In this document: positions 1-64,000 of the stretch, one piece after another
How positions within the stretch are numbered: the first letter of the stretch is position 1
Layout of the letters: each line of letters starts with the position of its first letter
Assembly: GCA_951406725.2 (NCBI GenBank)
Contig: OX597820.1
Span: 110,422,001-110,486,000 of the forward strand
Length of the DNA stretch: 64,000 nucleotides
Direction of reading: 5' to 3'
DNA from: Octopus vulgaris
Lineage: Eukaryota
The notes under the pieces: generated by a model
Databases searched by the model: none
Seen by the model: only the letters and a program-made list of their open reading frames with translations
Told to the model about the DNA's origin: nothing
Position numbers and translations under genes: made by a program

Positions 1-250
1 CATAAAGGTTGTCCCTATTGTCATTGGAGCATTGGGTTCAATACCTGAAGAAACATCTGGAAACTTTCAAAATCCCCTACAATCTAGGTGTATGGCAAAA
101 ATCAGCATGACTTGGAACTGCATGCATATTGTGTAAAGTATTGTCAGTCGGAGGTCCTTGTTGTGACTTGACAGACAGTACAAACCCCCAGTAGGCACTA
201 TATCTCCAAATAACAACATCACAATATTGGATACTGTGTGATGTCTTAAA
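1..250 (+). mobile_element. 3' end of an R4/Dong-like non-LTR retrotransposon (restriction-like endonuclease type), degenerate
   Basis: Translates IKVVPIVIGALGSIP...QKSA*LGTACILCKVL, matching the C-terminal VPIVIGALG / QKxxLLGTARILRxVL pattern of R4/Dong-type elements. It runs directly into a (TAA)n tract. Confidence 0.7.
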
Positions 251-266
251 AATTAATAATAATAAC

Positions 267-304
<38 letters not shown>

Positions 305-900
305 GAAAAACAACAGCAACAATAAAAACAACAGCAACAATAAAAACAACAATAATAATACCAGTAATAGTAATGATAATAATAATAATGGTAATAATAT
401 CATTGATGGTAATAATAATGGAAATGATAATAATATTCATTAGAATACTAACAGTGAGAATGGTACTGGTAATAGTGGTGGTAGTGGTAATAGTAGTGGT
501 ACGAGTAATGATTTTATAATGTGATTTCTGTATATGTCACCTTAGTATTGTGCACTAATAATGGAGACACCAATTGTCTCCACTTGATGTATTCCTAAAT
601 ACTCTGCCAACAACTGTAACCAATCCAAAACAACTCTCAGTGAATTATAAGAACTTTACAACAATTTCCTGCAACTTCACGAACTCACAGACAGCATCTT
701 TTGACTTCCTGCAATTTCTCATCTCTTGCTCAGTCAAACATGCTGCTACTTATACAAGTTCAGCTAGTCCATTCTCACAGGGTGTGTCATGATATTTGCA
801 ATAACAAATAACAACAACAACAACAACAATAATAGTAATAATAATAAGTACAATAATAATAGTGACAACAACAATTGTACTAGTTGCAATAATAGGGATA
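251..900. repeat. (AAT)n/(AAC)n microsatellite and low-complexity tracts
   Basis: Visible at about 251-440 and 800-870. These explain the poly-L/I/N ORFs. Confidence 0.9.
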
Positions 901-1149
901 ACACCATTAGCCATGTCAATAATACCACATTTACCTCCTCTCAAGGGTTAGGAACACCTATATCTACTATCATCAATACTTATGATAAAGGCATAGATAG
1001 TAGTGAAAATAGCATATACTTGGCAAGTGAATCAGATTGATCTAATTTAGCCCATCATATATTTTCTAATTATACTAATTGTAATACACTTAGTAGAAAG
1101 ATTAATGAATCACATATCTTCTAGTGTAACTTCAACATATGGGACAAAT

Positions 1150-2240
1150 GCTCATTACAAGCTCACTGCAAAAGGTCTAACATAGTATTATAAGTGTCAG
1201 TCCTAAATAAGCTCCAAAACTCCACTAAAATTTATATTGGAGCTTTTGTTAATTTTAAACAAAGATACACACCACATTTAAACTCATTTAGACACAAAAA
1301 ACATAGTAAATCAACTTCTCTGGCAGAATACAAACACTAACTTAGGAAAGAAACATACTACACAATATAGCTTGGTCCATCATTCACTCTTGTCCTCTAT
1401 ACCAGGGCCAATGCATGTTGGTTTGTTTGAAAGAGTCTTTGCATATACTGTCCCATAACTCAGCACAATTATTAAAAAAAGCATCACAAGGCATTATGTA
1501 CACAAATTCTTTAAAACATGCAAATTTTACCACAAATACAGATGAAGTAGGATAACTACCCCATATAGCTACCTTCCAATTTATTTTCTTTGATATGTTG
1601 TTCAGATAGGGGATAGGTTCACTTAATTAAATGGTTTATTAACATATCATCACATTTGTTTATTGTATTCATTTATTTTTTCATAGATTTCTTCATAGAT
1701 TCTTTCCCCACTCTTGTCTATTAATTCATAGTTCTACACCTCACCTGGCTTATAGCTTGTGTAATATATACTCAGTTGCAGCAAAATGATTAAATAACTA
1801 ATGTCAAGCATTTTTTTCTAGTGTCCATTGTTCCCTCAGATCTCTTACATTTTACTCCAGGACAGGTCTTAATGTAGTTCACTAGCAAAAAATTTATATT
1901 CATGAATATGTTATTTGGATAAGGTGTAAACTCACTTTAATTTAGGATACTATGTCTACCTCATCATCATATTCCTTTATTTTATCTAATTTATGGAATA
2001 TACTCCTCCCTTATGGCATGTTTCTGTATCTCATTTGCCTTATAATGTATTTAACAGCTATTATAATTTCATATTCTTATCTTTCCAAATTTCTTTACCT
2101 TACCAGATTTCTTTACCTAACATTTTTATTTATCTACTTTATTCTATCATTTATTACAGGATCTATTATTCATTATTACTTTATTCATTTCCATGTGCTA
2201 TATAATTCACTCTACTCTAACCTGATGAAACGTTATATTT
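1150..2240 (+). mobile_element. Degenerate Penelope-like element remnant (GIY-YIG endonuclease end plus AT-rich terminal region)
   Basis: Frameshifted motifs NIV..KC, YIG, FKQRY..H, SFRH and TSLAEY at about 1180-1330. A collapsed hammerhead remnant taacCTGATGAAACgtta lies at 2218-2235. Confidence 0.5.
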
Positions 2241-2480
2241 CATTTATTTATTTTTATTTGTTCCCATTAAAGTTGGGCTTTCAGTTGTATTAGTAATATT
2301 ACATGCTTCTATAGCTAACACCACTATAACCAGTTGAAGTTTAACTCTTCCCTCACTGCCTTCTGTCATTGTACTGATGGGCACTGATATATATATATAT
2401 CACCATGATATATATAAGGGAGCACCAGGAATATAGCATTGGTGGTACTTCTGTCTGGCATAAATCCATATTTAGCAGGG

Positions 2481-4120
2481 TCATCTCCCTGAAAAGAGCT
2501 GTAGCTTGTCTGTTTTCCTACTTATTAGGACTTTGTTCTTTGCTAAATTAACTCTAGGGCCCATTGATTCCAGGCCTTGCTTCCATACCTGAATTTTCTT
2601 CTCTAGTTCTTGTAGTAATTCAGCAATAGGAACAAGGTCACCAGTGTAGAGGAGCTCCCAAGGAAAGCCAGTCTTAAATTCCTCTGTTATAGCTTGAAAG
2701 ACCATGATAAACATGAGGGACCTGAGAGCCAATCCATGGTGGACTCCTATTTGTACACTAAATTTCTTGCTATACTCATTGGTGACTTTCACTTTACTGA
2801 CAGCATCCCTGTACTTGGTTTGTACAGCTCTCACTAACCACTCATCTATCCTTAGTTTCTATACTGACTACCAGATAAAGAAGCAGGGGACCCTGTCCAA
2901 AGGCTTTTTCCATGTCAACAAAATCCCACTACAAAGGTTTATTTTTGGCTAAATACTTCTCCTGCAGTTGCCTTACCAAGAATATAACATGAGTCATGCT
3001 TTTACCTGGTACAAATCCCAAATGCATGTCATCTAGGCTAACTCTCTTCCTAATTAATTAAGCTATGATCCTTTCTGAAAATTTTATTCCATGGTCCAGC
3101 AATTTGATGCCTCTGTAATTATTTCTGTCTAAGGCATCACCTTTGCCTTTGTAGCAGTTGCCTATAATGCTACTACTCCAATCATTGGGTATGACTCACT
3201 TATGCACAACCTGATTAACTATACAGGTGACTAGGTCATATCCCATTCCATAAGATATTTTAAGCATCTCAGCAGTGATTCCGGATGGGCTGGGAATTTT
3301 CCCTGTCTTCATATCCTTCATAGGTTTATCTACTAAGCTACTGTTGATTCTGATAACTGCCCCCCTTGATGGGTTCATATTAGGTAGGGTCTCCTTCTCC
3401 CATGCATTCTCTACATTTAGCAGCTTTTCATAGTGGCACTTCCAAGCCTCTTTCTTTGCAAGATCACTAACTGCGAACTAACTTTGCAGAATCATCCATG
3501 TAAACACACTTCTCTCCTACAACATCATGGTTTTCTCCGACACACTAATCTTGCAATCTGAAGCACTTCAAACCTCTGATCCTCACACCGCAAAGCATTG
3601 ACAAACTCCTTCTTTTCTGCTTTTCCCCAGGTAAAGTATACCTGTCTTCTAGCCTCCCTCCTAGCTACTTGATATAGCTCTCTGCTACCACCATTCTTCT
3701 TGTCCTCCTAGGCCTCTTTCTTTGTTCTAATGGCCTTGTCTACAACATCATTCCACCACCATATCACCTTAGGTTCGATTGGGACTTTGTACCAGCCACA
3801 GATTTGTCTGTGACGCTCAGCAAGCTGTTCTATGTTACTAGTCTGTAGTTCATCCTCCTCTTTGTTAAAGTTTCCATCCCTAAATCTCTGGATCCTTAAG
3901 ATTCCAAATCCATTTTCTCCAGAGAGGTCTACTACTTGGAACCCTTCTAGCCTGAAGTTTAAAGTCACAAATGACTATTCTTTGCCAGGGAAGGTCTTTG
4001 TATTTATGAGTAACCATGTATCACACTTTCTGGAGAGAATGTAATCAATGTGGTTAGTGTGGTCACCTGATTGAAAGGTTATTAGGTGACTGGCTGGCTT
4101 TCTGAAGTTGGTGTTGCAGA
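2481..4120 (-). mobile_element. RTE-clade LINE fragment (endonuclease end plus reverse transcriptase), degenerate
   Basis: ORFs 2481-2834, 3196-3378 and 3708-3968 (GVHHG..., ITEEFKTGFPWELLY.GDL, MKTGK..PSGITAEMLK) are colinear with the plus-strand copy at 18250-21100. Confidence 0.85.
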
Positions 4121-4515
4121 TTATATATATATATATATATATATATTGCTTTGCATACGGGGTGCACTGTGCATGTGTATATATGAGTGTATGTATATAT
4201 TTACAAACATGTTAATATGTATATAAGAAAAGGAGGGAGGAAGAGAGAGAGAGTGATGCTTTCAAAAACAATGACTAAATCAAAATTGTCATCTTGAATT
4301 GTAATTAAATTTCAATAGGCTTTACTTATGCTTTACTTGAACTTTTTCCTTCTCTCCCGACCTTTCCTTTCTCATTTTTCTCTTGAAGAACTATGCTCAA
4401 AACGTTATACACCCACTCTTTTTATCATCTTGTACTGAGCATCAACTTAAAACATTTACTATGTATGTCCTTTAGACTATTGCTGTTTTGTTATTTTTAA
4501 TTTTTGATTTGCCTC

Positions 4516-4537
4516 TGTGTGTGTGTATGTGTGTGTA

Positions 4538-4593
<56 letters not shown>

Positions 4594-4643
4594 TGTGTGT
4601 ATGTGTGTGTGTGTGTGTGTATGTGTGTGAGAGAGAGAGAGAG
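4516..4643. repeat. (TG)n(GA)n microsatellite
   Basis: Directly visible. Confidence 0.95.
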
Positions 4644-4970
4644 AAATAAGTGTCAGAAATGCCTTGCCCCATGGCAGAGGTTTTGTAAGATCTTCTAAGT
4701 CCATTGCAATACTGGAAATGTTTCCATATTGTCAGCAGGTATGTCAGGGTCACAAGCATTTTGTCCCTCACTTCACTTGAGTGAAACAGTGAGGATTGAG
4801 TAAGTCTTCAATAACGGAAAGGTTCCACTTGCAGTCTCTTATCAACTATAACCATCTTAAACTAGTTTCAGATGCCATGCCTTTTTCCTTGATGGCTTTC
4901 TTCAGTTGTCTAGGTTCCAGACCTATCTTCTTCAGGAAACAGTACACTGACCCAGATGGAAGGCTATAGC

Positions 4971-5252
4971 TGTGGGATGATGTCAGCAGCTAGGGAGCTG
5001 ACCGGAACTTGGGGCTGACCGGAAGAGGAAGGGGCAGGAATAACGCACACGCAAGCAGGGGAGGATTGGGCCTTTTCAATTGGGGTAGCAGACAGAGTTG
5101 GATGTGTGAGCGCTTTGTCAAAGTAGGGGAAAAGCAGCTGTTATTTCTAGCGTTCGGGTCGGGCCACGTGGAAGGGCGCATTCCGCTGGAGATGTCGATG
5201 TCGACGAAGAGAAGGTAGGTGTCTCTATTTCAAATCTCCCGCACACACCACA
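4971..5252 (+). repeat. 5' LTR (TG...CA)
   Basis: Direct repeat of 8637-8919. Manual alignment gives about 40 substitutions and 1 indel over about 282 bp. Confidence 0.92.
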
Positions 5253-8200
5253 AGCTATTTCGGCGCTCCATATAAGACGTCACTATGATGGCAGTGAAAA
5301 TCAGGATCGCCAGCGACATTATCAGACCCTTTAATGGTGAGGGCGATGTAGTGGCCAGGATTCGTAAAATCAGGCTGGTGGCGAGACTGCAAGGCATAAG
5401 CGACATAGCAAGCCTTTTTGGCACTGTATTTAGAAGGGAGCACGTTGACTCCATATCTTGGATGAGGAAGAACGTCTGAGCGAGAAGATTGAGCAACGTC
5501 TGAGAGACGCTTACACTGAGTCTGAGTACACAGCTTTTGCTAAGTTGGGTACGATTAGAAGGATGGGAGAACAGGTGGATGAATACGTGACAGATGTTCA
5601 AAGGCTAGCCACGCTAGCTGGGTTTACAGGAGAAGGCCTGGAGAAAGCAGTGCAACTGGCGTTTGTAAGTGGGTTCCCTGACGATGTAGGGATTCACCTA
5701 CAACAATTGGCCGGAAGTAAAAAGATGGCGCTGAGCGAACTTGTGACTCAAACCCGTGTGTTGACGCGAAACACTGGATGGAAGGCGATAGCAATGGTGA
5801 TAGTGATGGTGGTAACAGAGGCCGGAGAAAGACACGAAGAAGCCTACCGTGCAACAACAGCGGCCGATCTCAGGCCGGTGTTTTAGATGTCAGGGGTCGC
5901 ACATGGCAAGGGAGTGTACGCAACCAAGGCCCATCTGCTTTCAAGGCAGGAAGACAGGGCACATTGCCCATGATTGCGACCAGGGAAACAACCGTGGGGA
6001 AGTTGCTGCCTCTCGAACGCTCCCCGCAAACGAGTAGAGTTGCTTTTGGAGACGCTGCCCTTAATTGATGTCGAGGCTGAGGGGAAGACGTTCAAGGCCC
6101 TCGTGGATATGGGTTGCACGACCACCTTCGTGACTTCAAGGGTGATGAAGAAATGGAATGGGGCAAGTAGCGACCGGGCAGTCAACGGCAGCGAAATCCG
6201 TTGCAAAGGCATCAGCAAGGTAGAGATAGTGGTGCGAGGCGCAACGCTAAGGCTGCAGTTAATTGTGGTTGAACGCGTGATAGATGGGGTTGATGTGGTG
6301 ATGGGGATGGATGCCATCAACTGCCTCGATGGCTTTAGTATTGTAGGAGATGAGGTCACGTTCGGAAGTGTGGGGGCGTCATGTGCTGTGAGTCAGGATA
6401 GCCAGAGAGAGCAGAGCCCTGTGAGGCTTACACCATTAAGGACAAAGATTTTCAGGCGGCGTTCAATGGTCAGTGGTGGATGGTAGAGTGGCGATGGAAG
6501 GACGAGCCCCCAGTGCTGAAAAACAGAGTGAGCTGCTACCAGCATACCCTGAAAGGTCACGCCAGGGTCGAGTTTGAAGACGAGGTGGAGAGGTGGATCG
6601 AGGAAGAGGTCCTTGTTTCGTGTGAGGAGGAGGTAATGGGCGGAGTGCTACCTCTGATGGCGGTGGTGCAGCCAACGAAGGGAAAAGTCAGACCAGTGCT
6701 GGATTTCAGAGAGCTAAACGAGTATATATTGTGCCACACGGGAGGCGAGGCGAGGCGACTTTTGTGGCGAGATGTTACGTGCATGGAGACAGTCAACCCA
6801 GGCAGAGTCGATTGTCGACTTGAAATCGGCATACATGCAGCTCTGTGTGAGCGACAAACAGTAGCGATATCAGCTGGTGCGGTACAAGGGCCGGATGTAC
6901 TGTTTAACCAGGCTGGGTTTCAGACTGAATTCTGCTCCGAAGATCATGGCGGCAGTGCTTAAGAGGGAACGAGGACAAGATTAGAAAGGCCACCAGTTCC
7001 TACATAGACGACATTTTGGTGGACGAAACTGTAGTGCCAGCCAACGAGGTAGTGAGACATCTGGAGAAGTTTGGACTGATTGCTAAGCCACCAGAGTCGA
7101 TGGAAGGGGGAGCTGCACTGGGGCTGAAGCTGCAAAGAGATAGATTGGGTGAGTTGGTGTTACGGAGAGGGAATGAAATCCCAGAGCTGAGTTCCAGCAT
7201 CAGCAGAACAGAGCTGTTCTCGGTGTGTGGGAAGTTGGTCGGTCACTACCTGATCGCTGGATGGCTGCGCACAGCATGCGATAGGGGTTGTGTTGGAGAT
7301 CGAAGGCGCTGAGGTGGAGGACGCGATCTGGCTTCAGAAAGCTGATGACTTTAACCACATCAATGTTGCCGAATTAGACACGGTGCTGAAAGGGGTGAAC
7401 TTGGCCCTGAAATGGGGGCTGCACTCAATCGAAATCCAGACAGATTTGGCCACTGTGCTTGGCTGGGTAGGATCGGAGATCACCAGTAAGAGGAGAGTTC
7501 GGACGAAAGGTGCCATGGACATGTTGGTGAAGTGCCGTCTAGGAGTTCTAGGAGAATTGATTGCCGAGTTCGGACTGAAGCTGAATGTGGGTTTCGTGCC
7601 TTTGAAGAGAAACAGGGCAGACGCACTGACCAGGGTGAAAAAGGCGTGGTTGGAGGAACCAGAGGAGGCACAGAAAGGGATAGCTGCGGTGTGTCGGTTG
7701 AATGACTCGGAACTGAAGAGACGGCACGCTATGTATCACTTAGGTGTGGACAGGACCCTGTATCTTGTGAAGAAAATTGATAATGACGTTACTAGGAGAA
7801 GCATCCGGGAAGTGGTTGGGAGCTGCGACAGGTGTCAGTCCATTGACCCTGCTCCATGTGGGCATGAGCAAGGAAACCATTCGGTGGAGCACAAGTGGAA
7901 GAGGCTAGCTGTGGATATGACGCACTACCGTCAGGGAATGTATCTTTCCATGGTCGAATGCAGGCTGGGAATTTGGAGTGAGTTGAGAATGGGCATTGCT
8001 GACGAGATGGCGCAGATTTTGAACAGGATATTTTTAGAGAGGGGTCCTGTGGAAGAATTGCTAATAGACAACGGGGCGGCATTTCATTCGGAAGCATTGA
8101 GGGATATGCTCGACCGGTGGAAAGTGCATCGCTTGTTCAGAGCAGCATATAGGCACCATTGGACAGTCAAGGCCATAGCAGAAAGAGGGCACATTTTGCC

Positions 8201-8636
8201 ACTGGAAGCAATTTTTTGGTACAACATGTCTTCCCGATCTGGACAAGCTGAAGAATCTGTGCTGCACAGAGCGGTATTTAAATATGAATGGAGGCATCTG
8301 AGTAAAGTGCTGGAGGGCCAAGAGGAAGAGAAGGGACCCGCTTGCGTGAAAATTGGGGAGGAAGTCTGGGTAAACCACCGAAGGCCCGCTGTACGTCTCA
8401 ATGGAGCAGAGGAACGGTGATGGCGGTCAATTCCAGAAACAACGTATCCATGGATGGAATGCTGCGACATGTCTTGGACCTTCACAGGATTGTCGCTTCG
8501 TCAAATGAACATTGTGGAGAGAAGGAGAACGAGGTGCCTAGCCTGAGAAGATCTCAACATGCAAGGTGCCCTCCCAGTTGGATGGTGGACTTCGACATGG
8601 AGTAGAGAGAATGTGATCTTTAAGATCAGGGTGGCG

Positions 8637-8919
8637 TCTGGGATGACATCAGCAGTTGGGGAGCTGACCGGAACTTGGGGCTGACTGGAAGAGGAAGGGA
8701 CAGGAGTGACGTGCGTGCAGGCAGGGGAGGACTGGGCCCTTTTGATCGGGGTAGTGGACAGAGCTGGACGTGTGAGTGCTTTGTCAAGGTAGGGGAAAAG
8801 CAGTTGCTATTTCTAGCCTTCGGGTTGGGCCACATGGAAGGATGCGTTACTGCTGGAGAGGTCTACATTGACGAAGAGAAGGTAGGTGTCTCTATTTCAA
8901 ATCTCCCGCATACACCACA
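8637..8919 (+). repeat. 3' LTR
   Basis: Direct repeat of 4971-5252, preceded by purine-rich aagatcagggtggcg. Confidence 0.92.
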
Positions 8920-9938
8920 ATGGCAGCCAACTTCAATGGGGAATGAGGTCACATGTCAGTGTTTAACAAGGACCTCATTGACTAAAACCAGATATTTCAA
9001 TTTTTTTACCCAAGTCTGTCCTCTCAGGGTACTGTGAGTTCAGTCATGATACTTGTCTTTGTATTCCTGGAGAGCAGGAACATGTCTAATTGGAGTGAGA
9101 TTACAACCATTTCCTCAGGGAAGACAAGTCTGCCTCTCAGGTCCACTTGTATCTCCCATTCTCAGGCTAAACACAAAATTGAAAATAGGTCTCCTTCCAT
9201 TGCTTTTGCCTTGGGAGCTTTTTCACCTCCCTTTAGGAATTTGGTACTCTTCGGTGGAGGTGGCTGGTGTTTATTAGCCTTCACCCTTTGCAGATCAATC
9301 CACTTGGCAATTTCTGCAAGAACCTTATCATGTATCCACCTGTATTGGCCTTCTCCCAGTGCACTAGGGCATCCGGTCAAAACATGGGTCAGGTGCAAAA
9401 GTTGCTCTACACTGCTTATAGGATGGGTCTTTTTCATGATCCTATATTTTAAGGTTGTTTGGGATTTTTGCATTCTTAGAGAGCAGGAACATGTTTAGTT
9501 GGAGTGATGTCTAAGAAGAAAAACCTGCTCTTCAGGACCACTTGCATTTCCCAGTATGAGGTTGAAAGTAAAATAGAAAAGGGGACCCTTCCATTGCAGT
9601 TCAGGTTTCTGTACAAGTTTACCTTTTTCTAGAAGGAAGTTCTCGTGGGAACTAGGGGTCCTTCACTTCCAGTAGTCTACTTGCTAATTAAACCATAGCT
9701 GGGACTCTAACAGGTGCTACTACTCTGAATCAGAGTAGACCTGGGAACAATAGTTACAAACAGGTGATTCCACACTCCTCAAAACCCTGGAACTCCTGTT
9801 GTGCCCTTGATTTTAGAGTTGATTGTGTTGAAAATTGGATTCAGTACTGTGCAACACTTTACTCTCTTAAAAAAAAGTCACACATAGGAACTTCTTGGAT
9901 TGGTCATGAGTTGATTTCCACCACCATTATTATATATA

Positions 9939-11089
9939 CAGGGTGCGAATAGATTGTCGTCTAAATTACACAAAAATGAAAATAACACTGATATTTCATT
10001 TTAACAGGTATATTTATCAAAATGACACAAAAATATCTTGAAATACTAAAGAATAAATATATTCAATAAAATTGCCATTGACTTCAACCATGGCCTCCAG
10101 ACAACTTCAGAATCTGCAACTTTTCTGGACAGCCTCCTTGTTTAAGTTAGTGAATGCTGCCGTATTCCTTGCCTTCAGTTCATCTTTGATGTTACAAGGA
10201 GTTTTGTCAGTTTCTCACTCAATTGCACCCCACACATAATAATCAAGGGGTTGCAGTCTAGAGAGTTAGGTGGCAAGATGTTAGGGATGATGTGGTTTCA
10301 GAAATTATCTGACAGCCATGACTGGGTTCTCCTGGTTGTGTGGCATGGTGCAGAGTCTTGTTGCCAGACATAGGGTCTTCTAGCAGCCACTGTCTTGAAC
10401 CAGGGCAACACTAGCTCCTCCAGGCACTTGATGTAGGCCTTTGAGTTGAATCTGAGGTCACATGGAAAGATGAATGTCACCATCACTAGTGATCACTTCA
10501 TGTCGACTGGATGTTTGATTTTTATCACTCTCAGTACATGTACTCAGATTGTATTGTCCTCAGATGGACCCCCAAACACTCTGAAATGTTTGTATTGGAG
10601 CTTCCAGTATGAATGCTAAGCAGTACAGCATGTTGTTTCCAAGTTTCTGGCAGAGTGAATTGCGCCATGGTGCTGTTTTTCTCACAGATGGTGCCCAGCT
10701 GACCCTACAATACTGTGTAGTCAACTAATTCAAAAATAATGTGCATGCACGAAATTAAAAAAATAAAATGGCGACAATTTACCCATCACACCCTCTCGCA
10801 GTTAAGTGAGAGACCAACAAAACTCCTTGTAACACCAAAGATGAACTGAAGGCAAGGAATATAGCAGCATTCACCAACTTAAAGAAGGAGACCATTCAGA
10901 AGAGTTGCAGGAGATTCTGAAGTCATCCGGAGGCCATGGTTGAAGCTTATGGTAATTTTATTGAATAAATTTACTCTTAGTATTTCAAGATATTTGTATG
11001 TAATTTTGGTAAATATATCTGTTAAAATGAGATGTCAGTGTTATTTTCGTTTTTGTATAATTTAGATGACAGTTTATTCACTGCACATC

Positions 11090-11092
<3 letters not shown>
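9939..11092 (-). mobile_element. maT (DD37D) Tc1/mariner transposon, internally deleted, with an adjacent inverted partial copy
   Basis: YVWQQDSAPCH...PPNSLDCNPLDYYVWG, with 37 residues between the second and third Asp after correcting one stop and one frameshift. Termini are ta|CAGGGTG..ttgtcg at 9939 and cgacaa..caccct at 10794. Segment 10798-11092 is the reverse complement of about 9939-10230. Confidence 0.8.
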
Positions 11093-11129
<37 letters not shown>

Positions 11130-11139
11130 TCTGTACTCT

Positions 11140-11560
11140 TTTACTCTTTTACTCTTTTACTTGTTTCAGTCATGTGACTGTGGCCATGCTGGAGCACCGC
11201 CTTTAGTCGAGCAAATCGATCCCAGGGCTTATTCTTTGTAAGCCTAGTACTTATTCTATCAATCACTTTTGCCAAACCGCTAAGTTATGGGGACGTAAAC
11301 ACACCAGCATCGGTTGTCAAGCGCTGTTGGGTTGGGAGGACAAATACAGACACACAAACATACACACACATACATATATATATATACATATACACGACGG
11401 GCTTCTTTCAGTTACTGTCTACCAAATCCCCTCACAAAGCTTTTGTTGGCCCGAGGCTATAGTAAAAGACACTTGCCCAAGGTGCCATGCAGTGGGACTG
11501 AACCTGGAACCATGTGGTTCATAAGCAAGCTACTTACCACACAGCCACTCCTATGCCTAT
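11140..11560 (-). mobile_element. tRNA-derived SINE of an abundant octopus-type family
   Basis: Minus-strand head has A box TGGCTGTGTGG and B box GGTTCAGTCCC, an internal (TA/TG)n tract and the tail ..gctccagcatggccacagtc..gactgaaacaagtaaaaga. Other copies lie at 33826-34543 and partially at 62445-62630. Confidence 0.85.
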
Positions 11561-11691
11561 ATATATATATTATAATAAGATATATATATATATATATATA
11601 TAATATAATTCGAGACAAAACCACTATTTTAAAACCAAACAAGGAAAGACTTAATCAATACATAAAATTTTAATATAAATTAAATAAACCG

Positions 11692-11735
11692 CCACTACAA
11701 ATGTTTCATGTCTGCTACCGACAATCTTCAGGTGG
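11692..11735 (-). ncRNA. Minimal type I hammerhead ribozyme motif
   Basis: Minus strand reads ccac-CUGAAGA-u-ugucgguagcagaca-u-GAAAC-auuu-GUA-gugg. Stem I is ccac/gugg, stem II uguc/gaca, stem III is short, and the cleavage triplet is GUA. Confidence 0.65.
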
Positions 11736-12599
11736 ATTTTCGATCTTCTAATCAGTATCAAATTTTGATATGTATATATAAAATGGGAGGCAAGGTTCGC
11801 GATATTGGATGAATATCGCCTTCTCCCATTAAAATTGTTCTTTGTGTTGTGTCAGGCTCCAGCAGGTGAGGAAAGCAGTCTTAAGTAAAAATGCAATTAA
11901 CAACCAGTTTATTTACAAGTTACACAGAATAGATGAAGGGTGTTGCTCTCAGTATTCCATCTCAAGCTGTGTGCATCTCGTTGTATCTCCATTAATGCAG
12001 GTCCATTGCCTCTGGAGATATGACATGCAGACAGGACTAGCCTGGAGACCCAGTCAGCGATGAGTGTTCAGCAAGCACTTGCAGTGAAGAAGAGATAGAA
12101 TCTGTTTTGTTGGGCCCTTATATCCAGTTTGCCATCACGAGCCTTGTGCATGGCAAATGGATGCAGGTGAGGTCTCGCTCCAGTCTCAGAGATGGCAATG
12201 GCTGCCGCGAGGTCTCATCCAATATGGCACTGACTGCTTGTGCTGCTACAAGGGCTTCCCCCTGAGTACAGCAGTGTGAAAACAGAATAATTGGAGCAGG
12301 CACAAGAAAGAGCGAAGATGGTAACTGATCGCAACCAACAAGATATGGTACAAAAATGTGACAAGTCAAATAGAAAAATAAATATAAATTGGCATGCACA
12401 AAATTTGACAAAATGTTCAATGGCAGAGTATTGGAACTGTCCAGTAACACAAGAAAGTGGTTGTCTATCACAGGAAACACAAAAGAGATGGTCAGATATA
12501 ATTAGTTTTAGTGAGTTTTTTGGGCCAATGCAGAGTGCGGCCAGTCCTGGTGACATAGGGTTTGTTCATGTTAGGTAGTGGCAATGAAGGTGGAGGTGG

Positions 12600-13290
12600 A
12601 GGTGATGGTGTGGTCAAAGGTGCAGGTGGATGTGTAGGTGGTTATAAAGGATCAAAGGGGGGCGTGTTTGGGGTGTCATCGAAGAGTGTTGAAACCTCAA
12701 AATGTGCCCTTTTAAGTCTGTCAACTGACATGGTCTCTGCCCGACCATTGATGTCGAGACTAAAAGTTTTGGGTGTGCATGATAGCACATGAAATGGCCC
12801 TTTATAAGGAGAAATGAGAGGTCCTCTGACAAAATCATCCTGAAGAAAAACATGAGTCCATTTGTCAATGTCTGGTGGGACATAAGAGTGAATAGACTGG
12901 TCATGCGGATGCATGGATGGAAGACTTGAAAAATATGAGCAAAGTCTGATGACATACAACATTGGATCAGAAGGTGATGAGTTGTCTGGCACTAACATTG
13001 CCCCAGGGAGTGCCAGGGTGGTACTGTAAAGGAGTTCAGCAGAGGAGAAACCTAAGTCTGCTTTAACAGCAGTGCAACAACCAAGAAGAATTCTGTCCAA
13101 GACTGTGGATCAGGTGTGGTGTGTAGAGTGGCCTTCAGTTGCCTGTGAAAACGTTTGACCATCCCATTGGAGGCTGGGTGGTAGCTGGTCGTACAAATGT
13201 GATGAACGCCTAGGATTCGTGATAATTCACGAAATAGGGAAGCCTCAAACTGGTGTCCACGATCAGTGGTTATTTTTGCTGGAACACAGT
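12600..13290 (-). mobile_element. Ty3/Gypsy integrase fragment
   Basis: [35 protein letters not shown] plus the GPY/F module PYKGPFHVL. Confidence 0.85.
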
Positions 13291-13641
13291 CTAATTCCTT
13301 CTCCACTAACTCAACTACAATACTATAAGTTGTATCTTCAGAATTGAAAATACTTTAGGAAGATCTCTGTCTGAAATTTTCATGTTGAGCATAAATAAAT
13401 TTGCTTGATCCCAAACCAACAACTTAAGTCAAACTGTATAATACTACACTACCAAACTTCATTCATTGGATATAATTCAAGTTTAACTTGCAAAATGTTT
13501 GTAAAACTAGTTTCTTGTCATTTCTAAATTCTAATCAATAATAATGTACAAACAAATTCATTTGCTGGCTTTCTAAATAAATTACTTATAAGCAGGCTCT
13601 AGTGAATTCATACAGACTTTTACATCTTATCAACACAATTA

Positions 13642-15566
13642 CGAGGGGTATTCATTAAAGATTCCCCTGACCCACTTCCGGTTATTGCAGGAAATGGAAC
13701 TTGTACAGGTATAAACATACATGTCCCTACATGTCACATTGTAAATTGCAGTTTTCCACTAGTATTCGTTTGTCTTTTACGGCTGCTGAAGTGGACTAAG
13801 ATGTTATAATGGAGGCAATTGAAAGCGGATCAGTGATCAGGTTCTTATACTTGAAAGGCTGTACACCAAAGAGACTTTTGATGAGATGAAAGAAATTTAT
13901 GGTGACAATGCACCACCATACAATGTAGTCATGCACTGGCATCGCCAGTTCAAATGTGGTCAGATATTGGTGGAAATTGGTCCTATTCCTGGACAACCAC
14001 ATTCCACTACTGTTGACGACACTATCCATAAAGTGGAAGCTGCCATTTTGGAGGATCAACGCATAACTATTCAGCAACTAGCCCAAGAAGTGAAGATAAG
14101 TGTAGGATCCATGTGAAAAAATCATTCACAACCATTTACACATGTAGTAGTTGTTTGAAATATGGATTCTCTTGATGCTCGCACCTTTTCAGAAGCAGAA
14201 ATTGCTCTCAGGCACTTTTGGAAATGTTCCAAGAAAATGAAGAGGACTTTTTTGGCAGACTTATCATACAGGATGAAACAAGGGTCCATTACTATGATCC
14301 TGAGACTAAAGTTCAGTCGAAGTAATGGAAGCATGATAACTCACCATTTCCAAAGAAGGCTCATGTCCAACCCTCAGTGGGCAAGGTGATGCTCACAGTC
14401 TTTTGGGATCAGCGCAGAGTAGTGGTGATAGACTTTTTGGCAAAGGGCACACAATTAATGGGGCATATCATGCTTCTCTGCTGCAGAAATTGTGGGACAC
14501 CATCAAAGCAGAGAGGCATAGCATGCTGACCAAAGGAGTCTGCCTCCTCCAAGACAACATCCCAGTTCACAATGCGCATGTTACCCTGATGAAAGCACAC
14601 TCTTGCGGCTATGAAATCCTTTCTCATGCCCCTTACTCTCCCAACCTCACACCATCTGATTTCCACCTCTTTCCAACCGTGAATTCGTTTTTTAAGGGAA
14701 TGCACTTTTCAGATGATGATGAACTTATTTCCAAGGTAAAGTTTTGGCTCCAGATGCAAGACAATGTTGTAACAGTATTGTTATTTGTTGTTGTCGAGGG
14801 TTGCCAGTTGTAACAGTATGTGCAGTGATACATGTTGATTGTTGGCAGTTAGCAATTGTAACGGGTGTTGCTGTTGCAGATGTGCAAGATGAAAGAAGAA
14901 TAGTAATCAAAGTTGTAAACAAACATTTATTTACCGTTACTTTGTTATAGCCAAACATGATGGGCTGGTATGATAAATTTGTAACACATGCAAGGTAAAG
15001 AGAGATACTGTAGATTTTCTTTGTATAGGCATGTTTGTGTTATCATTGTGTAGTAGTAAACTACTGATAGAGATAGGGTAATGTGGTAGAGAACAGAAAG
15101 TGAGCTAATAAAATGGAGAGAGGTGGGATGAAACAACTGCTTCGTTGGTGAGTTACCATAGTTGTTCCTTCAGAGATGGCATTTTGTTTAGCTGGTCAGC
15201 CAAACTCAATTCTCACCAACTGACTTTGGCTTATAGAGTTATAGAGTTCTTGTATTTATAATTATCCAAACTAATTAGAAGGTGAGACATATTGTTGAGA
15301 ACAATAGATTTCATTGGGGGGTCGACCTGTTATCTTAATTCTAACTTTTCAGTACTGTTGAAATATTATGGGAAATTTGCCGATTCAGGTTCGAATCTAT
15401 GCCTAAATGAAGTCACTACAAGGTCTTCACAGTTGCATAAAGCGAGGGGAGAAGTGTCTCACCACTGGTGGTGGCTGTGTAGAAAAGGACTAATAATTAT
15501 GCCAAGTTTCAGTTAATTCAGTCCTTGGGAAGTGGGTCAGGGGAAATCTTTAATGAACCCCACTCG
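13642..15566 (+). mobile_element. Mariner (DD34D) transposon with terminal inverted repeats (TIRs) and TA TSD, degenerate, carrying an unrelated insert of about 450 bp (about 14761-15215)
   Basis: TIRs are ta|cgaggggtattcattaaagattcccctgacccacttcc and ggaagtgggtcaggggaaatctttaatgaaccccactcg|ta. Transposase motifs include VHYYDPETK, GKVMLTVFWD, LQDN.PVH and PYSPNLTPSDFHLF. Confidence 0.9.
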
Positions 15567-15659
15567 TATAACAATCTTAATCTCATTCAATTGTTAGTAA
15601 AGGTGCAACTGTGTAAGCTCAGAATTATACGAAGTTTAACATAGAAATATAGTATGACT

Positions 15660-16054
15660 AATGATTATTTGCATGCTTATTCTTAACTCATCTGGACAGG
15701 TTCAGATGCAAAATATGCTTGTTGCAGTAGTGTATGTCATAGAAGAATAACTTTTCTATTTTACAACAGTTAAGAATAAGTTTGTGAATAATTGTTGCAG
15801 ATGTTGCTGTGCACCAGGTAAATAACAATTTTTTATTGGTTGGCAGATATAAGCACCAATCAGCCAACAATTTGTTCCCTGTATGTATAAACAGAACCAA
15901 CAGCTTTGTTTCGGCCATGCACCAGGCAGCCACGTGCGTTCAACACACTGTTATTTTAAAAGAGAGAAGTTATTCTCCTATGACATACAGCAACCAGCAA
16001 ATTTTGCATCTGAACCTGTCTAAATGTGTTAAGAATAAAATGTGAATAATCATT
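15660..16054. mobile_element. MITE-like element with long (about 110 bp) imperfect TIRs
   Basis: aatgattatt..ttattcttaac..gacaggttcagatgcaaaat..tgtatgtcatag.agaataactt at the left end is mirrored at 15950-16054. Confidence 0.7.
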
Positions 16055-18249
16055 GGAGACCTCACTGCATCCAGTGCAAATAAGCTTTATAGTGTAACTG
16101 CTGATATTTATTTAAAAGGATTATAATCTCAAATCTTATATTATATTCTTATCTTGACAACTGACATAAAATTCATTATAAGTCAAAACCACTTAAAAAT
16201 TCATTTATTTAGAGGATTCCTGTATAAATTTTGCTTATAAAAACATAAGTCCGAATTATTTCAATAGCTTTTATTTTTCAAAATATTAATTTCACTGTGA
16301 AAATCCATGATATTACCCTTTTAGCCCACTGTGAAACCCACTTTCTTTCTCTCTCTCCTCTGAACCACCTCTATTGCCATTCCTCACCAACTCTTACTTT
16401 TATCTCATCATACAACCCTACTTTTATACACCTCTTATCACTCCTCCTCTGACTTCATGCCAGACAGTCATGTTCTTTTCATCATATTCTGGCTTTTTTC
16501 ACCTACCCATCCTCCCAGCATCACCCCACATATCCTGCCTTTTTCCCATGTACTCTGGTTGCTTCCACCCTCCTACCAATTCTAGTCCTTCTGATATAAT
16601 TGCTCTCTTTCTCTCTCTCCCCACAATTCCTCTCTTTGATCACATGAGAAAATGAACACATCCTAGATTATAGAGTACTCCTTAAACTTACATTAACATT
16701 ACATTCTCCCTCTCAGATACCCATTTCTGACCTCTCTGTTGCCTATTCCCAATCGTGTCCCATCTCACTCTATACATTTAGGTTACTAAGTACTAGATTT
16801 ACATTTGTCATTGTTACCTCCATTGTAGACTGTATTGCAGAAGTCTGTCAGAATGTCATTGAATTCTCCTGTTTTCCAGACTTCAGGAGAAATGGATGAG
16901 ACATTTATTAGTTCAGTCAAGCAGCCTTTTGGTTTTTGGTGTTTTGAAGGACTTCTTTCAATTCATCAATGGTGAAATCACCAGTTATGATATCAAGGGT
17001 GTGGTCAATAATTGATGATGCATCACTATTGAAAACTGGGATATGTTCTAAAGCAACTTTCAAAAACGATCCCTCCACTTTTCAAAGTGTTCTTGTGGAT
17101 CTTTTAGCTTTAATTTTTGATTACTGGACTTTTTGCATGTTTATTTTGTTTATTGTCTTCCAGGCTGGTGATGTCTGCTTGTTTGCTGTAACATGTTTAA
17201 TTTGATTTATTTTACTTTGGATGTAACTTTGTTATTGAGAGTGATATAGGCCTACTAGTTCTTTCTATAATATTCTAAAACTGGTTTTATTCGAGGGGCT
17301 TGGATGAGACATTTATTAGTTCATGGTTTTATGGATATGATTACTTCTGTGTGGGATATTACAAAATTACTCTATTTCAATACCTCAGCTGAAGAATACG
17401 AATCCCAGAAGATGCTCAGATAAGAAGTTTTGTCATTTCAACCTCATTCATCTACTCTTCTATTTCTGCACAGATCATAAACTCCTTATTAGTTCTTTTC
17501 ATTATTCTGTCTATTTCCGTACCATGTCATCATATAAATATAGTTTCAATAGTTTCATCTTCCTCGTTGTTGCCTTAAGATAACCTTAGTTCACACATTT
17601 CCTTAACCACAACATATTCATTCATTCATCTATTAAAGTTTATCACACAGTCACTTATTTCTCTAATTTTGTCTTAGATTGGTTCTCAGATTTTTCAATT
17701 CTATTTTACTATTATCAACATTTGCTGTCTTGTTAAATTATGCCACACGAATCCCAAAAGAATATTTTTCTCCCTCGTGTTCTGACCACTACCCCCTCTC
17801 TGTCTGTCTGTTTGTCTGTCTCTCTCTCTCACTCTCTCGGCCTCACTATGTCTGTGTGTGTGTGTCTCTCTCTCTTTCGATTACCACACCACCACCACCA
17901 CCACCCTATATAAACTAGTGCATGCACTCGGATTCCCCAACTTGATTTTTAATACCTCCACCAAAAGAATACGTATCCAGAAGATGCTCTTATCTAAATT
18001 TGCTAGTTCGCAGTACCCCCGCCCTCCCACTCCCTCCACCTGTACCAGAAGTCCCTATACTTTGTCATCCTTTGGTTGTCTCCCATGAACACTTCTAAAG
18101 GCTTTACGCCATCCGCACCTCTACTTAGGGTTTATCTACTAGGTAAGGTAGTGATCATATAGTGCAAAAATATGATAATGTAGTGTATGCAGGTTGAATT
18201 GAAGGCTATTGTTTGTTTATGAATTCTGCCAAATGCAAGCTTTCTTTTC

Positions 18250-21200
18250 AGGTACATGACGCTGCTGTCCCCTGTCCCAGAGTCTCAAGGGTCCATACCT
18301 CCCACACCCTCGGTGTTGGCACTCTCAACGTCAGCACACTGAAAGGTAGGTCTAGGTAGATTGTTGAGATGCTTGAATGGAGATGTATCGATATGTGCTG
18401 CATCCAAGTAGTAAGGTGGTGAGGAGGTTCCGCTAGGTTCCTCGCAGGCAAAGAACACAGGTACAAGATTTTCTGGGCAGGGAACACTGACAGGGTTGGG
18501 GGCGTGGGTATACTTCTTGTGGAGAAATGGGTGGATAAGGTAATCGAGGTAGTTATCTCGGCCTATGCCCCTCAGCCGGGGCTACCCAATGGACAGAAAG
18601 ACCGATTCTATGACACCCTCTTGCACACTACCTCGTTGATGAATGACAGGGATCTTCTCTTTGTGCCTGGTGACTTCAATGGACATGTTGGACAACATAC
18701 AGGGAGCTTCCATGGTGTACATGGAGGCTACAGTTTTGATTCCCACAATGAGGAGAGAACCAGGCTGCTGGAGTTCTGTGATGCAAATGATCTTATGGTT
18801 TGCAATACTAACTTCAGGAAACCTGCCAGTCACCTAGTCACCTACCGATCTGGCAAACACACAAGCTAAATTGACTACATCCTCGCCAGAAAAAGGGAAA
18901 GACAGCTGCTTATAAATGCCAAAACCTTCCCAGGTGAAGAATGTACCCCACAACATAGACTGGTAGATAGTGATTTCAGAATCAGGGCTAAGTGGATACC
19001 CAGAAGACGACCAGCATAGAGGAGAAGGGTCTGGAAGATCCTGCAAATGGATAGAGATTTAGAGACATATTACTCAAAGCCTTTGACGGAATAGAAGGGG
19101 ATATAGCTTCACACGATATAGAAGACAAACTGCTGAGGGCCACTGACCAGAGCTGTGGATGGTACAAAGTCCCCTCAAGACCCAAAATAACGTGGTGGTG
19201 TAACAATGTTGTCAACAGGGCTATTAGAGAAAAGAAACAGGCTTGGAAGGACTGGAAGAATGGTGGTAGCAGGGAATTGTATCAGACTGCCAGAAAGGAA
19301 GCTAGGAGACAGGTTTATTTAGTCAGATAAGGAAAAATTTACCAATGTTGTGCACCGTGAAAACCAAAGACTTGAGGTGTTTTGTGTTGCAAGACAGTGT
19401 GTGAGAGAGAATCGAGATGTTGTAAAAGAGAAATGTGTCTGCATGGATGATGGTTTACTTGCACTAAATGAGGCTGCAAAGAGAGAGAGTTCGAGACACC
19501 ACTATGAAAGGTTGCTAAATAAAGAAAATGAATGGGAGAAAGAGAGTTTGCCTAATGTCGACCCAACAGAGGGACCAGCTATCTGAGTTGACAGTACATT
19601 GGTAGATAAAGCAATTAAGAGTATGAAGACAGAGATGCTCAAAATATCTGGCAGTGTCAGCTATAGCCTAGTCACCTGTATAGTTAACCAGGTTATACAC
19701 AAAGGAGTCATACCCAACGACTGGTGTAGCAGCACTATAGTCAACTGCTACAAAGGTAAAGGTGACACTTTAGATACAAATAATTAGAGGTATCAAGTTG
19801 TTGGATCAGGTAATGAAGGTCACTGAGAGGGTCATAGCCCAACTAATTAGGGAGAGAGTCAGTTTAGATAAGATGCAGTTTGGGTTCGTGCCAGGGAAAA
19901 GCACCACTGATGTTATATATCTGGTAAGAGAGCTGCAGGAGAAATACCTTGCCAAAGATAAACCTTTGTACTTGGCTTTTGTTGACATGGAGAAAGCCTT
20001 TGACAGGGTCCCCCAATCCCTTATCTGGTGGACAATGACGAAACTTGGGATAGATGAATGGTTAGTGAGAGCTGTGCAAGCCATGTATAGGGACGCTGTC
20101 AGTAAGGTGAGAGTTAGCAACGAATACAGTGAAGAATTCTGGGTAGAGGTAGGGGTCCACCAAGGTTCAGTCCTCAGCCCCCTCCTATTTATCATAGACC
20201 TCCAGGCAATAACAGAGGAATTCAAGACAGGATGCCCCTGGGAGCTCCTCTATGCTGACGACCTTGCTCTAATTGCTGAGTCACTATCAGAACTAGAGGA
20301 AAAGCTTCAGGTGTGAAAACAAGGATTAGAATCGAAGGGTCTTAGAGCCAACCTAGTTGAAGCCAAAGTCCTAATAAGTAGGAAGGCAGGCAAACCACAA
20401 ATCCCTTCAGGTAGATGGTTCTGCTCAATCTGTAGAAAAGGCGTAGGTAGAAACTCTATAAGATGTAAGCTATGGACACATAAGAGGTGCAGCAATATCA
20501 AAGGAAGGCTATCTGGGAAGATAGTTTTTGTATGTGGCGCTCAGGAGCAATAAACACTGAAAATGTGCAGAGAACAACTTCCGCCACATTCCAGGGAGAA
20601 AAACTAGATAGCATCCATTACCTAGGTGACCAAGTCAGTAGCAGGGGTGGGTGCACTGAAAGTGTAGCTGCTAGAATAAGAATAGCCTTGGCAAAGTTCA
20701 GAGAGCTCTTACCTCTGCTGGTGACAAAGGGCCTCTCGCTCAGAGTAAAAGGTAGAATGCATGACACGTGTACGAACAGCCATGCTACATGACAGTGAAA
20801 CATGGGCCATGCTGAGGACATGCGTAAGCTCGCAAGGAATGAAGTCAGTATGATCCGATGGATGTGTAATGTCAGTGTGCATACTCGGCAGAGTGTAAGT
20901 ACTTTGAGAGAAAAGTTGGACCTAAGAAGCATCAGATGTGGTGTGCAAGATAGACAACTGTGCTGGTATGGTCATGTGATGAGAATGGATGAGGATAGCT
21001 GTGTGAAAAAGTGCCACACCCTAGCGGTTGAGGGAACTTGTGGAAGAGGTAGACCCAGGAAGACCTGGGATGAAGTGGTGAAGTACGACCTTTGAACATT
21101 AGGCCTCACCGAGGCAATGACTAGTGACTGGGACCTTTGAAAATATGCTGTGCTTGAGAAGACCCAGCAACCAGCCCACTTATGTGTACCTTTCCTTCAT

Positions 21201-21727
21201 TGGACACTAAACTCTGCTTGTGAAGACCTGTTGAGGCAAATGAAATCAAATCAAATTTAAGGACTGGAATCTGTGCTAGTGGAGTGCTAAGAGCACCATC
21301 TGAGCATGATTGTTGCCATAGCAGCTAACTGGCTTCCATGCCGGTGGCACGTAAAAAGCACCATTTGGGCATGATTGTTACCAGCATCGCCTCATTGGCA
21401 CTTGTGCCGGTGGCACGTTAAAAAACATTTGAGCGAGGTCATTGCCAGTGCCACTGGACTGGCTCCTCTGCAGGTGGCAAGTAAAAAACACCATTTGAGC
21501 GTGGTTGTTGCCAGTACTGCCTCACTGGCCCTCATGCCAGTGGCACATAAAAGCACCCACTACATTCTTGGAGTAGCTGGCATTAGGAAGGGCATCCAGC
21601 TGTAGAAACTCTGCCAGGTCAGATTGGAGCCTGGTGCAGCTATCTGGTTCGCCAGTCCTCAGTCAAATTGTCCAACCCATGCTAGCATGGAAAGCGAACG
21701 TTAAACAATGATGATGATGATGCTGAT
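18250..21727 (+). mobile_element. RTE-clade LINE, near-complete ORF2 plus 3' UTR and (GAT)n tail, degenerate
   Basis: APE endonuclease motifs (SAYAPQ, GDFNGHVG, IDYIL, QHRL) and RT motifs (QFGFVPG, AFVDMEKAFDRV, GVHQGSVLSPLLF, LYADD). C-terminal RGRPRKTW, a tandem 3' UTR motif and a gatgatgat tail follow. Confidence 0.92.
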
Positions 21728-21729
21728 GA

Positions 21730-22700
21730 TATTGTAATGCTGTATTGGAGGAGTTTTGTCCATTTTCATTTTGCTTTAGCTCAAATCTGTTTCTAACTGC
21801 AATGGTGTATTGATCACAGGTTCCTCTGTTACTGATAAAAACTAACCCATCATATGCAGGTCTAGAGGGTAATTTAGTTTTATTAGCTCTATGTGGCAAT
21901 TTTGTGGTCATTGCTAACTCCCTCAAAAGTATTGTAAGACTGTGTTTAAGGCACTATTCACCCATTTCTTGTTGATTAGCATGTTATCGAGTTGGGTATT
22001 CATGCCATTGGTATATTTGAATGTATATAGCTTGGAGAGTTTCTTTTGGAATTTGGCATTTACATATACTAATTGATTTTCAAGAATAAATTCAGTTAGA
22101 TAGTGATTATATTCATGGTTGTGTGGAATGTGTATTTATGACTTCAGATCTTTTGAGATGAGCATCCACATCACCTCTAATTATGAGAACAGTGCTTTGA
22201 TATTAGTTGCTCTAATGAGGAAAGAGAGCCTGATAAAATTGGAAGTTTCTTATCTGTTGTGTTTGCTAGTGAATAAGCAAGATATGAGTGATGTTTCTGT
22301 ATTTCCTTGGTAAGCGGCTATTACTATTTATGCATGACTTTTCATTATGCTGTTTAAAGATGAGGGCTGGTAGGTTTAGTAGCATACCCACACTGCCAAT
22401 GGTGGAATTGGTTGAATCTTTCCAAGCTAAGGCTGAGAAGTAAGTCCAGCTTCTATCAGTATTGTGCAATTTCAGCTCAACATCATCATGATAAAACCTG
22501 TGTTCTTGCACACAGATAACATCAATTTTGTACTTGATGGCTGAGACAACAAGTTCAGGGAATTGGTTCAAATTTCAGAGGGTGCATTTATTGAAGGAGG
22601 AGACAAATGTATTTTGCTTACATTTCAAAAATTTATGTACATTTGTCTTTGTAGCTGATTTTTTAAACTCTGAGGCAGATCAGAACTACAGCAGGATGTG
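21730..22700 (-). mobile_element. Old LINE endonuclease fragment (RTE/RTEX-like)
   Basis: ELV.SAIKYKIDVICVQEHR..SA.K...NSTIGSVGMLL, an APE N-terminus. Confidence 0.65.
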
Positions 22701-22815
22701 CTCCTAGCTTGACTACATGACAACTGATGTGGGATAACTTTATTAAGTTAATGCAAGTTATGGAATGTCTTTCAAGGTCCTATAGACAATTACAGTGTCA
22801 GTTATAATGATGGGT

Positions 22816-23081
22816 TTTCCAGACTAAGTTTCACAAAAGTGTAATTTGTTGTGAGGAGTGAAAAGAAATCTAAAAACGAAGTATTTTATGTCTTGCATTC
22901 CATTTCCAGACTAAGTTTCACAAAAGTGTAATTTGTTGTGAGGAGTGAAAAGAAATCTAAAAACGAAGTATTTTATGTCTTGCATTCCATTTCCAGACTA
23001 AGTTTCACAAAAGTGTAATTTGTTGTGAGGAGTGAAAAGAAATCTAAAAACGAAGTATTTTATGTCTTGCATTCCATTTCC
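22816..23081. repeat. Perfect tandem triplication of an 87-bp unit
   Basis: agactaagtttcac recurs at 22821, 22908 and 22995. The array is bounded by tttcc microhomology. Confidence 0.95.
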
Positions 23082-23913
23082 TATTTTAACAACAGTGGCA
23101 TTTCTTCTCTTTTTAGGGCTTCAGGATTTCAACATGAACTTGGCAGGGTGCTATGCCTTGCAAAAGGGCAAGCTGTGATTTTGTCTGGAATTGCTTATTG
23201 AGTAGTTGCAGCTTCTTTGTGTATCTACTGGCCATTCCCCTATCTGTAAACTGGGGACACCAAAAATAATAGATTAAACAAATATTTGAAATAGATATTT
23301 TCTGTTCAACTTTATATGCATATCTACAAATATTGACAGATAAAAATTTCAGTGTCACATCTTGTGATTGCCCTGGTTTTATGAAATAGACTTCTTGTTT
23401 TAAAATGATCAAAGTTAAAATTTTCTATCAAAGTTGCATGTTAATTTGAGTTTCAAACACCAACTTAATAATAACAAAATTATTTTACTACATTCTCCAT
23501 TATTTTCAAAATTAAGTAAAGCAAAGGTGATATATTTCAACAAAAATATGAGTAACAAAGAGTTAAAGAGAAAAGACTGTGTTTAAAGAAACATGCTAGA
23601 AGAACACTAAGTTGTGTTTGATAAGAAAAATTCTATTAAACCCATTACACCTGATTAATTCACTTCAAATTTTGTAGAGATGTTATAATTATTTGTCTCA
23701 TATTTAACATCTAATAACAAATATTTCAATTAGCAGGCAAAACTTCTTTATTGGACAAAGTGAGGTACAGACACAAAAATTACCTAAAAATGGAAGCTGT
23801 ATGAATTCAGAGAATTTTGAGATTCTTTAAATATTCACTTCATCTTTTGTGATTCTGCTTTTCTTCCTTTCTTTGTTTTGCACATTTCAATTTGCTTATT
23901 TACTAAATAACTT

Positions 23914-24161
23914 TATTCTATTGTGTCTGGGGAGAGTCATTTTCTTTTTGTGCCTTATTATGTAACACACCCACCGGTAAAATTTCCACGTTTTTCTTAT
24001 TTTTATTGTCGTAAAATTTTCGTTGCATCTTGCAACATTTTCAATAGTTTAACAAAAATTTTAGGACAATAAAAATAAGAAAAACGTGTAAATTTTACCG
24101 GTGAGTGTGTTACATAATAAGGCACAAAAAGAAAATTACTCTCCCCAGACACAATAGAATA
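23914..24161. mobile_element. Palindromic (foldback) MITE with arms of about 105 bp, TA-flanked
   Basis: tattctattgtgtctggggagagt..ttgtgccttattatgtaacac is the near-perfect reverse complement of gtgttacataataaggcacaa..actctccccagacacaatagaata. Confidence 0.88.
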
Positions 24162-24838
24162 TGCTTCAACACACGAACTCATATAAAGAATCTTGCAAAC
24201 CAAATCCAAAAACGAAATATAAATAACTTTAGGTTGCTTATTAATATATAAAGACTAATTTCAAATTCAGGGCCTATATTTTTAATGTAGAGGTTCAAAC
24301 CATTTAATGCTTTAGTGTAGACTTTGGTAGAATAAGACAGCCATTCCTGCAATCAATTTAAATGTCTCAAACAGTTACAAATAGTTAGCTCGACAGTGAC
24401 TGCATCTTTGATGTTATGCTTGTTGAAATGTTCAATTTTCAAGAAATACAAGTTTTCAGTTTCAAACCCAGCCTTTGGGCATTGTGAATAGATGATTGTG
24501 TATGAAAATAGGAACATGAAATATGAGGTTAACAGCCCTCATAAAACTTTGTCATTAAAAGTACTTTAAAGTATATATAAACTTATGCATTAAGAACTTA
24601 ATTTTCTATTTGTAACCTTAACATAAGACTTAATAACATTTATGTAATAACAACTTTTAATAAAAACACTTTTTAACAACTATCCAAATAATTTGATTTT
24701 GGCTAAAATTCTACTTTTTAGAGAAAAATAAATTGTTTAAATAAAACCAAAACAGAATAACGAAATATAGAAATTATTACCACAAGTGGCAGTCTTCAAT
24801 ATTTGAATTAATAAAATATCCATAGGAATAAAATATTC

Positions 24839-24844
24839 TTTATT
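24839..24844 (-). terminator. Candidate polyadenylation signal (AATAAA) of SYCP1
   Basis: tttatt on the plus strand about 60 nt past the stop codon. The AT-rich context makes a chance match plausible. Confidence 0.35.
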
Positions 24845-24904
24845 TTTAATTTGGTTCTGTTTTTCTTTTTGTTCTCTTAATAATCTGATTGTTAACTTGT
24901 GTCC

Positions 24905-27571
24905 TTAATCATCAGATCCAAACCCAAACACAGAATCCATATCAAACCAAGCATATTTGTCAATTGAAGATGCTAGTGATCTCTTAGACTTTGGGGATTT
25001 GAAAAACTTCTTTACAGGTTGAGTTTCAGATTTTTTCACATTTGCTCTCTTTGGTTTAACAGTATTTAAATTTTGTTTCACTGGACTTTTTTTTGTCTTA
25101 TTATTTCCAGTCAAAGTTCTGGTTTTCCTACTTCTTGCTGAAATGTTATTTTCAAGATTTTGTTGATTCCCAGTAGTAAGGACCACCTCTTCTAACTTAT
25201 GATCAGAAACATTATCTTTCTTGGGTGAATTTATGTTCTTCTGGTGTTGTTTCAATAATGGGGTCCTTATTGTGATTTTATCGTTCCTTTGGCATTCAGA
25301 TACTGAGGAGTCTGAATCAGACACAAGCATCATATCATCAGAATTAAACACCACTTTTCTCTTCTTGGAAGTTAAGAAGTTTGATTTAAAGGAATTTACA
25401 TTTATTCTTGAAGGTGTCATATTAATTGGATGTTGTGGTGTCATCAGGACTGCCACTTGAGGTTGTTTTCTTGTTGGAAACACTGTTTGCATGGTATTTT
25501 CATACATTTCCTTTTTCATATTTTCTTTCTCCTTTAGCATTATATCTATTTTTTCTTCAAGTTGGATATTGTTCTCCATTTGATATTGAACATTCTGTCT
25601 TAGCTCAGAAATTTCACTTTTATACTGTAAGATCTCTTTCTCAAATTCACTTGTTTTTTCTTTCAAATCATTTTCATGTTTCAATTTTTGTTCTTTGATT
25701 TCACTTTCATTCTTTGCGTAGATTTCTTTAGTCTTAATGTCAAATATTTTCTGATTTTCTTTTTTATACTTTTCAAGAGTATTCACCATTTCTTCTTTTT
25801 GATTTTCACTTACTTTTAAAATTCTCTCCTTATCTTGAACTGCATTTTCTTTCAAAATTGTCATTTGTTTAAGTTCTTCTTTATAACCCATTAAGACTAC
25901 TTTTTCTTGTTGACATTCATCAATTTCTTTTTGTATCGTTTGAAGTTTATCTTTATATTCTTCAATTTCTGTTTCTTTTGCCTTCACTATATCTGCATAT
26001 TTACTAAATGAAATTGCATTTTCTTCAATTGTTTTATTTAATTTGTCAATGTGAGAAGAATATTTACTTTCATGATTTTTCATTTGTGTTTTTAGATTAG
26101 ATATTTCATCTTCCAGCAGATTATTTTCATTTCTTAGCTCTGATATAATATTTGTCAGTTCATTAGATTCAACTGAAGATGTTTTTTTAAGTTCTTCAAT
26201 GTTTTTCAAGGCCTCATTTAATTGTTCCACTTTTTCTTGAAATTTGCCTTTTAGTACTTCTGACTCATTGCTTAGGGTTTTGTATTTTTCTTCTAAAGTT
26301 TTAAGTTTTTCTTTTGTTTTTTCATGCATATCAGCAGCATCCACATTCAAAGCCTTTGCATTGACTATTTCATCATTTAACAATATAATGTTGCTATTGA
26401 GGTTATTTATCTTGGCAGATTTGGAATTTAACTGGGCCAGTAGATTGTCTTTATGGCTTATTTCTTGTTTTAGATTTTCACTCAACTCTGCATTCTCTAA
26501 AACTAAGATATCTTTATCACTCTTCAAGTCTTCAATCATTTTATTTGCTGATGTATATTTAACATTTAATTCTCCACATTCTTTTTCTAGTTTTTCGTAA
26601 GCTTCATTTGCTTCTTTTAAAAGATTTTCTGAAGAAGCCATTATTAATAAAGCTTCATTACTTTTCTCAGTTGTTTCAAATTTAAGGGTTGTGTATTTAA
26701 ATTCCACTTCTGAAAGACATTTCTTAGATTCTTCATAATCAAACTTTAGTTGATCTTTCTCCTCTTTAGCATCATGTAAATCTTTATTTAATTGTTCCAA
26801 CTTTTCATTTCTACAACTAATTTCATTCTGTAACTCCTTATTGATATTCTGCATATCTGCTATCCTCTTTTCTAAAACTTTTCTCTGCTTTTCCTTCTCC
26901 TGAACAATATTATTAATTTCATTTTTTAATTTATTTTCTTCGTCTTTGGCTGAAATATTTAAATCATTGAATTTTACTGAAAGTTCTTCAAATTTTTCAA
27001 AATGTTCTCTTTCTTTATATTTTAATTCATTGCTTTCTGCTTCACATTGCATCATTTTATTCTCTACAGTTTGAGAATGTTCTTTGACAATGTTACACAT
27101 TTTTCGAGTAAAATCAATTTTTTTCAAAATTTCTTCTCTGTTGCTAATTTCTTCTTGCATCTTTTGACTTAAGTTTTCATTTTCTATTTGCAATTCTATG
27201 AAAGATTTTCTAAGATTCTCAATAGTTTGGGTCAATTCCCCTATTTTTTTCTCTTTTTGTTTGCTTTCAGCTTCTGTGGAAAGTTTCCACTCCCTTATTT
27301 TTTCAGCTTCCTGTCGGAGTCGACTATGCAAGGAAAATAGTTTGCATTCTACATCTTGGGTATTTAATGATTGTTTCTCATGTTTTGGTTTTTCTTTAGA
27401 GACAAGATTTTCTTGGAGCGTTTGAAGCAGAGTTGTACTTTTATGCATAATAAGAGGCATTTTAAGTTTTTTTGTTAAACCGAGACCATAGTTTGTAGAC
27501 TCAGAACTGTTCGCCAAATTTTGATCAGTCTTCTCATAGACTTGAGACATCGATGCTAAAGTACTTTGCAT
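24905..27571 (-). CDS. SYCP1: Synaptonemal complex protein 1 (transverse filament protein), single coding exon, 888 aa
   Basis: Residues about 77-164 (LHSRLRQEAEKIREWKLSTEAESKQKE..IENLRKSFIELQIENE..TRKMCNIVKE) align without gaps to the N-terminal coiled-coil motif of mammalian SYCP1 as I recall it (VYSKLYKEAEKIKKWKVSTEAELRQKE..IEAQRKAIQELQFGNE..TRHLCNLLKE). About 600 aa of coiled coil follows. The basic S/T-P-rich tail has KKRKVVF..SDSS (cf. mammalian KKRKMAF..SDSS). There is an in-frame stop 33 nt upstream of the ATG. Confidence 0.88.
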   Translation of the reverse strand: MQSTLASMSQVYEKTDQNLANSSESTNYGLGLTKKLKMPLIMHKSTTLLQTLQENLVSKEKPKHEKQSLNTQDVECKLFSLHSRLRQEAEKIREWKLSTEAESKQKEKKIGELTQTIENLRKSFIELQIENENLSQKMQEEISNREEILKKIDFTRKMCNIVKEHSQTVENKMMQCEAESNELKYKEREHFEKFEELSVKFNDLNISAKDEENKLKNEINNIVQEKEKQRKVLEKRIADMQNINKELQNEISCRNEKLEQLNKDLHDAKEEKDQLKFDYEESKKCLSEVEFKYTTLKFETTEKSNEALLIMASSENLLKEANEAYEKLEKECGELNVKYTSANKMIEDLKSDKDILVLENAELSENLKQEISHKDNLLAQLNSKSAKINNLNSNIILLNDEIVNAKALNVDAADMHEKTKEKLKTLEEKYKTLSNESEVLKGKFQEKVEQLNEALKNIEELKKTSSVESNELTNIISELRNENNLLEDEISNLKTQMKNHESKYSSHIDKLNKTIEENAISFSKYADIVKAKETEIEEYKDKLQTIQKEIDECQQEKVVLMGYKEELKQMTILKENAVQDKERILKVSENQKEEMVNTLEKYKKENQKIFDIKTKEIYAKNESEIKEQKLKHENDLKEKTSEFEKEILQYKSEISELRQNVQYQMENNIQLEEKIDIMLKEKENMKKEMYENTMQTVFPTRKQPQVAVLMTPQHPINMTPSRINVNSFKSNFLTSKKRKVVFNSDDMMLVSDSDSSVSECQRNDKITIRTPLLKQHQKNINSPKKDNVSDHKLEEVVLTTGNQQNLENNISARSRKTRTLTGNNKTKKSPVKQNLNTVKPKRANVKKSETQPVKKFFKSPKSKRSLASSIDKYAWFDMDSVFGFGSDD

Positions 27572-27913
27572 CGTGTACGCAATGCTTGAACTGGTTTCTT
27601 TTTATATGAAAGTATTTAACATTCCATTGAAGTGCGATAACAACTGAATGCCTGTCGTCTGCTTATAAAGGTGAAGACGAGAGGAAGACGCTAAAAACTC
27701 AGCAGCGCCCCCAACAACAATTCACCAGAATTATCTCCCTTATTTCGCGCATGCGCCATTCGCCATTAATCTTCCATGTGTTTCATCTCTCTTTGATCGC
27801 GAATTGAAACTTACGAGTGTGTTGTTAGATACTCTTCACCAACCTGACTGTGTATTATTATTATTATATTTAGAGTGGTTAAAATAATAATTTATTGGCT
27901 TAAACAAACAACA
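27572..27913. promoter_or_regulatory. Putative bidirectional promoter shared by SYCP1 and SNRPA1, with NRF1-type palindrome GCGCATGCGC (27747-27756) and two CGCCATT (YY1-like) motifs (27754-27767)
   Basis: Divergent ATGs are 342 bp apart. CpGs are locally retained in otherwise CpG-poor unique DNA. Motifs were read directly from the sequence. Confidence 0.72.
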
Positions 27914-27995
27914 ATGGTTAAACTATCTGCTGAATTAATAGAACATTCAGCTCAATATACCAACCCGGTTAGAGACCGTGAATTAGATCTGCGAG
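27914..27995 (+). CDS. SNRPA1: U2 snRNP protein A' coding exon 1
   Basis: MVKLSAELIEHSAQYTNPVRDRELDLR(G); donor gag|gtaat. Confidence 0.96.
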
Positions 27996-28319
27996 GTAAT
28001 CATGTTTCCTTCTTGATCTTTTCTTTAATCATCAAACTTTCTAATTTCCAATGATATCGCTTAATAAATTTATGTTCTAGTTATTATCCCAAAAGAATAT
28101 TATTATTATCATACCTGTATAACTCTCTTTATGCGTCATGAAATTAAAAAAATTAACGACTTAATACTAGCTGAAAAATGAAACTTTTGTGCATTTTCAA
28201 ATTCTGTTACGTACAATTTGAATAAAAATCAATATAGACAAGTTGGATTAATGAAATTTGTTGTTTTAACTTGAAGCTTTGACAAATTTTTTTTTAAACA
28301 ATATGTACGAGTTTTAAAT

Positions 28320-28528
28320 ATTGGTTTCAAATTTTGACACAAAGCCATCAATTTCGGGGGCTGGAGTAAGTCGATTACATTGGCAATACTTCTCAATTGG
28401 TACTTATTTTATCAATTCCTAACGGATGGAAGGCAATGTAGATTCAGCGGAATTTGAACGTAAAGAAGGACGAAATACCGCTAAAAAATTTGTCCGGCGT
28501 GCTAACGGTTGTGCCAGCTCGCCGCCTA
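28320..28528 (-). mobile_element. tRNA-derived SINE (second family) in intron 1
   Basis: Minus-strand head aggcggcgagctggcacaaccgttagcacgccgg..gttcaaattccgc and body gataaaataagtacc. Confidence 0.7.
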
Positions 28529-28835
28529 TGACTTTTAAATATTAACAACAGACAATGGTAAATAAACCGTTTCAGACACACAACTGGTTCCTAGCCCAAA
28601 TGTCGCAACATTTCAGTGGTCAGGCCTGTATTTTCAGTTAATTTGACTGACAACATATTCTAAAATTTTGTCGCTATTTCAAATAGCACAAACAACTCCC
28701 GTATTTTCTCTAATTTTATACAGTTATTAACAATGAACTACATTTTTACTGCTTTACATTGAATAAACATGAGTGTCATTTGAGTAAATGTTATAAATTT
28801 AACTCTCCTAATAAAATTGTCTTATTGTATTTCAG

Positions 28836-28876
28836 GCTATAAAATTCCTGTTATTGAAAATTTGGGCACTACTTTG
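28836..28876 (+). CDS. SNRPA1: U2 snRNP protein A' coding exon 2
   Basis: tttcag|(G)YKIPVIENLGTTL|gtgaat. Confidence 0.95.
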
Positions 28877-28949
28877 GTGAATATCTAATTTTCTAACTAC
28901 ATACGAACTTGATTTTCTTTTTGATTTAAGTTTTTAAATATTAGCTGTT

Positions 28950-29450
28950 GAACTGGCATCCAGCCATAGAAATCTCTGCCCCAACATACTCTTGCCTGAT
29001 TCATGCAAGCATGAAAAAGTAGACTTTGAAATAAAATGATATATACATGTATATCAAACCAACGCAGTCTTCTTGCTTGCACACAATAACCAATTCCTCT
29101 TATGCCTCTCTGGAGAGGAATGAAGGTAGTATGCCCTGTTGAATTTGCAACATCAGTGTGCATGACTGACAAAGCATAACTGTGTTAAAAGAAAAGTTAG
29201 ACATGAAAGGGATTAAATGTGGCATGCAGGAGAGGAGAATGTGTTGGTTTGGACATGTGATGCATATGAGTAAAGACAGCTGTATAAAGAAGTGCCTGTC
29301 ATTGAAAGTTAATAGCACCTGTGGAAGAGAGAGACCCAGGAAGAAATGAGATGAAGTGGTGAGGACTGATCTTAGGCTGTTAGGCTCACAAAGGAAATGA
29401 CAATAGACTGAGATGTTTGGTGATAGTATGTTCTAGAGAAGACCCACCCA
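28950..29450 (+). mobile_element. RTE LINE 3' fragments, rearranged with a short inverted piece
   Basis: LKEKLD.KGI.CG.QERR.CWFGHVM and RPRK match 20860-21170. Confidence 0.7.
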
Positions 29451-31460
29451 CATCAGCAAAACTGAGAGCTAGAAGCGTTGTGTCCCACCCACATGTAACA
29501 ACAAACTTTTCACACACCTTACCCCAAGGACCCAAACTACATCTTATCTAAACTGCATCTTTCTCTTACATTTCCTCTCCATAAACTATGATTGTCTTCC
29601 AATCCCCTTCTCTGCCCTTCTTGCTCACTGTATTGCTGCTTTCCCCCACCCCATTTTTATACCCAAGTTTTTGCAAGTCACAACAATCTCTACTCCCTAC
29701 TTATACCTTCTTCACAATACCTGACCATGTATATTATGACCTCTATACCTCTCTCTTCCTTATTCTACCATCACATCTATGCTCTGATCCTTTTTACTTC
29801 ATCTCCTTCCTGGATCCTTGGCACTTCATCATCTCCTTCCTGCTCTCTCTTGCACTTTTGCTGTTTCCCACTCTTTCTCTCTTTCCCTTACTCTTTCCTC
29901 TGGTTGGGTAGCCGTATATCTCCTCTACAGTAGCACACCTGTTTTTGCCCTCATTCTTGATCACTCTGGTTCCTCTTGCATTTCTTTCCGACTACATAAC
30001 CAAATATCTTCTTTATATCTGTGTACCTGTTTCTATCCTCTTTCTTGTACCTTTCTCTTCTCTCTCTTTCTCTCTCTCACTTGTTGGGTAACCATGTACC
30101 TCCTCTATAGCAAGATACCTGTTTCTGCATCTCTATTTCTCTATCTTGCTCTAACCTTTCATCATTTGACATTAGATCACTGTTTCCAATACCCCCTCCA
30201 TTATAGCAAGACACCCGTTTCTGTCTCTCTGTTACACTCTAACTTTTCATCCTCTGACACAAGTTCCCTCCCAAAATTCCTTGCAAGTTACTTGGTGACC
30301 TTGCCAGTGCTGATGCCTCGTAAAAAGCATCCAGTCCACACTGTAAAATGGCTGATATTTGGAAGGGCATCCAGCTGTAAAAATCATGCCAAAACTAACC
30401 TCACCTGTGCTAGTGCCATGTAAAAGGCACTGAGTCCACTTTGCAGAGTTGTTGGTGTTAGGAAGGGCTGTAAAATCCCTCTCAAAACAGACACAGTAGC
30501 CTGGGGAAGACAGACATTAAATGAAGATGTGCATGTGTATATATTTATATATATATGCATATGTGTAGGGGTATGTGTGCACATGAATGGATGCACATCT
30601 GTATATATCACCAGCTTTTGTCACTACCATCATTTCAATGCATGTTTCACTATGAGTGGTCAGGTCTTTTCCTGTATTGCATATCACTCATCAGGACAGT
30701 CCTTTGTCATATCTTCTGTGATGTGCAACATCTTCAGCTCACTCTTTATTACTTCAGCCTATATCTTCCACAGTCTCTATCTTCAGTGGGTTTAACTTAG
30801 AAATCTCTTCATAAACAAGATTGATGGAGATATTTTAAGGACTGATACTTAGCTCTATTTCCATGTTATTAAATGGATGATACATTGTTACATGGAAAGG
30901 ATGCTGGTCTTTTTCAGCATTCCCAGATAATTCAGTTTGTATTAATGGAAGTGGCATAGACAGAACCATTCATATAATTTGCACACCTGTGTAATTTACA
31001 CAGGTAATTTTCAGGATAAAAATGATTAAAAAAAGCTTTTACTCGTGTCAAATTCGCACCCAAAAGTTTTCAGAATTGCCGATAGGGCCTGGGGAAAAAA
31101 GTTTTTTTTATTTAGTTGTATTTAGCATAATTTCACTTACTTATGATTAGATTTTATTAAATTTTGATTAAATAAAAATAATTTCTGTTTAACAGGCATC
31201 ACATTGAAGGCTATTAAATTATGAAGTGTTTGTGTTTATAATAAACTGTATTTTACATTTCTTGCCCATAAGAGATTATGCCGATCTTTAGCATACTTCT
31301 GTATATCTTCTCAAATCACAATCACAGGAAAAGTTGTTCATAATTCTTATCTACAAAAACATAGCTGATGAATAAATATGCACAATTGTTGCAAAATAAG
31401 TTAAATTACCAATAAACATGTAATTCCTGGTTCAAAGAAACTAATTTTTAGTCATAGTCC

Positions 31461-32310
31461 TGTACGTTATTCTGAATGACCGTTCTCTCTTCCTCTTCCT
31501 GTCAAATGCGCATGCTCTTCATATCAATGTTATTTGCATAACATTCACCCCCTCCTAGAAAAAGAAGGGAAAAAATCATAGATTAAGCCTTTCTGGAGCT
31601 TTCCAAATCCTTTGTGATCGACACAGCTGAGGGGATTCTTTTTGTTCTTGACGGTTATCTCTTGGAGGAGGGGAAATTTCAGTTGGTTCTCTGTCTGGCT
31701 GTTGAGCGACAAATGTTTGGGTTAATCTTCCCTGGTGATGCCAATTGTTTTGTGGATACTGTGGTTTCGTGACCATCTTGATAATGAACGTGAGTGTATT
31801 GGAAGTTGGCTTCGATTAAATCAACTTGGTACACGATAGGGTCATACTTGTTAGTGTGATTGTTCCTTTGAACAAGCCAGGTTCTGGGTTAAGAAGCCAT
31901 GTTGGCATAGATGTTCCTGTTACTGAACGTCTTTGATAGTTAAAAAGACGTTCATGAGAAGTGGTGTTAGTGGACGTACAAAGTAGAGATCTGATTGAAT
32001 GCAACGCATCTGGAAGAACTGTTTCACATGAAGATACTGGAAGGGCGCGGGTTTTCAAAGAGAGTAGTACTGACTTCCAAATAATACCATTATATCTTTC
32101 TACTTGGTTGTTCCAAGTGAGATTGTATGGTGTCATCCTATTCATTGCAATGTCCTTACCGAGGAGCCATTCTCTCAATCTTGTAGACATAAAGGCAGTT
32201 CCACGATCTGAATGTACATAACTGGGCATACCAAAAACTGAGAACAAATCTGTAAGACACTTTATTACAGTCTGAGCTGTGTCAGATACTGGATACCCGA
32301 ACGGAAACCG
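31461..32310 (-). mobile_element. Ty3/Gypsy integrase fragment with polypurine tract and start of the 3' LTR
   Basis: FGMPSYVHSDRGTAFMS..QVERYNG..LPDALHSIRSL. The minus strand reads aggagggggtgaa|TGttatg at about 31543-31556. Confidence 0.82.
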
Positions 32311-33572
32311 CTCATACCATTCAACTCACCACATAGCATACTACCTTCACTCTTTCCCTCAGTATAATGGAAACATGATGTAATCCGCAGCCTACGGATA
32401 TATCTCCAGAGAGTGACTTTATTTGCTACAGGATGGAATACCATGGATTATAATAACATCTTGAAATGAAATTCTTACTTTTCCTTACCATGTCTTTTAC
32501 ATTACATGACATTATTTTTTATTTTCTACCTATTTTACTCTTATCTTATTGACCATACCCTATTATTTTAACTGAGTTTCCCCACGTTAATTTCCTAACA
32601 TTTGTACTCTGAAGAAGCCTTGAGGCTCAACCCAAACTCTGTATAAATATAAAACCCAAATGAGATTTATTTGTGAGTGTATACTTATTGATATTTATTT
32701 ATATATGTAGGTGTATTCTTATAACTCTTATAGCAAACTACCACACATAGCATTTCATTCCTTTCATCTCTATCCTTACCTGAACACTCATTGTTTCTCT
32801 ATAATTACAATTAACCTTAACTTTATTTTTAATGCCAAATTTATTTATTCTACAAGTCCTCTCTAGCATATTGCTTCCCAAATAACTAAACCCTTATTTG
32901 TAAGTGTTTATTCATATATTCATATGTATAATGATATTTATACATATGGGTGTGTACTTGTGCGTGCAGACTTACATGTGTGTATGCTTGTGGGTATATA
33001 TATATCTTCTCTCTTCGCTCCTTTACGCCATTTGGGCTCAACTCTCCTCCCCTCTTCATCTAACCTCCTCCCCTTGCCCCGACTCCTACTTCTCTTCACT
33101 CCTACTTCTCTTCACCCCTACTCTCTTTCCCTCTTCTCTCTTACTTTATCTTTATTATCTCCTCCATCAAATTGAAATAAGACGTGATCTCACAACTTCT
33201 GGATATAACCTTGGACTTTACGTTTTTACTTCTTGCCATTAGGCACTCTCTTATGATGTTTTGGTATTCAATTTTTGTATGATGTGTCAACTTTCGCATA
33301 CTAGACCCCCAAAGTAGAAACAGTTGTAAGAGTTGTATTTATTTATTCCTATGATTGCTGATGTTTGTCAATTGAATCTCTTCTCCATTTTCTTCCTTGT
33401 CTTATAAATTCTGGATAAACTTTTGTTTACCTCCACTTATACCTGTTATTCACTCGTACTATTGCCTTGCAACAGTAAGCATTTGGATATAAAAAGGTAT
33501 ACCTCCATTAGTATATTGGATATTTATTATCCCTTAGATGGTTGTCTAATTTCTAACTCATACTTAATATAA

Positions 33573-33604
<32 letters not shown>

Positions 33605-33762
33605 ATGTGAATGTGTATATGTTGATATATATTTTTTAAAAGGTTGAATGCGAATTCTTCCTTTAATTGGAGTAGTTTCCAAAACATTTCTATTGTTATT
33701 TCTTCATACTTTACTTTGAATTTACTGGTGTAAATTAGCGTGGATATGAAAAGTTATATATA

Positions 33763-33805
<43 letters not shown>

Positions 33806-33825
33806 ATACATATGTGTGTGTATAT

Positions 33826-34543
33826 ATTCTTTTACTTGTTTCAGTCATTTGACTGCGGCCATGCTGGAGCACCACCTTTAGTCGAGCAAATTGACCCCAC
33901 GATTTATTCTTTGTAAGCCTAGTACTTATTCTATCGATCTCTTTGCTGAACTACCAAGTTACAGGGACATAAACACCAGCATCGGTTGTCAAGCGATGCT
34001 GGGAGGGACAAACACAGATACACAAACACACACATATTTTATTTATGCGCCCTTTTCAAGCTTAGCCAGGCTTATGGGCCCGATTTCCCGGTTTCTATGG
34101 CATGTGTTCCCCCCCCCCCCCAGCTGGACGGGACGCCAGTCCATCGCAGCATTACTCAAGAAACAGGAAGAAAGAGTGAGAGAAAGTTAGGGCGAAAGAG
34201 TACAATAGGGGTCGCCCCCACCTCCTGCCGGACCCTCATGGAGCTTTTGGTGTTTGCGCTCAATAAACACACACAACGTCCGGTCTGGGAATCGAAACTG
34301 GGATCCTCTGACTGCAAGTCCACTGCCCTAACCACTGGGCCATTGGGCCTCCACATATATATATATATATACACACACACATACATATACATATATACGA
34401 CGGGCTTCTTTCAGTTTCCGTCTGCCGAATCCACTCACAGGACTTTGGTCAGCCCGAGGCTTTAGTAGAAAACACTTGCCCAAGGTGCCATGCAGTGGGA
34501 CTGAACATAGAACCATGTGGTTGGTAAGCAAGCTACTTACCAC
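33826..34543 (-). mobile_element. Abundant tRNA-derived SINE with a second, different tRNA-headed SINE (about 34040-34352) nested in its internal microsatellite
   Basis: The outer parts match 11140-11560. The inner head reads tggcccagtggttagggcag..gtttcgattccc. Confidence 0.8.
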
Positions 34544-34616
34544 TATGTGACCACGTGTGTATCGTTGGCGATTTTCTTTCTCCGTCTTCCTTTTCTTGGA
34601 TCTTTCCTTTTTCTAT

Positions 34617-34651
34617 GTTTCTGATGAAGAGCTCTGCCCGAAACGTTAAAT
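34617..34651 (+). ncRNA. Minimal hammerhead ribozyme-like motif inside a short pyrimidine-rich element (about 34544-34755)
   Basis: gttt-CTGATGA-a-gagc-tct-gccc-GAAAC-GTT-aaat. Both core boxes are present, stem II has one mismatch, and the loopless palindromic stem III (ACGT) is of the dimeric type. Confidence 0.5.
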
Positions 34652-34769
34652 CCTCTTTCTTTTCTTTCCTGAGCATCCAGTAACACTATACTTGTTCCAT
34701 GCCCTGGCATTGTTGTGCTTGGTCTTTGTGTTTTCATGTTTGGATTAACTATACATACATAAATACATG

Positions 34770-37700
34770 ATGGCTGACCCCTCGTTGTCGAGTATGGCCA
34801 TTGCACAAGGCTTAACTGTTGGTGCTGTGATTGAATGTGACTCTTTAGTCCAGCTAAAGATCTACAATGTCTTGTACAGAATTGGCAGCTAAAACCTTTA
34901 CTGGCAATAGCCGGCTGTAGTTGTAACTGGGCTTCATGTACCTTTGCATGTTGTTTAAGTCCACCTGCCGAATTACACTCCTTTCTACATACATGACAGA
35001 TATGATTAGTATGGTGTGTAACACCACTATCAGTGACCTGGTTGTCAATCATCTGTTTCGCTTTATGACTACAAAGATAACTCTTGAGTCCAGCTTTACT
35101 GAGGCAGGGACTTGCACAGACACTGCATGTCAGCATCATAGGAAGACCCCTACCATCTGGAAGTGCAACAGCGATGCCCTCCTTGACATCCCTCCTTACT
35201 TTCTCATGTGCAGCTCGATATTTCTCAAATGTAGCTGTCCCCTCATACACAATCCTTCTCCACCTGCTACGGTCAATAGCTATGCCCTTCCATGTGTCAA
35301 AAGAGATGCAAGCATCTTTTGAGGAAGCCTTCAGCAAGTCTTTATACCTCTGTTTTGGTTTATGTGGAGGTCATTCTCCTTTAGCTAACTCTCTATAAAG
35401 GAGTTGTTTTGGCATCCTTGAATCCTTCATCCTGACCAGATGACCACTCCATCTGAGCCTTTGCTTTAACACAAGAGCTTCTATACTTACACACTGAGAG
35501 CTTTCCAATATTTCAAGATCACTGATGCGGTCCTCCCACTTAGTGCCATAGATCCATCTGAGACACATATGATGGAAACGTTCCAGTTTAAGGTGGTATC
35601 GATATGTGACCCACGTTTCGCAGGCATAAAGAAGAGAAGAGAGCACACATGCCTTGTACACTTTTATCTTTGAATACCTGCATATGTCTCGCCAACTCCA
35701 GAGGCGTCTTACCAGCCTTCGGAAGGCATCACTTACTTTCCTAATTCTGTATGGAATTTCATCATCCAAATTGCTATATCTATTAATAGTGCTTCCCAGG
35801 TAGACAAACTGATCAACTACATCATGTCATTTACATATAGATATTTGGTTCACTATACTGCTTACCAGGGGCAGGTTGGTACATGACAACAGTTTTCTTG
35901 TGACTGACTTTCAATCCTAAGGCAGTGCAAGCATCAGAGAATGCATTCAAAATGTGTTGCATATCAATCTCCGTGTGTGCTACTAGCTCACAATCATCTG
36001 CATACAAAAGGTCTCTTATGATAGAGGTAAATACCTTTGTTTTTGCAGCAAAGCGCCTGATATTAAATATGCTGCCAGAGGTTCGATAATGGATGTAAAC
36101 ACCATATCTGCAGTTTCTGAATGCAATACAGAAGACCATCGCAAAATATATGGCAAATAGTGCCAAAGTATCCCCCTGTTTCACTCCATTTTGTATTGGG
36201 ATAGGCTCTGACATTTTACCTCTAACATTAACCCTACCCTTCATATCTTCATGAAAAGACCTAACCAAAGCAAGGAACTTTTCAGGACAACCAAGTTACT
36301 TGTGGACTTTCCACAGTGCATTTCTATTAACAGTATCAAAGGCTTTTGTCAGATCAACAAAAACCTGATATAGATCTAGACCCTGTTCCACACACTTCTC
36401 CTGAAGCTGTCTAACTGAAAAGATCACATGAAAGCCATATTGACTTTCTGGAAGAACACAAAATCTGCAGCGTGTTTCAGCAGACGATCCAGAAGTACCC
36501 TGCATAAAACTTTTCCTACAACAGAAATCAATGATATTCCCCTGTACTTACCACAATCATTCCTGTTGCACTTTCCCTTATATAAGACCACCATTACTGT
36601 ATCTCTCCAGTCTTCAGGTACAGATTCATTAGCCCATATCCTACCAAACAAAGAGTGAAGTTGCTGCAGAAGTTTCTTACCAGCATACTGTAATAACTCC
36701 GCTTGTATGCCATCCATACCCGGAGACTTTCCATTATTCATCCTTGAGACAGCCACTGCAACTTCTTCCAACTTTGGTGGTTCTGCGAGAGCCGCCTTCA
36801 CAGGTAATCCAGGGACGAGTTTGAGAACATCCTCACTCACTACAGACTGCTGATTCAAAAGTTCATCAAAGTGTTCTCGCCACCTTCGCAGAATTCCTTG
36901 TAAATCAGGAAGAAGTTCTTTACCATCCCTGCTTTGAAGTGGTGTCATCAGTGAAGTCGGTCCATAAACTTCTCGCAAGAGACCATACAACAGCTTTGTG
37001 TTATTGGAATCCGCCGCCACCTGTATCTCATCAGCCTTCTTACTCCACCACGTATCCCTCATCTGAGAGAGCCTTCGCCTCACACGTAATTTTACATCCT
37101 TAAGTTACCTGTGGCTTTGCTGACAAATAGTGTGACAAAGTACACCTTTTATCAGCCAATAAATCATCTACATGTTCGTCATTTTCTTTAAACCAATCTT
37201 GATGCTTTCTTTGTACCAATCCCAGAACTTTCTTGCCTATATCATAAACTGACTTTTTAAGGGTCGGCCAATCCTCCCCAATATCTGCAACATTCATTTC
37301 CTCTCGTAAAGTTCTCTTCACACTGTTACACCTAAGATGATCAACATTCAGTCTTTTAGGCAGGGTAATCCCTGCGGCCTGGATTTTATGTTTTGTGACT
37401 AATTTCACTTTTGCACGTACTAGGCGGTGGTCAATCCCACACTCAGCCCCACGAAGAATGCGGACACACTGCACATCTCATCTATCATGCACCCTAACAA
37501 GGATGTAATCCAGAATATGCCATGTGGTCTTAAATTTATTCTTTTGTTGAAACATGGTATTGGTAACACACAGACACAGCTCCTCACACATCTGTAGGAG
37601 AAGCATGCCATTACTATTACACTTTCCACCCCATGCTTTCCAATTACAGTCCATTTGTTAAAATCTCTACTCACTCTAGAATTAAAGTCACCCAGTACGA

Positions 37701-38640
37701 TGACTTTGCCTGAGGGATATTTCTTATAATGCCCTTCAAAGCATGGTAGAAAGAATCTTTTTCATCATCAGTATAGCACATAGTTGGAGCATACACACTC
37801 ACCAAGGTCACATAATTACCTTCAAAAGAATTCTCATGGACATAAGACGCTCGTTAATCCCGACTGGGAATTTTTCCAACTTGTCCACAAGAGTAGTCTT
37901 AACAGCAAATGCCACTCCAGCCTCACCTCTAAACTCTTCATTCCTCCCTTTCCAAAAGAATGTATATTTTCCACAAGATTCTGTAAGATGACCATCTCCA
38001 GGTAATCTCATCTCAGATAAAGCAACGATGTCAAGATCAGTGTCGAAGCTCCTTTGCAACAAGCGCAGTCCTTCGTTCAGGACATTCAGAGGACTTGTGG
38101 TCAAGCAGCGTCCGTACATTCCAACAGCCAATATTCAATATTTTATTTGGTTCTATCACAGTAGCATGATGATGGGTTCAGACTGTGATGCGCTGGAGCC
38201 CCTGCTGGGCCAGACTCTTTCATTTGATGTGGTTCCAGAGTTCCTTACTGCCATTTATTTTTATACTGTTTTGGTACATCATTGATTATTTGCTTTTTAA
38301 GGCAACAGCCAGCCATTTGGTTGAGACTCACAGCACTATCAACAATCATGAATTAGTTAATCAATTTAATCAATCAATCAGTGTTGTTATCGTGCAATGC
38401 CTGTGCAAGAAGACGTTTTTAAAGTGAGGAAAGGCTGTACACTGAGTCAGTCCCACTCACTAAGTAACAGCAGCCATAATCTGAAAAGAACAAGAAGTCA
38501 ACATCATCGGTAACCATTGAGCTGCAGGTTTTATGTCGGAGTTATCCCAGTTACCTGAGTTGCCTTCTCCTAGAAGGATGCCCTAACAAAGGCTAGGGGT
38601 CCTTCACTCCCAATGGTTTAACCGCGCGATTGGGTATTCA
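34770..38640 (-). mobile_element. RTE/BovB-like LINE, near full length, degenerate, with three C-terminal C2H2 fingers; antisense in SNRPA1 intron 2
   Basis: APE motifs DIVALSE.R, VYAPT, GDFN and DHRLV. RT motifs YRGISL, FVDLTKAFDTV, GVKQG and LLYADD. LRWSGHLVRM..R.PKQLLY follows. The 5' UTR has ctaggagaaggcaactc and the tail is (atgt)n. Confidence 0.93.
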
Positions 38641-38866
38641 GTCCAATTATTTCTGTCCCCACACATGATACAGCCATAAGCTGGATAAGATAGATTTAAG
38701 GCAAAAAAAAAACATACAATATATAAAAATATTGATATACAAAATATACATATATATGATGTGAAGTATATAAAAATATATATAATGAGCAAGCTATAAA
38801 AATATACACTATATAAAATTAGTGAGAAAAAGGGAGATATACAGTAAATATATAATTACATATATA

Positions 38867-39056
38867 TTGGATGGCCATTGACTCTCAAGAATTCCTCTGC
38901 CCTTTGACGGGTTTTGTTTTTCTCCCGCAGGGTGTCCAATAAACACCCTCCTCACCAAGCATGCTTGGTGGGGTTGCCAGTTTAGTCGCCGACGGCCCGA
39001 CCATGCGACAGGTTGTACTGGGTTACATGTTACTAGTAGCACTCAAAAGTGACCTG
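38867..39056 (-). repeat. Short (about 190 bp) interspersed repeat, probably RTE-derived and non-autonomous; diverged second copy at about 53245-53435
   Basis: The two copies share gtgctact.gtaacatgtaa.ccagtacaac..ccccaccaagc.tgct..gcagaggaa.tc.tgagagtca.tggcca. Confidence 0.65.
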
Positions 39057-40459
39057 ACATAGCATGCATGCATACATACATACATACATGCATACATTTG
39101 TGTATGTGTGAGTGAGTCTCCTTGTGGTCTATATGTATATATATGGATATAAGAGTATACAGTTGTGGTTGTGTATTTTTTAGTATGTTGATGCTTCTGT
39201 GCATGTGCTTTTATGTAGGTGTACATATGGTTTTGGTTTTACTACAGTTCGTTGGGCTAGAAACTAGTTTGAGGTGTGGTTAGAAAATGTGATTAAATTT
39301 AAGGTCCATAATCTTTTAACTCTAGTTAAAGTTTACTGTTGTTCAGTACTGTTTCTTTGTTTAATCCTTATATCTCCAGCTGTTTGCTCCCCATTTTATT
39401 CATATTGTCTTTATATATTTTTTCCCTTTTGTTACCATATTTCTGTTGAAACATACATTCTTTGTTTCAATTCATCATCATCATTATATGTCTGTTTTCT
39501 ATGCTGGCATGGATTGGACAGTTTGTGAAAATATAAAATTTAGTAAAATATCTTTGTCATTATTAATCTGGTGATTTGAATATAAATTAACTTGAAATTT
39601 TGATGGGATGTTTTAAATAGATTACTTTGAAACAAGAAATTTATATGATAGTCAGGAACAGTCTCAGACAGATGAGTATGAAAAGGGTTAAGCTAATTAT
39701 TTTTTTATATTTACTTTAACTACTTCTTTTTTTATCCCTTGCTTTTTGTTGACATTAAGGATGGTTAATTCCCTGAACTTCAATCTAGCACCTTAATTGA
39801 TATGAAACAATATGTCTTTATTGTTACTGATCATAATAAACTAATTTTTTCTCTTTATATAAGTATATATAAAGAGAAAATTTGGTATGTATACATTTAC
39901 CTCTCATACCTCATGATTTTTACAGATTACATATGTATATGTAAATGTATGTGTGTTTGTGTATACCCTTGTGACATCACATGATGGTTGTAAACAAGCA
40001 CCTGTGTCATACAAGCAATGGGATCTTTCCTGTTGCTGTCACAGTTTTCAAGTCTTGAAGTTTTGTTCCAATTGTTTCCAATTTTCGTGTCCTGGTGTAG
40101 TTTTGTATGCTACTTATGGAAACAAAATTTATTTTTGCAACAAATTAATAAATAAAGAGTTGATAACTTTTAAAGTTTGTAAATTTTGTGTAAATTTAGC
40201 CATTTGAAAGCAACTGACATGTTGATGCCTGTTTCCAGAGTAACAAGCCAAAGTATAGTCTGCTGTACTCCAACCATGTGCATTGTCTTTATCTGTCTAT
40301 TTTCTTTGACACATGCCTATTTATTGAACATTTGTACTACCTCATTTTTGTCATTTTCACCTGTGTCTTTTTCCAAAACAAACAGAAATTTTCAGTATCT
40401 GTCCTATCATTACCTCATGTATTTTCCTGACTGCAGCCAACTCATTTAACCTTTCAAAT

Positions 40460-40826
40460 ATGATGGAGAAACTGAAAACCAAGAAAGATGCAAAAGGTGT
40501 TATCCCTAAAAGAAAACTATGTACAAAAAGACACTACATGAACAAGATACTTTGTGGGAAAATTTACTAGCAGTGCTCCCAAAAAGGATGCAATGAATGT
40601 CTGTTAATGATACATGTTGGAATGTAACACCCTTCCTCTTAGGAATGCACTGCTTTTTTTCCCCCCTTTATTCATGGATCAAGGCGTTGACTTTAATCCA
40701 GTTTTGTGTTGAAGAGCTGGGGATGAGCCACTGCACAGCTGTTGATTACAACAGCTATGTTCATGAAATATGTGCAGAGGACTTACTCCACTTCCCATTT
40801 CAGATAGGCAGTTCTAGGAAGATTGT
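40460..40826 (+). mobile_element. Merlin (ISXO2/IS1016-like) transposase fragment
   Basis: YSW..FCVEELGMSHCTAVDYNSYVHEICAEDL..QIG..KIV resembles the region preceding the catalytic VEIDES motif. Confidence 0.6.
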
Positions 40827-40829
40827 TGG

Positions 40830-41090
40830 GTATATGGCGTGGTGGTTAAGAGTGCAGGCTACTAACCCCAAGATTCCGAGTTTGATTCCAGACAGTGACC
40901 TGAATAATAATAATAATAATATTGAAAAATACCTTAGGAATGAGAACCTAGGTTTGAAATTTCCCCAGGACACCTGAAGAAGGCTGGAGAGTATATCAGC
41001 CGAAATGTGTTAACAACAAATAAGTTGAGGACAAATATCCGTCAAATGTAAATAATGTACATAATTCCTCATCTCGCAAATATAGAACTG
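40830..41090 (+). mobile_element. tRNA-headed SINE carrying a hammerhead-like motif (40970-41010)
   Basis: A box TGGCGTGGTGG, B box GAGTTTGATTCC and an (AAT)n linker, then acac-CTGAAGA-a-ggctg..cagcc-GAAA-t-gtgt. Confidence 0.65.
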
Positions 41091-41292
41091 TATACAAATA
41101 GGTTCATAACATACAACAGTAAAATTGCTGTGACTAGTTGGACAATAATTTCCTGGAAATTTAATAACAGTTTGTCTACCTGGGAAGCACTGTTAATTTA
41201 ATAAAATTTAGTTGAATATTGTATTATTTTTTTTTTATTTTTGTCTTTTTTTTTTGTCTGACTTTATTTTAACATGTTTGAACTACTTGTAG

Positions 41293-41399
41293 GATCAATT
41301 TGATACCATAGATTTTTCTGATAACGAAATTCGAAAACTGGATGGATTTCCTCTCTTGAAGCGCCTAAAGTGCCTACTTCTGAGTAACAACAGAATAGT
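41293..41399 (+). CDS. SNRPA1: U2 snRNP protein A' coding exon 3
   Basis: tgtag|DQFDTIDFSDNEIRKLDGFPLLKRLKCLLLSNNRI(V)|gtaagt. Confidence 0.97.
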
Positions 41400-43508
41400 G
41401 TAAGTATATTTTACATTTATCTGTGTTTGTGTGTATTTTTAATTCTTTACATTTTTCCAATAAAGAAAGAATTGCTGGCGAAGAAACAATGCTTCCTCAT
41501 AAACATTTAACTAATACTGGATATTTTTAGTGTTCTACTTACATATTGAATTTTCAGAATACAAGTTAAATCTTCTCTTCATTTACTTGAAAGCCTCAGT
41601 TTTCCAGATTATTAAAGTACTTAGTGCCATAACCAAGTGTGTCTCTGAGTACAAATGTAGTTTTATAATAATTTTAAGTTTTGAAGTTCCCTTTCTTACT
41701 AATTTTGAATGAATTAAATGTTCACATCAACTGGCAATATCAAGTATTTGTGTTCACATAGACCAGGCAGTATCTAGTTTTTGTTTTCTGTCACAATCAA
41801 CTCTCAGACCTGATGTGGAAGTTTTGGTGAGAATATTACACCAATATTTATAGTATTGGAATTTAAGAATATACTCAGCACCAATAATATATTTTTATGC
41901 TTGAGTACAGACTTTCCTACAGGTGGTGTATTATATTATTTTAGCAAGGGTGTCATGCCTTCATTTTGGAGAAGACAGCTGTTGATCAGATGTAATGTTT
42001 TCCACAGAACTGTAACATTTAGTAAGTTTTTGGGATGCAAAATGTATGGTTATTGAGTCTGACATGTTGGTTACAAATCCAAGCTTCCTGCTGATATTGG
42101 CATTATTTTCAACCTTGCATAATGTTTGCCCTTGTGTTTTTTCTTGATGTATGTTAATCTAGCAGTGTTTTGGGTTGTTAGACTGTTATCATAAGATGTT
42201 GTTCTCTTCATTTTTGAGCACTTATTTGAGATATTGTTTTTGCTGTTGTTTGGTAGGGGCTTTTTTAGCGATACTATTTTGCATCAAAATCTGTATTGGC
42301 TTATTTTCCCGTGTATTGTGTAAGTGTATATTAATATTTTGTAAAATGCAGTGATTGTAGCAGTCATAAGTGAGGAGTAATCAGATACCTTTTCTTTTAA
42401 ACCATAGCTTTATTAATCAAAATTTCCTCCACACATCATTGCACTCTCTTTTTAAAACCTGTCTGCTCATTAGTCAGTGCTTTAATGAACTCATAATGGT
42501 TTTTGAAGAAAATTATGTATAACACTTCTCCATAATATTTGTTTAAACTATCATATTTCTTTATCTTACAAGTCAGTGTTTTTATTCTTGGATACAGTAT
42601 TTATCCCTACTATTTGCAAGCTAGTTTATATATTTCAATTTCACCTTCCATAGTTCTGCAGAACTATGGAAAATAGTCCTACAGATTGTGGCATTCTGTA
42701 GAATATTAGTATTTTTTATCAGTATCCAACTATTCAATTTCTGCTTCCAAATTATGCAGTCTTCTTTCAGCCTTAGTAAAAGTTTTGCAATTAGTAGTAT
42801 GTTTTATTGCTGTTAGCACAGTATTCCTTCTTTATTCTATTGATCCATAATGTATTATAATTAGAATCCTTGTTTCTCCAGGTCTTAGGCTAAAATGATT
42901 TAAATTCTTCTTGAAAAGGAGCTCTTTTCACTGATGTTTTCTGTCATTGAGTAATAATATCGCTTAGAGATTAAATGCAAATTTATTAATGATGGCTTGT
43001 TAATCTGTCATTTTCAGTAATAGTTTTCCTCTCAAGGTTTTGAGTTATTATGTATATATGTGTATTTACACATTTACGTGTCTGGCCATTGATTCATCTC
43101 TTCTCTTGAAAATTTATATTTTGATAATTTTGCTTTCTGACTTTCATTTTCTTTTTTTCATGCAACTGGTCATGGTGATGGAATCTTCTCTATTCAGTTT
43201 TCAGTTTTTTGCAATACCCTCTCAGTCATTACTTATGTTGACACATTTTAAATTATTCCTAACTATATCTTTATGCTAGTAATGGTCTGCCAACCTTGTG
43301 TTATGAGTTTTTTTAGTTGTCCATAAAAGACTTGCTTTTGGAACTCTACCATCATTCATTTGTGAAATATGGCCACACCATCTCAGTTGAGTCTTGATTA
43401 GGAAAGTTTTTATGGGATATTATACATAGAGAAGATATCACTGTCCCTCACTCACATTTTATTTTGCATATTTTTCTCAGGCATCTCATATGAAAGCTGT
43501 CTGGTTAA

Positions 43509-44908
43509 CCCTTTCGTTACTATATTTCTGACCAAAATACCCCCCTCATGAGTTTCAATTAAATTCTAAAATAATCATGAATTTAGGCTTGTTTCATTAA
43601 ATAACTGTAACTTTTTTACTTATCAACATATCAATGTGATATTTGGAACATAATTAAAGAAAGGGTTCTTAATCAATCCTATTGCATAACTTTTGTCTCA
43701 AAGTGACTTTAATTACAGGTAAATCCAGGTAAATTGAGCAAAAGGTAAAAATATTAAAATTTTGTTTAAACATCACCATAGAAAATGAATCATCAGCTAA
43801 TATTTAAATGGGTATGCAACAAAATTTTGATAAAGAAGAATTGTGCACATCACTAGATCATCAGTTGAATTTAATGCACAACAGGTGTACCATAAAGGTG
43901 GAATAAACTGAAATACCGGAATCCACCGCAAGTTTGACCGAACTAAAGAAATCGGTCAAAAAATAATATACGGCCCTGGTTATGGTATGGAAGTGATAAA
44001 TTCCAGACCACATCGTTCCCTAGGCCATGTTGACTAACATTATTTTCCTTGTATAAAAACTAAATCCACTGCAGTACCCAGTATTTGCTTCACAAATTTT
44101 CCGAACTTTGATCCCCCATTTTGTGTTTGCTTACAATCTGCGTAAATTTGTTTCCGCATTGATCGCTTCAAACAATAACTTCCAGACCACATCATACCCT
44201 AAGCCAGTCTGACTAACATTAGTTTCCCTGTATAAAAACTAAATCCGCAACAGTACCCAGTATTTGCTTCACTAATTTTCCAAACTTGAATCCCCCATTT
44301 TGTGTTTGTTTACAATCTGCGTAAATTTGTTTCCAAAGTGATCGCTTCAAACTAGCATACTGAAAAAAATAAAAGTCTAATGGTTTCGCTTCCTAAGAAA
44401 GACTATAGATAAACTATCTCCTCAGAAAAATTGCTAATAAAAACATTTTTAAAGTTTTTTACTTCATTCCGATGTAAAATCGTCTTGCTGTTGCCATCGC
44501 TGCTTTCGGTTAACGGATAAAATAAATATCCTATTCTTTATTGTACACTACGTGCTTTAAGATCTCATTCATTCTTTTTCTCGACATCTCCCTATTTTCC
44601 ATAGAAAAAGCTTTAAATTCGGAATCAATGCTTAATAACATGAAACTCCTATCCATTTTCAAAGTTGAAGAAAAATCAATGCCGAAAAAAAATGTGGGAA
44701 AAAATCTCCTAAAATTCACTGAGTTGAGATATCACTTCAAGCAATGTCGGATACTATAAGCCAACTATTTACAAAGTGAAATCACATGTTTTAACGAATG
44801 TACCAACGACATTTGGGTTCAAATTTACATTTAAATAACAATAGGTTCTCTCGGCTGGGTTGGTATTATGAACCAAAAAATTTTTCAGACGGGTTAGTAA
44901 CGAAAGGG
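43509..44908. mobile_element. Non-autonomous piggyBac-type element, copy 1
   Basis: TTAA|CCCTTTCGTTACTA ... TAGTAACGAAAGGG|TTAA, with an internal tandem duplication of about 178 bp (about 44000-44352). Confidence 0.9.
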
Positions 44909-44939
44909 TTAATATGCTTCTGGTAAGGGGTTCAAGTCT

Positions 44940-47900
44940 CTGCTCCCAGTAGAGTTGTTATGATGAATGCTTTGTAGATTTCAGTTATGGTTTTTACAGA
45001 CATCATGGGTATTCCAAAGTCTGGTATTGTTTGCCAAATGCTGAACTTGCTTTACTTATATATGTTTCAATTTCTTTATTAAGCTTAGCATCATTTGTCA
45101 TAGTACAACCAAGATAGGTAAAAAAAGTGACTGTTTTTAGAGCTTTTCCTTCTACAAACACTTTTGGCACAATCTTTGGATTATTGCTAGGACATGGCTG
45201 AAAGAGGAGTTTGATCTTTTTAATCCTTTTCATCGGGCCAAAAGATCTGGCATCTGCAGCAAGTTTGTTTAGTCTTTTTGGATGTCTTCAAGAGAATGGG
45301 TAAGTAGTGCACAATCATCTGCAAATAGCAAGTCTCCTACAGTTTGAAAGCATAAACTTGCTGATTGTAAATTTCTCCATGGTATAATATTCCACAGGAA
45401 TTCCTACAGCATCAGCAAAGGCATGTTTTATCATGACTACAAAAAACAATGCAAATAACATTGGGGCCAGCACACATCTTTGTTTTGTACCATTTGTCAC
45501 TCCAAATGGCTGTGATTGATCGCCATTTGAAATAATAAAGGCTTTCATCTTCCCTTGTGCAATGTTATAATTATATTCATCATTTCTTCAGATATCCTAA
45601 GTTTTGCCAGGACCTTTCATAATGCCTCAGTACACACTGTGTCAAAGGCCTATCTGAAATCAACAAATATTACATAGAGATCTTTATGTTTGTGAATTTT
45701 TTCCTGTACCTGCCACTGGCTAGATATCCTGTCTATTGTTCAGTGGCCAGCCTGGAAACCACACTGGCTTTCAGGATATACAGTGTTCACTAAGTCAGCA
45801 TTTATTCTATTTAAAATCACTTCAGAGGATTTTCCAGCAATTGAAAGGAATGAGATGCCACAATGTGACCATTCACTTTGTTGCCTTTCTATTTGTACAA
45901 ATTGTTGTGGGATTACTCCAGAGTTCCATAAATTTATTCATAGTTCAGTTACTTTATTAGTTTAAAAATTTCTCCAGGAATTCCATTCTCTGCAGGGAAT
46001 TTTCCATTAGATTGTTGTTTGATATATATTTTAACTTCTGCTATGGATGGTGCTGGTGCAAGAAACTGCATCACAGGACTCCAAAGGAGGTTATCAGTTA
46101 CATTTGATTCTCTGCTGAGCACATCTTTATTAAATCCTGTCAATCTGTAAGTAAATTTCCCTCGGCAGATAGGATACGAAAGCAACCATCTTTACTAGGT
46201 TCAAATACACCCTTAGATTTTGATAGATTTCATATCATGTTTATCTGTGGCCTCTCGAATAGTTTTAGCTTCCTCTTCCCACCATGGTTGCTTTGTTCTA
46301 TGCAGTTTAGCCTTTTGGCCACTTGATATTCTTTTTTCTTTTGACAACAGTCTGTACATTTTTTGTTCTCTATTGATAGCGTCATCATTTCTATCAAACC
46401 AATCTTGATGTTTCCAGTGAGGAAAACCAAGAACCTCTCTAAATGACTCATAAATTATATGTCTTAAAAGAGTATGATTTTTCTACATTTTCTGTGATAT
46501 TAATAGCCTAATTGTATCAGCTTTGATCTTTGACACATCTAACTTGTTTGGAAATTGTTTATAATTATATTTTATAACAGGCTTTGGCTAAAATATGGTT
46601 GGGCCAACATTCTGCTATCTGAAATGATCTTATATTTTCATTTTAATCATGGCTACACACAATTATATAGTTGATTTTGTGTGACCATGTTCAGATACAG
46701 AATGTCTCCAGGTGGTTTTATATCTATCTGATAGTTGAAAGTGTTATATTTCTCTTGTTTACTTGCAAAGAATAGAGTAGTTATCCAGGTAGGTGTGTTG
46801 TCTGTTATTCAAAATACTTCTCTCATTTACTCTCAAAGAAGAAAACACAGTGGTATTGCAGATAAGTGTGAAGTCTGTTTATTCCAACTGTAAAACTCAA
46901 GACTGTAATAATAACGTAAACCAAAAATTGAGACACCTTGTGAATGTTCTTGCAAGTTCCAGAACTTTGAATTCTATTAGCTAGCAATCTCCACAACACA
47001 TCCCCACCAAAACTGATGTTACACTAGAAGAATCAACAACAAATTCTATGTTTGGGTGTTCTTTTAGATTGTCTTGAGTTGTCCAGTTCATACTTTGGTA
47101 CAAGCAGTTTGGTTTTAGATAGAAGTGGTCTGGTCTGTCTTTGGGGTTATGGCCTTTCTTCCAGGATTTCCATTGAATGTTTTGTTGGAAGCCAGGTTCG
47201 CAGTCCTCTGCAGAAGCATAGCATGGATGTAGTTGTTCCCAGTGCCATCTCCATACTATGCCATAAGGAAAACCTTGACATACCCAAAGACTTCATGATG
47301 ACTGCTGCTCTCCATTGGGGCTGCTTGTCATGGCGAGGTCCATAGTGCATATACAGGATCACTAGTCTTGTACTGCTTGGTTACCTTGGCGACATCTGAA
47401 TCTGTTGTCATCTTTGGCTTTGATGACACCTTGGATTGCTTGCTCTGAGCTATGTGTGCTGGAGAGGCAGCAAAGAGTCAATCCTAGTCCGAATCTGCTG
47501 AGACATCAAGAGTTCGCTTGGAGAGAGTCCACAGGATGTCAGCGTTCTCCAGTACTGCATCAAAAATTCCTGAAGAGCTTGTTTTGGGGGCAGAGAAGAC
47601 TGTCTCAGTGCTTACTTGAAAAACTGCACCAGACGTTCTGCTGCACTGTTAGTAGTTGGATGGTATGGTGCACCTGTCAGATGTAAGATCCCACATTTTT
47701 TGCACCAGCTCTGAAATTCTTCAGAAAGGAAAGTTGATGCATTATCTGTGACCAGCATGTGAGGATATCTGAAGTTAGCAAAGTCCTCTTTCAGCGCATC
47801 TAGAGTGGCTCTAGTGGATGTGGATGACAGATGAATTACATGGATATCACAAGAAAGCGTTTGTGATCACCAGCCAGTTTGTATTCATGATGTTGATGGT

Positions 47901-50900
47901 ATGATCCATATGTAAACAGCTCTATGGCTTCTCTGGTAGCATCCATGAGTGAACTACAGGCTTGGATGGCTTGTTTTGATGTCTGCCACACATCATCGAC
48001 TAGCCATTTCAATAGCTGCATCAATACCAGGCTAGTAGACAGCAGTTTTTGCTAATTGCTTCATATGTTCCATGTTGAAGTGTCTGATATGCAGTAAGTT
48101 ATTGGACTGTAGGCTCTGTGGAATCACAACTCTTGATCCTTGGATGAGGCATCCGTGGTAGATACTGAGTGAATCCAGCAACTTCTAGAACTTTCCGACT
48201 ACAGCATTGGTCTCAGTGTACTTCAGTGGCCACCCTTCGTGGACATAGCACATCACTATAGTCATCACTGGATCTTTCCCAGACTCTTGACGGAGGATAT
48301 TTCTGTCTAAAGGTTTGACTTGAAGACTGAGAACTCTAATGGCACACACCATGTCCATGTCTTCACCAATTTCCTCCCTGTCAAAGTCGTCGTCATTTCC
48401 AAATGGTAAGTGACTGCATTGCCATGATCCGCTGTTTTCCTGTACTCAATTGTGTAGTCAAACTGGTTCAGCCATAAAGCCTATCAAGCTAGTCGGTTGG
48501 CTGCAAGAAGTGGTGTCCCTTCCTTCGGGCCAAACAGTGCTGTCTGGTTTATGATCAGTCACCAGTATGAACTGACATCCGTACGGATACTGGTAGTATT
48601 TCTGCAAACCAAAGATAATGGATAGGGTTTCCTTGTGAATATGCCTGTAGTTTCTTTCTTCAGACGTGAGTGTCTTTGACACATTGGCAATTGGGTAGCG
48701 ATGAAACAAGACAGCTCCAATTCTGACATTGGATGCATCACAAGCCAGTCCAAGAGGCTTGTCTGGGTTGAAATATACAAGGATTTGATCTGAAGATAAT
48801 AAGCTTTTCAACTGTTTAAATGCTCTTTGCTCCTCATCTCCTCACTTCCAAGGAGTTGCCTTCTTGGCTAAACACTAAAGTGGTTAGGTTTGGGATAAAC
48901 TTCCCGTAGAACTGAACCAAACTTAAGAAGGACTTTAAGCTTGAGACATCTATAGTGGGTGGCATCTTCATGACTGCTTTGACCTTGGATCCCTTCATGA
49001 TTCCTTTGGCTGATAAGGTGTGGCCAAGATATTCCACACTGGTTGGTGTGAACAAGCACTTTTCACAGTGACATCTGAGTCCTTTGTCATTTAGATGAGA
49101 GAGCAAATGCCTCAGGTTGCTCAAATGGTTATTTGTGTCTTTCTGACATGAACAAGCATATCATCTTGGAAAACAGCAACTCCAGGCAGATCACTGGTCA
49201 GGTTATCCACGATCTCCTGAAAGTAACCAGGTGCTGATTCAATTCCAAATGGCAGTTGTTGTTGCAGGGGTACCCCACAGTGAGTTCTGAGGGCTAGCCT
49301 TTGTTAACTCTCTGGTGCCAGTTTAATCTGGTTGTAGGCATCAGCAAGGTCAATCTTCGTATAACCATATCCACCTCCCAGCTTCTGCATCAGTTCCTCT
49401 GGGAGCAGTATTGGATGATGGTGTACTTCTAGCTGATCGTTGATGCCAACTGAGTAGTCACCACAAATCTGTGACATGGGCTTCGGAGTGCCTGGATTAT
49501 GTGCTTTGTGAATTGGTACCATTGACGTTTCATATTTGTTGATCTGGACTTGCTTCCAGACTCCTTTTGCAATACCTTCTTTGTAACCTTTGGCCAGGTC
49601 AGCACGAAGAGCGAATGGAACCGGTCGTCCCTTATGAAAAACCAGCTTTGCATCAGACTTGAATTTCACTTCCAGTTCAAAATCCTTAAGACATCCCAAT
49701 TTGTCTTTGAAAAGATCTGGAAACTTGCCACAGAGATTGTGGCAATGTTGTTGCAGGGAAGCATAAGGCTCATTAGAGGATTTAGGATGTGATGTTTTTG
49801 CACCTTATTCTTGTCTTGACTCTCTATGCATTTCAGTCCAAGAGCATTGTCTACAGAAATTCCTAGTGTCTGGATAGTGTTTCATCCCAGCAAGTTCAGG
49901 TCAAGGATCTTGGTGACAATGTAAGGAATTGTACTTTGCTTCCCAGTCATTGGATCCTTGGTTTCGGCCATGAAAGTTCTTAGCATATGCAGGTCATGCT
50001 TGCTGGCAGACTCGTAGCTATGTTGGACATCATCTAGCTTTGGTTTCCCTAGTTGTTTTCAGATCAGCAAAGAAATGAAATTTCCAGTAGTTGCAGTGTC
50101 AAGTTCCATTATGAGCTGTTGGTTCTAGGTTGTGATTGGCACAACTAACTTAGAAGTATTGTTGGGAAATTCACTTAAGATTGCTTTGTCTAGCTCTGCT
50201 TTTGTGATTCGCTTCACAGAAGGTTTGGAACGATGTTCCCCTTTGCTGTCATTGCTTCTTCATACAAACAGCTTCCAAATGTCCTTTCTTGTCACAAGAG
50301 TGGCATTTGACTTCTTTGTAAGGACAGTTTGTAACTTTATGGGCCTTTTACTTCTGTAATACTTCAACTCAGGGTCTGTGGAATTAGACTGCTGATGGTT
50401 TATTCATTGACCCTTGTTCTGGGGTTACTTGACCTTGTTGACAGGCCTGGTCTTGGAATCATAGACAGTTTGTTTGGCAACCTTTGCTGCATCTTTGGTC
50501 TCAGTTGAGACTTGGACAGCGTATCCCTTGATCTTATAAAGAGCCTTTAAGACAGCTTTATTGTTGACAGAACATACGAATCTGTATCTAAGAGCTTCGT
50601 CTTGAGGGTTTGTTATAGAAGGAAAGTCACAGGTAGCAACATCCTGGAGAGTTTCACCAGGCTTCTGTTGCATGTCACTCGAGAACTTGAAATGTTCCCT
50701 CACACTGAAATGTTTTGGGTTAAATTGTTCCTTCATAAAGCTGGCAATTTCCACCATTGTCAGCTCGTTAATATCCTCTGGTGGACTCTGTTGAGTAGCC
50801 AGATTTGCCAGTTGTTTATGAATGTCAAAAAAATTTGAGTCTTGCACTGGTCAGGCACAGCATTTGCCATAATAAAGGCTCAGAATTGTTGACCAGTAAT

Positions 50901-51950
50901 CAGGCCACAATTCAGATGCTGTGTCAAAAGCAACAAATAGTTTCAGAAACTTGAACTTGAATCAGCCTTCTGAAAGCTTCCATATCTTCTCTGTACTGTT
51001 GTTCTATCCCTCCAAGTTTGAAGTTCCCTCTGAAGTTGAGTAACTCTATCAGCTCACCACTTTGTTTTGCCATTGTTATCAATGTAAAAATAGTTAAATT
51101 ATTGACTTATCTAAAATGAAGCTTATGTGCAAAACTGGTTGTTTACTTTTTAGATAATTATATCTGAGTGTCAAGGTAAAAAGTCCACTCTGCAAGAATA
51201 GTCTTTCATATCCTATTGTAAGATGTCCACTTCGCAAAAATGATGACAGTATCCTACTGGCGACACAGATTTATTATATTTCTCTTGTTTACTTACAAAG
51301 AATAGAGTAATAATCCAGATAGGTGTGTTTGTGATTCAAAATACTTCTCTCATTTACTCACAAAGAAGAAAACACAGTGGTACTCCAGATAGGTGTGAAG
51401 TCTATTTATTCCAGCTGTAATACTCAAGATTAATAATAACGTAAACCAAAAACCAAGACGCCTATGAACGTTCTCGCAACTTCTAGAACTTTGAATTCTA
51501 TTGGTTAGCGATCTCCACAACAGAAAGGGAATATTGATTACACAAAGTCCAAACTCACTACACTTGGAAAGAAGCAAAATCCCATTTGAGTTTATTTTAA
51601 TAATTCCTGGTCTGTCAAAACTATTAAGTAAATTAAGATAGTCTGAGCCTGCTCACAGATGTAAAATCTCCCATGAGAACAATCTTGTCATTGCATGGAT
51701 ATCTCTTTAGCAATTCTTTTAAATCAGAAAAGAACTTACTTCATGGCAGTGTCTATAGAATTTTAAAGTTGGGGAATATGCATTGATAAGTGTAGCGTAT
51801 CTATGAGAGCTAATTGAAATTTGAATTGTCAAAAGATGGTCACTTACTTTGATCTGTAGAGAGTCATGTTTGTTTGCTAACTCATTCTTGATTGCAAACC
51901 CTATGCCTGATTGCCTTTTCTCTGTCGCAGATTTACTTATCCAGTTACTA
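44940..51950 (-). mobile_element. Old RTE-like LINE, heavily degraded, split by the Gypsy insertion (parts about 44940-46741 and 51523-51950)
   Basis: NGILLLSKCSEFGLCVIN (APE) lies right of the insertion. GIPGEIFK, VTNGTKQRCVLAPMLF and FTYLG..EIETYISKASSAFG lie to its left. Confidence 0.75.
46742..51522 (-). mobile_element. Full-length degenerate Ty3/Gypsy (Mag-like) LTR retrotransposon in SNRPA1 intron 3
   Basis: LTRs at 46742-46998 and 51272-51522, perfect 5-bp TSD GAAAG/GAAAG, polypurine tract ggtggggatg and primer-binding-site-like tgtgtcgccagtaggat. Gag FNPKHF..EHFKF, RT ICGDY..TKIDLADAYNQI, RNase H LACDAS..LVTDHKP and an integrase remnant are present. Confidence 0.93.
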
Positions 51951-52667
51951 ACTAGGTTACCGCTAATTACTTCAGCTGCTTACATACTGTAAGTCTTGTC
52001 TCTGAGAGTGCAGCAATATTGTTATGTTTTTCTTTCAGAACATGAGCAACAAGTGCTGTTCAATCTGGATGTTTCTTATGGTCTTGTAGTGTTTGTACAT
52101 TCCCAGCTGCACAAAAATATTTGATTTTTTTTTTTTGTTTTCTTCTGTTTTCTTCAATATTTCAACTGCATTGTTGGACATCCTGTCATTTACAGTAGGA
52201 TGACATGATTGAGTGAGCAAACAATTTTTAGAGCATGTTTTCTAACCCCCTTCTGTATGTGGGAAAGCAATGTTATCCTAAAGAAACTGCTTTGTAGTTA
52301 AGAGGATGCAAACTATGAAATTGCTCACAGATGTTTTACAGAATGCCATCTACTTCTTACTACCATATGTGCGAAGCTCCAGCTTGAGACCACCAATGGT
52401 ATCCTCCACCTATCTCTGTCACTATCACTTCATTGCCATAGGATTTTTTTTCTTTTTGTATTCCTGTGACTCAATGACCTGCACTATGAATTTAATTATA
52501 GTGGACTTTGCTTATGGTTCACAAAACACACTCTCCCTGTAGAGCATGGCTTGTTTGAGTGCACGATGTGCTGCATGTCAGATACTGACTAGGTTACAAA
52601 TTTAGGTTTCTGACTTGATTTATCATAATCCTGCAGATTTTGAAAAGCAAAAGAAGCAGTGCTATAC

Positions 52668-53090
52668 ATCATCATCATCATCATCATTTAGCGTCCGTTT
52701 TCCATGCTAGCATGGGTTGGACGGTTCAACTGGGGTCTGGGAAGCCAGAAGGCTGCATCAGGCCCAGTCTGATCTGGCAGTGTTTCTACGGCTGGATGCC
52801 CTTCCTAACACCAACTACTCCGTGAGTGTAGTGGGTGCTTTTTACGTGCCACCCGCACAGGTGCCAGACGGGGCTGGTAAACGGCCACGGACGGATGGTG
52901 CTTTTTACGTGCCACCGGCACAGGGGCCAAATGAGGCTGGCAACAGCCACGATCAGACAGTGCTTTTTACGTGCCACCGGCACGGGGGCCAGGCGAGGCG
53001 GCGCTGGCAACAGCCACGATCGGATGGTTCACTTACTTGTCACCGGCACTGGTATCACAGCTGCAATTTCCATTGATGTCGATCGACTTC
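52668..53090 (-). mobile_element. 3' UTR and tail fragment of the RTE family at 18250-21727
   Basis: (CAT)n tail, ggctggatgcccttcctaac and tandem gtgctttttacgtgccacc. Confidence 0.8.
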
Positions 53091-53788
53091 AATTTTGGTT
53101 CTGCTTATTTAAGTAAACTGCTCGCCAATTTGCTTTTTGAAGGTTGGTGGCTTGGGCATACTCAAGGTGTCTTTTGCTTGGCATAGATCTTGTTGAATAT
53201 ACAATCCCACACCATATGTTGTAAACACATGTGTACATTATTGTATGGCCACTGACTCTCATGAGTTCCTCTGCTCTTTGGTAGGTTTTGTTTTTTGTCC
53301 CACAGGATGTCCAAAAACACCTGCCTCACCACTAAGCAAGCTTGGTGGGGTTAGCACTTTAATCACAGATGACCCGACTGTGCAACAAGTTGTACTGGTT
53401 TACATGTTACCAGTAGCACTAAAAAATTACCTGAGACACACGCACATACACTAAAAGAATCATCTCATGTATTGTTCAATGTTATGTAAATTGAGTATAA
53501 ATTTACATACCAGTCAGGTATAGGAATATAATGAGAGTGGGTAAGTACTACATGATTGATGAAAATATGTGCTCTGTTTGTAATGGTTGAAAATCACCAT
53601 GGTAGACATAGACTTGAGAACATTGGTGCATACAGGATTTCCAAAAAGAATGCTTATATGCAGGTCCTTAACTAGTGTTTGCATTTAATGTAGATATGGA
53701 AAAATTCATTTTTTCTACTTGTGCCTTGTATTATTATCTCTAAATAAAATTTTATAGACAATGTCTAAAATATCTCTTTCTGTTACAG

Positions 53789-53914
53789 GCGGATTGGTGA
53801 GGATTTAGAATTATCTGTACCCAACTTGGAAACTATAATTTTAACAAACAACAGTATTCAAGAATTATCTGATCTTGACAATTTGGCCAATTGTAAAAAT
53901 CTTAAATATTTGAG
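53789..53914 (+). CDS. SNRPA1: U2 snRNP protein A' coding exon 4
   Basis: tacag|(V)RIGEDLELSVPNLETIILTNNSIQELSDLDNLANCKNLKYL(S)|gttagt. Confidence 0.96.
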
Positions 53915-54659
53915 GTTAGTATTCTTATTTATTTCATATATTTTTATGTTATTTATTTTTAGACTGGAGTGGATTATATGGTATGACTTTTCATTGTATT
54001 TATGGTCAGAAAATGATTCAACTCTGATTAGTTGCTGACTCCACAAAATCTTAGACTCACATTAGAGTATAGCCCCCTTATCTGTGATGCTGCTGCTACT
54101 ATAATGTACACAAACATTTGCATGATTTATGTACAAATATATTATAAACACCAGCTCATTGATGTACTCCTTTCTTCTACTAATTAGTTTTAAGAAAAAG
54201 ACCCACAGTTGGCTTTATTTGAATTAAGTAAACAATTAAATCTCAGCAGTAGTGTTTAGTTAGGGGTAACAAACTGTCTTTCATTCTTCTGGTGTTTGAG
54301 AAATTACCCATCAAATTTAATATTCCTATGAAGCTTCTAGAATTAAAGTAAGAACTATTTTACTATTGGTATAAAAGCAACAAAGAAAAACAAGAGTTGA
54401 AGTGTTTTTCTGGCTGAATATTCCTAGTCATAAACTTATAAATTTTCAGCTTGGCTCATTAGAGGTAGATAGTTTTAATTCATCCCGGGGTACTATACCT
54501 ACTGCAGTGAGCTATGATATCTTAATCTTGTGATAGTATTGCACTTTCACATTCTATCCTTTATTCAACTAATCTTAAAGATTAGGTACTCACAAGATGC
54601 AGTTGAATCCCAGATAGGCTGATAGAAAAAAGTTTTCCTATGTAGAACTGCAAAGAAAG

Positions 54660-55640
54660 AGGCTTGTTAGTGCCACTATGAAAGGCTGCTAAATATTGAG
54701 AAAACATGGGAGAAGGAGAGTCTGCCTAATGTGGACCCAACTAAGGGACCAACTTTCCAAATAGTCAATAGCTTGGTAGATAAAGCTATGAAGGAGATGA
54801 AGACAGGGGAAGCTCTCAGCCCATAAGGAATCACCACTGAGATGCTTAAAATATTTGGCAGAGTGGAATATGGTCTAATCTCCCATTTAGTTAATCAGGC
54901 TGTCCATGAGAGAGTCACACCCAGTGACTGGTGTAGCAGCATGATAAGCTGCTACAAAGGCAAAGGTGATGGAGGGGTTGGCATTGGGAAGGGCATCCAG
55001 CAATAGAAACTAAGCCAAAACAGAGTGGAGCCTGGTGCAGCTCTGAGTTACCAGTTCCATTTAAACCATCTAACCCATGCCAGCATGGAAAAGAGAAGTT
55101 AATTGGTGATGATAAGTAGAGGGTGTTAGGAATAAGTAGCGGTACCTATGATATAAGTTGTTTCAACTGCACAAAAGTAATTGATAGATACTGTATTTAG
55201 GTCACCCAATTAGCATTGGAGAGGGTTCTGAACACAGAAGTTAGTAAGAATGGGGTGGTAAAGTTCAGGGAGCTATCACCTCTGCTGGCAACACTGGGAT
55301 TCTAGTGAAAACTAGTGTATCTGATATTTATATATGAAGTGTAATGTTGCATGGTAGCGACATAGGTATTGAATGCAGGTGTGTGAATGCTGGAAAGACA
55401 TGAGGTGACCATGCGTCACTAGATGTGTAATGCTAATGTGTATGAACAGTGGTGCAGGAATGAGCTGAGAGGAAAACTGGGTATGAGAATAATTAGATAT
55501 AGTGTGTGGGAGAACAGACTCCACTGGTATGGACATATGATGCGTAAGAAAGATAACTGTTGGGTAAAGAAGTATCACTTGATTCAAGTGGAAGAAGGTG
55601 ACATGGAAAGAAGGGTGGAAACTGATCTCAAAAGGATTCT
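54660..55640 (+). mobile_element. Deleted RTE LINE fragments in intron 4
   Basis: Pieces matching 19490-19760, the 3' tail and 20620-21050 (ELRGKLG..RLHWYGHMMR). Confidence 0.75.
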
Positions 55641-56891
55641 ATCAAGTAGGGAAATGTGCCGGAGAAGAAACATCCAACCCATACTGTATGAATTTCAATT
55701 ACATTTAAGAATAAAAAACAATAAAGTAGAATAAATTCCTAAAATTTATTTTTCAGGAAATGCAGTATAAGTAAATATAAAGATGATGTCACAATGCTTG
55801 TTTTAGTAAAAAAAAATGAAGAATAAATATTTATGTCCTGCTCTATCTTCCTTAAAATTACATTCTACTGTCTTACATAAAAGAAAGGCACACTGGATAA
55901 TATAGTACTAGATTTACCACACTGTATCTGAAAAGAAAATAGAATAATCACAGCTGGATGACTTTTGATCTTAAGTCTACTTGATCAGGGCTGATCTGGG
56001 AATCAACAAGGATAAATAATTGCTTAAGCTTTTGATTGGAGGTATTCATCAATAAATGAACAGTTTTATTGATTTAAAAAGTGGTAGGAAAGTAGTTGTG
56101 AATTTTTATGCCTATCCTCAAAAGTATTTGCAGAAAAGGCTACAAATTGGGAATTGGCCTGGTTTTGTCAACTTTCTGTAATGAGCCTATGTTACAGTGT
56201 ATATAATTCATGACTGTCAATACACAGCTGCAAGCTGCACCATTGAAGAAGCCTCCTTGTGATTGCTTGATTTGCAAGAAACTGTAATTAAATTACACTC
56301 TAATCACAGAGAAGGAATAGATTGAATAATGTAGTCCTTGATACTGTGTACCTGAAAGGAAAAAGGACAGGATAGGAATGGCTTGATCATAGGCTTGTTC
56401 AATCAGGGCTCATATGAGACTAAATAATGTCAGTTGCACTGTAAAATTGAGAAAGTTCAGTTTTTCTGTTGGGAAAGTTGCCTATGATTGTCATATTATC
56501 CAGGGGATGTTTGTCTCATTTAATGCTACAGAAATCAAAGATTAGGACCAATTCATTGCACTAAGTAGTCATTAAGAAGCAGAAAAATATGTAAAGAGAA
56601 ACCAAAATGTCTTTGGGAAGAAGTATCCCAAAAATGAATTTGTTTTCAGTGATAATCGAAGAAATAAGTTCCAGAAATGTCACAGTTAGATGATTGTGCC
56701 ATTCCTTAGTGGATCCAACACAGTGGTGGTGGACAGCTGTAGAGATCATATAGGGAGTAGAGAGTATAGTGAAAAAAAAAGGGGGGGCAGCTGCAGAGTT
56801 TTAAAGATAATTGGTTTAATAGATTGAAGTTTTAAGACATGGAAATTTCTGTTCATACTTTTATTTGTACTGATTGTATTTCTTCATTCAG

Positions 56892-56994
56892 CTTACTCCG
56901 GAACCCAGTTACAAATAAGAAAAACTACAGACTTTATGTAGCACACAAATTACCTACCGTTCGAGTATTAGACTTTCAAAGAATCAAACAGAAA
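56892..56994 (+). CDS. SNRPA1: U2 snRNP protein A' coding exon 5
   Basis: ttcag|(S)LLRNPVTNKKNYRLYVAHKLPTVRVLDFQRIKQK|gtgagt, the LRR-cap motif. Confidence 0.97.
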
Positions 56995-57445
56995 GTGAGT
57001 TCAACATGATTTAATCATTTCTATATAGAGTTCATTAAAAACTAAGTATTGCTTTTAAAATGGATTTATTTGTTGTTTTTGACACTATTATTTTTTCTTT
57101 CATGTTGGTTTGGATAGTTCATATATTGATCTTTTTTAAAAATTTGTTTATTATGAAATATGCTATGAAACTTCATGCTTTTCAAATTCTTACCTACCCT
57201 CAAGACCTTTTGGGGGGGGGGGGGCTTTTTACTAGTTAATCACTCTCCAGCAGACCTTCTGCAGTATCAGTTCGTTTCTCTTTTTCCCATCACTTGCCTT
57301 TCTATATTGTCTATATATATGTATGCATGTATGTACAGTACATAAATACTCACATAAGCACACTAGTTTATATGCACATATCTATATATATAAAACTCAA
57401 CTTGTGTGTGTGTGTGTGTATCTATCTGTGTGTCTGTGTGTTTAA

Positions 57446-58873
57446 CCTTTTCGTTACTATATTTCTGACCAAAATACACCCCTCATGAGTTTCAATTAAA
57501 TTCTAAAATAATCATGAATTTAGGCTTGTTTCATTAAATAACTGTAACTTTTTTACTTATCAACATTTTAATGTGATATTTGGAACATAATTAAAGAAAG
57601 GGTTCTTAATCAATTCTATTGCATAACTTTTGTCTCAAAGTGACTTTAATTACAGGTAAATCCAGGTAAATTGAGCAAAAGGTAAAAAATTAAAATTTTG
57701 TTTAAACATCACTATAGAAAATGAATCATCAGCTAATATTCAAATGGGTATGCAACAAAATTTTGGTAAAGAAGAATTGTGCACATCACTATATCATCAG
57801 TTGAATTTAATGCACAACAGGTGTACCATAAAGGTGGAATAAACTGAAATATTGGAATCCACCGTAAGTTTGACCGAACTAAAGAAATCGGTCAAAAAAT
57901 AATATACGGCCCTGGTTATGGAATGGAAGTGATAAATTCCAGACCACATCGTTCCCTAGGCCATGCTGACTAACATTATTTTCCCTGTATAAAAACTAAA
58001 TCCACGCAGTACCCAGTATTTGCTTCACAAATTTCCCAAACTTTGAACCCCGATTTTGGGTTTGTTTACAATCTGCGTAAGTTTGTTTCCACATTGATCG
58101 CTTCAAACAATAACTTCCAGACCACATCGTACCCTAAGCCATGCTGACTAACATTAGTTTCCCTGTATAAAAACTAAATCCACAACAGTACCCAGTATTT
58201 GCTTCACAAATTTCCCAAACTTTGAACCCCGATTTTGGGTTTGTTTACAATCTGCGTAAGTTTGTTTCCGAAGTGATCGCTTCAAACTAGCATACTGAAA
58301 AAAATAAAAGTCTAATGGTTTCACTTCCTAAGAAAGACTATAGATAAACTTTATCTCCTCAGAAAAATTGCTAATAAAAACATTTTAAAAGTTTTTTTAC
58401 TTCATTCTGATGTAAAATCGTCTTCGCCGCTTTGTTTCTTCGGAAGGCACTGCTTTCATTTTCGGATAAAAAAATATTCATTATTTTATACACCACGTGC
58501 TTTAGTACCTATTTCATTCTTTTTCTCGATATCTCCCTATTTTCCGTTGACAAAGCTTTAAATTCGGAATCAATGCTTGATAACATGAAACTCCTATCCA
58601 TTTTCAAAGTTGAAGAAAAATCGATGCCGATAAAACAGGTGGAAAAAAATCTCCCAAAATTCACTGAGTTGAGATATCACTTCAAGCAATGTCGGATACT
58701 ATAACTTAACTATTTACAATGTGAAATCACATGCTTTAACGAATGTACCAACGAGATTTGGGTTCAAATTTACATTTAAATAACAATGGGTTCTCACGGC
58801 CGGGTATGGCCGGGCTGGTATTATAAACCAAAAAATTTTTCGGCCGGCTACGGCCGGGTTAGTAACGAAAGGG
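57446..58873. mobile_element. Non-autonomous piggyBac-type element, copy 2
   Basis: TTAA-flanked, with the same TIRs and internal duplication as 43509-44908, in the same orientation and highly similar. Confidence 0.9.
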
Positions 58874-59010
58874 TTAATTATCATTGTTAACCTGAAGAGT
58901 GACCATAATTTTAAATTGAATTGCTTTTCGATTAAATTTAGGCCTTATTAATTGGAATTCGAATTTATTATAGCTGTTTGAAACGTACATAGCTTTTTTA
59001 CTTATTATAT

Positions 59011-59378
59011 GTTAGTTAGTTAGTTAGTTAATTTGGCTCAAAAGCAAATAGCAAGGCCATGTAGGGGGACATGGAGTTAAGTACAGGGTGGTGTTCATGT
59101 AAAGAGTTCAGGCCACTTGAGGTCCAGGGAGGCTTTGAACAAAGCGGTCGTCGGCATCTTCACCATCTCGTCTGGCAGCTTGTTCCACGGATCCGCAGCG
59201 ACCCGGACGGAGAAAGCTCCTCTCCTTCGATTGAGATGAAATCGTCGCAGGTAGAGCTTTTCGGAATGACCCCGCAGCCGACGCTCCGGAGCAGGAGTGA
59301 AGAACAGCTCTTTCGAGAAAGGTTACACTTCCCGCTTATGATGTTGTGGGCGAGAATGAGATCACCACGGCGGCAAAA
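59011..59378 (-). mobile_element. 5'-truncated CR1-type LINE 3' end with (TAAC)n tail
   Basis: RRGDLILAHNII..RLRGHSEKL..RRRGAFSVRVA..PWNKLPDEMV..FKASLD, with two small frameshifts. Confidence 0.82.
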
Positions 59379-60968
59379 ATGAAGGCATTAAATGCTTGAA
59401 TGAGAACAAATTGATTATTCATTTTTATTTATGATTTGGTTTATGTCTATCATTGTGTAGAAGTATTGATTTTGCACTAATTTATATATTATGTGCGATT
59501 TATATTGTGAAATTTGATTTAATACTAAATTGAATTTTTCTCCTGTAAGTTTGAAGTTATACTCCCTAATATTATTATTATATATATACATACACACATA
59601 CATATCTATCTATATATATATATAACTTATAAACAAGAGCAAAAGAAAAATTATTTCCATGCCAATATGCTGATAACACACTTTAAATCGTCAATTTTCA
59701 CATTTCATTATACATTGACTATAAATACGTGCTGAAATCGAGGAAAACTAGCCAACAGAATTTTTTTTTAATTTTTATTTTTTAAAATTTAAGCATTTAA
59801 TTAATTCTTATTATTATAATTATTATTATAGAACTAAAATCAAAAAGTATTAGCTTGGTTACTTTGTGAATTAGATTGTAACGTAAAATTTGTTTAGAAT
59901 AGGTAGAGTAAAGTTTTTTATATTTAGTACTATTGAATCTTTAATAAGTAATTTGTACCTTTTTTCACAAATAAATTTATAAACGAAAAGTAATACGTTT
60001 TTAGTTTTGAAATTTTTTATTCTTTTATTTCACATAAATATTTTCAGAAAGTTAAGTATAATATTTATTTAATGGAGTAATTTACGGAGGGTTATGTTTA
60101 TTGATTGAAAAAATATGGATTTCTAATTGCTTTATTTGTTAATTATAATTTAGATACATACATTTATTTAATTTTTAAGAGCTATTCGAATGACCGCTAA
60201 AGTAAGAGGGGGTTCATAGTTTCTCCATGTCAAGCACACCTGTTCTACACATGGGTTTATTTTGCCCGCCCACCCACATGCGTGTGCCTAAAGTTATACA
60301 TGAGTCATCCACCCTCACTTGAATCCAATGTACACATCCTCACTCCCATCCTTCGCCAAATGCATATGCATATACATACAAACCCACACACACACGTGCA
60401 CCATAAAGTGCCTTCATAGATACATCTATATACACACAAGTACAAGAAAAAACAGGGCTAAGGGTAACAATACAGAAAAAAGGCATAAGCGAGTATACAA
60501 AGAGTACTAACCACATCTATACACGCACATACCCATATGCACGCACACACACACACGCCTATATACGCACAAACCCGCACACGCCTATATACGCACAAGT
60601 GGTTACCCGCACACACACACACACACACACACACACATCTATATATACACACAAAAGATTCCATATACACGTCTATATACGCACAGGAAAAATGCAAGGT
60701 GGAACATAGAATACAGAAAAAAATTATGTGTAAAAAATATATAAGCAATAAGCCAATAAACCAAGATCTCAATAAATATGTACGAAATATATGTATATAA
60801 ATATATATAAATATAAGTAAAAGGTATAAAAAGTGCCACGTATCAGAGGTGGTTTCACATACTAGAGTAGCTCATTCAACAGTGGTACCCCAGCATGACA
60901 ACAGCTTTCAGGCTGAAACATTTTTCAGGAGTTATAGGATATATACATACATATATATATATATATAT

Positions 60969-62340
60969 ACTAGCAGAGATACCCAGCATTGCTCGTGTTA
61001 CATGCAATTGAAGAATTAGACTTTTCTGTTATATTTTCTGTAATGAACTGGAATACCTATGTTTCGAATTTCATCAAAATTGCAGATGAGGTTATTTCTC
61101 TCTTTACACACCCAAACAAAATTGTAATCGTCTGTATCCCATACTCCATGTATTCCATACTCCATATTCCATGTCCTTAGTCTGTATTGAACCTGTTAAA
61201 AAGATTTTGCTCCTGAAAAATGAGGGTCATGGAGCTCTAAAATGTGAGAGTTAAGGCACCTGTTGGGGGTGGGCATCTTAATGTGAACCAGAGAAGTTGA
61301 ATTGTTGAGAATCTTTCTAACTTGGGTCTTATATCTATTGTTTGAATTTCTTTGAAATAGGAAATATATGTTCACTGGGTTTGTAAAAGAGAGCGAAGCT
61401 ACAGGAAACCAAAAGACGATTGATCACAATAAGCAGTCAGCTGGACCCTACCCTAGTCATTACCACTCCCAATGTAGGATTCCTCACCATCCAGGTGACA
61501 GGCACAGCCATAAGATGTATTACGAATCTATAGAAACCAATTGGAAGGGTGTGACCCAACTGAAATAAACATTAACTGTGTGACGTGAGGGCTAAAAAGA
61601 TATGAAAGTGTCACCTCTGGAGTTTGCAAATGACCAATATACTGATACGTAACTGGGCAAAATAAATTTACAATGTATAAATGTCTTTGAATAACGAGTC
61701 ACTCATCTGGGAAGGCCTTGAAATCAATGTTGGGACCATGTGGGGCTTTGTGTGGCCCAGTGATAATAAAAAGACTGAAAGGAGGTCTGCGTAGTGGATC
61801 AAATAACTTTGCAACTGAATCAGTGGACGCATCCAAGATGCCTCTCATTTACTTGATAATTTATGCAGCACATTTCCCAGAAATCATTCCAATGTAAGTG
61901 TATGTCAAAGCAAATTCTTACACTGTTGTACCATTGAATTACAAATGATGCTCATCTTTTATGCTCGGGTAACCCAGCAGCTTCCAAGAGCACAACTGTA
62001 TTCGTATTTGTTTAGATAAAATGACAAAATTGTGGGTTTTAAGTCCTCATGTAGGGGTCTTTGCCCTAACTTATAAGAAAATGAAATTTTATAAATAGTT
62101 TTACTTCATTTGTGTCTAATATCCGGGGCCTATGATTAAAATTTCATCAACAGCAAAAATATATGAATTGTCACGGAGGTTGCATGGCCCTTATGCATAG
62201 AATATAATTTCCAAATTTCATAAAGATCCATTCAGTACTTTTCATCTGGTGGTTTGCATCCTAACCTTGGAAGAAATGACTAAATTTTGGGAGTTAAGGC
62301 CCCCATTAGGGTGTTATATGTATATAGGTAGATAGATATA
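60969..62340. mobile_element. Possible degenerate Helitron-derived element
   Basis: Starts actagcagagatacccagcattgctcg and has repeated aaatttcat(c/a)aa(a/g)at units. Weak minus-strand Rep N-terminal-like words (EMCC, FQM, Y..IG.L) are present. Confidence 0.4.
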
Positions 62341-62569
62341 TACACACACACACTCCAAACTGTACAAAGATAAACTTGATAGATACAACTGAATGGGCAA
62401 ACAAAAATATGAGACAGACTAGTGCTTTTTTTTTATGTTGATAAGTCTGGTACTTATTCTATTAGTTTCTTCTTGTGAAACCAGTAAGTTATGGGGATGT
62501 AAATAAATGAACAGCAGTTGTGAAGCAGTGATGAGGGCGAAACACAGACACAAAGACAAACACACACAT

Positions 62570-62632
62570 TTACATATATACATACATATATATACGATTG
62601 ATTTCTTTCAGCTCCTGTCTACAAAATCCATG

Positions 62633-62663
<31 letters not shown>

Positions 62664-62739
62664 ATGTATACACACACACACATATATACATATATATATA
62701 TATGTTTATATATATACATGTGTACATATATAGGTGTAC

Positions 62740-62801
<62 letters not shown>

Positions 62802-62977
62802 ATACATACATACGATTGATTTGTTTCAGTTCCTGCATACGAAATCCAGATATATATATATGTATGTATACACACACACTCACACACATATATACATATA
62901 TATTTATATATATACACATGCATACATATATAGGCATATACATATATATATACATACATATATACATACATATATAT

Positions 62978-63017
<40 letters not shown>
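62570..63017. repeat. (TA)n/(CA)n/(TG)n compound microsatellite
   Basis: Directly visible. Similar tracts lie at 60520-60690 and 63845-64000. Confidence 0.95.
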
Positions 63018-63018
<1 letters not shown>

Positions 63019-63899
63019 AAAAAAGGGTGAAATATAATTAATTTAATGAAATTAATAAATTTCACCTAGTAGATTTATCGGTATGGAAAAGACCATATTT
63101 GGTAGTGTTACTTGTTATATTAAGTTGCTCAAAACCACATAAAGGGTATTAGAAATAGCAGCCAAAGTCTATTGTCTAAAACCACTAACTAAAATAAAAA
63201 ATTTCTGACCACAATAGCAAACCCCAGAATGTAACCCGTTTCAATGGTAAAAGGAAAGAATTTCATAACAAATCCCAGCCTATGAATTAATTTAGACAAA
63301 TCGTTTCTGGATTAGAACGAAGGCTATAACTTTTTTATATCAATATATTGTGATAAATCTAGAAATGCTAGGGAAAAAAGCTCACCCATTACACCGGCTC
63401 GACCATGCGACATCGAACCAATTCCTATACTATAATTTTTATATAGACAGTGAAAAAAGCTCTACCCATTTGCAGGTAAATTACACGTGAATGCACTGCT
63501 CAACAAAATATACCAAATTAAAATTACCACGTGAGTTACAAAAACATTTACCTTGAAAAGTTTTGTAGATTTCTTGTAAGGGAGCAATAATATTCAATAT
63601 ACAAAAAAGGGTGAAATATAATTAATTTAATAAAATTAATAAATTTCACCAAGTAGGTATTCTGGGTAGATTTATCGGAATGGCATAATACCATATTTAA
63701 TTGCAAAATATTAATTTCATAATAAAGGTTAATTGCAGACAAGTTGCGCAAACTATCAATTTGGCTCGCTATTAGTCTAGGAGAAATAGTGATATGTGGT
63801 TTTGAGCAACTTGTTCCGCAATTAACCTTTTCTGATACCCATTAATATATATATATATGTGGTTTTGAGCAACTTGTTGCAATTAACCTTTATTATAAT

Positions 63900-63943
<44 letters not shown>

Positions 63944-64000
63944 TATATGGCATACATATAGGCCTATATATATACATATATAACATACATATATACATAC

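What the first reader, a model, noticed from the sequence alone, without database searches (positions are those of the whole stretch)
24905..27571. Intronless, intact SYCP1: candidate retrogene of a core meiotic gene
Seen: 2667 bp of uninterrupted ORF with full SYCP1 architecture, in a region where every TE ORF is broken and the neighbouring gene has 41-126 bp exons and 12-kb introns. Known: mammalian SYCP1 is spread over roughly 30 exons, and SYCP1 is hard to detect in protostomes. Inference: a germline-expressed mRNA was retrocopied by one of the abundant LINEs and kept under selection. It may have replaced the parent gene or be a sex- or stage-specific paralog. Automated annotation could easily label it a generic coiled-coil protein.
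Basis: partly seen in the sequence, partly recalled or inferred. Interest (0 to 1): 0.85.

Follow-up and report, generated by a model that had tools for sequence, protein, structure and literature searches.

The report
Octopus's only SYCP1 lacks introns
The only detectable copy of the meiotic chromosome-zipper gene SYCP1 in this octopus genome has no introns, is transcribed and sits back to back with a housekeeping gene, so it is likely a reverse-transcribed copy that replaced the old multi-exon gene, as has already been described for the same gene in amphioxus and sea squirts.

Summary
Window 24905-27571 (-) is an intact 888-codon SYCP1 (Pfam SCP-1 E 4e-17; human SYCP1 αN structure E 1e-15). 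Near-identical proteins are already named SYCP1 in Octopus sinensis and O. bimaculoides. RNA-like contigs from two studies span the whole ORF unspliced, while the same runs splice the neighbour SNRPA1. The two 5' ends lie within about 130 bp of each other, head to head. Against an O. bimaculoides-like contig there are no indels and pN/pS is about 0.2-0.4. No second copy was found in the 2.8-Gb genome with exon-sensitive searches, so replacement is favoured over a paralog. Coral, annelid-like and mollusc-like orthologs have introns at four shared positions that the octopus gene reads straight through; SYCP3 in this genome keeps its introns. Full-length ORFs on 45-kb and 148-kb contigs of a sister clade suggest the event predates Octopus (probably coleoid-wide; inferred). 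Retroposition versus in-place intron loss stays open, because mollusc synteny could not be tested. The kind of event is known: SYCP1 retrogene replacement with bidirectional-promoter capture in amphioxus, and a single-exon copy in Ciona (PMC5803294). This is a probable third independent case: new member of a known kind.

The parts
24905..27571 (-). SYCP1 coding sequence, single exon, 888 aa
   Evidence: unspliced contigs
27035..27340 (-). αN-tip/CM1 head-to-head motif (aa 78-179); L81 and L85 align to the human V105 and L109 positions
   Evidence: alignment to 6f62; residue roles from PMC10588951 passages; register read from the V..L spacing in that alignment
25697..25849 (-). αC-like stretch around TLEKYKKEN (aa 575-625)
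   Evidence: conserved block; profile match to human 4yto/6f63 only (indirect)
24908..25486 (-). basic C-terminal tail with six S/T-P sites and terminal WFD..FGF motif (aa 696-888)
27572..27689 (-). 5' UTR, contiguous with the CDS, no intron seen
   Evidence: contigs end at 27679 (X8), 27689 (X15), 27671 (X20); contigs give only approximate ends
23733..24904 (-). likely 3' UTR of about 1.17 kb; AATAAA at 23747-23752 (a second at 24839-24844)
   Evidence: pieces in X8 and X20 stop at 23733 and 23735, 14 nt past the signal; weak hint, no DNA run was laid
23904..24219 (.). 316-bp palindromic insertion (MITE-like) in the 3' UTR with a 12-bp flanking direct repeat; absent in organism E
   Evidence: joint 23903-24220; 111-nt arms, 95%
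27664..27802 (.). inferred shared bidirectional promoter; CpG-enriched; palindrome GCGCATGCGC at 27747-27756 (NRF1-type site, consensus recalled)
   Evidence: SNRPA1 contigs start at 27664, 27786, 27802; 14 CpG in 27501-27800 vs 1.27 per 100 bp for the window; motif unique in window, 0 of 100 shuffles (motif chosen after seeing it)
27914..56994 (+). SNRPA1 (U2A') coding exons 1-5: 27914-27995, 28836-28876, 41293-41399, 53789-53914, 56892-56994; later exons not mapped
   Evidence: intron 1 spliced in 4 of 4 runs and exon 2-3 junction seen as a loose end in X15

Best explanation
This is the octopus's single, transcribed, intronless SYCP1 gene, which likely arose when a germline SYCP1 mRNA was reverse-transcribed and inserted next to the SNRPA1 promoter, after which the multi-exon parent was likely lost. 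Shown: identity, intact frame, no introns in CDS or UTRs, transcription, purifying selection, head-to-head position, ancestral introns elsewhere, no detectable second copy. Inferred: RNA intermediate (all introns gone, while SYCP3, SNRPA1 and transaldolase in this genome keep theirs), relocation, use of the SNRPA1 promoter in both directions, a date before Octopus split from a sister cephalopod lineage, and function as the synaptonemal-complex transverse filament (N-termini joined head to head at the midline, basic C-tails on the chromosome axes).
For: Identity. Unspliced transcript: X8 contig of 3488 nt covers 24192-27679 and X20 contig of 2890 nt covers 24786-27671, both without gaps; SNRPA1 intron 1 is spliced in 4 of 4 runs and intron bin 28050-28243 has zero depth in 4 of 4. 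Selection: 35 aa differences to O. bimaculoides P0007 among 64-72 CDS differences, pN/pS 0.22-0.43, p at most 8e-4 against neutrality; 0 indels in the CDS vs 6 in 438 nt of 3' UTR. Single copy; weak extra hits tested and empty. Sensitivity: one 40-aa exon of a distant ortholog found the locus at E 0.02 and nothing else; four SYCP3 exon hits were found. Ancestral introns: four shared positions (after K106, after Q128, in K151, in C176 of the octopus protein) in loci L016 (coral-like), L011 (lophotrochozoan-like) and L009, three of them in L036 (mollusc-like); internal isoform skips in Biomphalaria (64 aa), Babylonia (17 aa) and Mytilus (24 aa). Not SNRPA1-linked elsewhere: no SNRPA1 exon hit in 45 of 45 outgroup loci; in L010 and L030 the head-to-head partner is transaldolase, which here lies on C24. 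Age: P0004 and P0005 are full-length on 44.8-kb and 148-kb ENA contigs, sister to Octopus at 100/100; ENA-only P0147 on a 1.08-Mb contig is an exon plus intron-derived residues, so intron-blind calls exist in that source. Precedent: PMC5803294.
Against: No target-site duplication (best match 7 nt) and only a mildly A-rich stretch after the stop (top 3% of windows). No mollusc locus with upstream flank was obtained, so relocation is not shown. The head-to-head layout also occurs in intron-containing SYCP1 genes (L010, L030), so it is no sign of retroposition by itself. Two own-genome searches ran with a stricter first look, and the Pfam family search missed even the known locus. Tissue of the RNA runs is not on record and 'RNA' is the tool's guess or my inference from splicing.
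Confidence: 0.68

Rival explanations
1. In-place intron loss: a full-length cDNA recombined with the gene at its original locus (or introns were lost stepwise), so the gene never moved and the SNRPA1 link is an older mollusc or cephalopod arrangement.
For: No insertion hallmarks; one copy only, with no parent remnant; intron-containing SYCP1 is head to head with a housekeeping gene in L010 and L030.
Against: All introns are gone, including any 5' of the CM1 motif, whereas cDNA-mediated loss is usually partial and 3'-biased (established knowledge, recalled). No SNRPA1 beside SYCP1 in 45 outgroup loci, though few have long upstream flanks and none of those is clearly a mollusc.
Confidence: 0.22
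2. Retro-paralog: the multi-exon parent still exists (assembly gap, sex chromosome, or too diverged) and this copy is sex- or stage-specific.
For: Searches score only the best candidates, and short diverged exons are borderline (SYCP3 exons scored E 4e-5 to 0.13).
Against: Six searches covering CM1, the αC stretch, a gastropod full-length protein and DNA gave only this locus as a credible hit; protein searches returned one SYCP1 cluster for three Octopus records.
Confidence: 0.06
3. Timing variant: retroposition happened only in octopods, and the sister-clade proteins P0004/P0005 come from intron-aware gene models or were separate events.
For: Their DNA could not be fetched; the collection also holds eukaryotic gene models.
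Against: ENA-only entries include intron-blind ORF calls (P0147); P0005 has a 92-aa unconserved N-extension and a divergent last five residues, as raw ORF calls do.
Confidence: 0.2

Closest known systems
Octopus SYCP1 records XP_036360895.1 (O. sinensis) and XP_014790593.1 (O. bimaculoides)
   Same: Same 888-aa protein with 3 and 35 differences; O. bimaculoides SYCP1 is in the CM1 survey of PMC5803294.
   Different: None at protein level; the gene's identity is already known. Its single-exon state is not mentioned in the passages of that paper that I saw (Table S1 unseen).
Amphioxus SYCP1 retrogene replacement (Garstang and Ferrier 2018, PMC5803294)
   Same: Single coding exon, no parent copy, head to head with an unrelated gene through a proposed bidirectional promoter.
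   Different: Partner is SNRPA1, not CHIC; about 340 bp between start codons with a short unspliced 5' UTR, instead of a de novo multi-exon 5' UTR across 3259 bp; independent lineage; relocation not yet shown here.
Ciona intestinalis single-exon SYCP1 (reported in PMC5803294)
   Same: One single-exon copy at its own locus.
   Different: Ciona has a compact genome where retrogene replacement is described as common; this is a 2.8-Gb genome with 12-kb introns.
Human/mouse SYCP1 (PDB 6f62, 6f5x, 6f63, 4yto)
   Same: αN-tip residues at the V105 and L109 positions kept as Leu; long coiled coil; basic tail.
   Different: Mammalian gene is multi-exon (about 30 exons, recalled, not tested); αC likeness is only indirect; 888 vs 976 aa.

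Membership tests
SYCP1 (metazoan transverse filament) | CM1/αN motif | tested here: met
   Pfam SCP-1 61.9 bits, cut-off 23, aa 62-210; 6f62 E 1e-15
SYCP1 (metazoan transverse filament) | Groups with named SYCP1 orthologs as the species tree predicts | tested here: met
   Mollusc clade SH 99 in FastTree with 34 rows; the 17-row IQ-TREE supports the cephalopod-clade split at 100/100 but leaves deeper nodes weak
SYCP1 (metazoan transverse filament) | αC-end motif | tested here: inconclusive
   Conserved block across invertebrates; human match only by wide profile among other coiled coils, not directly
SYCP1 (metazoan transverse filament) | Basic unstructured C-tail | tested here: met
   36 K+R vs 17 D+E, six S/T-P sites; disorder itself not predicted
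SYCP1 (metazoan transverse filament) | Meiotic expression and localisation to the SC central region | not testable with these tools
   Transcribed but tissue not on record
Retrogene replacement (orphan retrogene) | Loss of all ancestral introns | tested here: met
   Four conserved CM1 intron positions read through; transcript colinear with genome
Retrogene replacement (orphan retrogene) | Parent copy absent | tested here: met
   controls 41, 43; absence limited by search sensitivity and assembly
Retrogene replacement (orphan retrogene) | Functional (intact, expressed, selected) | tested here: met
Retrogene replacement (orphan retrogene) | New genomic location relative to the parent | tested here: inconclusive
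   Different neighbour in distant animals; no mollusc synteny available
Retrogene replacement (orphan retrogene) | Poly(A) remnant and target-site duplication (expected only in young copies) | tested here: not met
   expected to have decayed at this age, so it neither supports nor excludes

The most novel reading that the evidence does not exclude
A third independent retro-replacement of SYCP1 in animals, and the first in a protostome, fixed in the coleoid ancestor by capture of the SNRPA1 promoter. Together with amphioxus and Ciona it would mark SYCP1 as a gene that repeatedly trades about 30 introns for a 4-kb intronless unit, perhaps because meiotic prophase needs it fast in intron-bloated genomes. 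The freed frame then shortened: 502 residues between the αN and αC anchors in Octopus, 544 in the sister clade, 614-656 in six gastropods and bivalves, which predicts a narrower synaptonemal complex.
Probability: 0.4. Interest if true: 0.62.

Novelty: new member of a known kind. Interest (0 to 1): 0.45.

Why it matters
Retrogene replacement of an essential gene is rare, and three independent cases for one meiotic gene would point to a repeatable bias (germline mRNA supply, promoter capture, or selection against a long many-intron locus) rather than an accident. It gives a datable marker in cephalopod genome reorganisation and a natural test of whether SYCP1 rod length sets SC width (PMC6834585 and PMC8598163 passages state that relation). 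It does not reveal a new mechanism or a new gene.

Tried and rejected
Pfam SCP-1 family search of the own genome ran in strict mode, missed the known locus and gave one sub-threshold hit (L002) with no SYCP1 similarity: uninformative. Weak own-genome hits L049, L054, L055 and the 85-bp DNA match on C6 (L068) gave no tblastn hit with 12 SYCP1 proteins; L050 gave only 16-34% repetitive matches; L051, its neighbour, was not retested. No RNA holder was on record as RNA. Parts of the ORF without cover in X15 and X17 are not used, nor is depth. L009 could not be placed as a mollusc: the CM1 tree is unresolved and summed scores favour no group. L003-L006 carry long ORFs on transcript-sized contigs and cannot be called genomic. 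A Pfam scan of 146 of 385 listed or paired upstream frames found a neighbour only for L010/L030; 132 frames, mostly from the 224 listed for the window and flanks, found only TE domains and one zinc-finger-type match, so the next gene beyond SYCP1's 3' end is unidentified (short exons would be missed). The E2F-type motif is no more frequent than chance. Table S1 of PMC5803294 could not be read. The first tree did not finish. Structure, complex and atlas tools were not run: identity was settled by sequence. Three look-ups of earlier scan findings gave nothing on this locus.

Full report
Observation. The ORF is real: window 24905-27571, minus strand, 888 aa, no internal stop. Shuffles of the CDS give at most 142 stop-free codons (1000 shuffles). 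The next longest frame in the window is 388 aa and TE domains occur only as fragments. A gene that I read as SNRPA1 starts 342 bp away on the plus strand; LRR_9 hits mark four exons, and five exons of 41-126 bp with GT-AG introns up to 12.4 kb give one open frame.

Identity. Pfam SCP-1 matches aa 62-210 at 61.9 bits (cut-off 23). The only two PDB hits at E 0.01 are human SYCP1 αN fragments, with Leu at the positions of human V105 and L109; the mouse equivalent of L109 is needed for synapsis (PMC10588951, passages). The protein clusters with records named SYCP1 in O. sinensis (3 differences) and O. bimaculoides (35), so the genome is an Octopus and the gene is not mis-annotated there. A search of 1.84 billion representatives with the CM1 region gave 186 hits; of the 20 that I looked up, 16 fell in clusters with a named source, among them Haliotis, Mytilus, scallops, Elysia, Biomphalaria, Ridgeia, Lingula, Priapulus, amphioxus, Saccoglossus, echinoderms and Sycon (P0166 came). 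The αC match is indirect (negative).

Transcript. I laid 4 of 24 listed runs, from four studies, on 23200-29000. None is on record as RNA, but all four splice SNRPA1 intron 1 at GT-AG and have no depth in one intron bin. X8 holds one gap-free contig over 24192-27679 and X20 one over 24786-27671; X15 and X17 cover parts. No joint lies inside the ORF. Pieces from X8 and X20 stop at 23733-23735, 14 nt past an AATAAA, a weak hint of a 1.17-kb 3' UTR. SYCP1 contigs end at 27671-27689 and SNRPA1 contigs begin at 27664-27802, so the two transcripts start within about 130 bp; the interval is CpG-enriched and holds a GCGCATGCGC palindrome unique in the window (NRF1 consensus recalled; PMC6719441 passages say only that NRF1 acts in mouse germ cells). 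A shared promoter is inferred, not shown. Tissue and strand are unknown.

Selection. X20's contig has 75 differences over 2886 nt. All four listed non-synonymous ones match P0007 (the table was cut, 10 CDS differences were visible). Assuming it encodes P0007, 35 changes are non-synonymous; with 3 to 11 assigned to UTRs, pN/pS is 0.22-0.43 and neutrality is rejected at p at most 8e-4. The CDS has no indel, against 6 in 438 nt of 3' UTR. This is a rough count, not a codon model.

Copy number. CM1, its second half, the αC stretch, Haliotis SYCP1 (strict mode) and the DNA found only this locus as a credible hit; weaker hits were empty or repetitive. Controls: a 40-aa exon from a distant multi-exon ortholog found the locus at E 0.02 and nothing else; SYCP3 was found as four exon hits on the same contig 5.7 Mb away; transaldolase as three. 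The Pfam search failed as a test.

Ancestral state. A metagenome scan gave 45 loci. In one search, 40 have longest plus-strand frames of 83-181 aa, 4 (L003-L006) have long ORFs on transcript-sized contigs, and 1 gave no row. In L016 (coral-like), L011 (lophotrochozoan-like) and L009 (unplaced) introns fall at the same four CM1 positions; mollusc-like L036 shows three; the octopus gene reads through all. Isoforms of Biomphalaria, Babylonia and Mytilus differ by internal blocks of 64, 17 and 24 aa at 100% identity elsewhere, and scallop-like P0147 is an exon bounded at two of those positions. So the refuting case 'intronless throughout Mollusca' fails for gastropods and bivalves. No SNRPA1 exon was hit in the 45 loci, but few have long upstream flanks; in L010 and L030 an intron-containing SYCP1 is head to head with transaldolase.

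Age. P0003, P0004 and P0005 (67-69% identical to P0003, 37-40% to the octopus protein) are sister to Octopus at 100/100. I infer squid or cuttlefish; no name was returned. P0004 and P0005 are full length on 44.8-kb and 148-kb ENA contigs, and that source includes intron-blind calls (P0147), so they are probably intronless too. Their DNA was not seen.

Mechanism. Most likely a germline SYCP1 mRNA was reverse-transcribed, inserted upstream of SNRPA1 in the opposite direction, gained transcription from that promoter, and the parent decayed (0.68). In-place cDNA-mediated loss is the main rival (0.22); no target-site duplication or clear poly(A) remnant survives and mollusc synteny could not be tested. 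A hidden parent is unlikely (0.06). A role for LINE machinery follows from general knowledge of retroposition, not from evidence at this locus.

Comparison with what is known. PMC5803294 (seen: outline, abstract, first part of Results, first part of Discussion, find passages; supplement unreadable) describes SYCP1 retrogene replacement with bidirectional-promoter co-option in amphioxus and a single-exon copy in Ciona, lists O. bimaculoides, Hapalochlaena and Sepiella SYCP1, and calls lophotrochozoan genes multi-exonic. The passages seen do not call cephalopod SYCP1 single-exon; Table S1 may. Searches SYCP1+intronless (9 papers), SYCP1+octopus (4), retrogene+cephalopod+octopus (8), synaptonemal complex+cephalopod+SYCP1 (1), SYCP1+Hydra+conserved motif+mollus (1) and intron loss/cephalopod/coleoid/intronless (9) showed no other relevant title in their listings; the library lacks most subscription papers. 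PMC10588951, PMC6834585, PMC8598163 and PMC6719441 were seen as find passages only.

Side result. The distance from the αN WK anchor to the αC TLEKYK anchor is 502 aa in the window protein, 544 in P0003-P0005 (42 aa, six heptads, more) and 614-656 in six gastropods and bivalves; Ridgeia (558) and Saccoglossus (575) are also short, and four of 20 proteins lacked an anchor. Coiled-coil length is reported to set SC width, so a narrower SC is predicted but untested.

Verdict. Real feature, gene identity already known, gene structure a probable third independent case of a published kind of event. New member of a known kind; interest 0.45.

Noticed in passing
window 23904-24219: 316-bp palindromic insertion with a 12-bp flanking direct repeat in the likely SYCP1 3' UTR, absent in organism E; its family is abundant in the RNA-like runs.
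   Followed up: partly
G000:C7:116197943-116203786 (L056-L059): Multi-exon SYCP3 lies on the same contig about 5.7 Mb from SYCP1.
   Followed up: no
L010:2938-5502 and L030:2508-9420: In two unnamed animal loci, intron-containing SYCP1 is head to head with transaldolase, followed in L030 by a photolyase-domain gene.
   Followed up: partly
P0018 (XP_014675392.1, Priapulus caudatus): An ecdysozoan protein matches CM1 at E 2.6e-28, although PMC5803294 reports SYCP1 as absent from Ecdysozoa; later literature not checked.
   Followed up: no
P0013 (ENA, 12.4-kb contig); L005, L006: Full-length SYCP1 ORFs from other unnamed animals; if these contigs are genomic they are further intronless cases. DNA versus RNA could not be told.
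   Followed up: partly
P0021 (Ruditapes), P0179 (Biomphalaria): SYCP1 sequences labelled TRAIP-like and CCDC18-like in public annotation.
   Followed up: no
window 26840 (after aa 244): Octopus lacks exactly 42 aa of coiled coil present in P0003-P0005.
   Followed up: partly
window 22816-23081: Perfect 87-bp tandem repeat, 3.1 copies at 100% identity, about 650 bp beyond the likely 3' end; recent duplication or assembly artefact.
   Followed up: no
window 43996-44352 and 57932-58287: Two dimers of the same 179-bp unit inside SNRPA1 introns.
   Followed up: no
L061:1130-2677 (-) and L060:3730-5589 (+): A 516-aa frame with no Pfam match at 1e-5 and a 620-aa reverse-transcriptase frame in the right flank.
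   Followed up: no

Follow-up and report, generated by a model that had tools for sequence, protein, structure and literature searches.

How a gene regarded as meiotic comes to lie head-to-head with a housekeeping splicing gene, and how one direction of such a pair could be confined to meiocytes, is the question raised by a locus of Octopus vulgaris, studied here in a 64-kb window (the whole stretch of DNA that was analysed). An earlier note on this DNA proposed that SYCP1, as a retrocopy, had captured the promoter of SNRPA1, and asked whether SYCP1 is transcribed in the soma and controlled post-transcriptionally. This question has a precedent in the SYCP1/CHIC pair of amphioxus, where somatic transcripts have been described (PMC5803294). 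The label 'meiosis-specific' is, for the octopus gene, an assumption and not an observation.

Locus layout and coding sequences

Both genes are divergent, with the SYCP1 ATG at 27571 on the minus strand and the SNRPA1 ATG at 27914 on the plus strand, leaving the 342 bp between them that the earlier note had described. The features assigned to the genes are given below, where X1, X10 and X17 are RNA contig sets from three runs.

24905 to 27571, minus strand: SYCP1 coding sequence, a single uninterrupted ORF of 888 codons, with a Pfam SCP-1 match and gap-free RNA contigs
23735 to 24904, minus strand: possible long SYCP1 3' UTR, from X10 and X17 records (unstranded, separate contigs)
27572 to 27707, minus strand: likely SYCP1 5' leader, without splicing in this part (contigs X10, X1 and X17)
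27802 to 27913, plus strand: likely SNRPA1 5' leader, whose start may lie upstream by as much as 27689 (contigs X10 and X17)
27914 to 27995, plus strand: SNRPA1 coding exon 1 (LRR_9 match, splice joints)
28836 to 28876, plus strand: SNRPA1 exon 2 (splice joints)
41293 to 41400, plus strand, 3' end approximate: SNRPA1 exon 3 (splice joint)
near 56900 to 56990, plus strand: a later SNRPA1 exon

The 888-aa product of the minus-strand ORF matches Pfam SCP-1 at residues 62-210 (E 4e-17, 61.9 bits against a curated cut-off of 23) and clusters with proteins named SYCP1 or SYCP1-like in Octopus sinensis and O. bimaculoides. Its similarity to gastropod and scallop SYCP1 takes in both the N-terminal region and a C-terminal motif, so that membership of the family is seen both in the profile score and in orthology with molluscan SYCP1 along the length of the protein. 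The ORF is intact in three Octopus assemblies, and gap-free RNA contigs run over 24786-27671 and 24877-27707. Judging from family membership, a transverse-filament role in meiocytes is putative. Near residue 240, about 40 coiled-coil residues present in the related sequences P0002 and P0003 are absent from the octopus protein; the coleoid-type SYCP1 (core of 888-910 aa) also falls short of the 1044-1128 aa found in other molluscs, and the synaptonemal complex may be narrower as a result.

Regarding the 3' side, AATAAA occurs at 24844, 24007, 23917 and 23752 in the possible UTR. Inside it, at 23904-24219, lies an element that matches itself in inverted orientation (249 bp, 91%); this element is skipped by the contig of X10, which belongs to a related species, and is likely a young MITE-type insertion. 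Early polyadenylation, suggested by patchy 3' cover in X1, was not used as evidence; in the ORF itself AATAAA is at chance level (6, with a mean of 6.0 in 1000 synonymous shuffles), and 5' splice-site words number 1 versus 2.5 in the same kind of shuffles. Elsewhere in the window, an 87-bp unit is present at 22827-23081 in three copies arranged head-to-tail, without differences in the 81 nt that were compared; the array is either an assembly artefact or the product of a very recent duplication. A GC-rich stretch (50-53%) at 5563-8420, in which ORF fragments resembling gag, protease, reverse transcriptase and integrase were recognized by eye, is likely a decayed LTR retrotransposon.

The plus-strand LRR_9 gene, which we take to be SNRPA1 (U2A'), shows GT..AG joints 27995>28836 and 28876>41293 in three of the four runs examined. 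SNRPA1 is a spliceosome gene expected to be essential in every cell, and SNRPA1/U2A has reportedly been studied in spermatogenesis. In its first intron, a CpG-rich stretch at 28250-28750 falls on a repeat of high copy number (depths reach 35636) and is thus not to be counted as promoter.

RNA contigs entering the interval

The three runs come from three studies, X10 differing from the locus by 75 changes; they carry no RNA record or tissue label, and their contigs are unstranded, start sites not being readable from them. On the SYCP1 side, the contigs are colinear with the locus to 27680 (X1, 822 of 822 nt), 27707 (X17, 2831 of 2831 nt) and 27671 (X10, 2886 of 2890 nt), covering 100-136 nt past the ATG, with ends that differ by 36 nt. 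On the SNRPA1 side, they start at 27802 (X10, with 22 letters unaligned) and 27689 (X17); the contigs of the two genes share 19 nt in X17, which means that the starts may overlap or be located elsewhere. As contigs of both genes enter the interval, much of the 342 bp is likely leader, with a motif cluster near the middle, and the leaders leave a core of about 130 bp, 27672-27801, which holds the E2F/NRF1/CGCCATT cluster. The shared local promoter that formed part of the capture claim thereby gains support, and one element would probably serve both directions. The distance also agrees with the usual bound of less than 1 kb between the starts of a bidirectional promoter, the ATGs being 342 bp apart and the contigs of both sides ending within the interval. 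Taken together, the anatomy of the locus and the shared core are regarded as highly probable.

These contigs bear on another explanation, in which SYCP1 starts at a distant non-coding exon and the interval is the promoter of SNRPA1 only. The earlier note had itself named such an exon as contrary evidence; amphioxus SYCP1 has a multi-exon 5' UTR (PMC5803294), and contigs can miss 5' exons. However, the X1 and X17 contigs lie wholly gap-free on the locus, X10 nearly so, and no distant upstream exon was present among the contig pieces listed for the three runs, making this the least probable of the explanations weighed, and very improbable in itself.

Two uORFs are found in the SYCP1 leader, starting at ATG 27627 (3 codons) and ATG 27622 (6 codons), and both end before the main ATG; by our estimate this is about the chance yield of an AT-rich leader. 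SYCP1 is covered by contigs in three of four runs, the same three with spliced SNRPA1 joints, and the fourth, X21, has neither and is uninformative. Contig depth, a poor measure, differs between the two genes in opposite directions in X10 (37.7 versus 17.6) and X17 (11.8 versus 73). In 18 of 20 matching runs (the very large X15 and X16 left out) the word share was at least 0.29, against 0.18 expected from SNRPA1 exon 1 alone; broad expression was not concluded from these shares, 3 of the 18 runs having been examined by contig.

CpG content and motifs of the interval

The interval has 14 CpG, with an observed/expected ratio of 1.18 versus 0.36 for the 64-kb window, a level reached in 26 of 1274 overlapping windows of 342 bp, and its GC is only 37%. 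CpG retention, as claimed before, is therefore confirmed. The interval also appears to be free of transposable elements, as judged without a TE library: blastn gave no match elsewhere in the window, and contig depth in its bin is 0-46 versus 841-35636 in the next, repeat-bearing bin. The elements recognized in it are the following, with consensus forms for NRF1, E2F, YY1 and MYB that we presume to be the standard ones; chance levels were obtained from 5000 dinucleotide shuffles of the interval and from 187 real tiles.

27672 to 27801, no strand: inferred promoter core, 47% GC, 9 CpG, O/E 1.36, outside the listed X10 pieces and covered in X17
27747 to 27756, no strand: NRF1-type palindrome GCGCATGCGC, centred about 180 nt from the start codon of SYCP1 and 162 nt from that of SNRPA1
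27743 to 27750, plus strand: E2F-type TTTCGCGC, overlapping the palindrome
27754 to 27760 and 27761 to 27767, minus strand: tandem CGCCATT, weak YY1-type cores
27641 to 27646, plus strand: CAACTG, a MYB-type hexamer, at chance level

The central perfect palindrome is present as reported, and GCGCATGCGC occurs once in the window. An NRF1-type core arose in 2/5000 shuffles and any perfect palindrome of at least 10 in 1865/5000, so that the element is notable as an NRF1-type site and not as a palindrome. Regarding CGCCATT, it had been stated that the palindrome overlaps both copies; the first copy does overlap it, whereas the second only abuts. The two copies together were found in 1/5000 shuffles, in a post hoc test, but their YY1-type reading did not hold in its strict form, as GCCATNTT has 0 matches in the interval. 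The MYB-type hexamer lies where the earlier note had placed it; as a functional site it is not beyond chance (807/5000 shuffles, 43/187 tiles), and it falls inside the SYCP1-side contig cover. A TATAAA at 27664 was also rejected, being at chance level (1948/5000).

The E2F-type site, overlooked before, is less common (170/5000 shuffles, 2/187 tiles). It suggests a second explanation, in which the core is shared, and the SYCP1 direction is shut off in the soma by E2F/DREAM-type repression at TTTCGCGC and opened by a germline activator in meiocytes, with SNRPA1 on. The overlap of this site with the NRF1 palindrome would suit such a switch, as would the silencing of mouse germline genes by E2F6 (PMC8195999), although the E2F6 motif given there, TCCCGC, is unlike the octopus site, and the MYB hexamer supplies no activator site above chance. 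At the RNA level, the intronless sycp1 of Ciona is found mainly in late primary spermatocytes within the testis (PMC9776925), so a retro-SYCP1 can be stage-restricted in its transcripts, which counts against the explanation we prefer, given below; the SYCP1/SNRPA1 depth ratio, poor as it is, is also reversed between X10 and X17. On the other side, amphioxus SYCP1 is broadly expressed from its shared promoter (PMC5803294), and the promoter-methylation route of the mouse would hit SNRPA1 too. The directional switch is thus considered possible, with the chances rather against it.

Intron loss and origin of the gene

The coding region of octopus SYCP1 is intronless where other molluscs carry introns, as seen in ORF fragments and isoforms, not gene models. 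A profile search gave 146 SYCP1 matches, 52 of them of at most 260 aa. The short ORFs ending at profile positions 95-100 continue with Val in six of six cases, and those ending at 116-122 (n = 15) with Gln-Val in 10, Gln-Ala in 3 and neither in 2, as reading frames running into GT donors are expected to yield Val or Gln-Val after the end of the match. The octopus ORF reads through both sites, at 27254/27253 and 27188/27187. One of the six Val-continuing ORFs shares 77% identity with Mytilus across 48 aa, and in Mytilus itself a stretch of 24 aa inside the protein distinguishes two SYCP1 isoforms. The match of one Logan ORF to abalone SYCP1 (96.6%) is confined to the final 58 aa. Isoforms of Gigantopelta were dropped as evidence of coding introns, as they differ at the N-terminus only. 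PMC5803294 describes SYCP1 as a gene of several exons in vertebrates, echinoderms and lophotrochozoans. Since other molluscs have introns where the octopus ORF is continuous, the proposed retro-origin is supported.

The event seems to be old. In a tree of 17 rows and the first 330 residues, three relatives, 35-40% identical to the octopus protein and 66-68% to P0002, fall into one group with octopus (97/99). Two of them are full-length, come from ENA contigs 148 kb and 44.8 kb long, and are probably squid- or cuttlefish-like genomic ORFs, apparently intronless; if so, the loss of introns likely predates the octopus-squid (coleoid) split. A further full-length SYCP1 of 1149 aa, P0070 (ENA, 12.4-kb contig), is 30% identical to abalone and possibly represents another intronless lineage. 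Metagenome pattern scans for cephalopod loci with their flanks confirmed none of 110 and none of 596 matches.

It has to be considered whether introns were lost in place by cDNA gene conversion, or SYCP1 moved with its own NRF1 promoter, the layout being ancestral or due to a later rearrangement, so that no capture took place. No scar of retro-insertion is seen, as 23001-24905 contains no stretch of at least 7 T that could be a poly(A) relic, although such a lack is expected if the event is old. In mouse germ cells, meiotic genes are among the targets of NRF1 (PMC6900092), and therefore the site need not derive from SNRPA1. In addition, P0003 carries a 91-aa N-terminal extension, probably a read-through of upstream DNA, whose codons permit an exact AANATGGCG at nt 27 and a one-mismatch NRF1 site at nt 50-51, about 220-245 nt upstream of the aligned start, in the order and strand of the octopus cluster read towards SYCP1. 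Such a pair appeared in 2/400 peptide shuffles and 3/104 stop-free window frames, in a post hoc test by back-translation; it hints at conservation as a lead only, is silent on adjacency to SNRPA1, and equally fits a motif travelling with SYCP1. Against these points, the removal of every coding intron usually points to retroposition, retrocopies of SYCP1 are reported in amphioxus, Ciona and mouse (PMC5803294), and a degenerate cephalopod-like SYCP1 fragment crosses the ancestral intron site. This fragment, P0151 (Logan, 1056-nt contig), is 48% identical to P0002 and likely a processed pseudogene in a cephalopod. Retroposition rather than in-place loss is thus the probable route, and an origin without capture is judged unlikely.

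The parent gene would probably have been lost. The octopus ORF could instead be a duplicate, with a multi-exon parent still doing the meiotic job. Three protein searches, each scoring about 8000 candidates, listed no second Octopus-named SYCP1 among their matches, although one of them also missed known cephalopod matches, which leaves some room for such a parent. With 888 codons kept intact in three assemblies, a surviving parent is considered very unlikely.

Comparison with known systems

As described by Garstang and Ferrier (2018, PMC5803294), amphioxus SYCP1 is a retrogene with a single exon; it took the place of its parent, came under the bidirectional promoter of CHIC by co-option and is expressed in somatic tissue of the embryo. 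The octopus locus is alike in the family involved, the single coding exon, the head-to-head position with an unrelated, broadly expressed gene and the inferred promoter co-option. However, its partner is SNRPA1, in another lineage, with ATGs only 342 bp apart; the multi-exon 5' UTR of amphioxus is not seen in the octopus contigs; and its core retains CpG and has an NRF1-type site, whereas the amphioxus promoter is described as lacking a CpG island. Furthermore, parent loss and somatic expression were demonstrated in amphioxus, while the octopus case is known from genes and unlabelled contigs. It is therefore likely an independent and more compact repeat of the published design.

In the same paper, a single-exon SYCP1 that replaced its parent in Ciona and retrocopies of Sycp1 in mouse are mentioned, having retroposition in common with octopus; a shared promoter is not described for them in its text. 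O. bimaculoides SYCP1 is included in its alignment and is not remarked as intronless in that text; SNRPA1 is mentioned nowhere in the main text, and the exon counts of its Table S1 may include O. bimaculoides. The earlier note's remark that retrocopies can gain a neighbour's promoter agrees with the mammalian catalogue of Carelli et al. (2016, PMC4772013), which covers head-to-head recruitment and orphan retrogenes; those cases concern mostly broadly expressed genes, whereas the octopus gene encodes a structural component of the synaptonemal complex in a mollusc.

Regarding head-to-head pairs in general, about 10% of human genes are so arranged (PMC3082894), and enrichment of NRF1, YY1 and E2F motifs is listed for bidirectional promoters (PMC10887517), in accordance with what had been stated for NRF1 and YY1. 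The octopus interval resembles these in its divergent starts closer than 1 kb, retained CpG and NRF1- and E2F-type sites; it differs in the absence of a strict YY1 site and in its 37% GC, and its motifs are read from sequence alone. A literature search lacking most subscription papers returned no report of the octopus SYCP1/SNRPA1 arrangement, and no fitting paper on mammalian meiotic head-to-head gene pairs. Such pairs are known in mammals.

Proposed mechanism

The preferred explanation, held with moderate confidence, is that an old retrocopy replaced the multi-exon parent in coleoids and is driven from one bidirectional, NRF1-centred core, with control exerted after initiation. The odds given to the alternatives overlap in part with it and do not sum to one. 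Octopus SYCP1 would be an old retrocopy that likely replaced a multi-exon parent in coleoid cephalopods, and one unmethylated, NRF1-centred core of about 130 bp would likely fire towards both SYCP1 and SNRPA1. This promoter would be kept open in the soma, since SNRPA1 should be required in all cells. NRF1 binding is sensitive to methylation. Given the need for SNRPA1 everywhere and this sensitivity, vertebrate-style promoter methylation could not silence SYCP1 alone; the methylation by which germline promoters are silenced in mouse (PMC8195999) would silence both genes. Low somatic transcription of SYCP1, higher in meiocytes, is thus predicted, and the protein would be confined after initiation, with leader uORFs, a long 3' UTR and RNA turnover as candidates. 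The uORFs and the possible 3' UTR of more than 1 kb are candidate post-transcriptional controls, neither being above chance.

The CpG pattern is consistent with an unmethylated core. The SYCP1 ORF has 12 CpG against a mean of 30.4, with 0/1000 synonymous shuffles as low, and its observed/expected ratio falls from 0.55 over the initial 350 nt to 0.13 in the remainder. In Nautilus, promoters are unmethylated and gene bodies methylated (PMC12532940); CpG kept in the interval and depleted in the ORF fits this pattern, although the whole window is CpG-poor.

A broader and more tentative view, which we hold to be doubtful, is that at least three animal lineages (amphioxus, Ciona and coleoids) replaced SYCP1 by a retrocopy, at least two of them on a housekeeping bidirectional promoter, and that in cephalopods the position would have been kept since before the octopus-squid split, with somatic transcription and post-transcriptional confinement to meiosis. 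If true, a core meiotic gene would have convergently exchanged its germline promoter for a constitutive one with control at the RNA level.

Significance

The principle is already known from amphioxus, and the octopus instance is apparently new. Octopus is likely the third animal lineage in which the gene of the main synaptonemal complex filament is intronless, and likely the second in which SYCP1 stands on a neighbour's promoter, turning the amphioxus anecdote into a testable recurrence. With its core of about 130 bp and a presumably essential partner, the locus would offer a compact system for germline confinement without promoter methylation.
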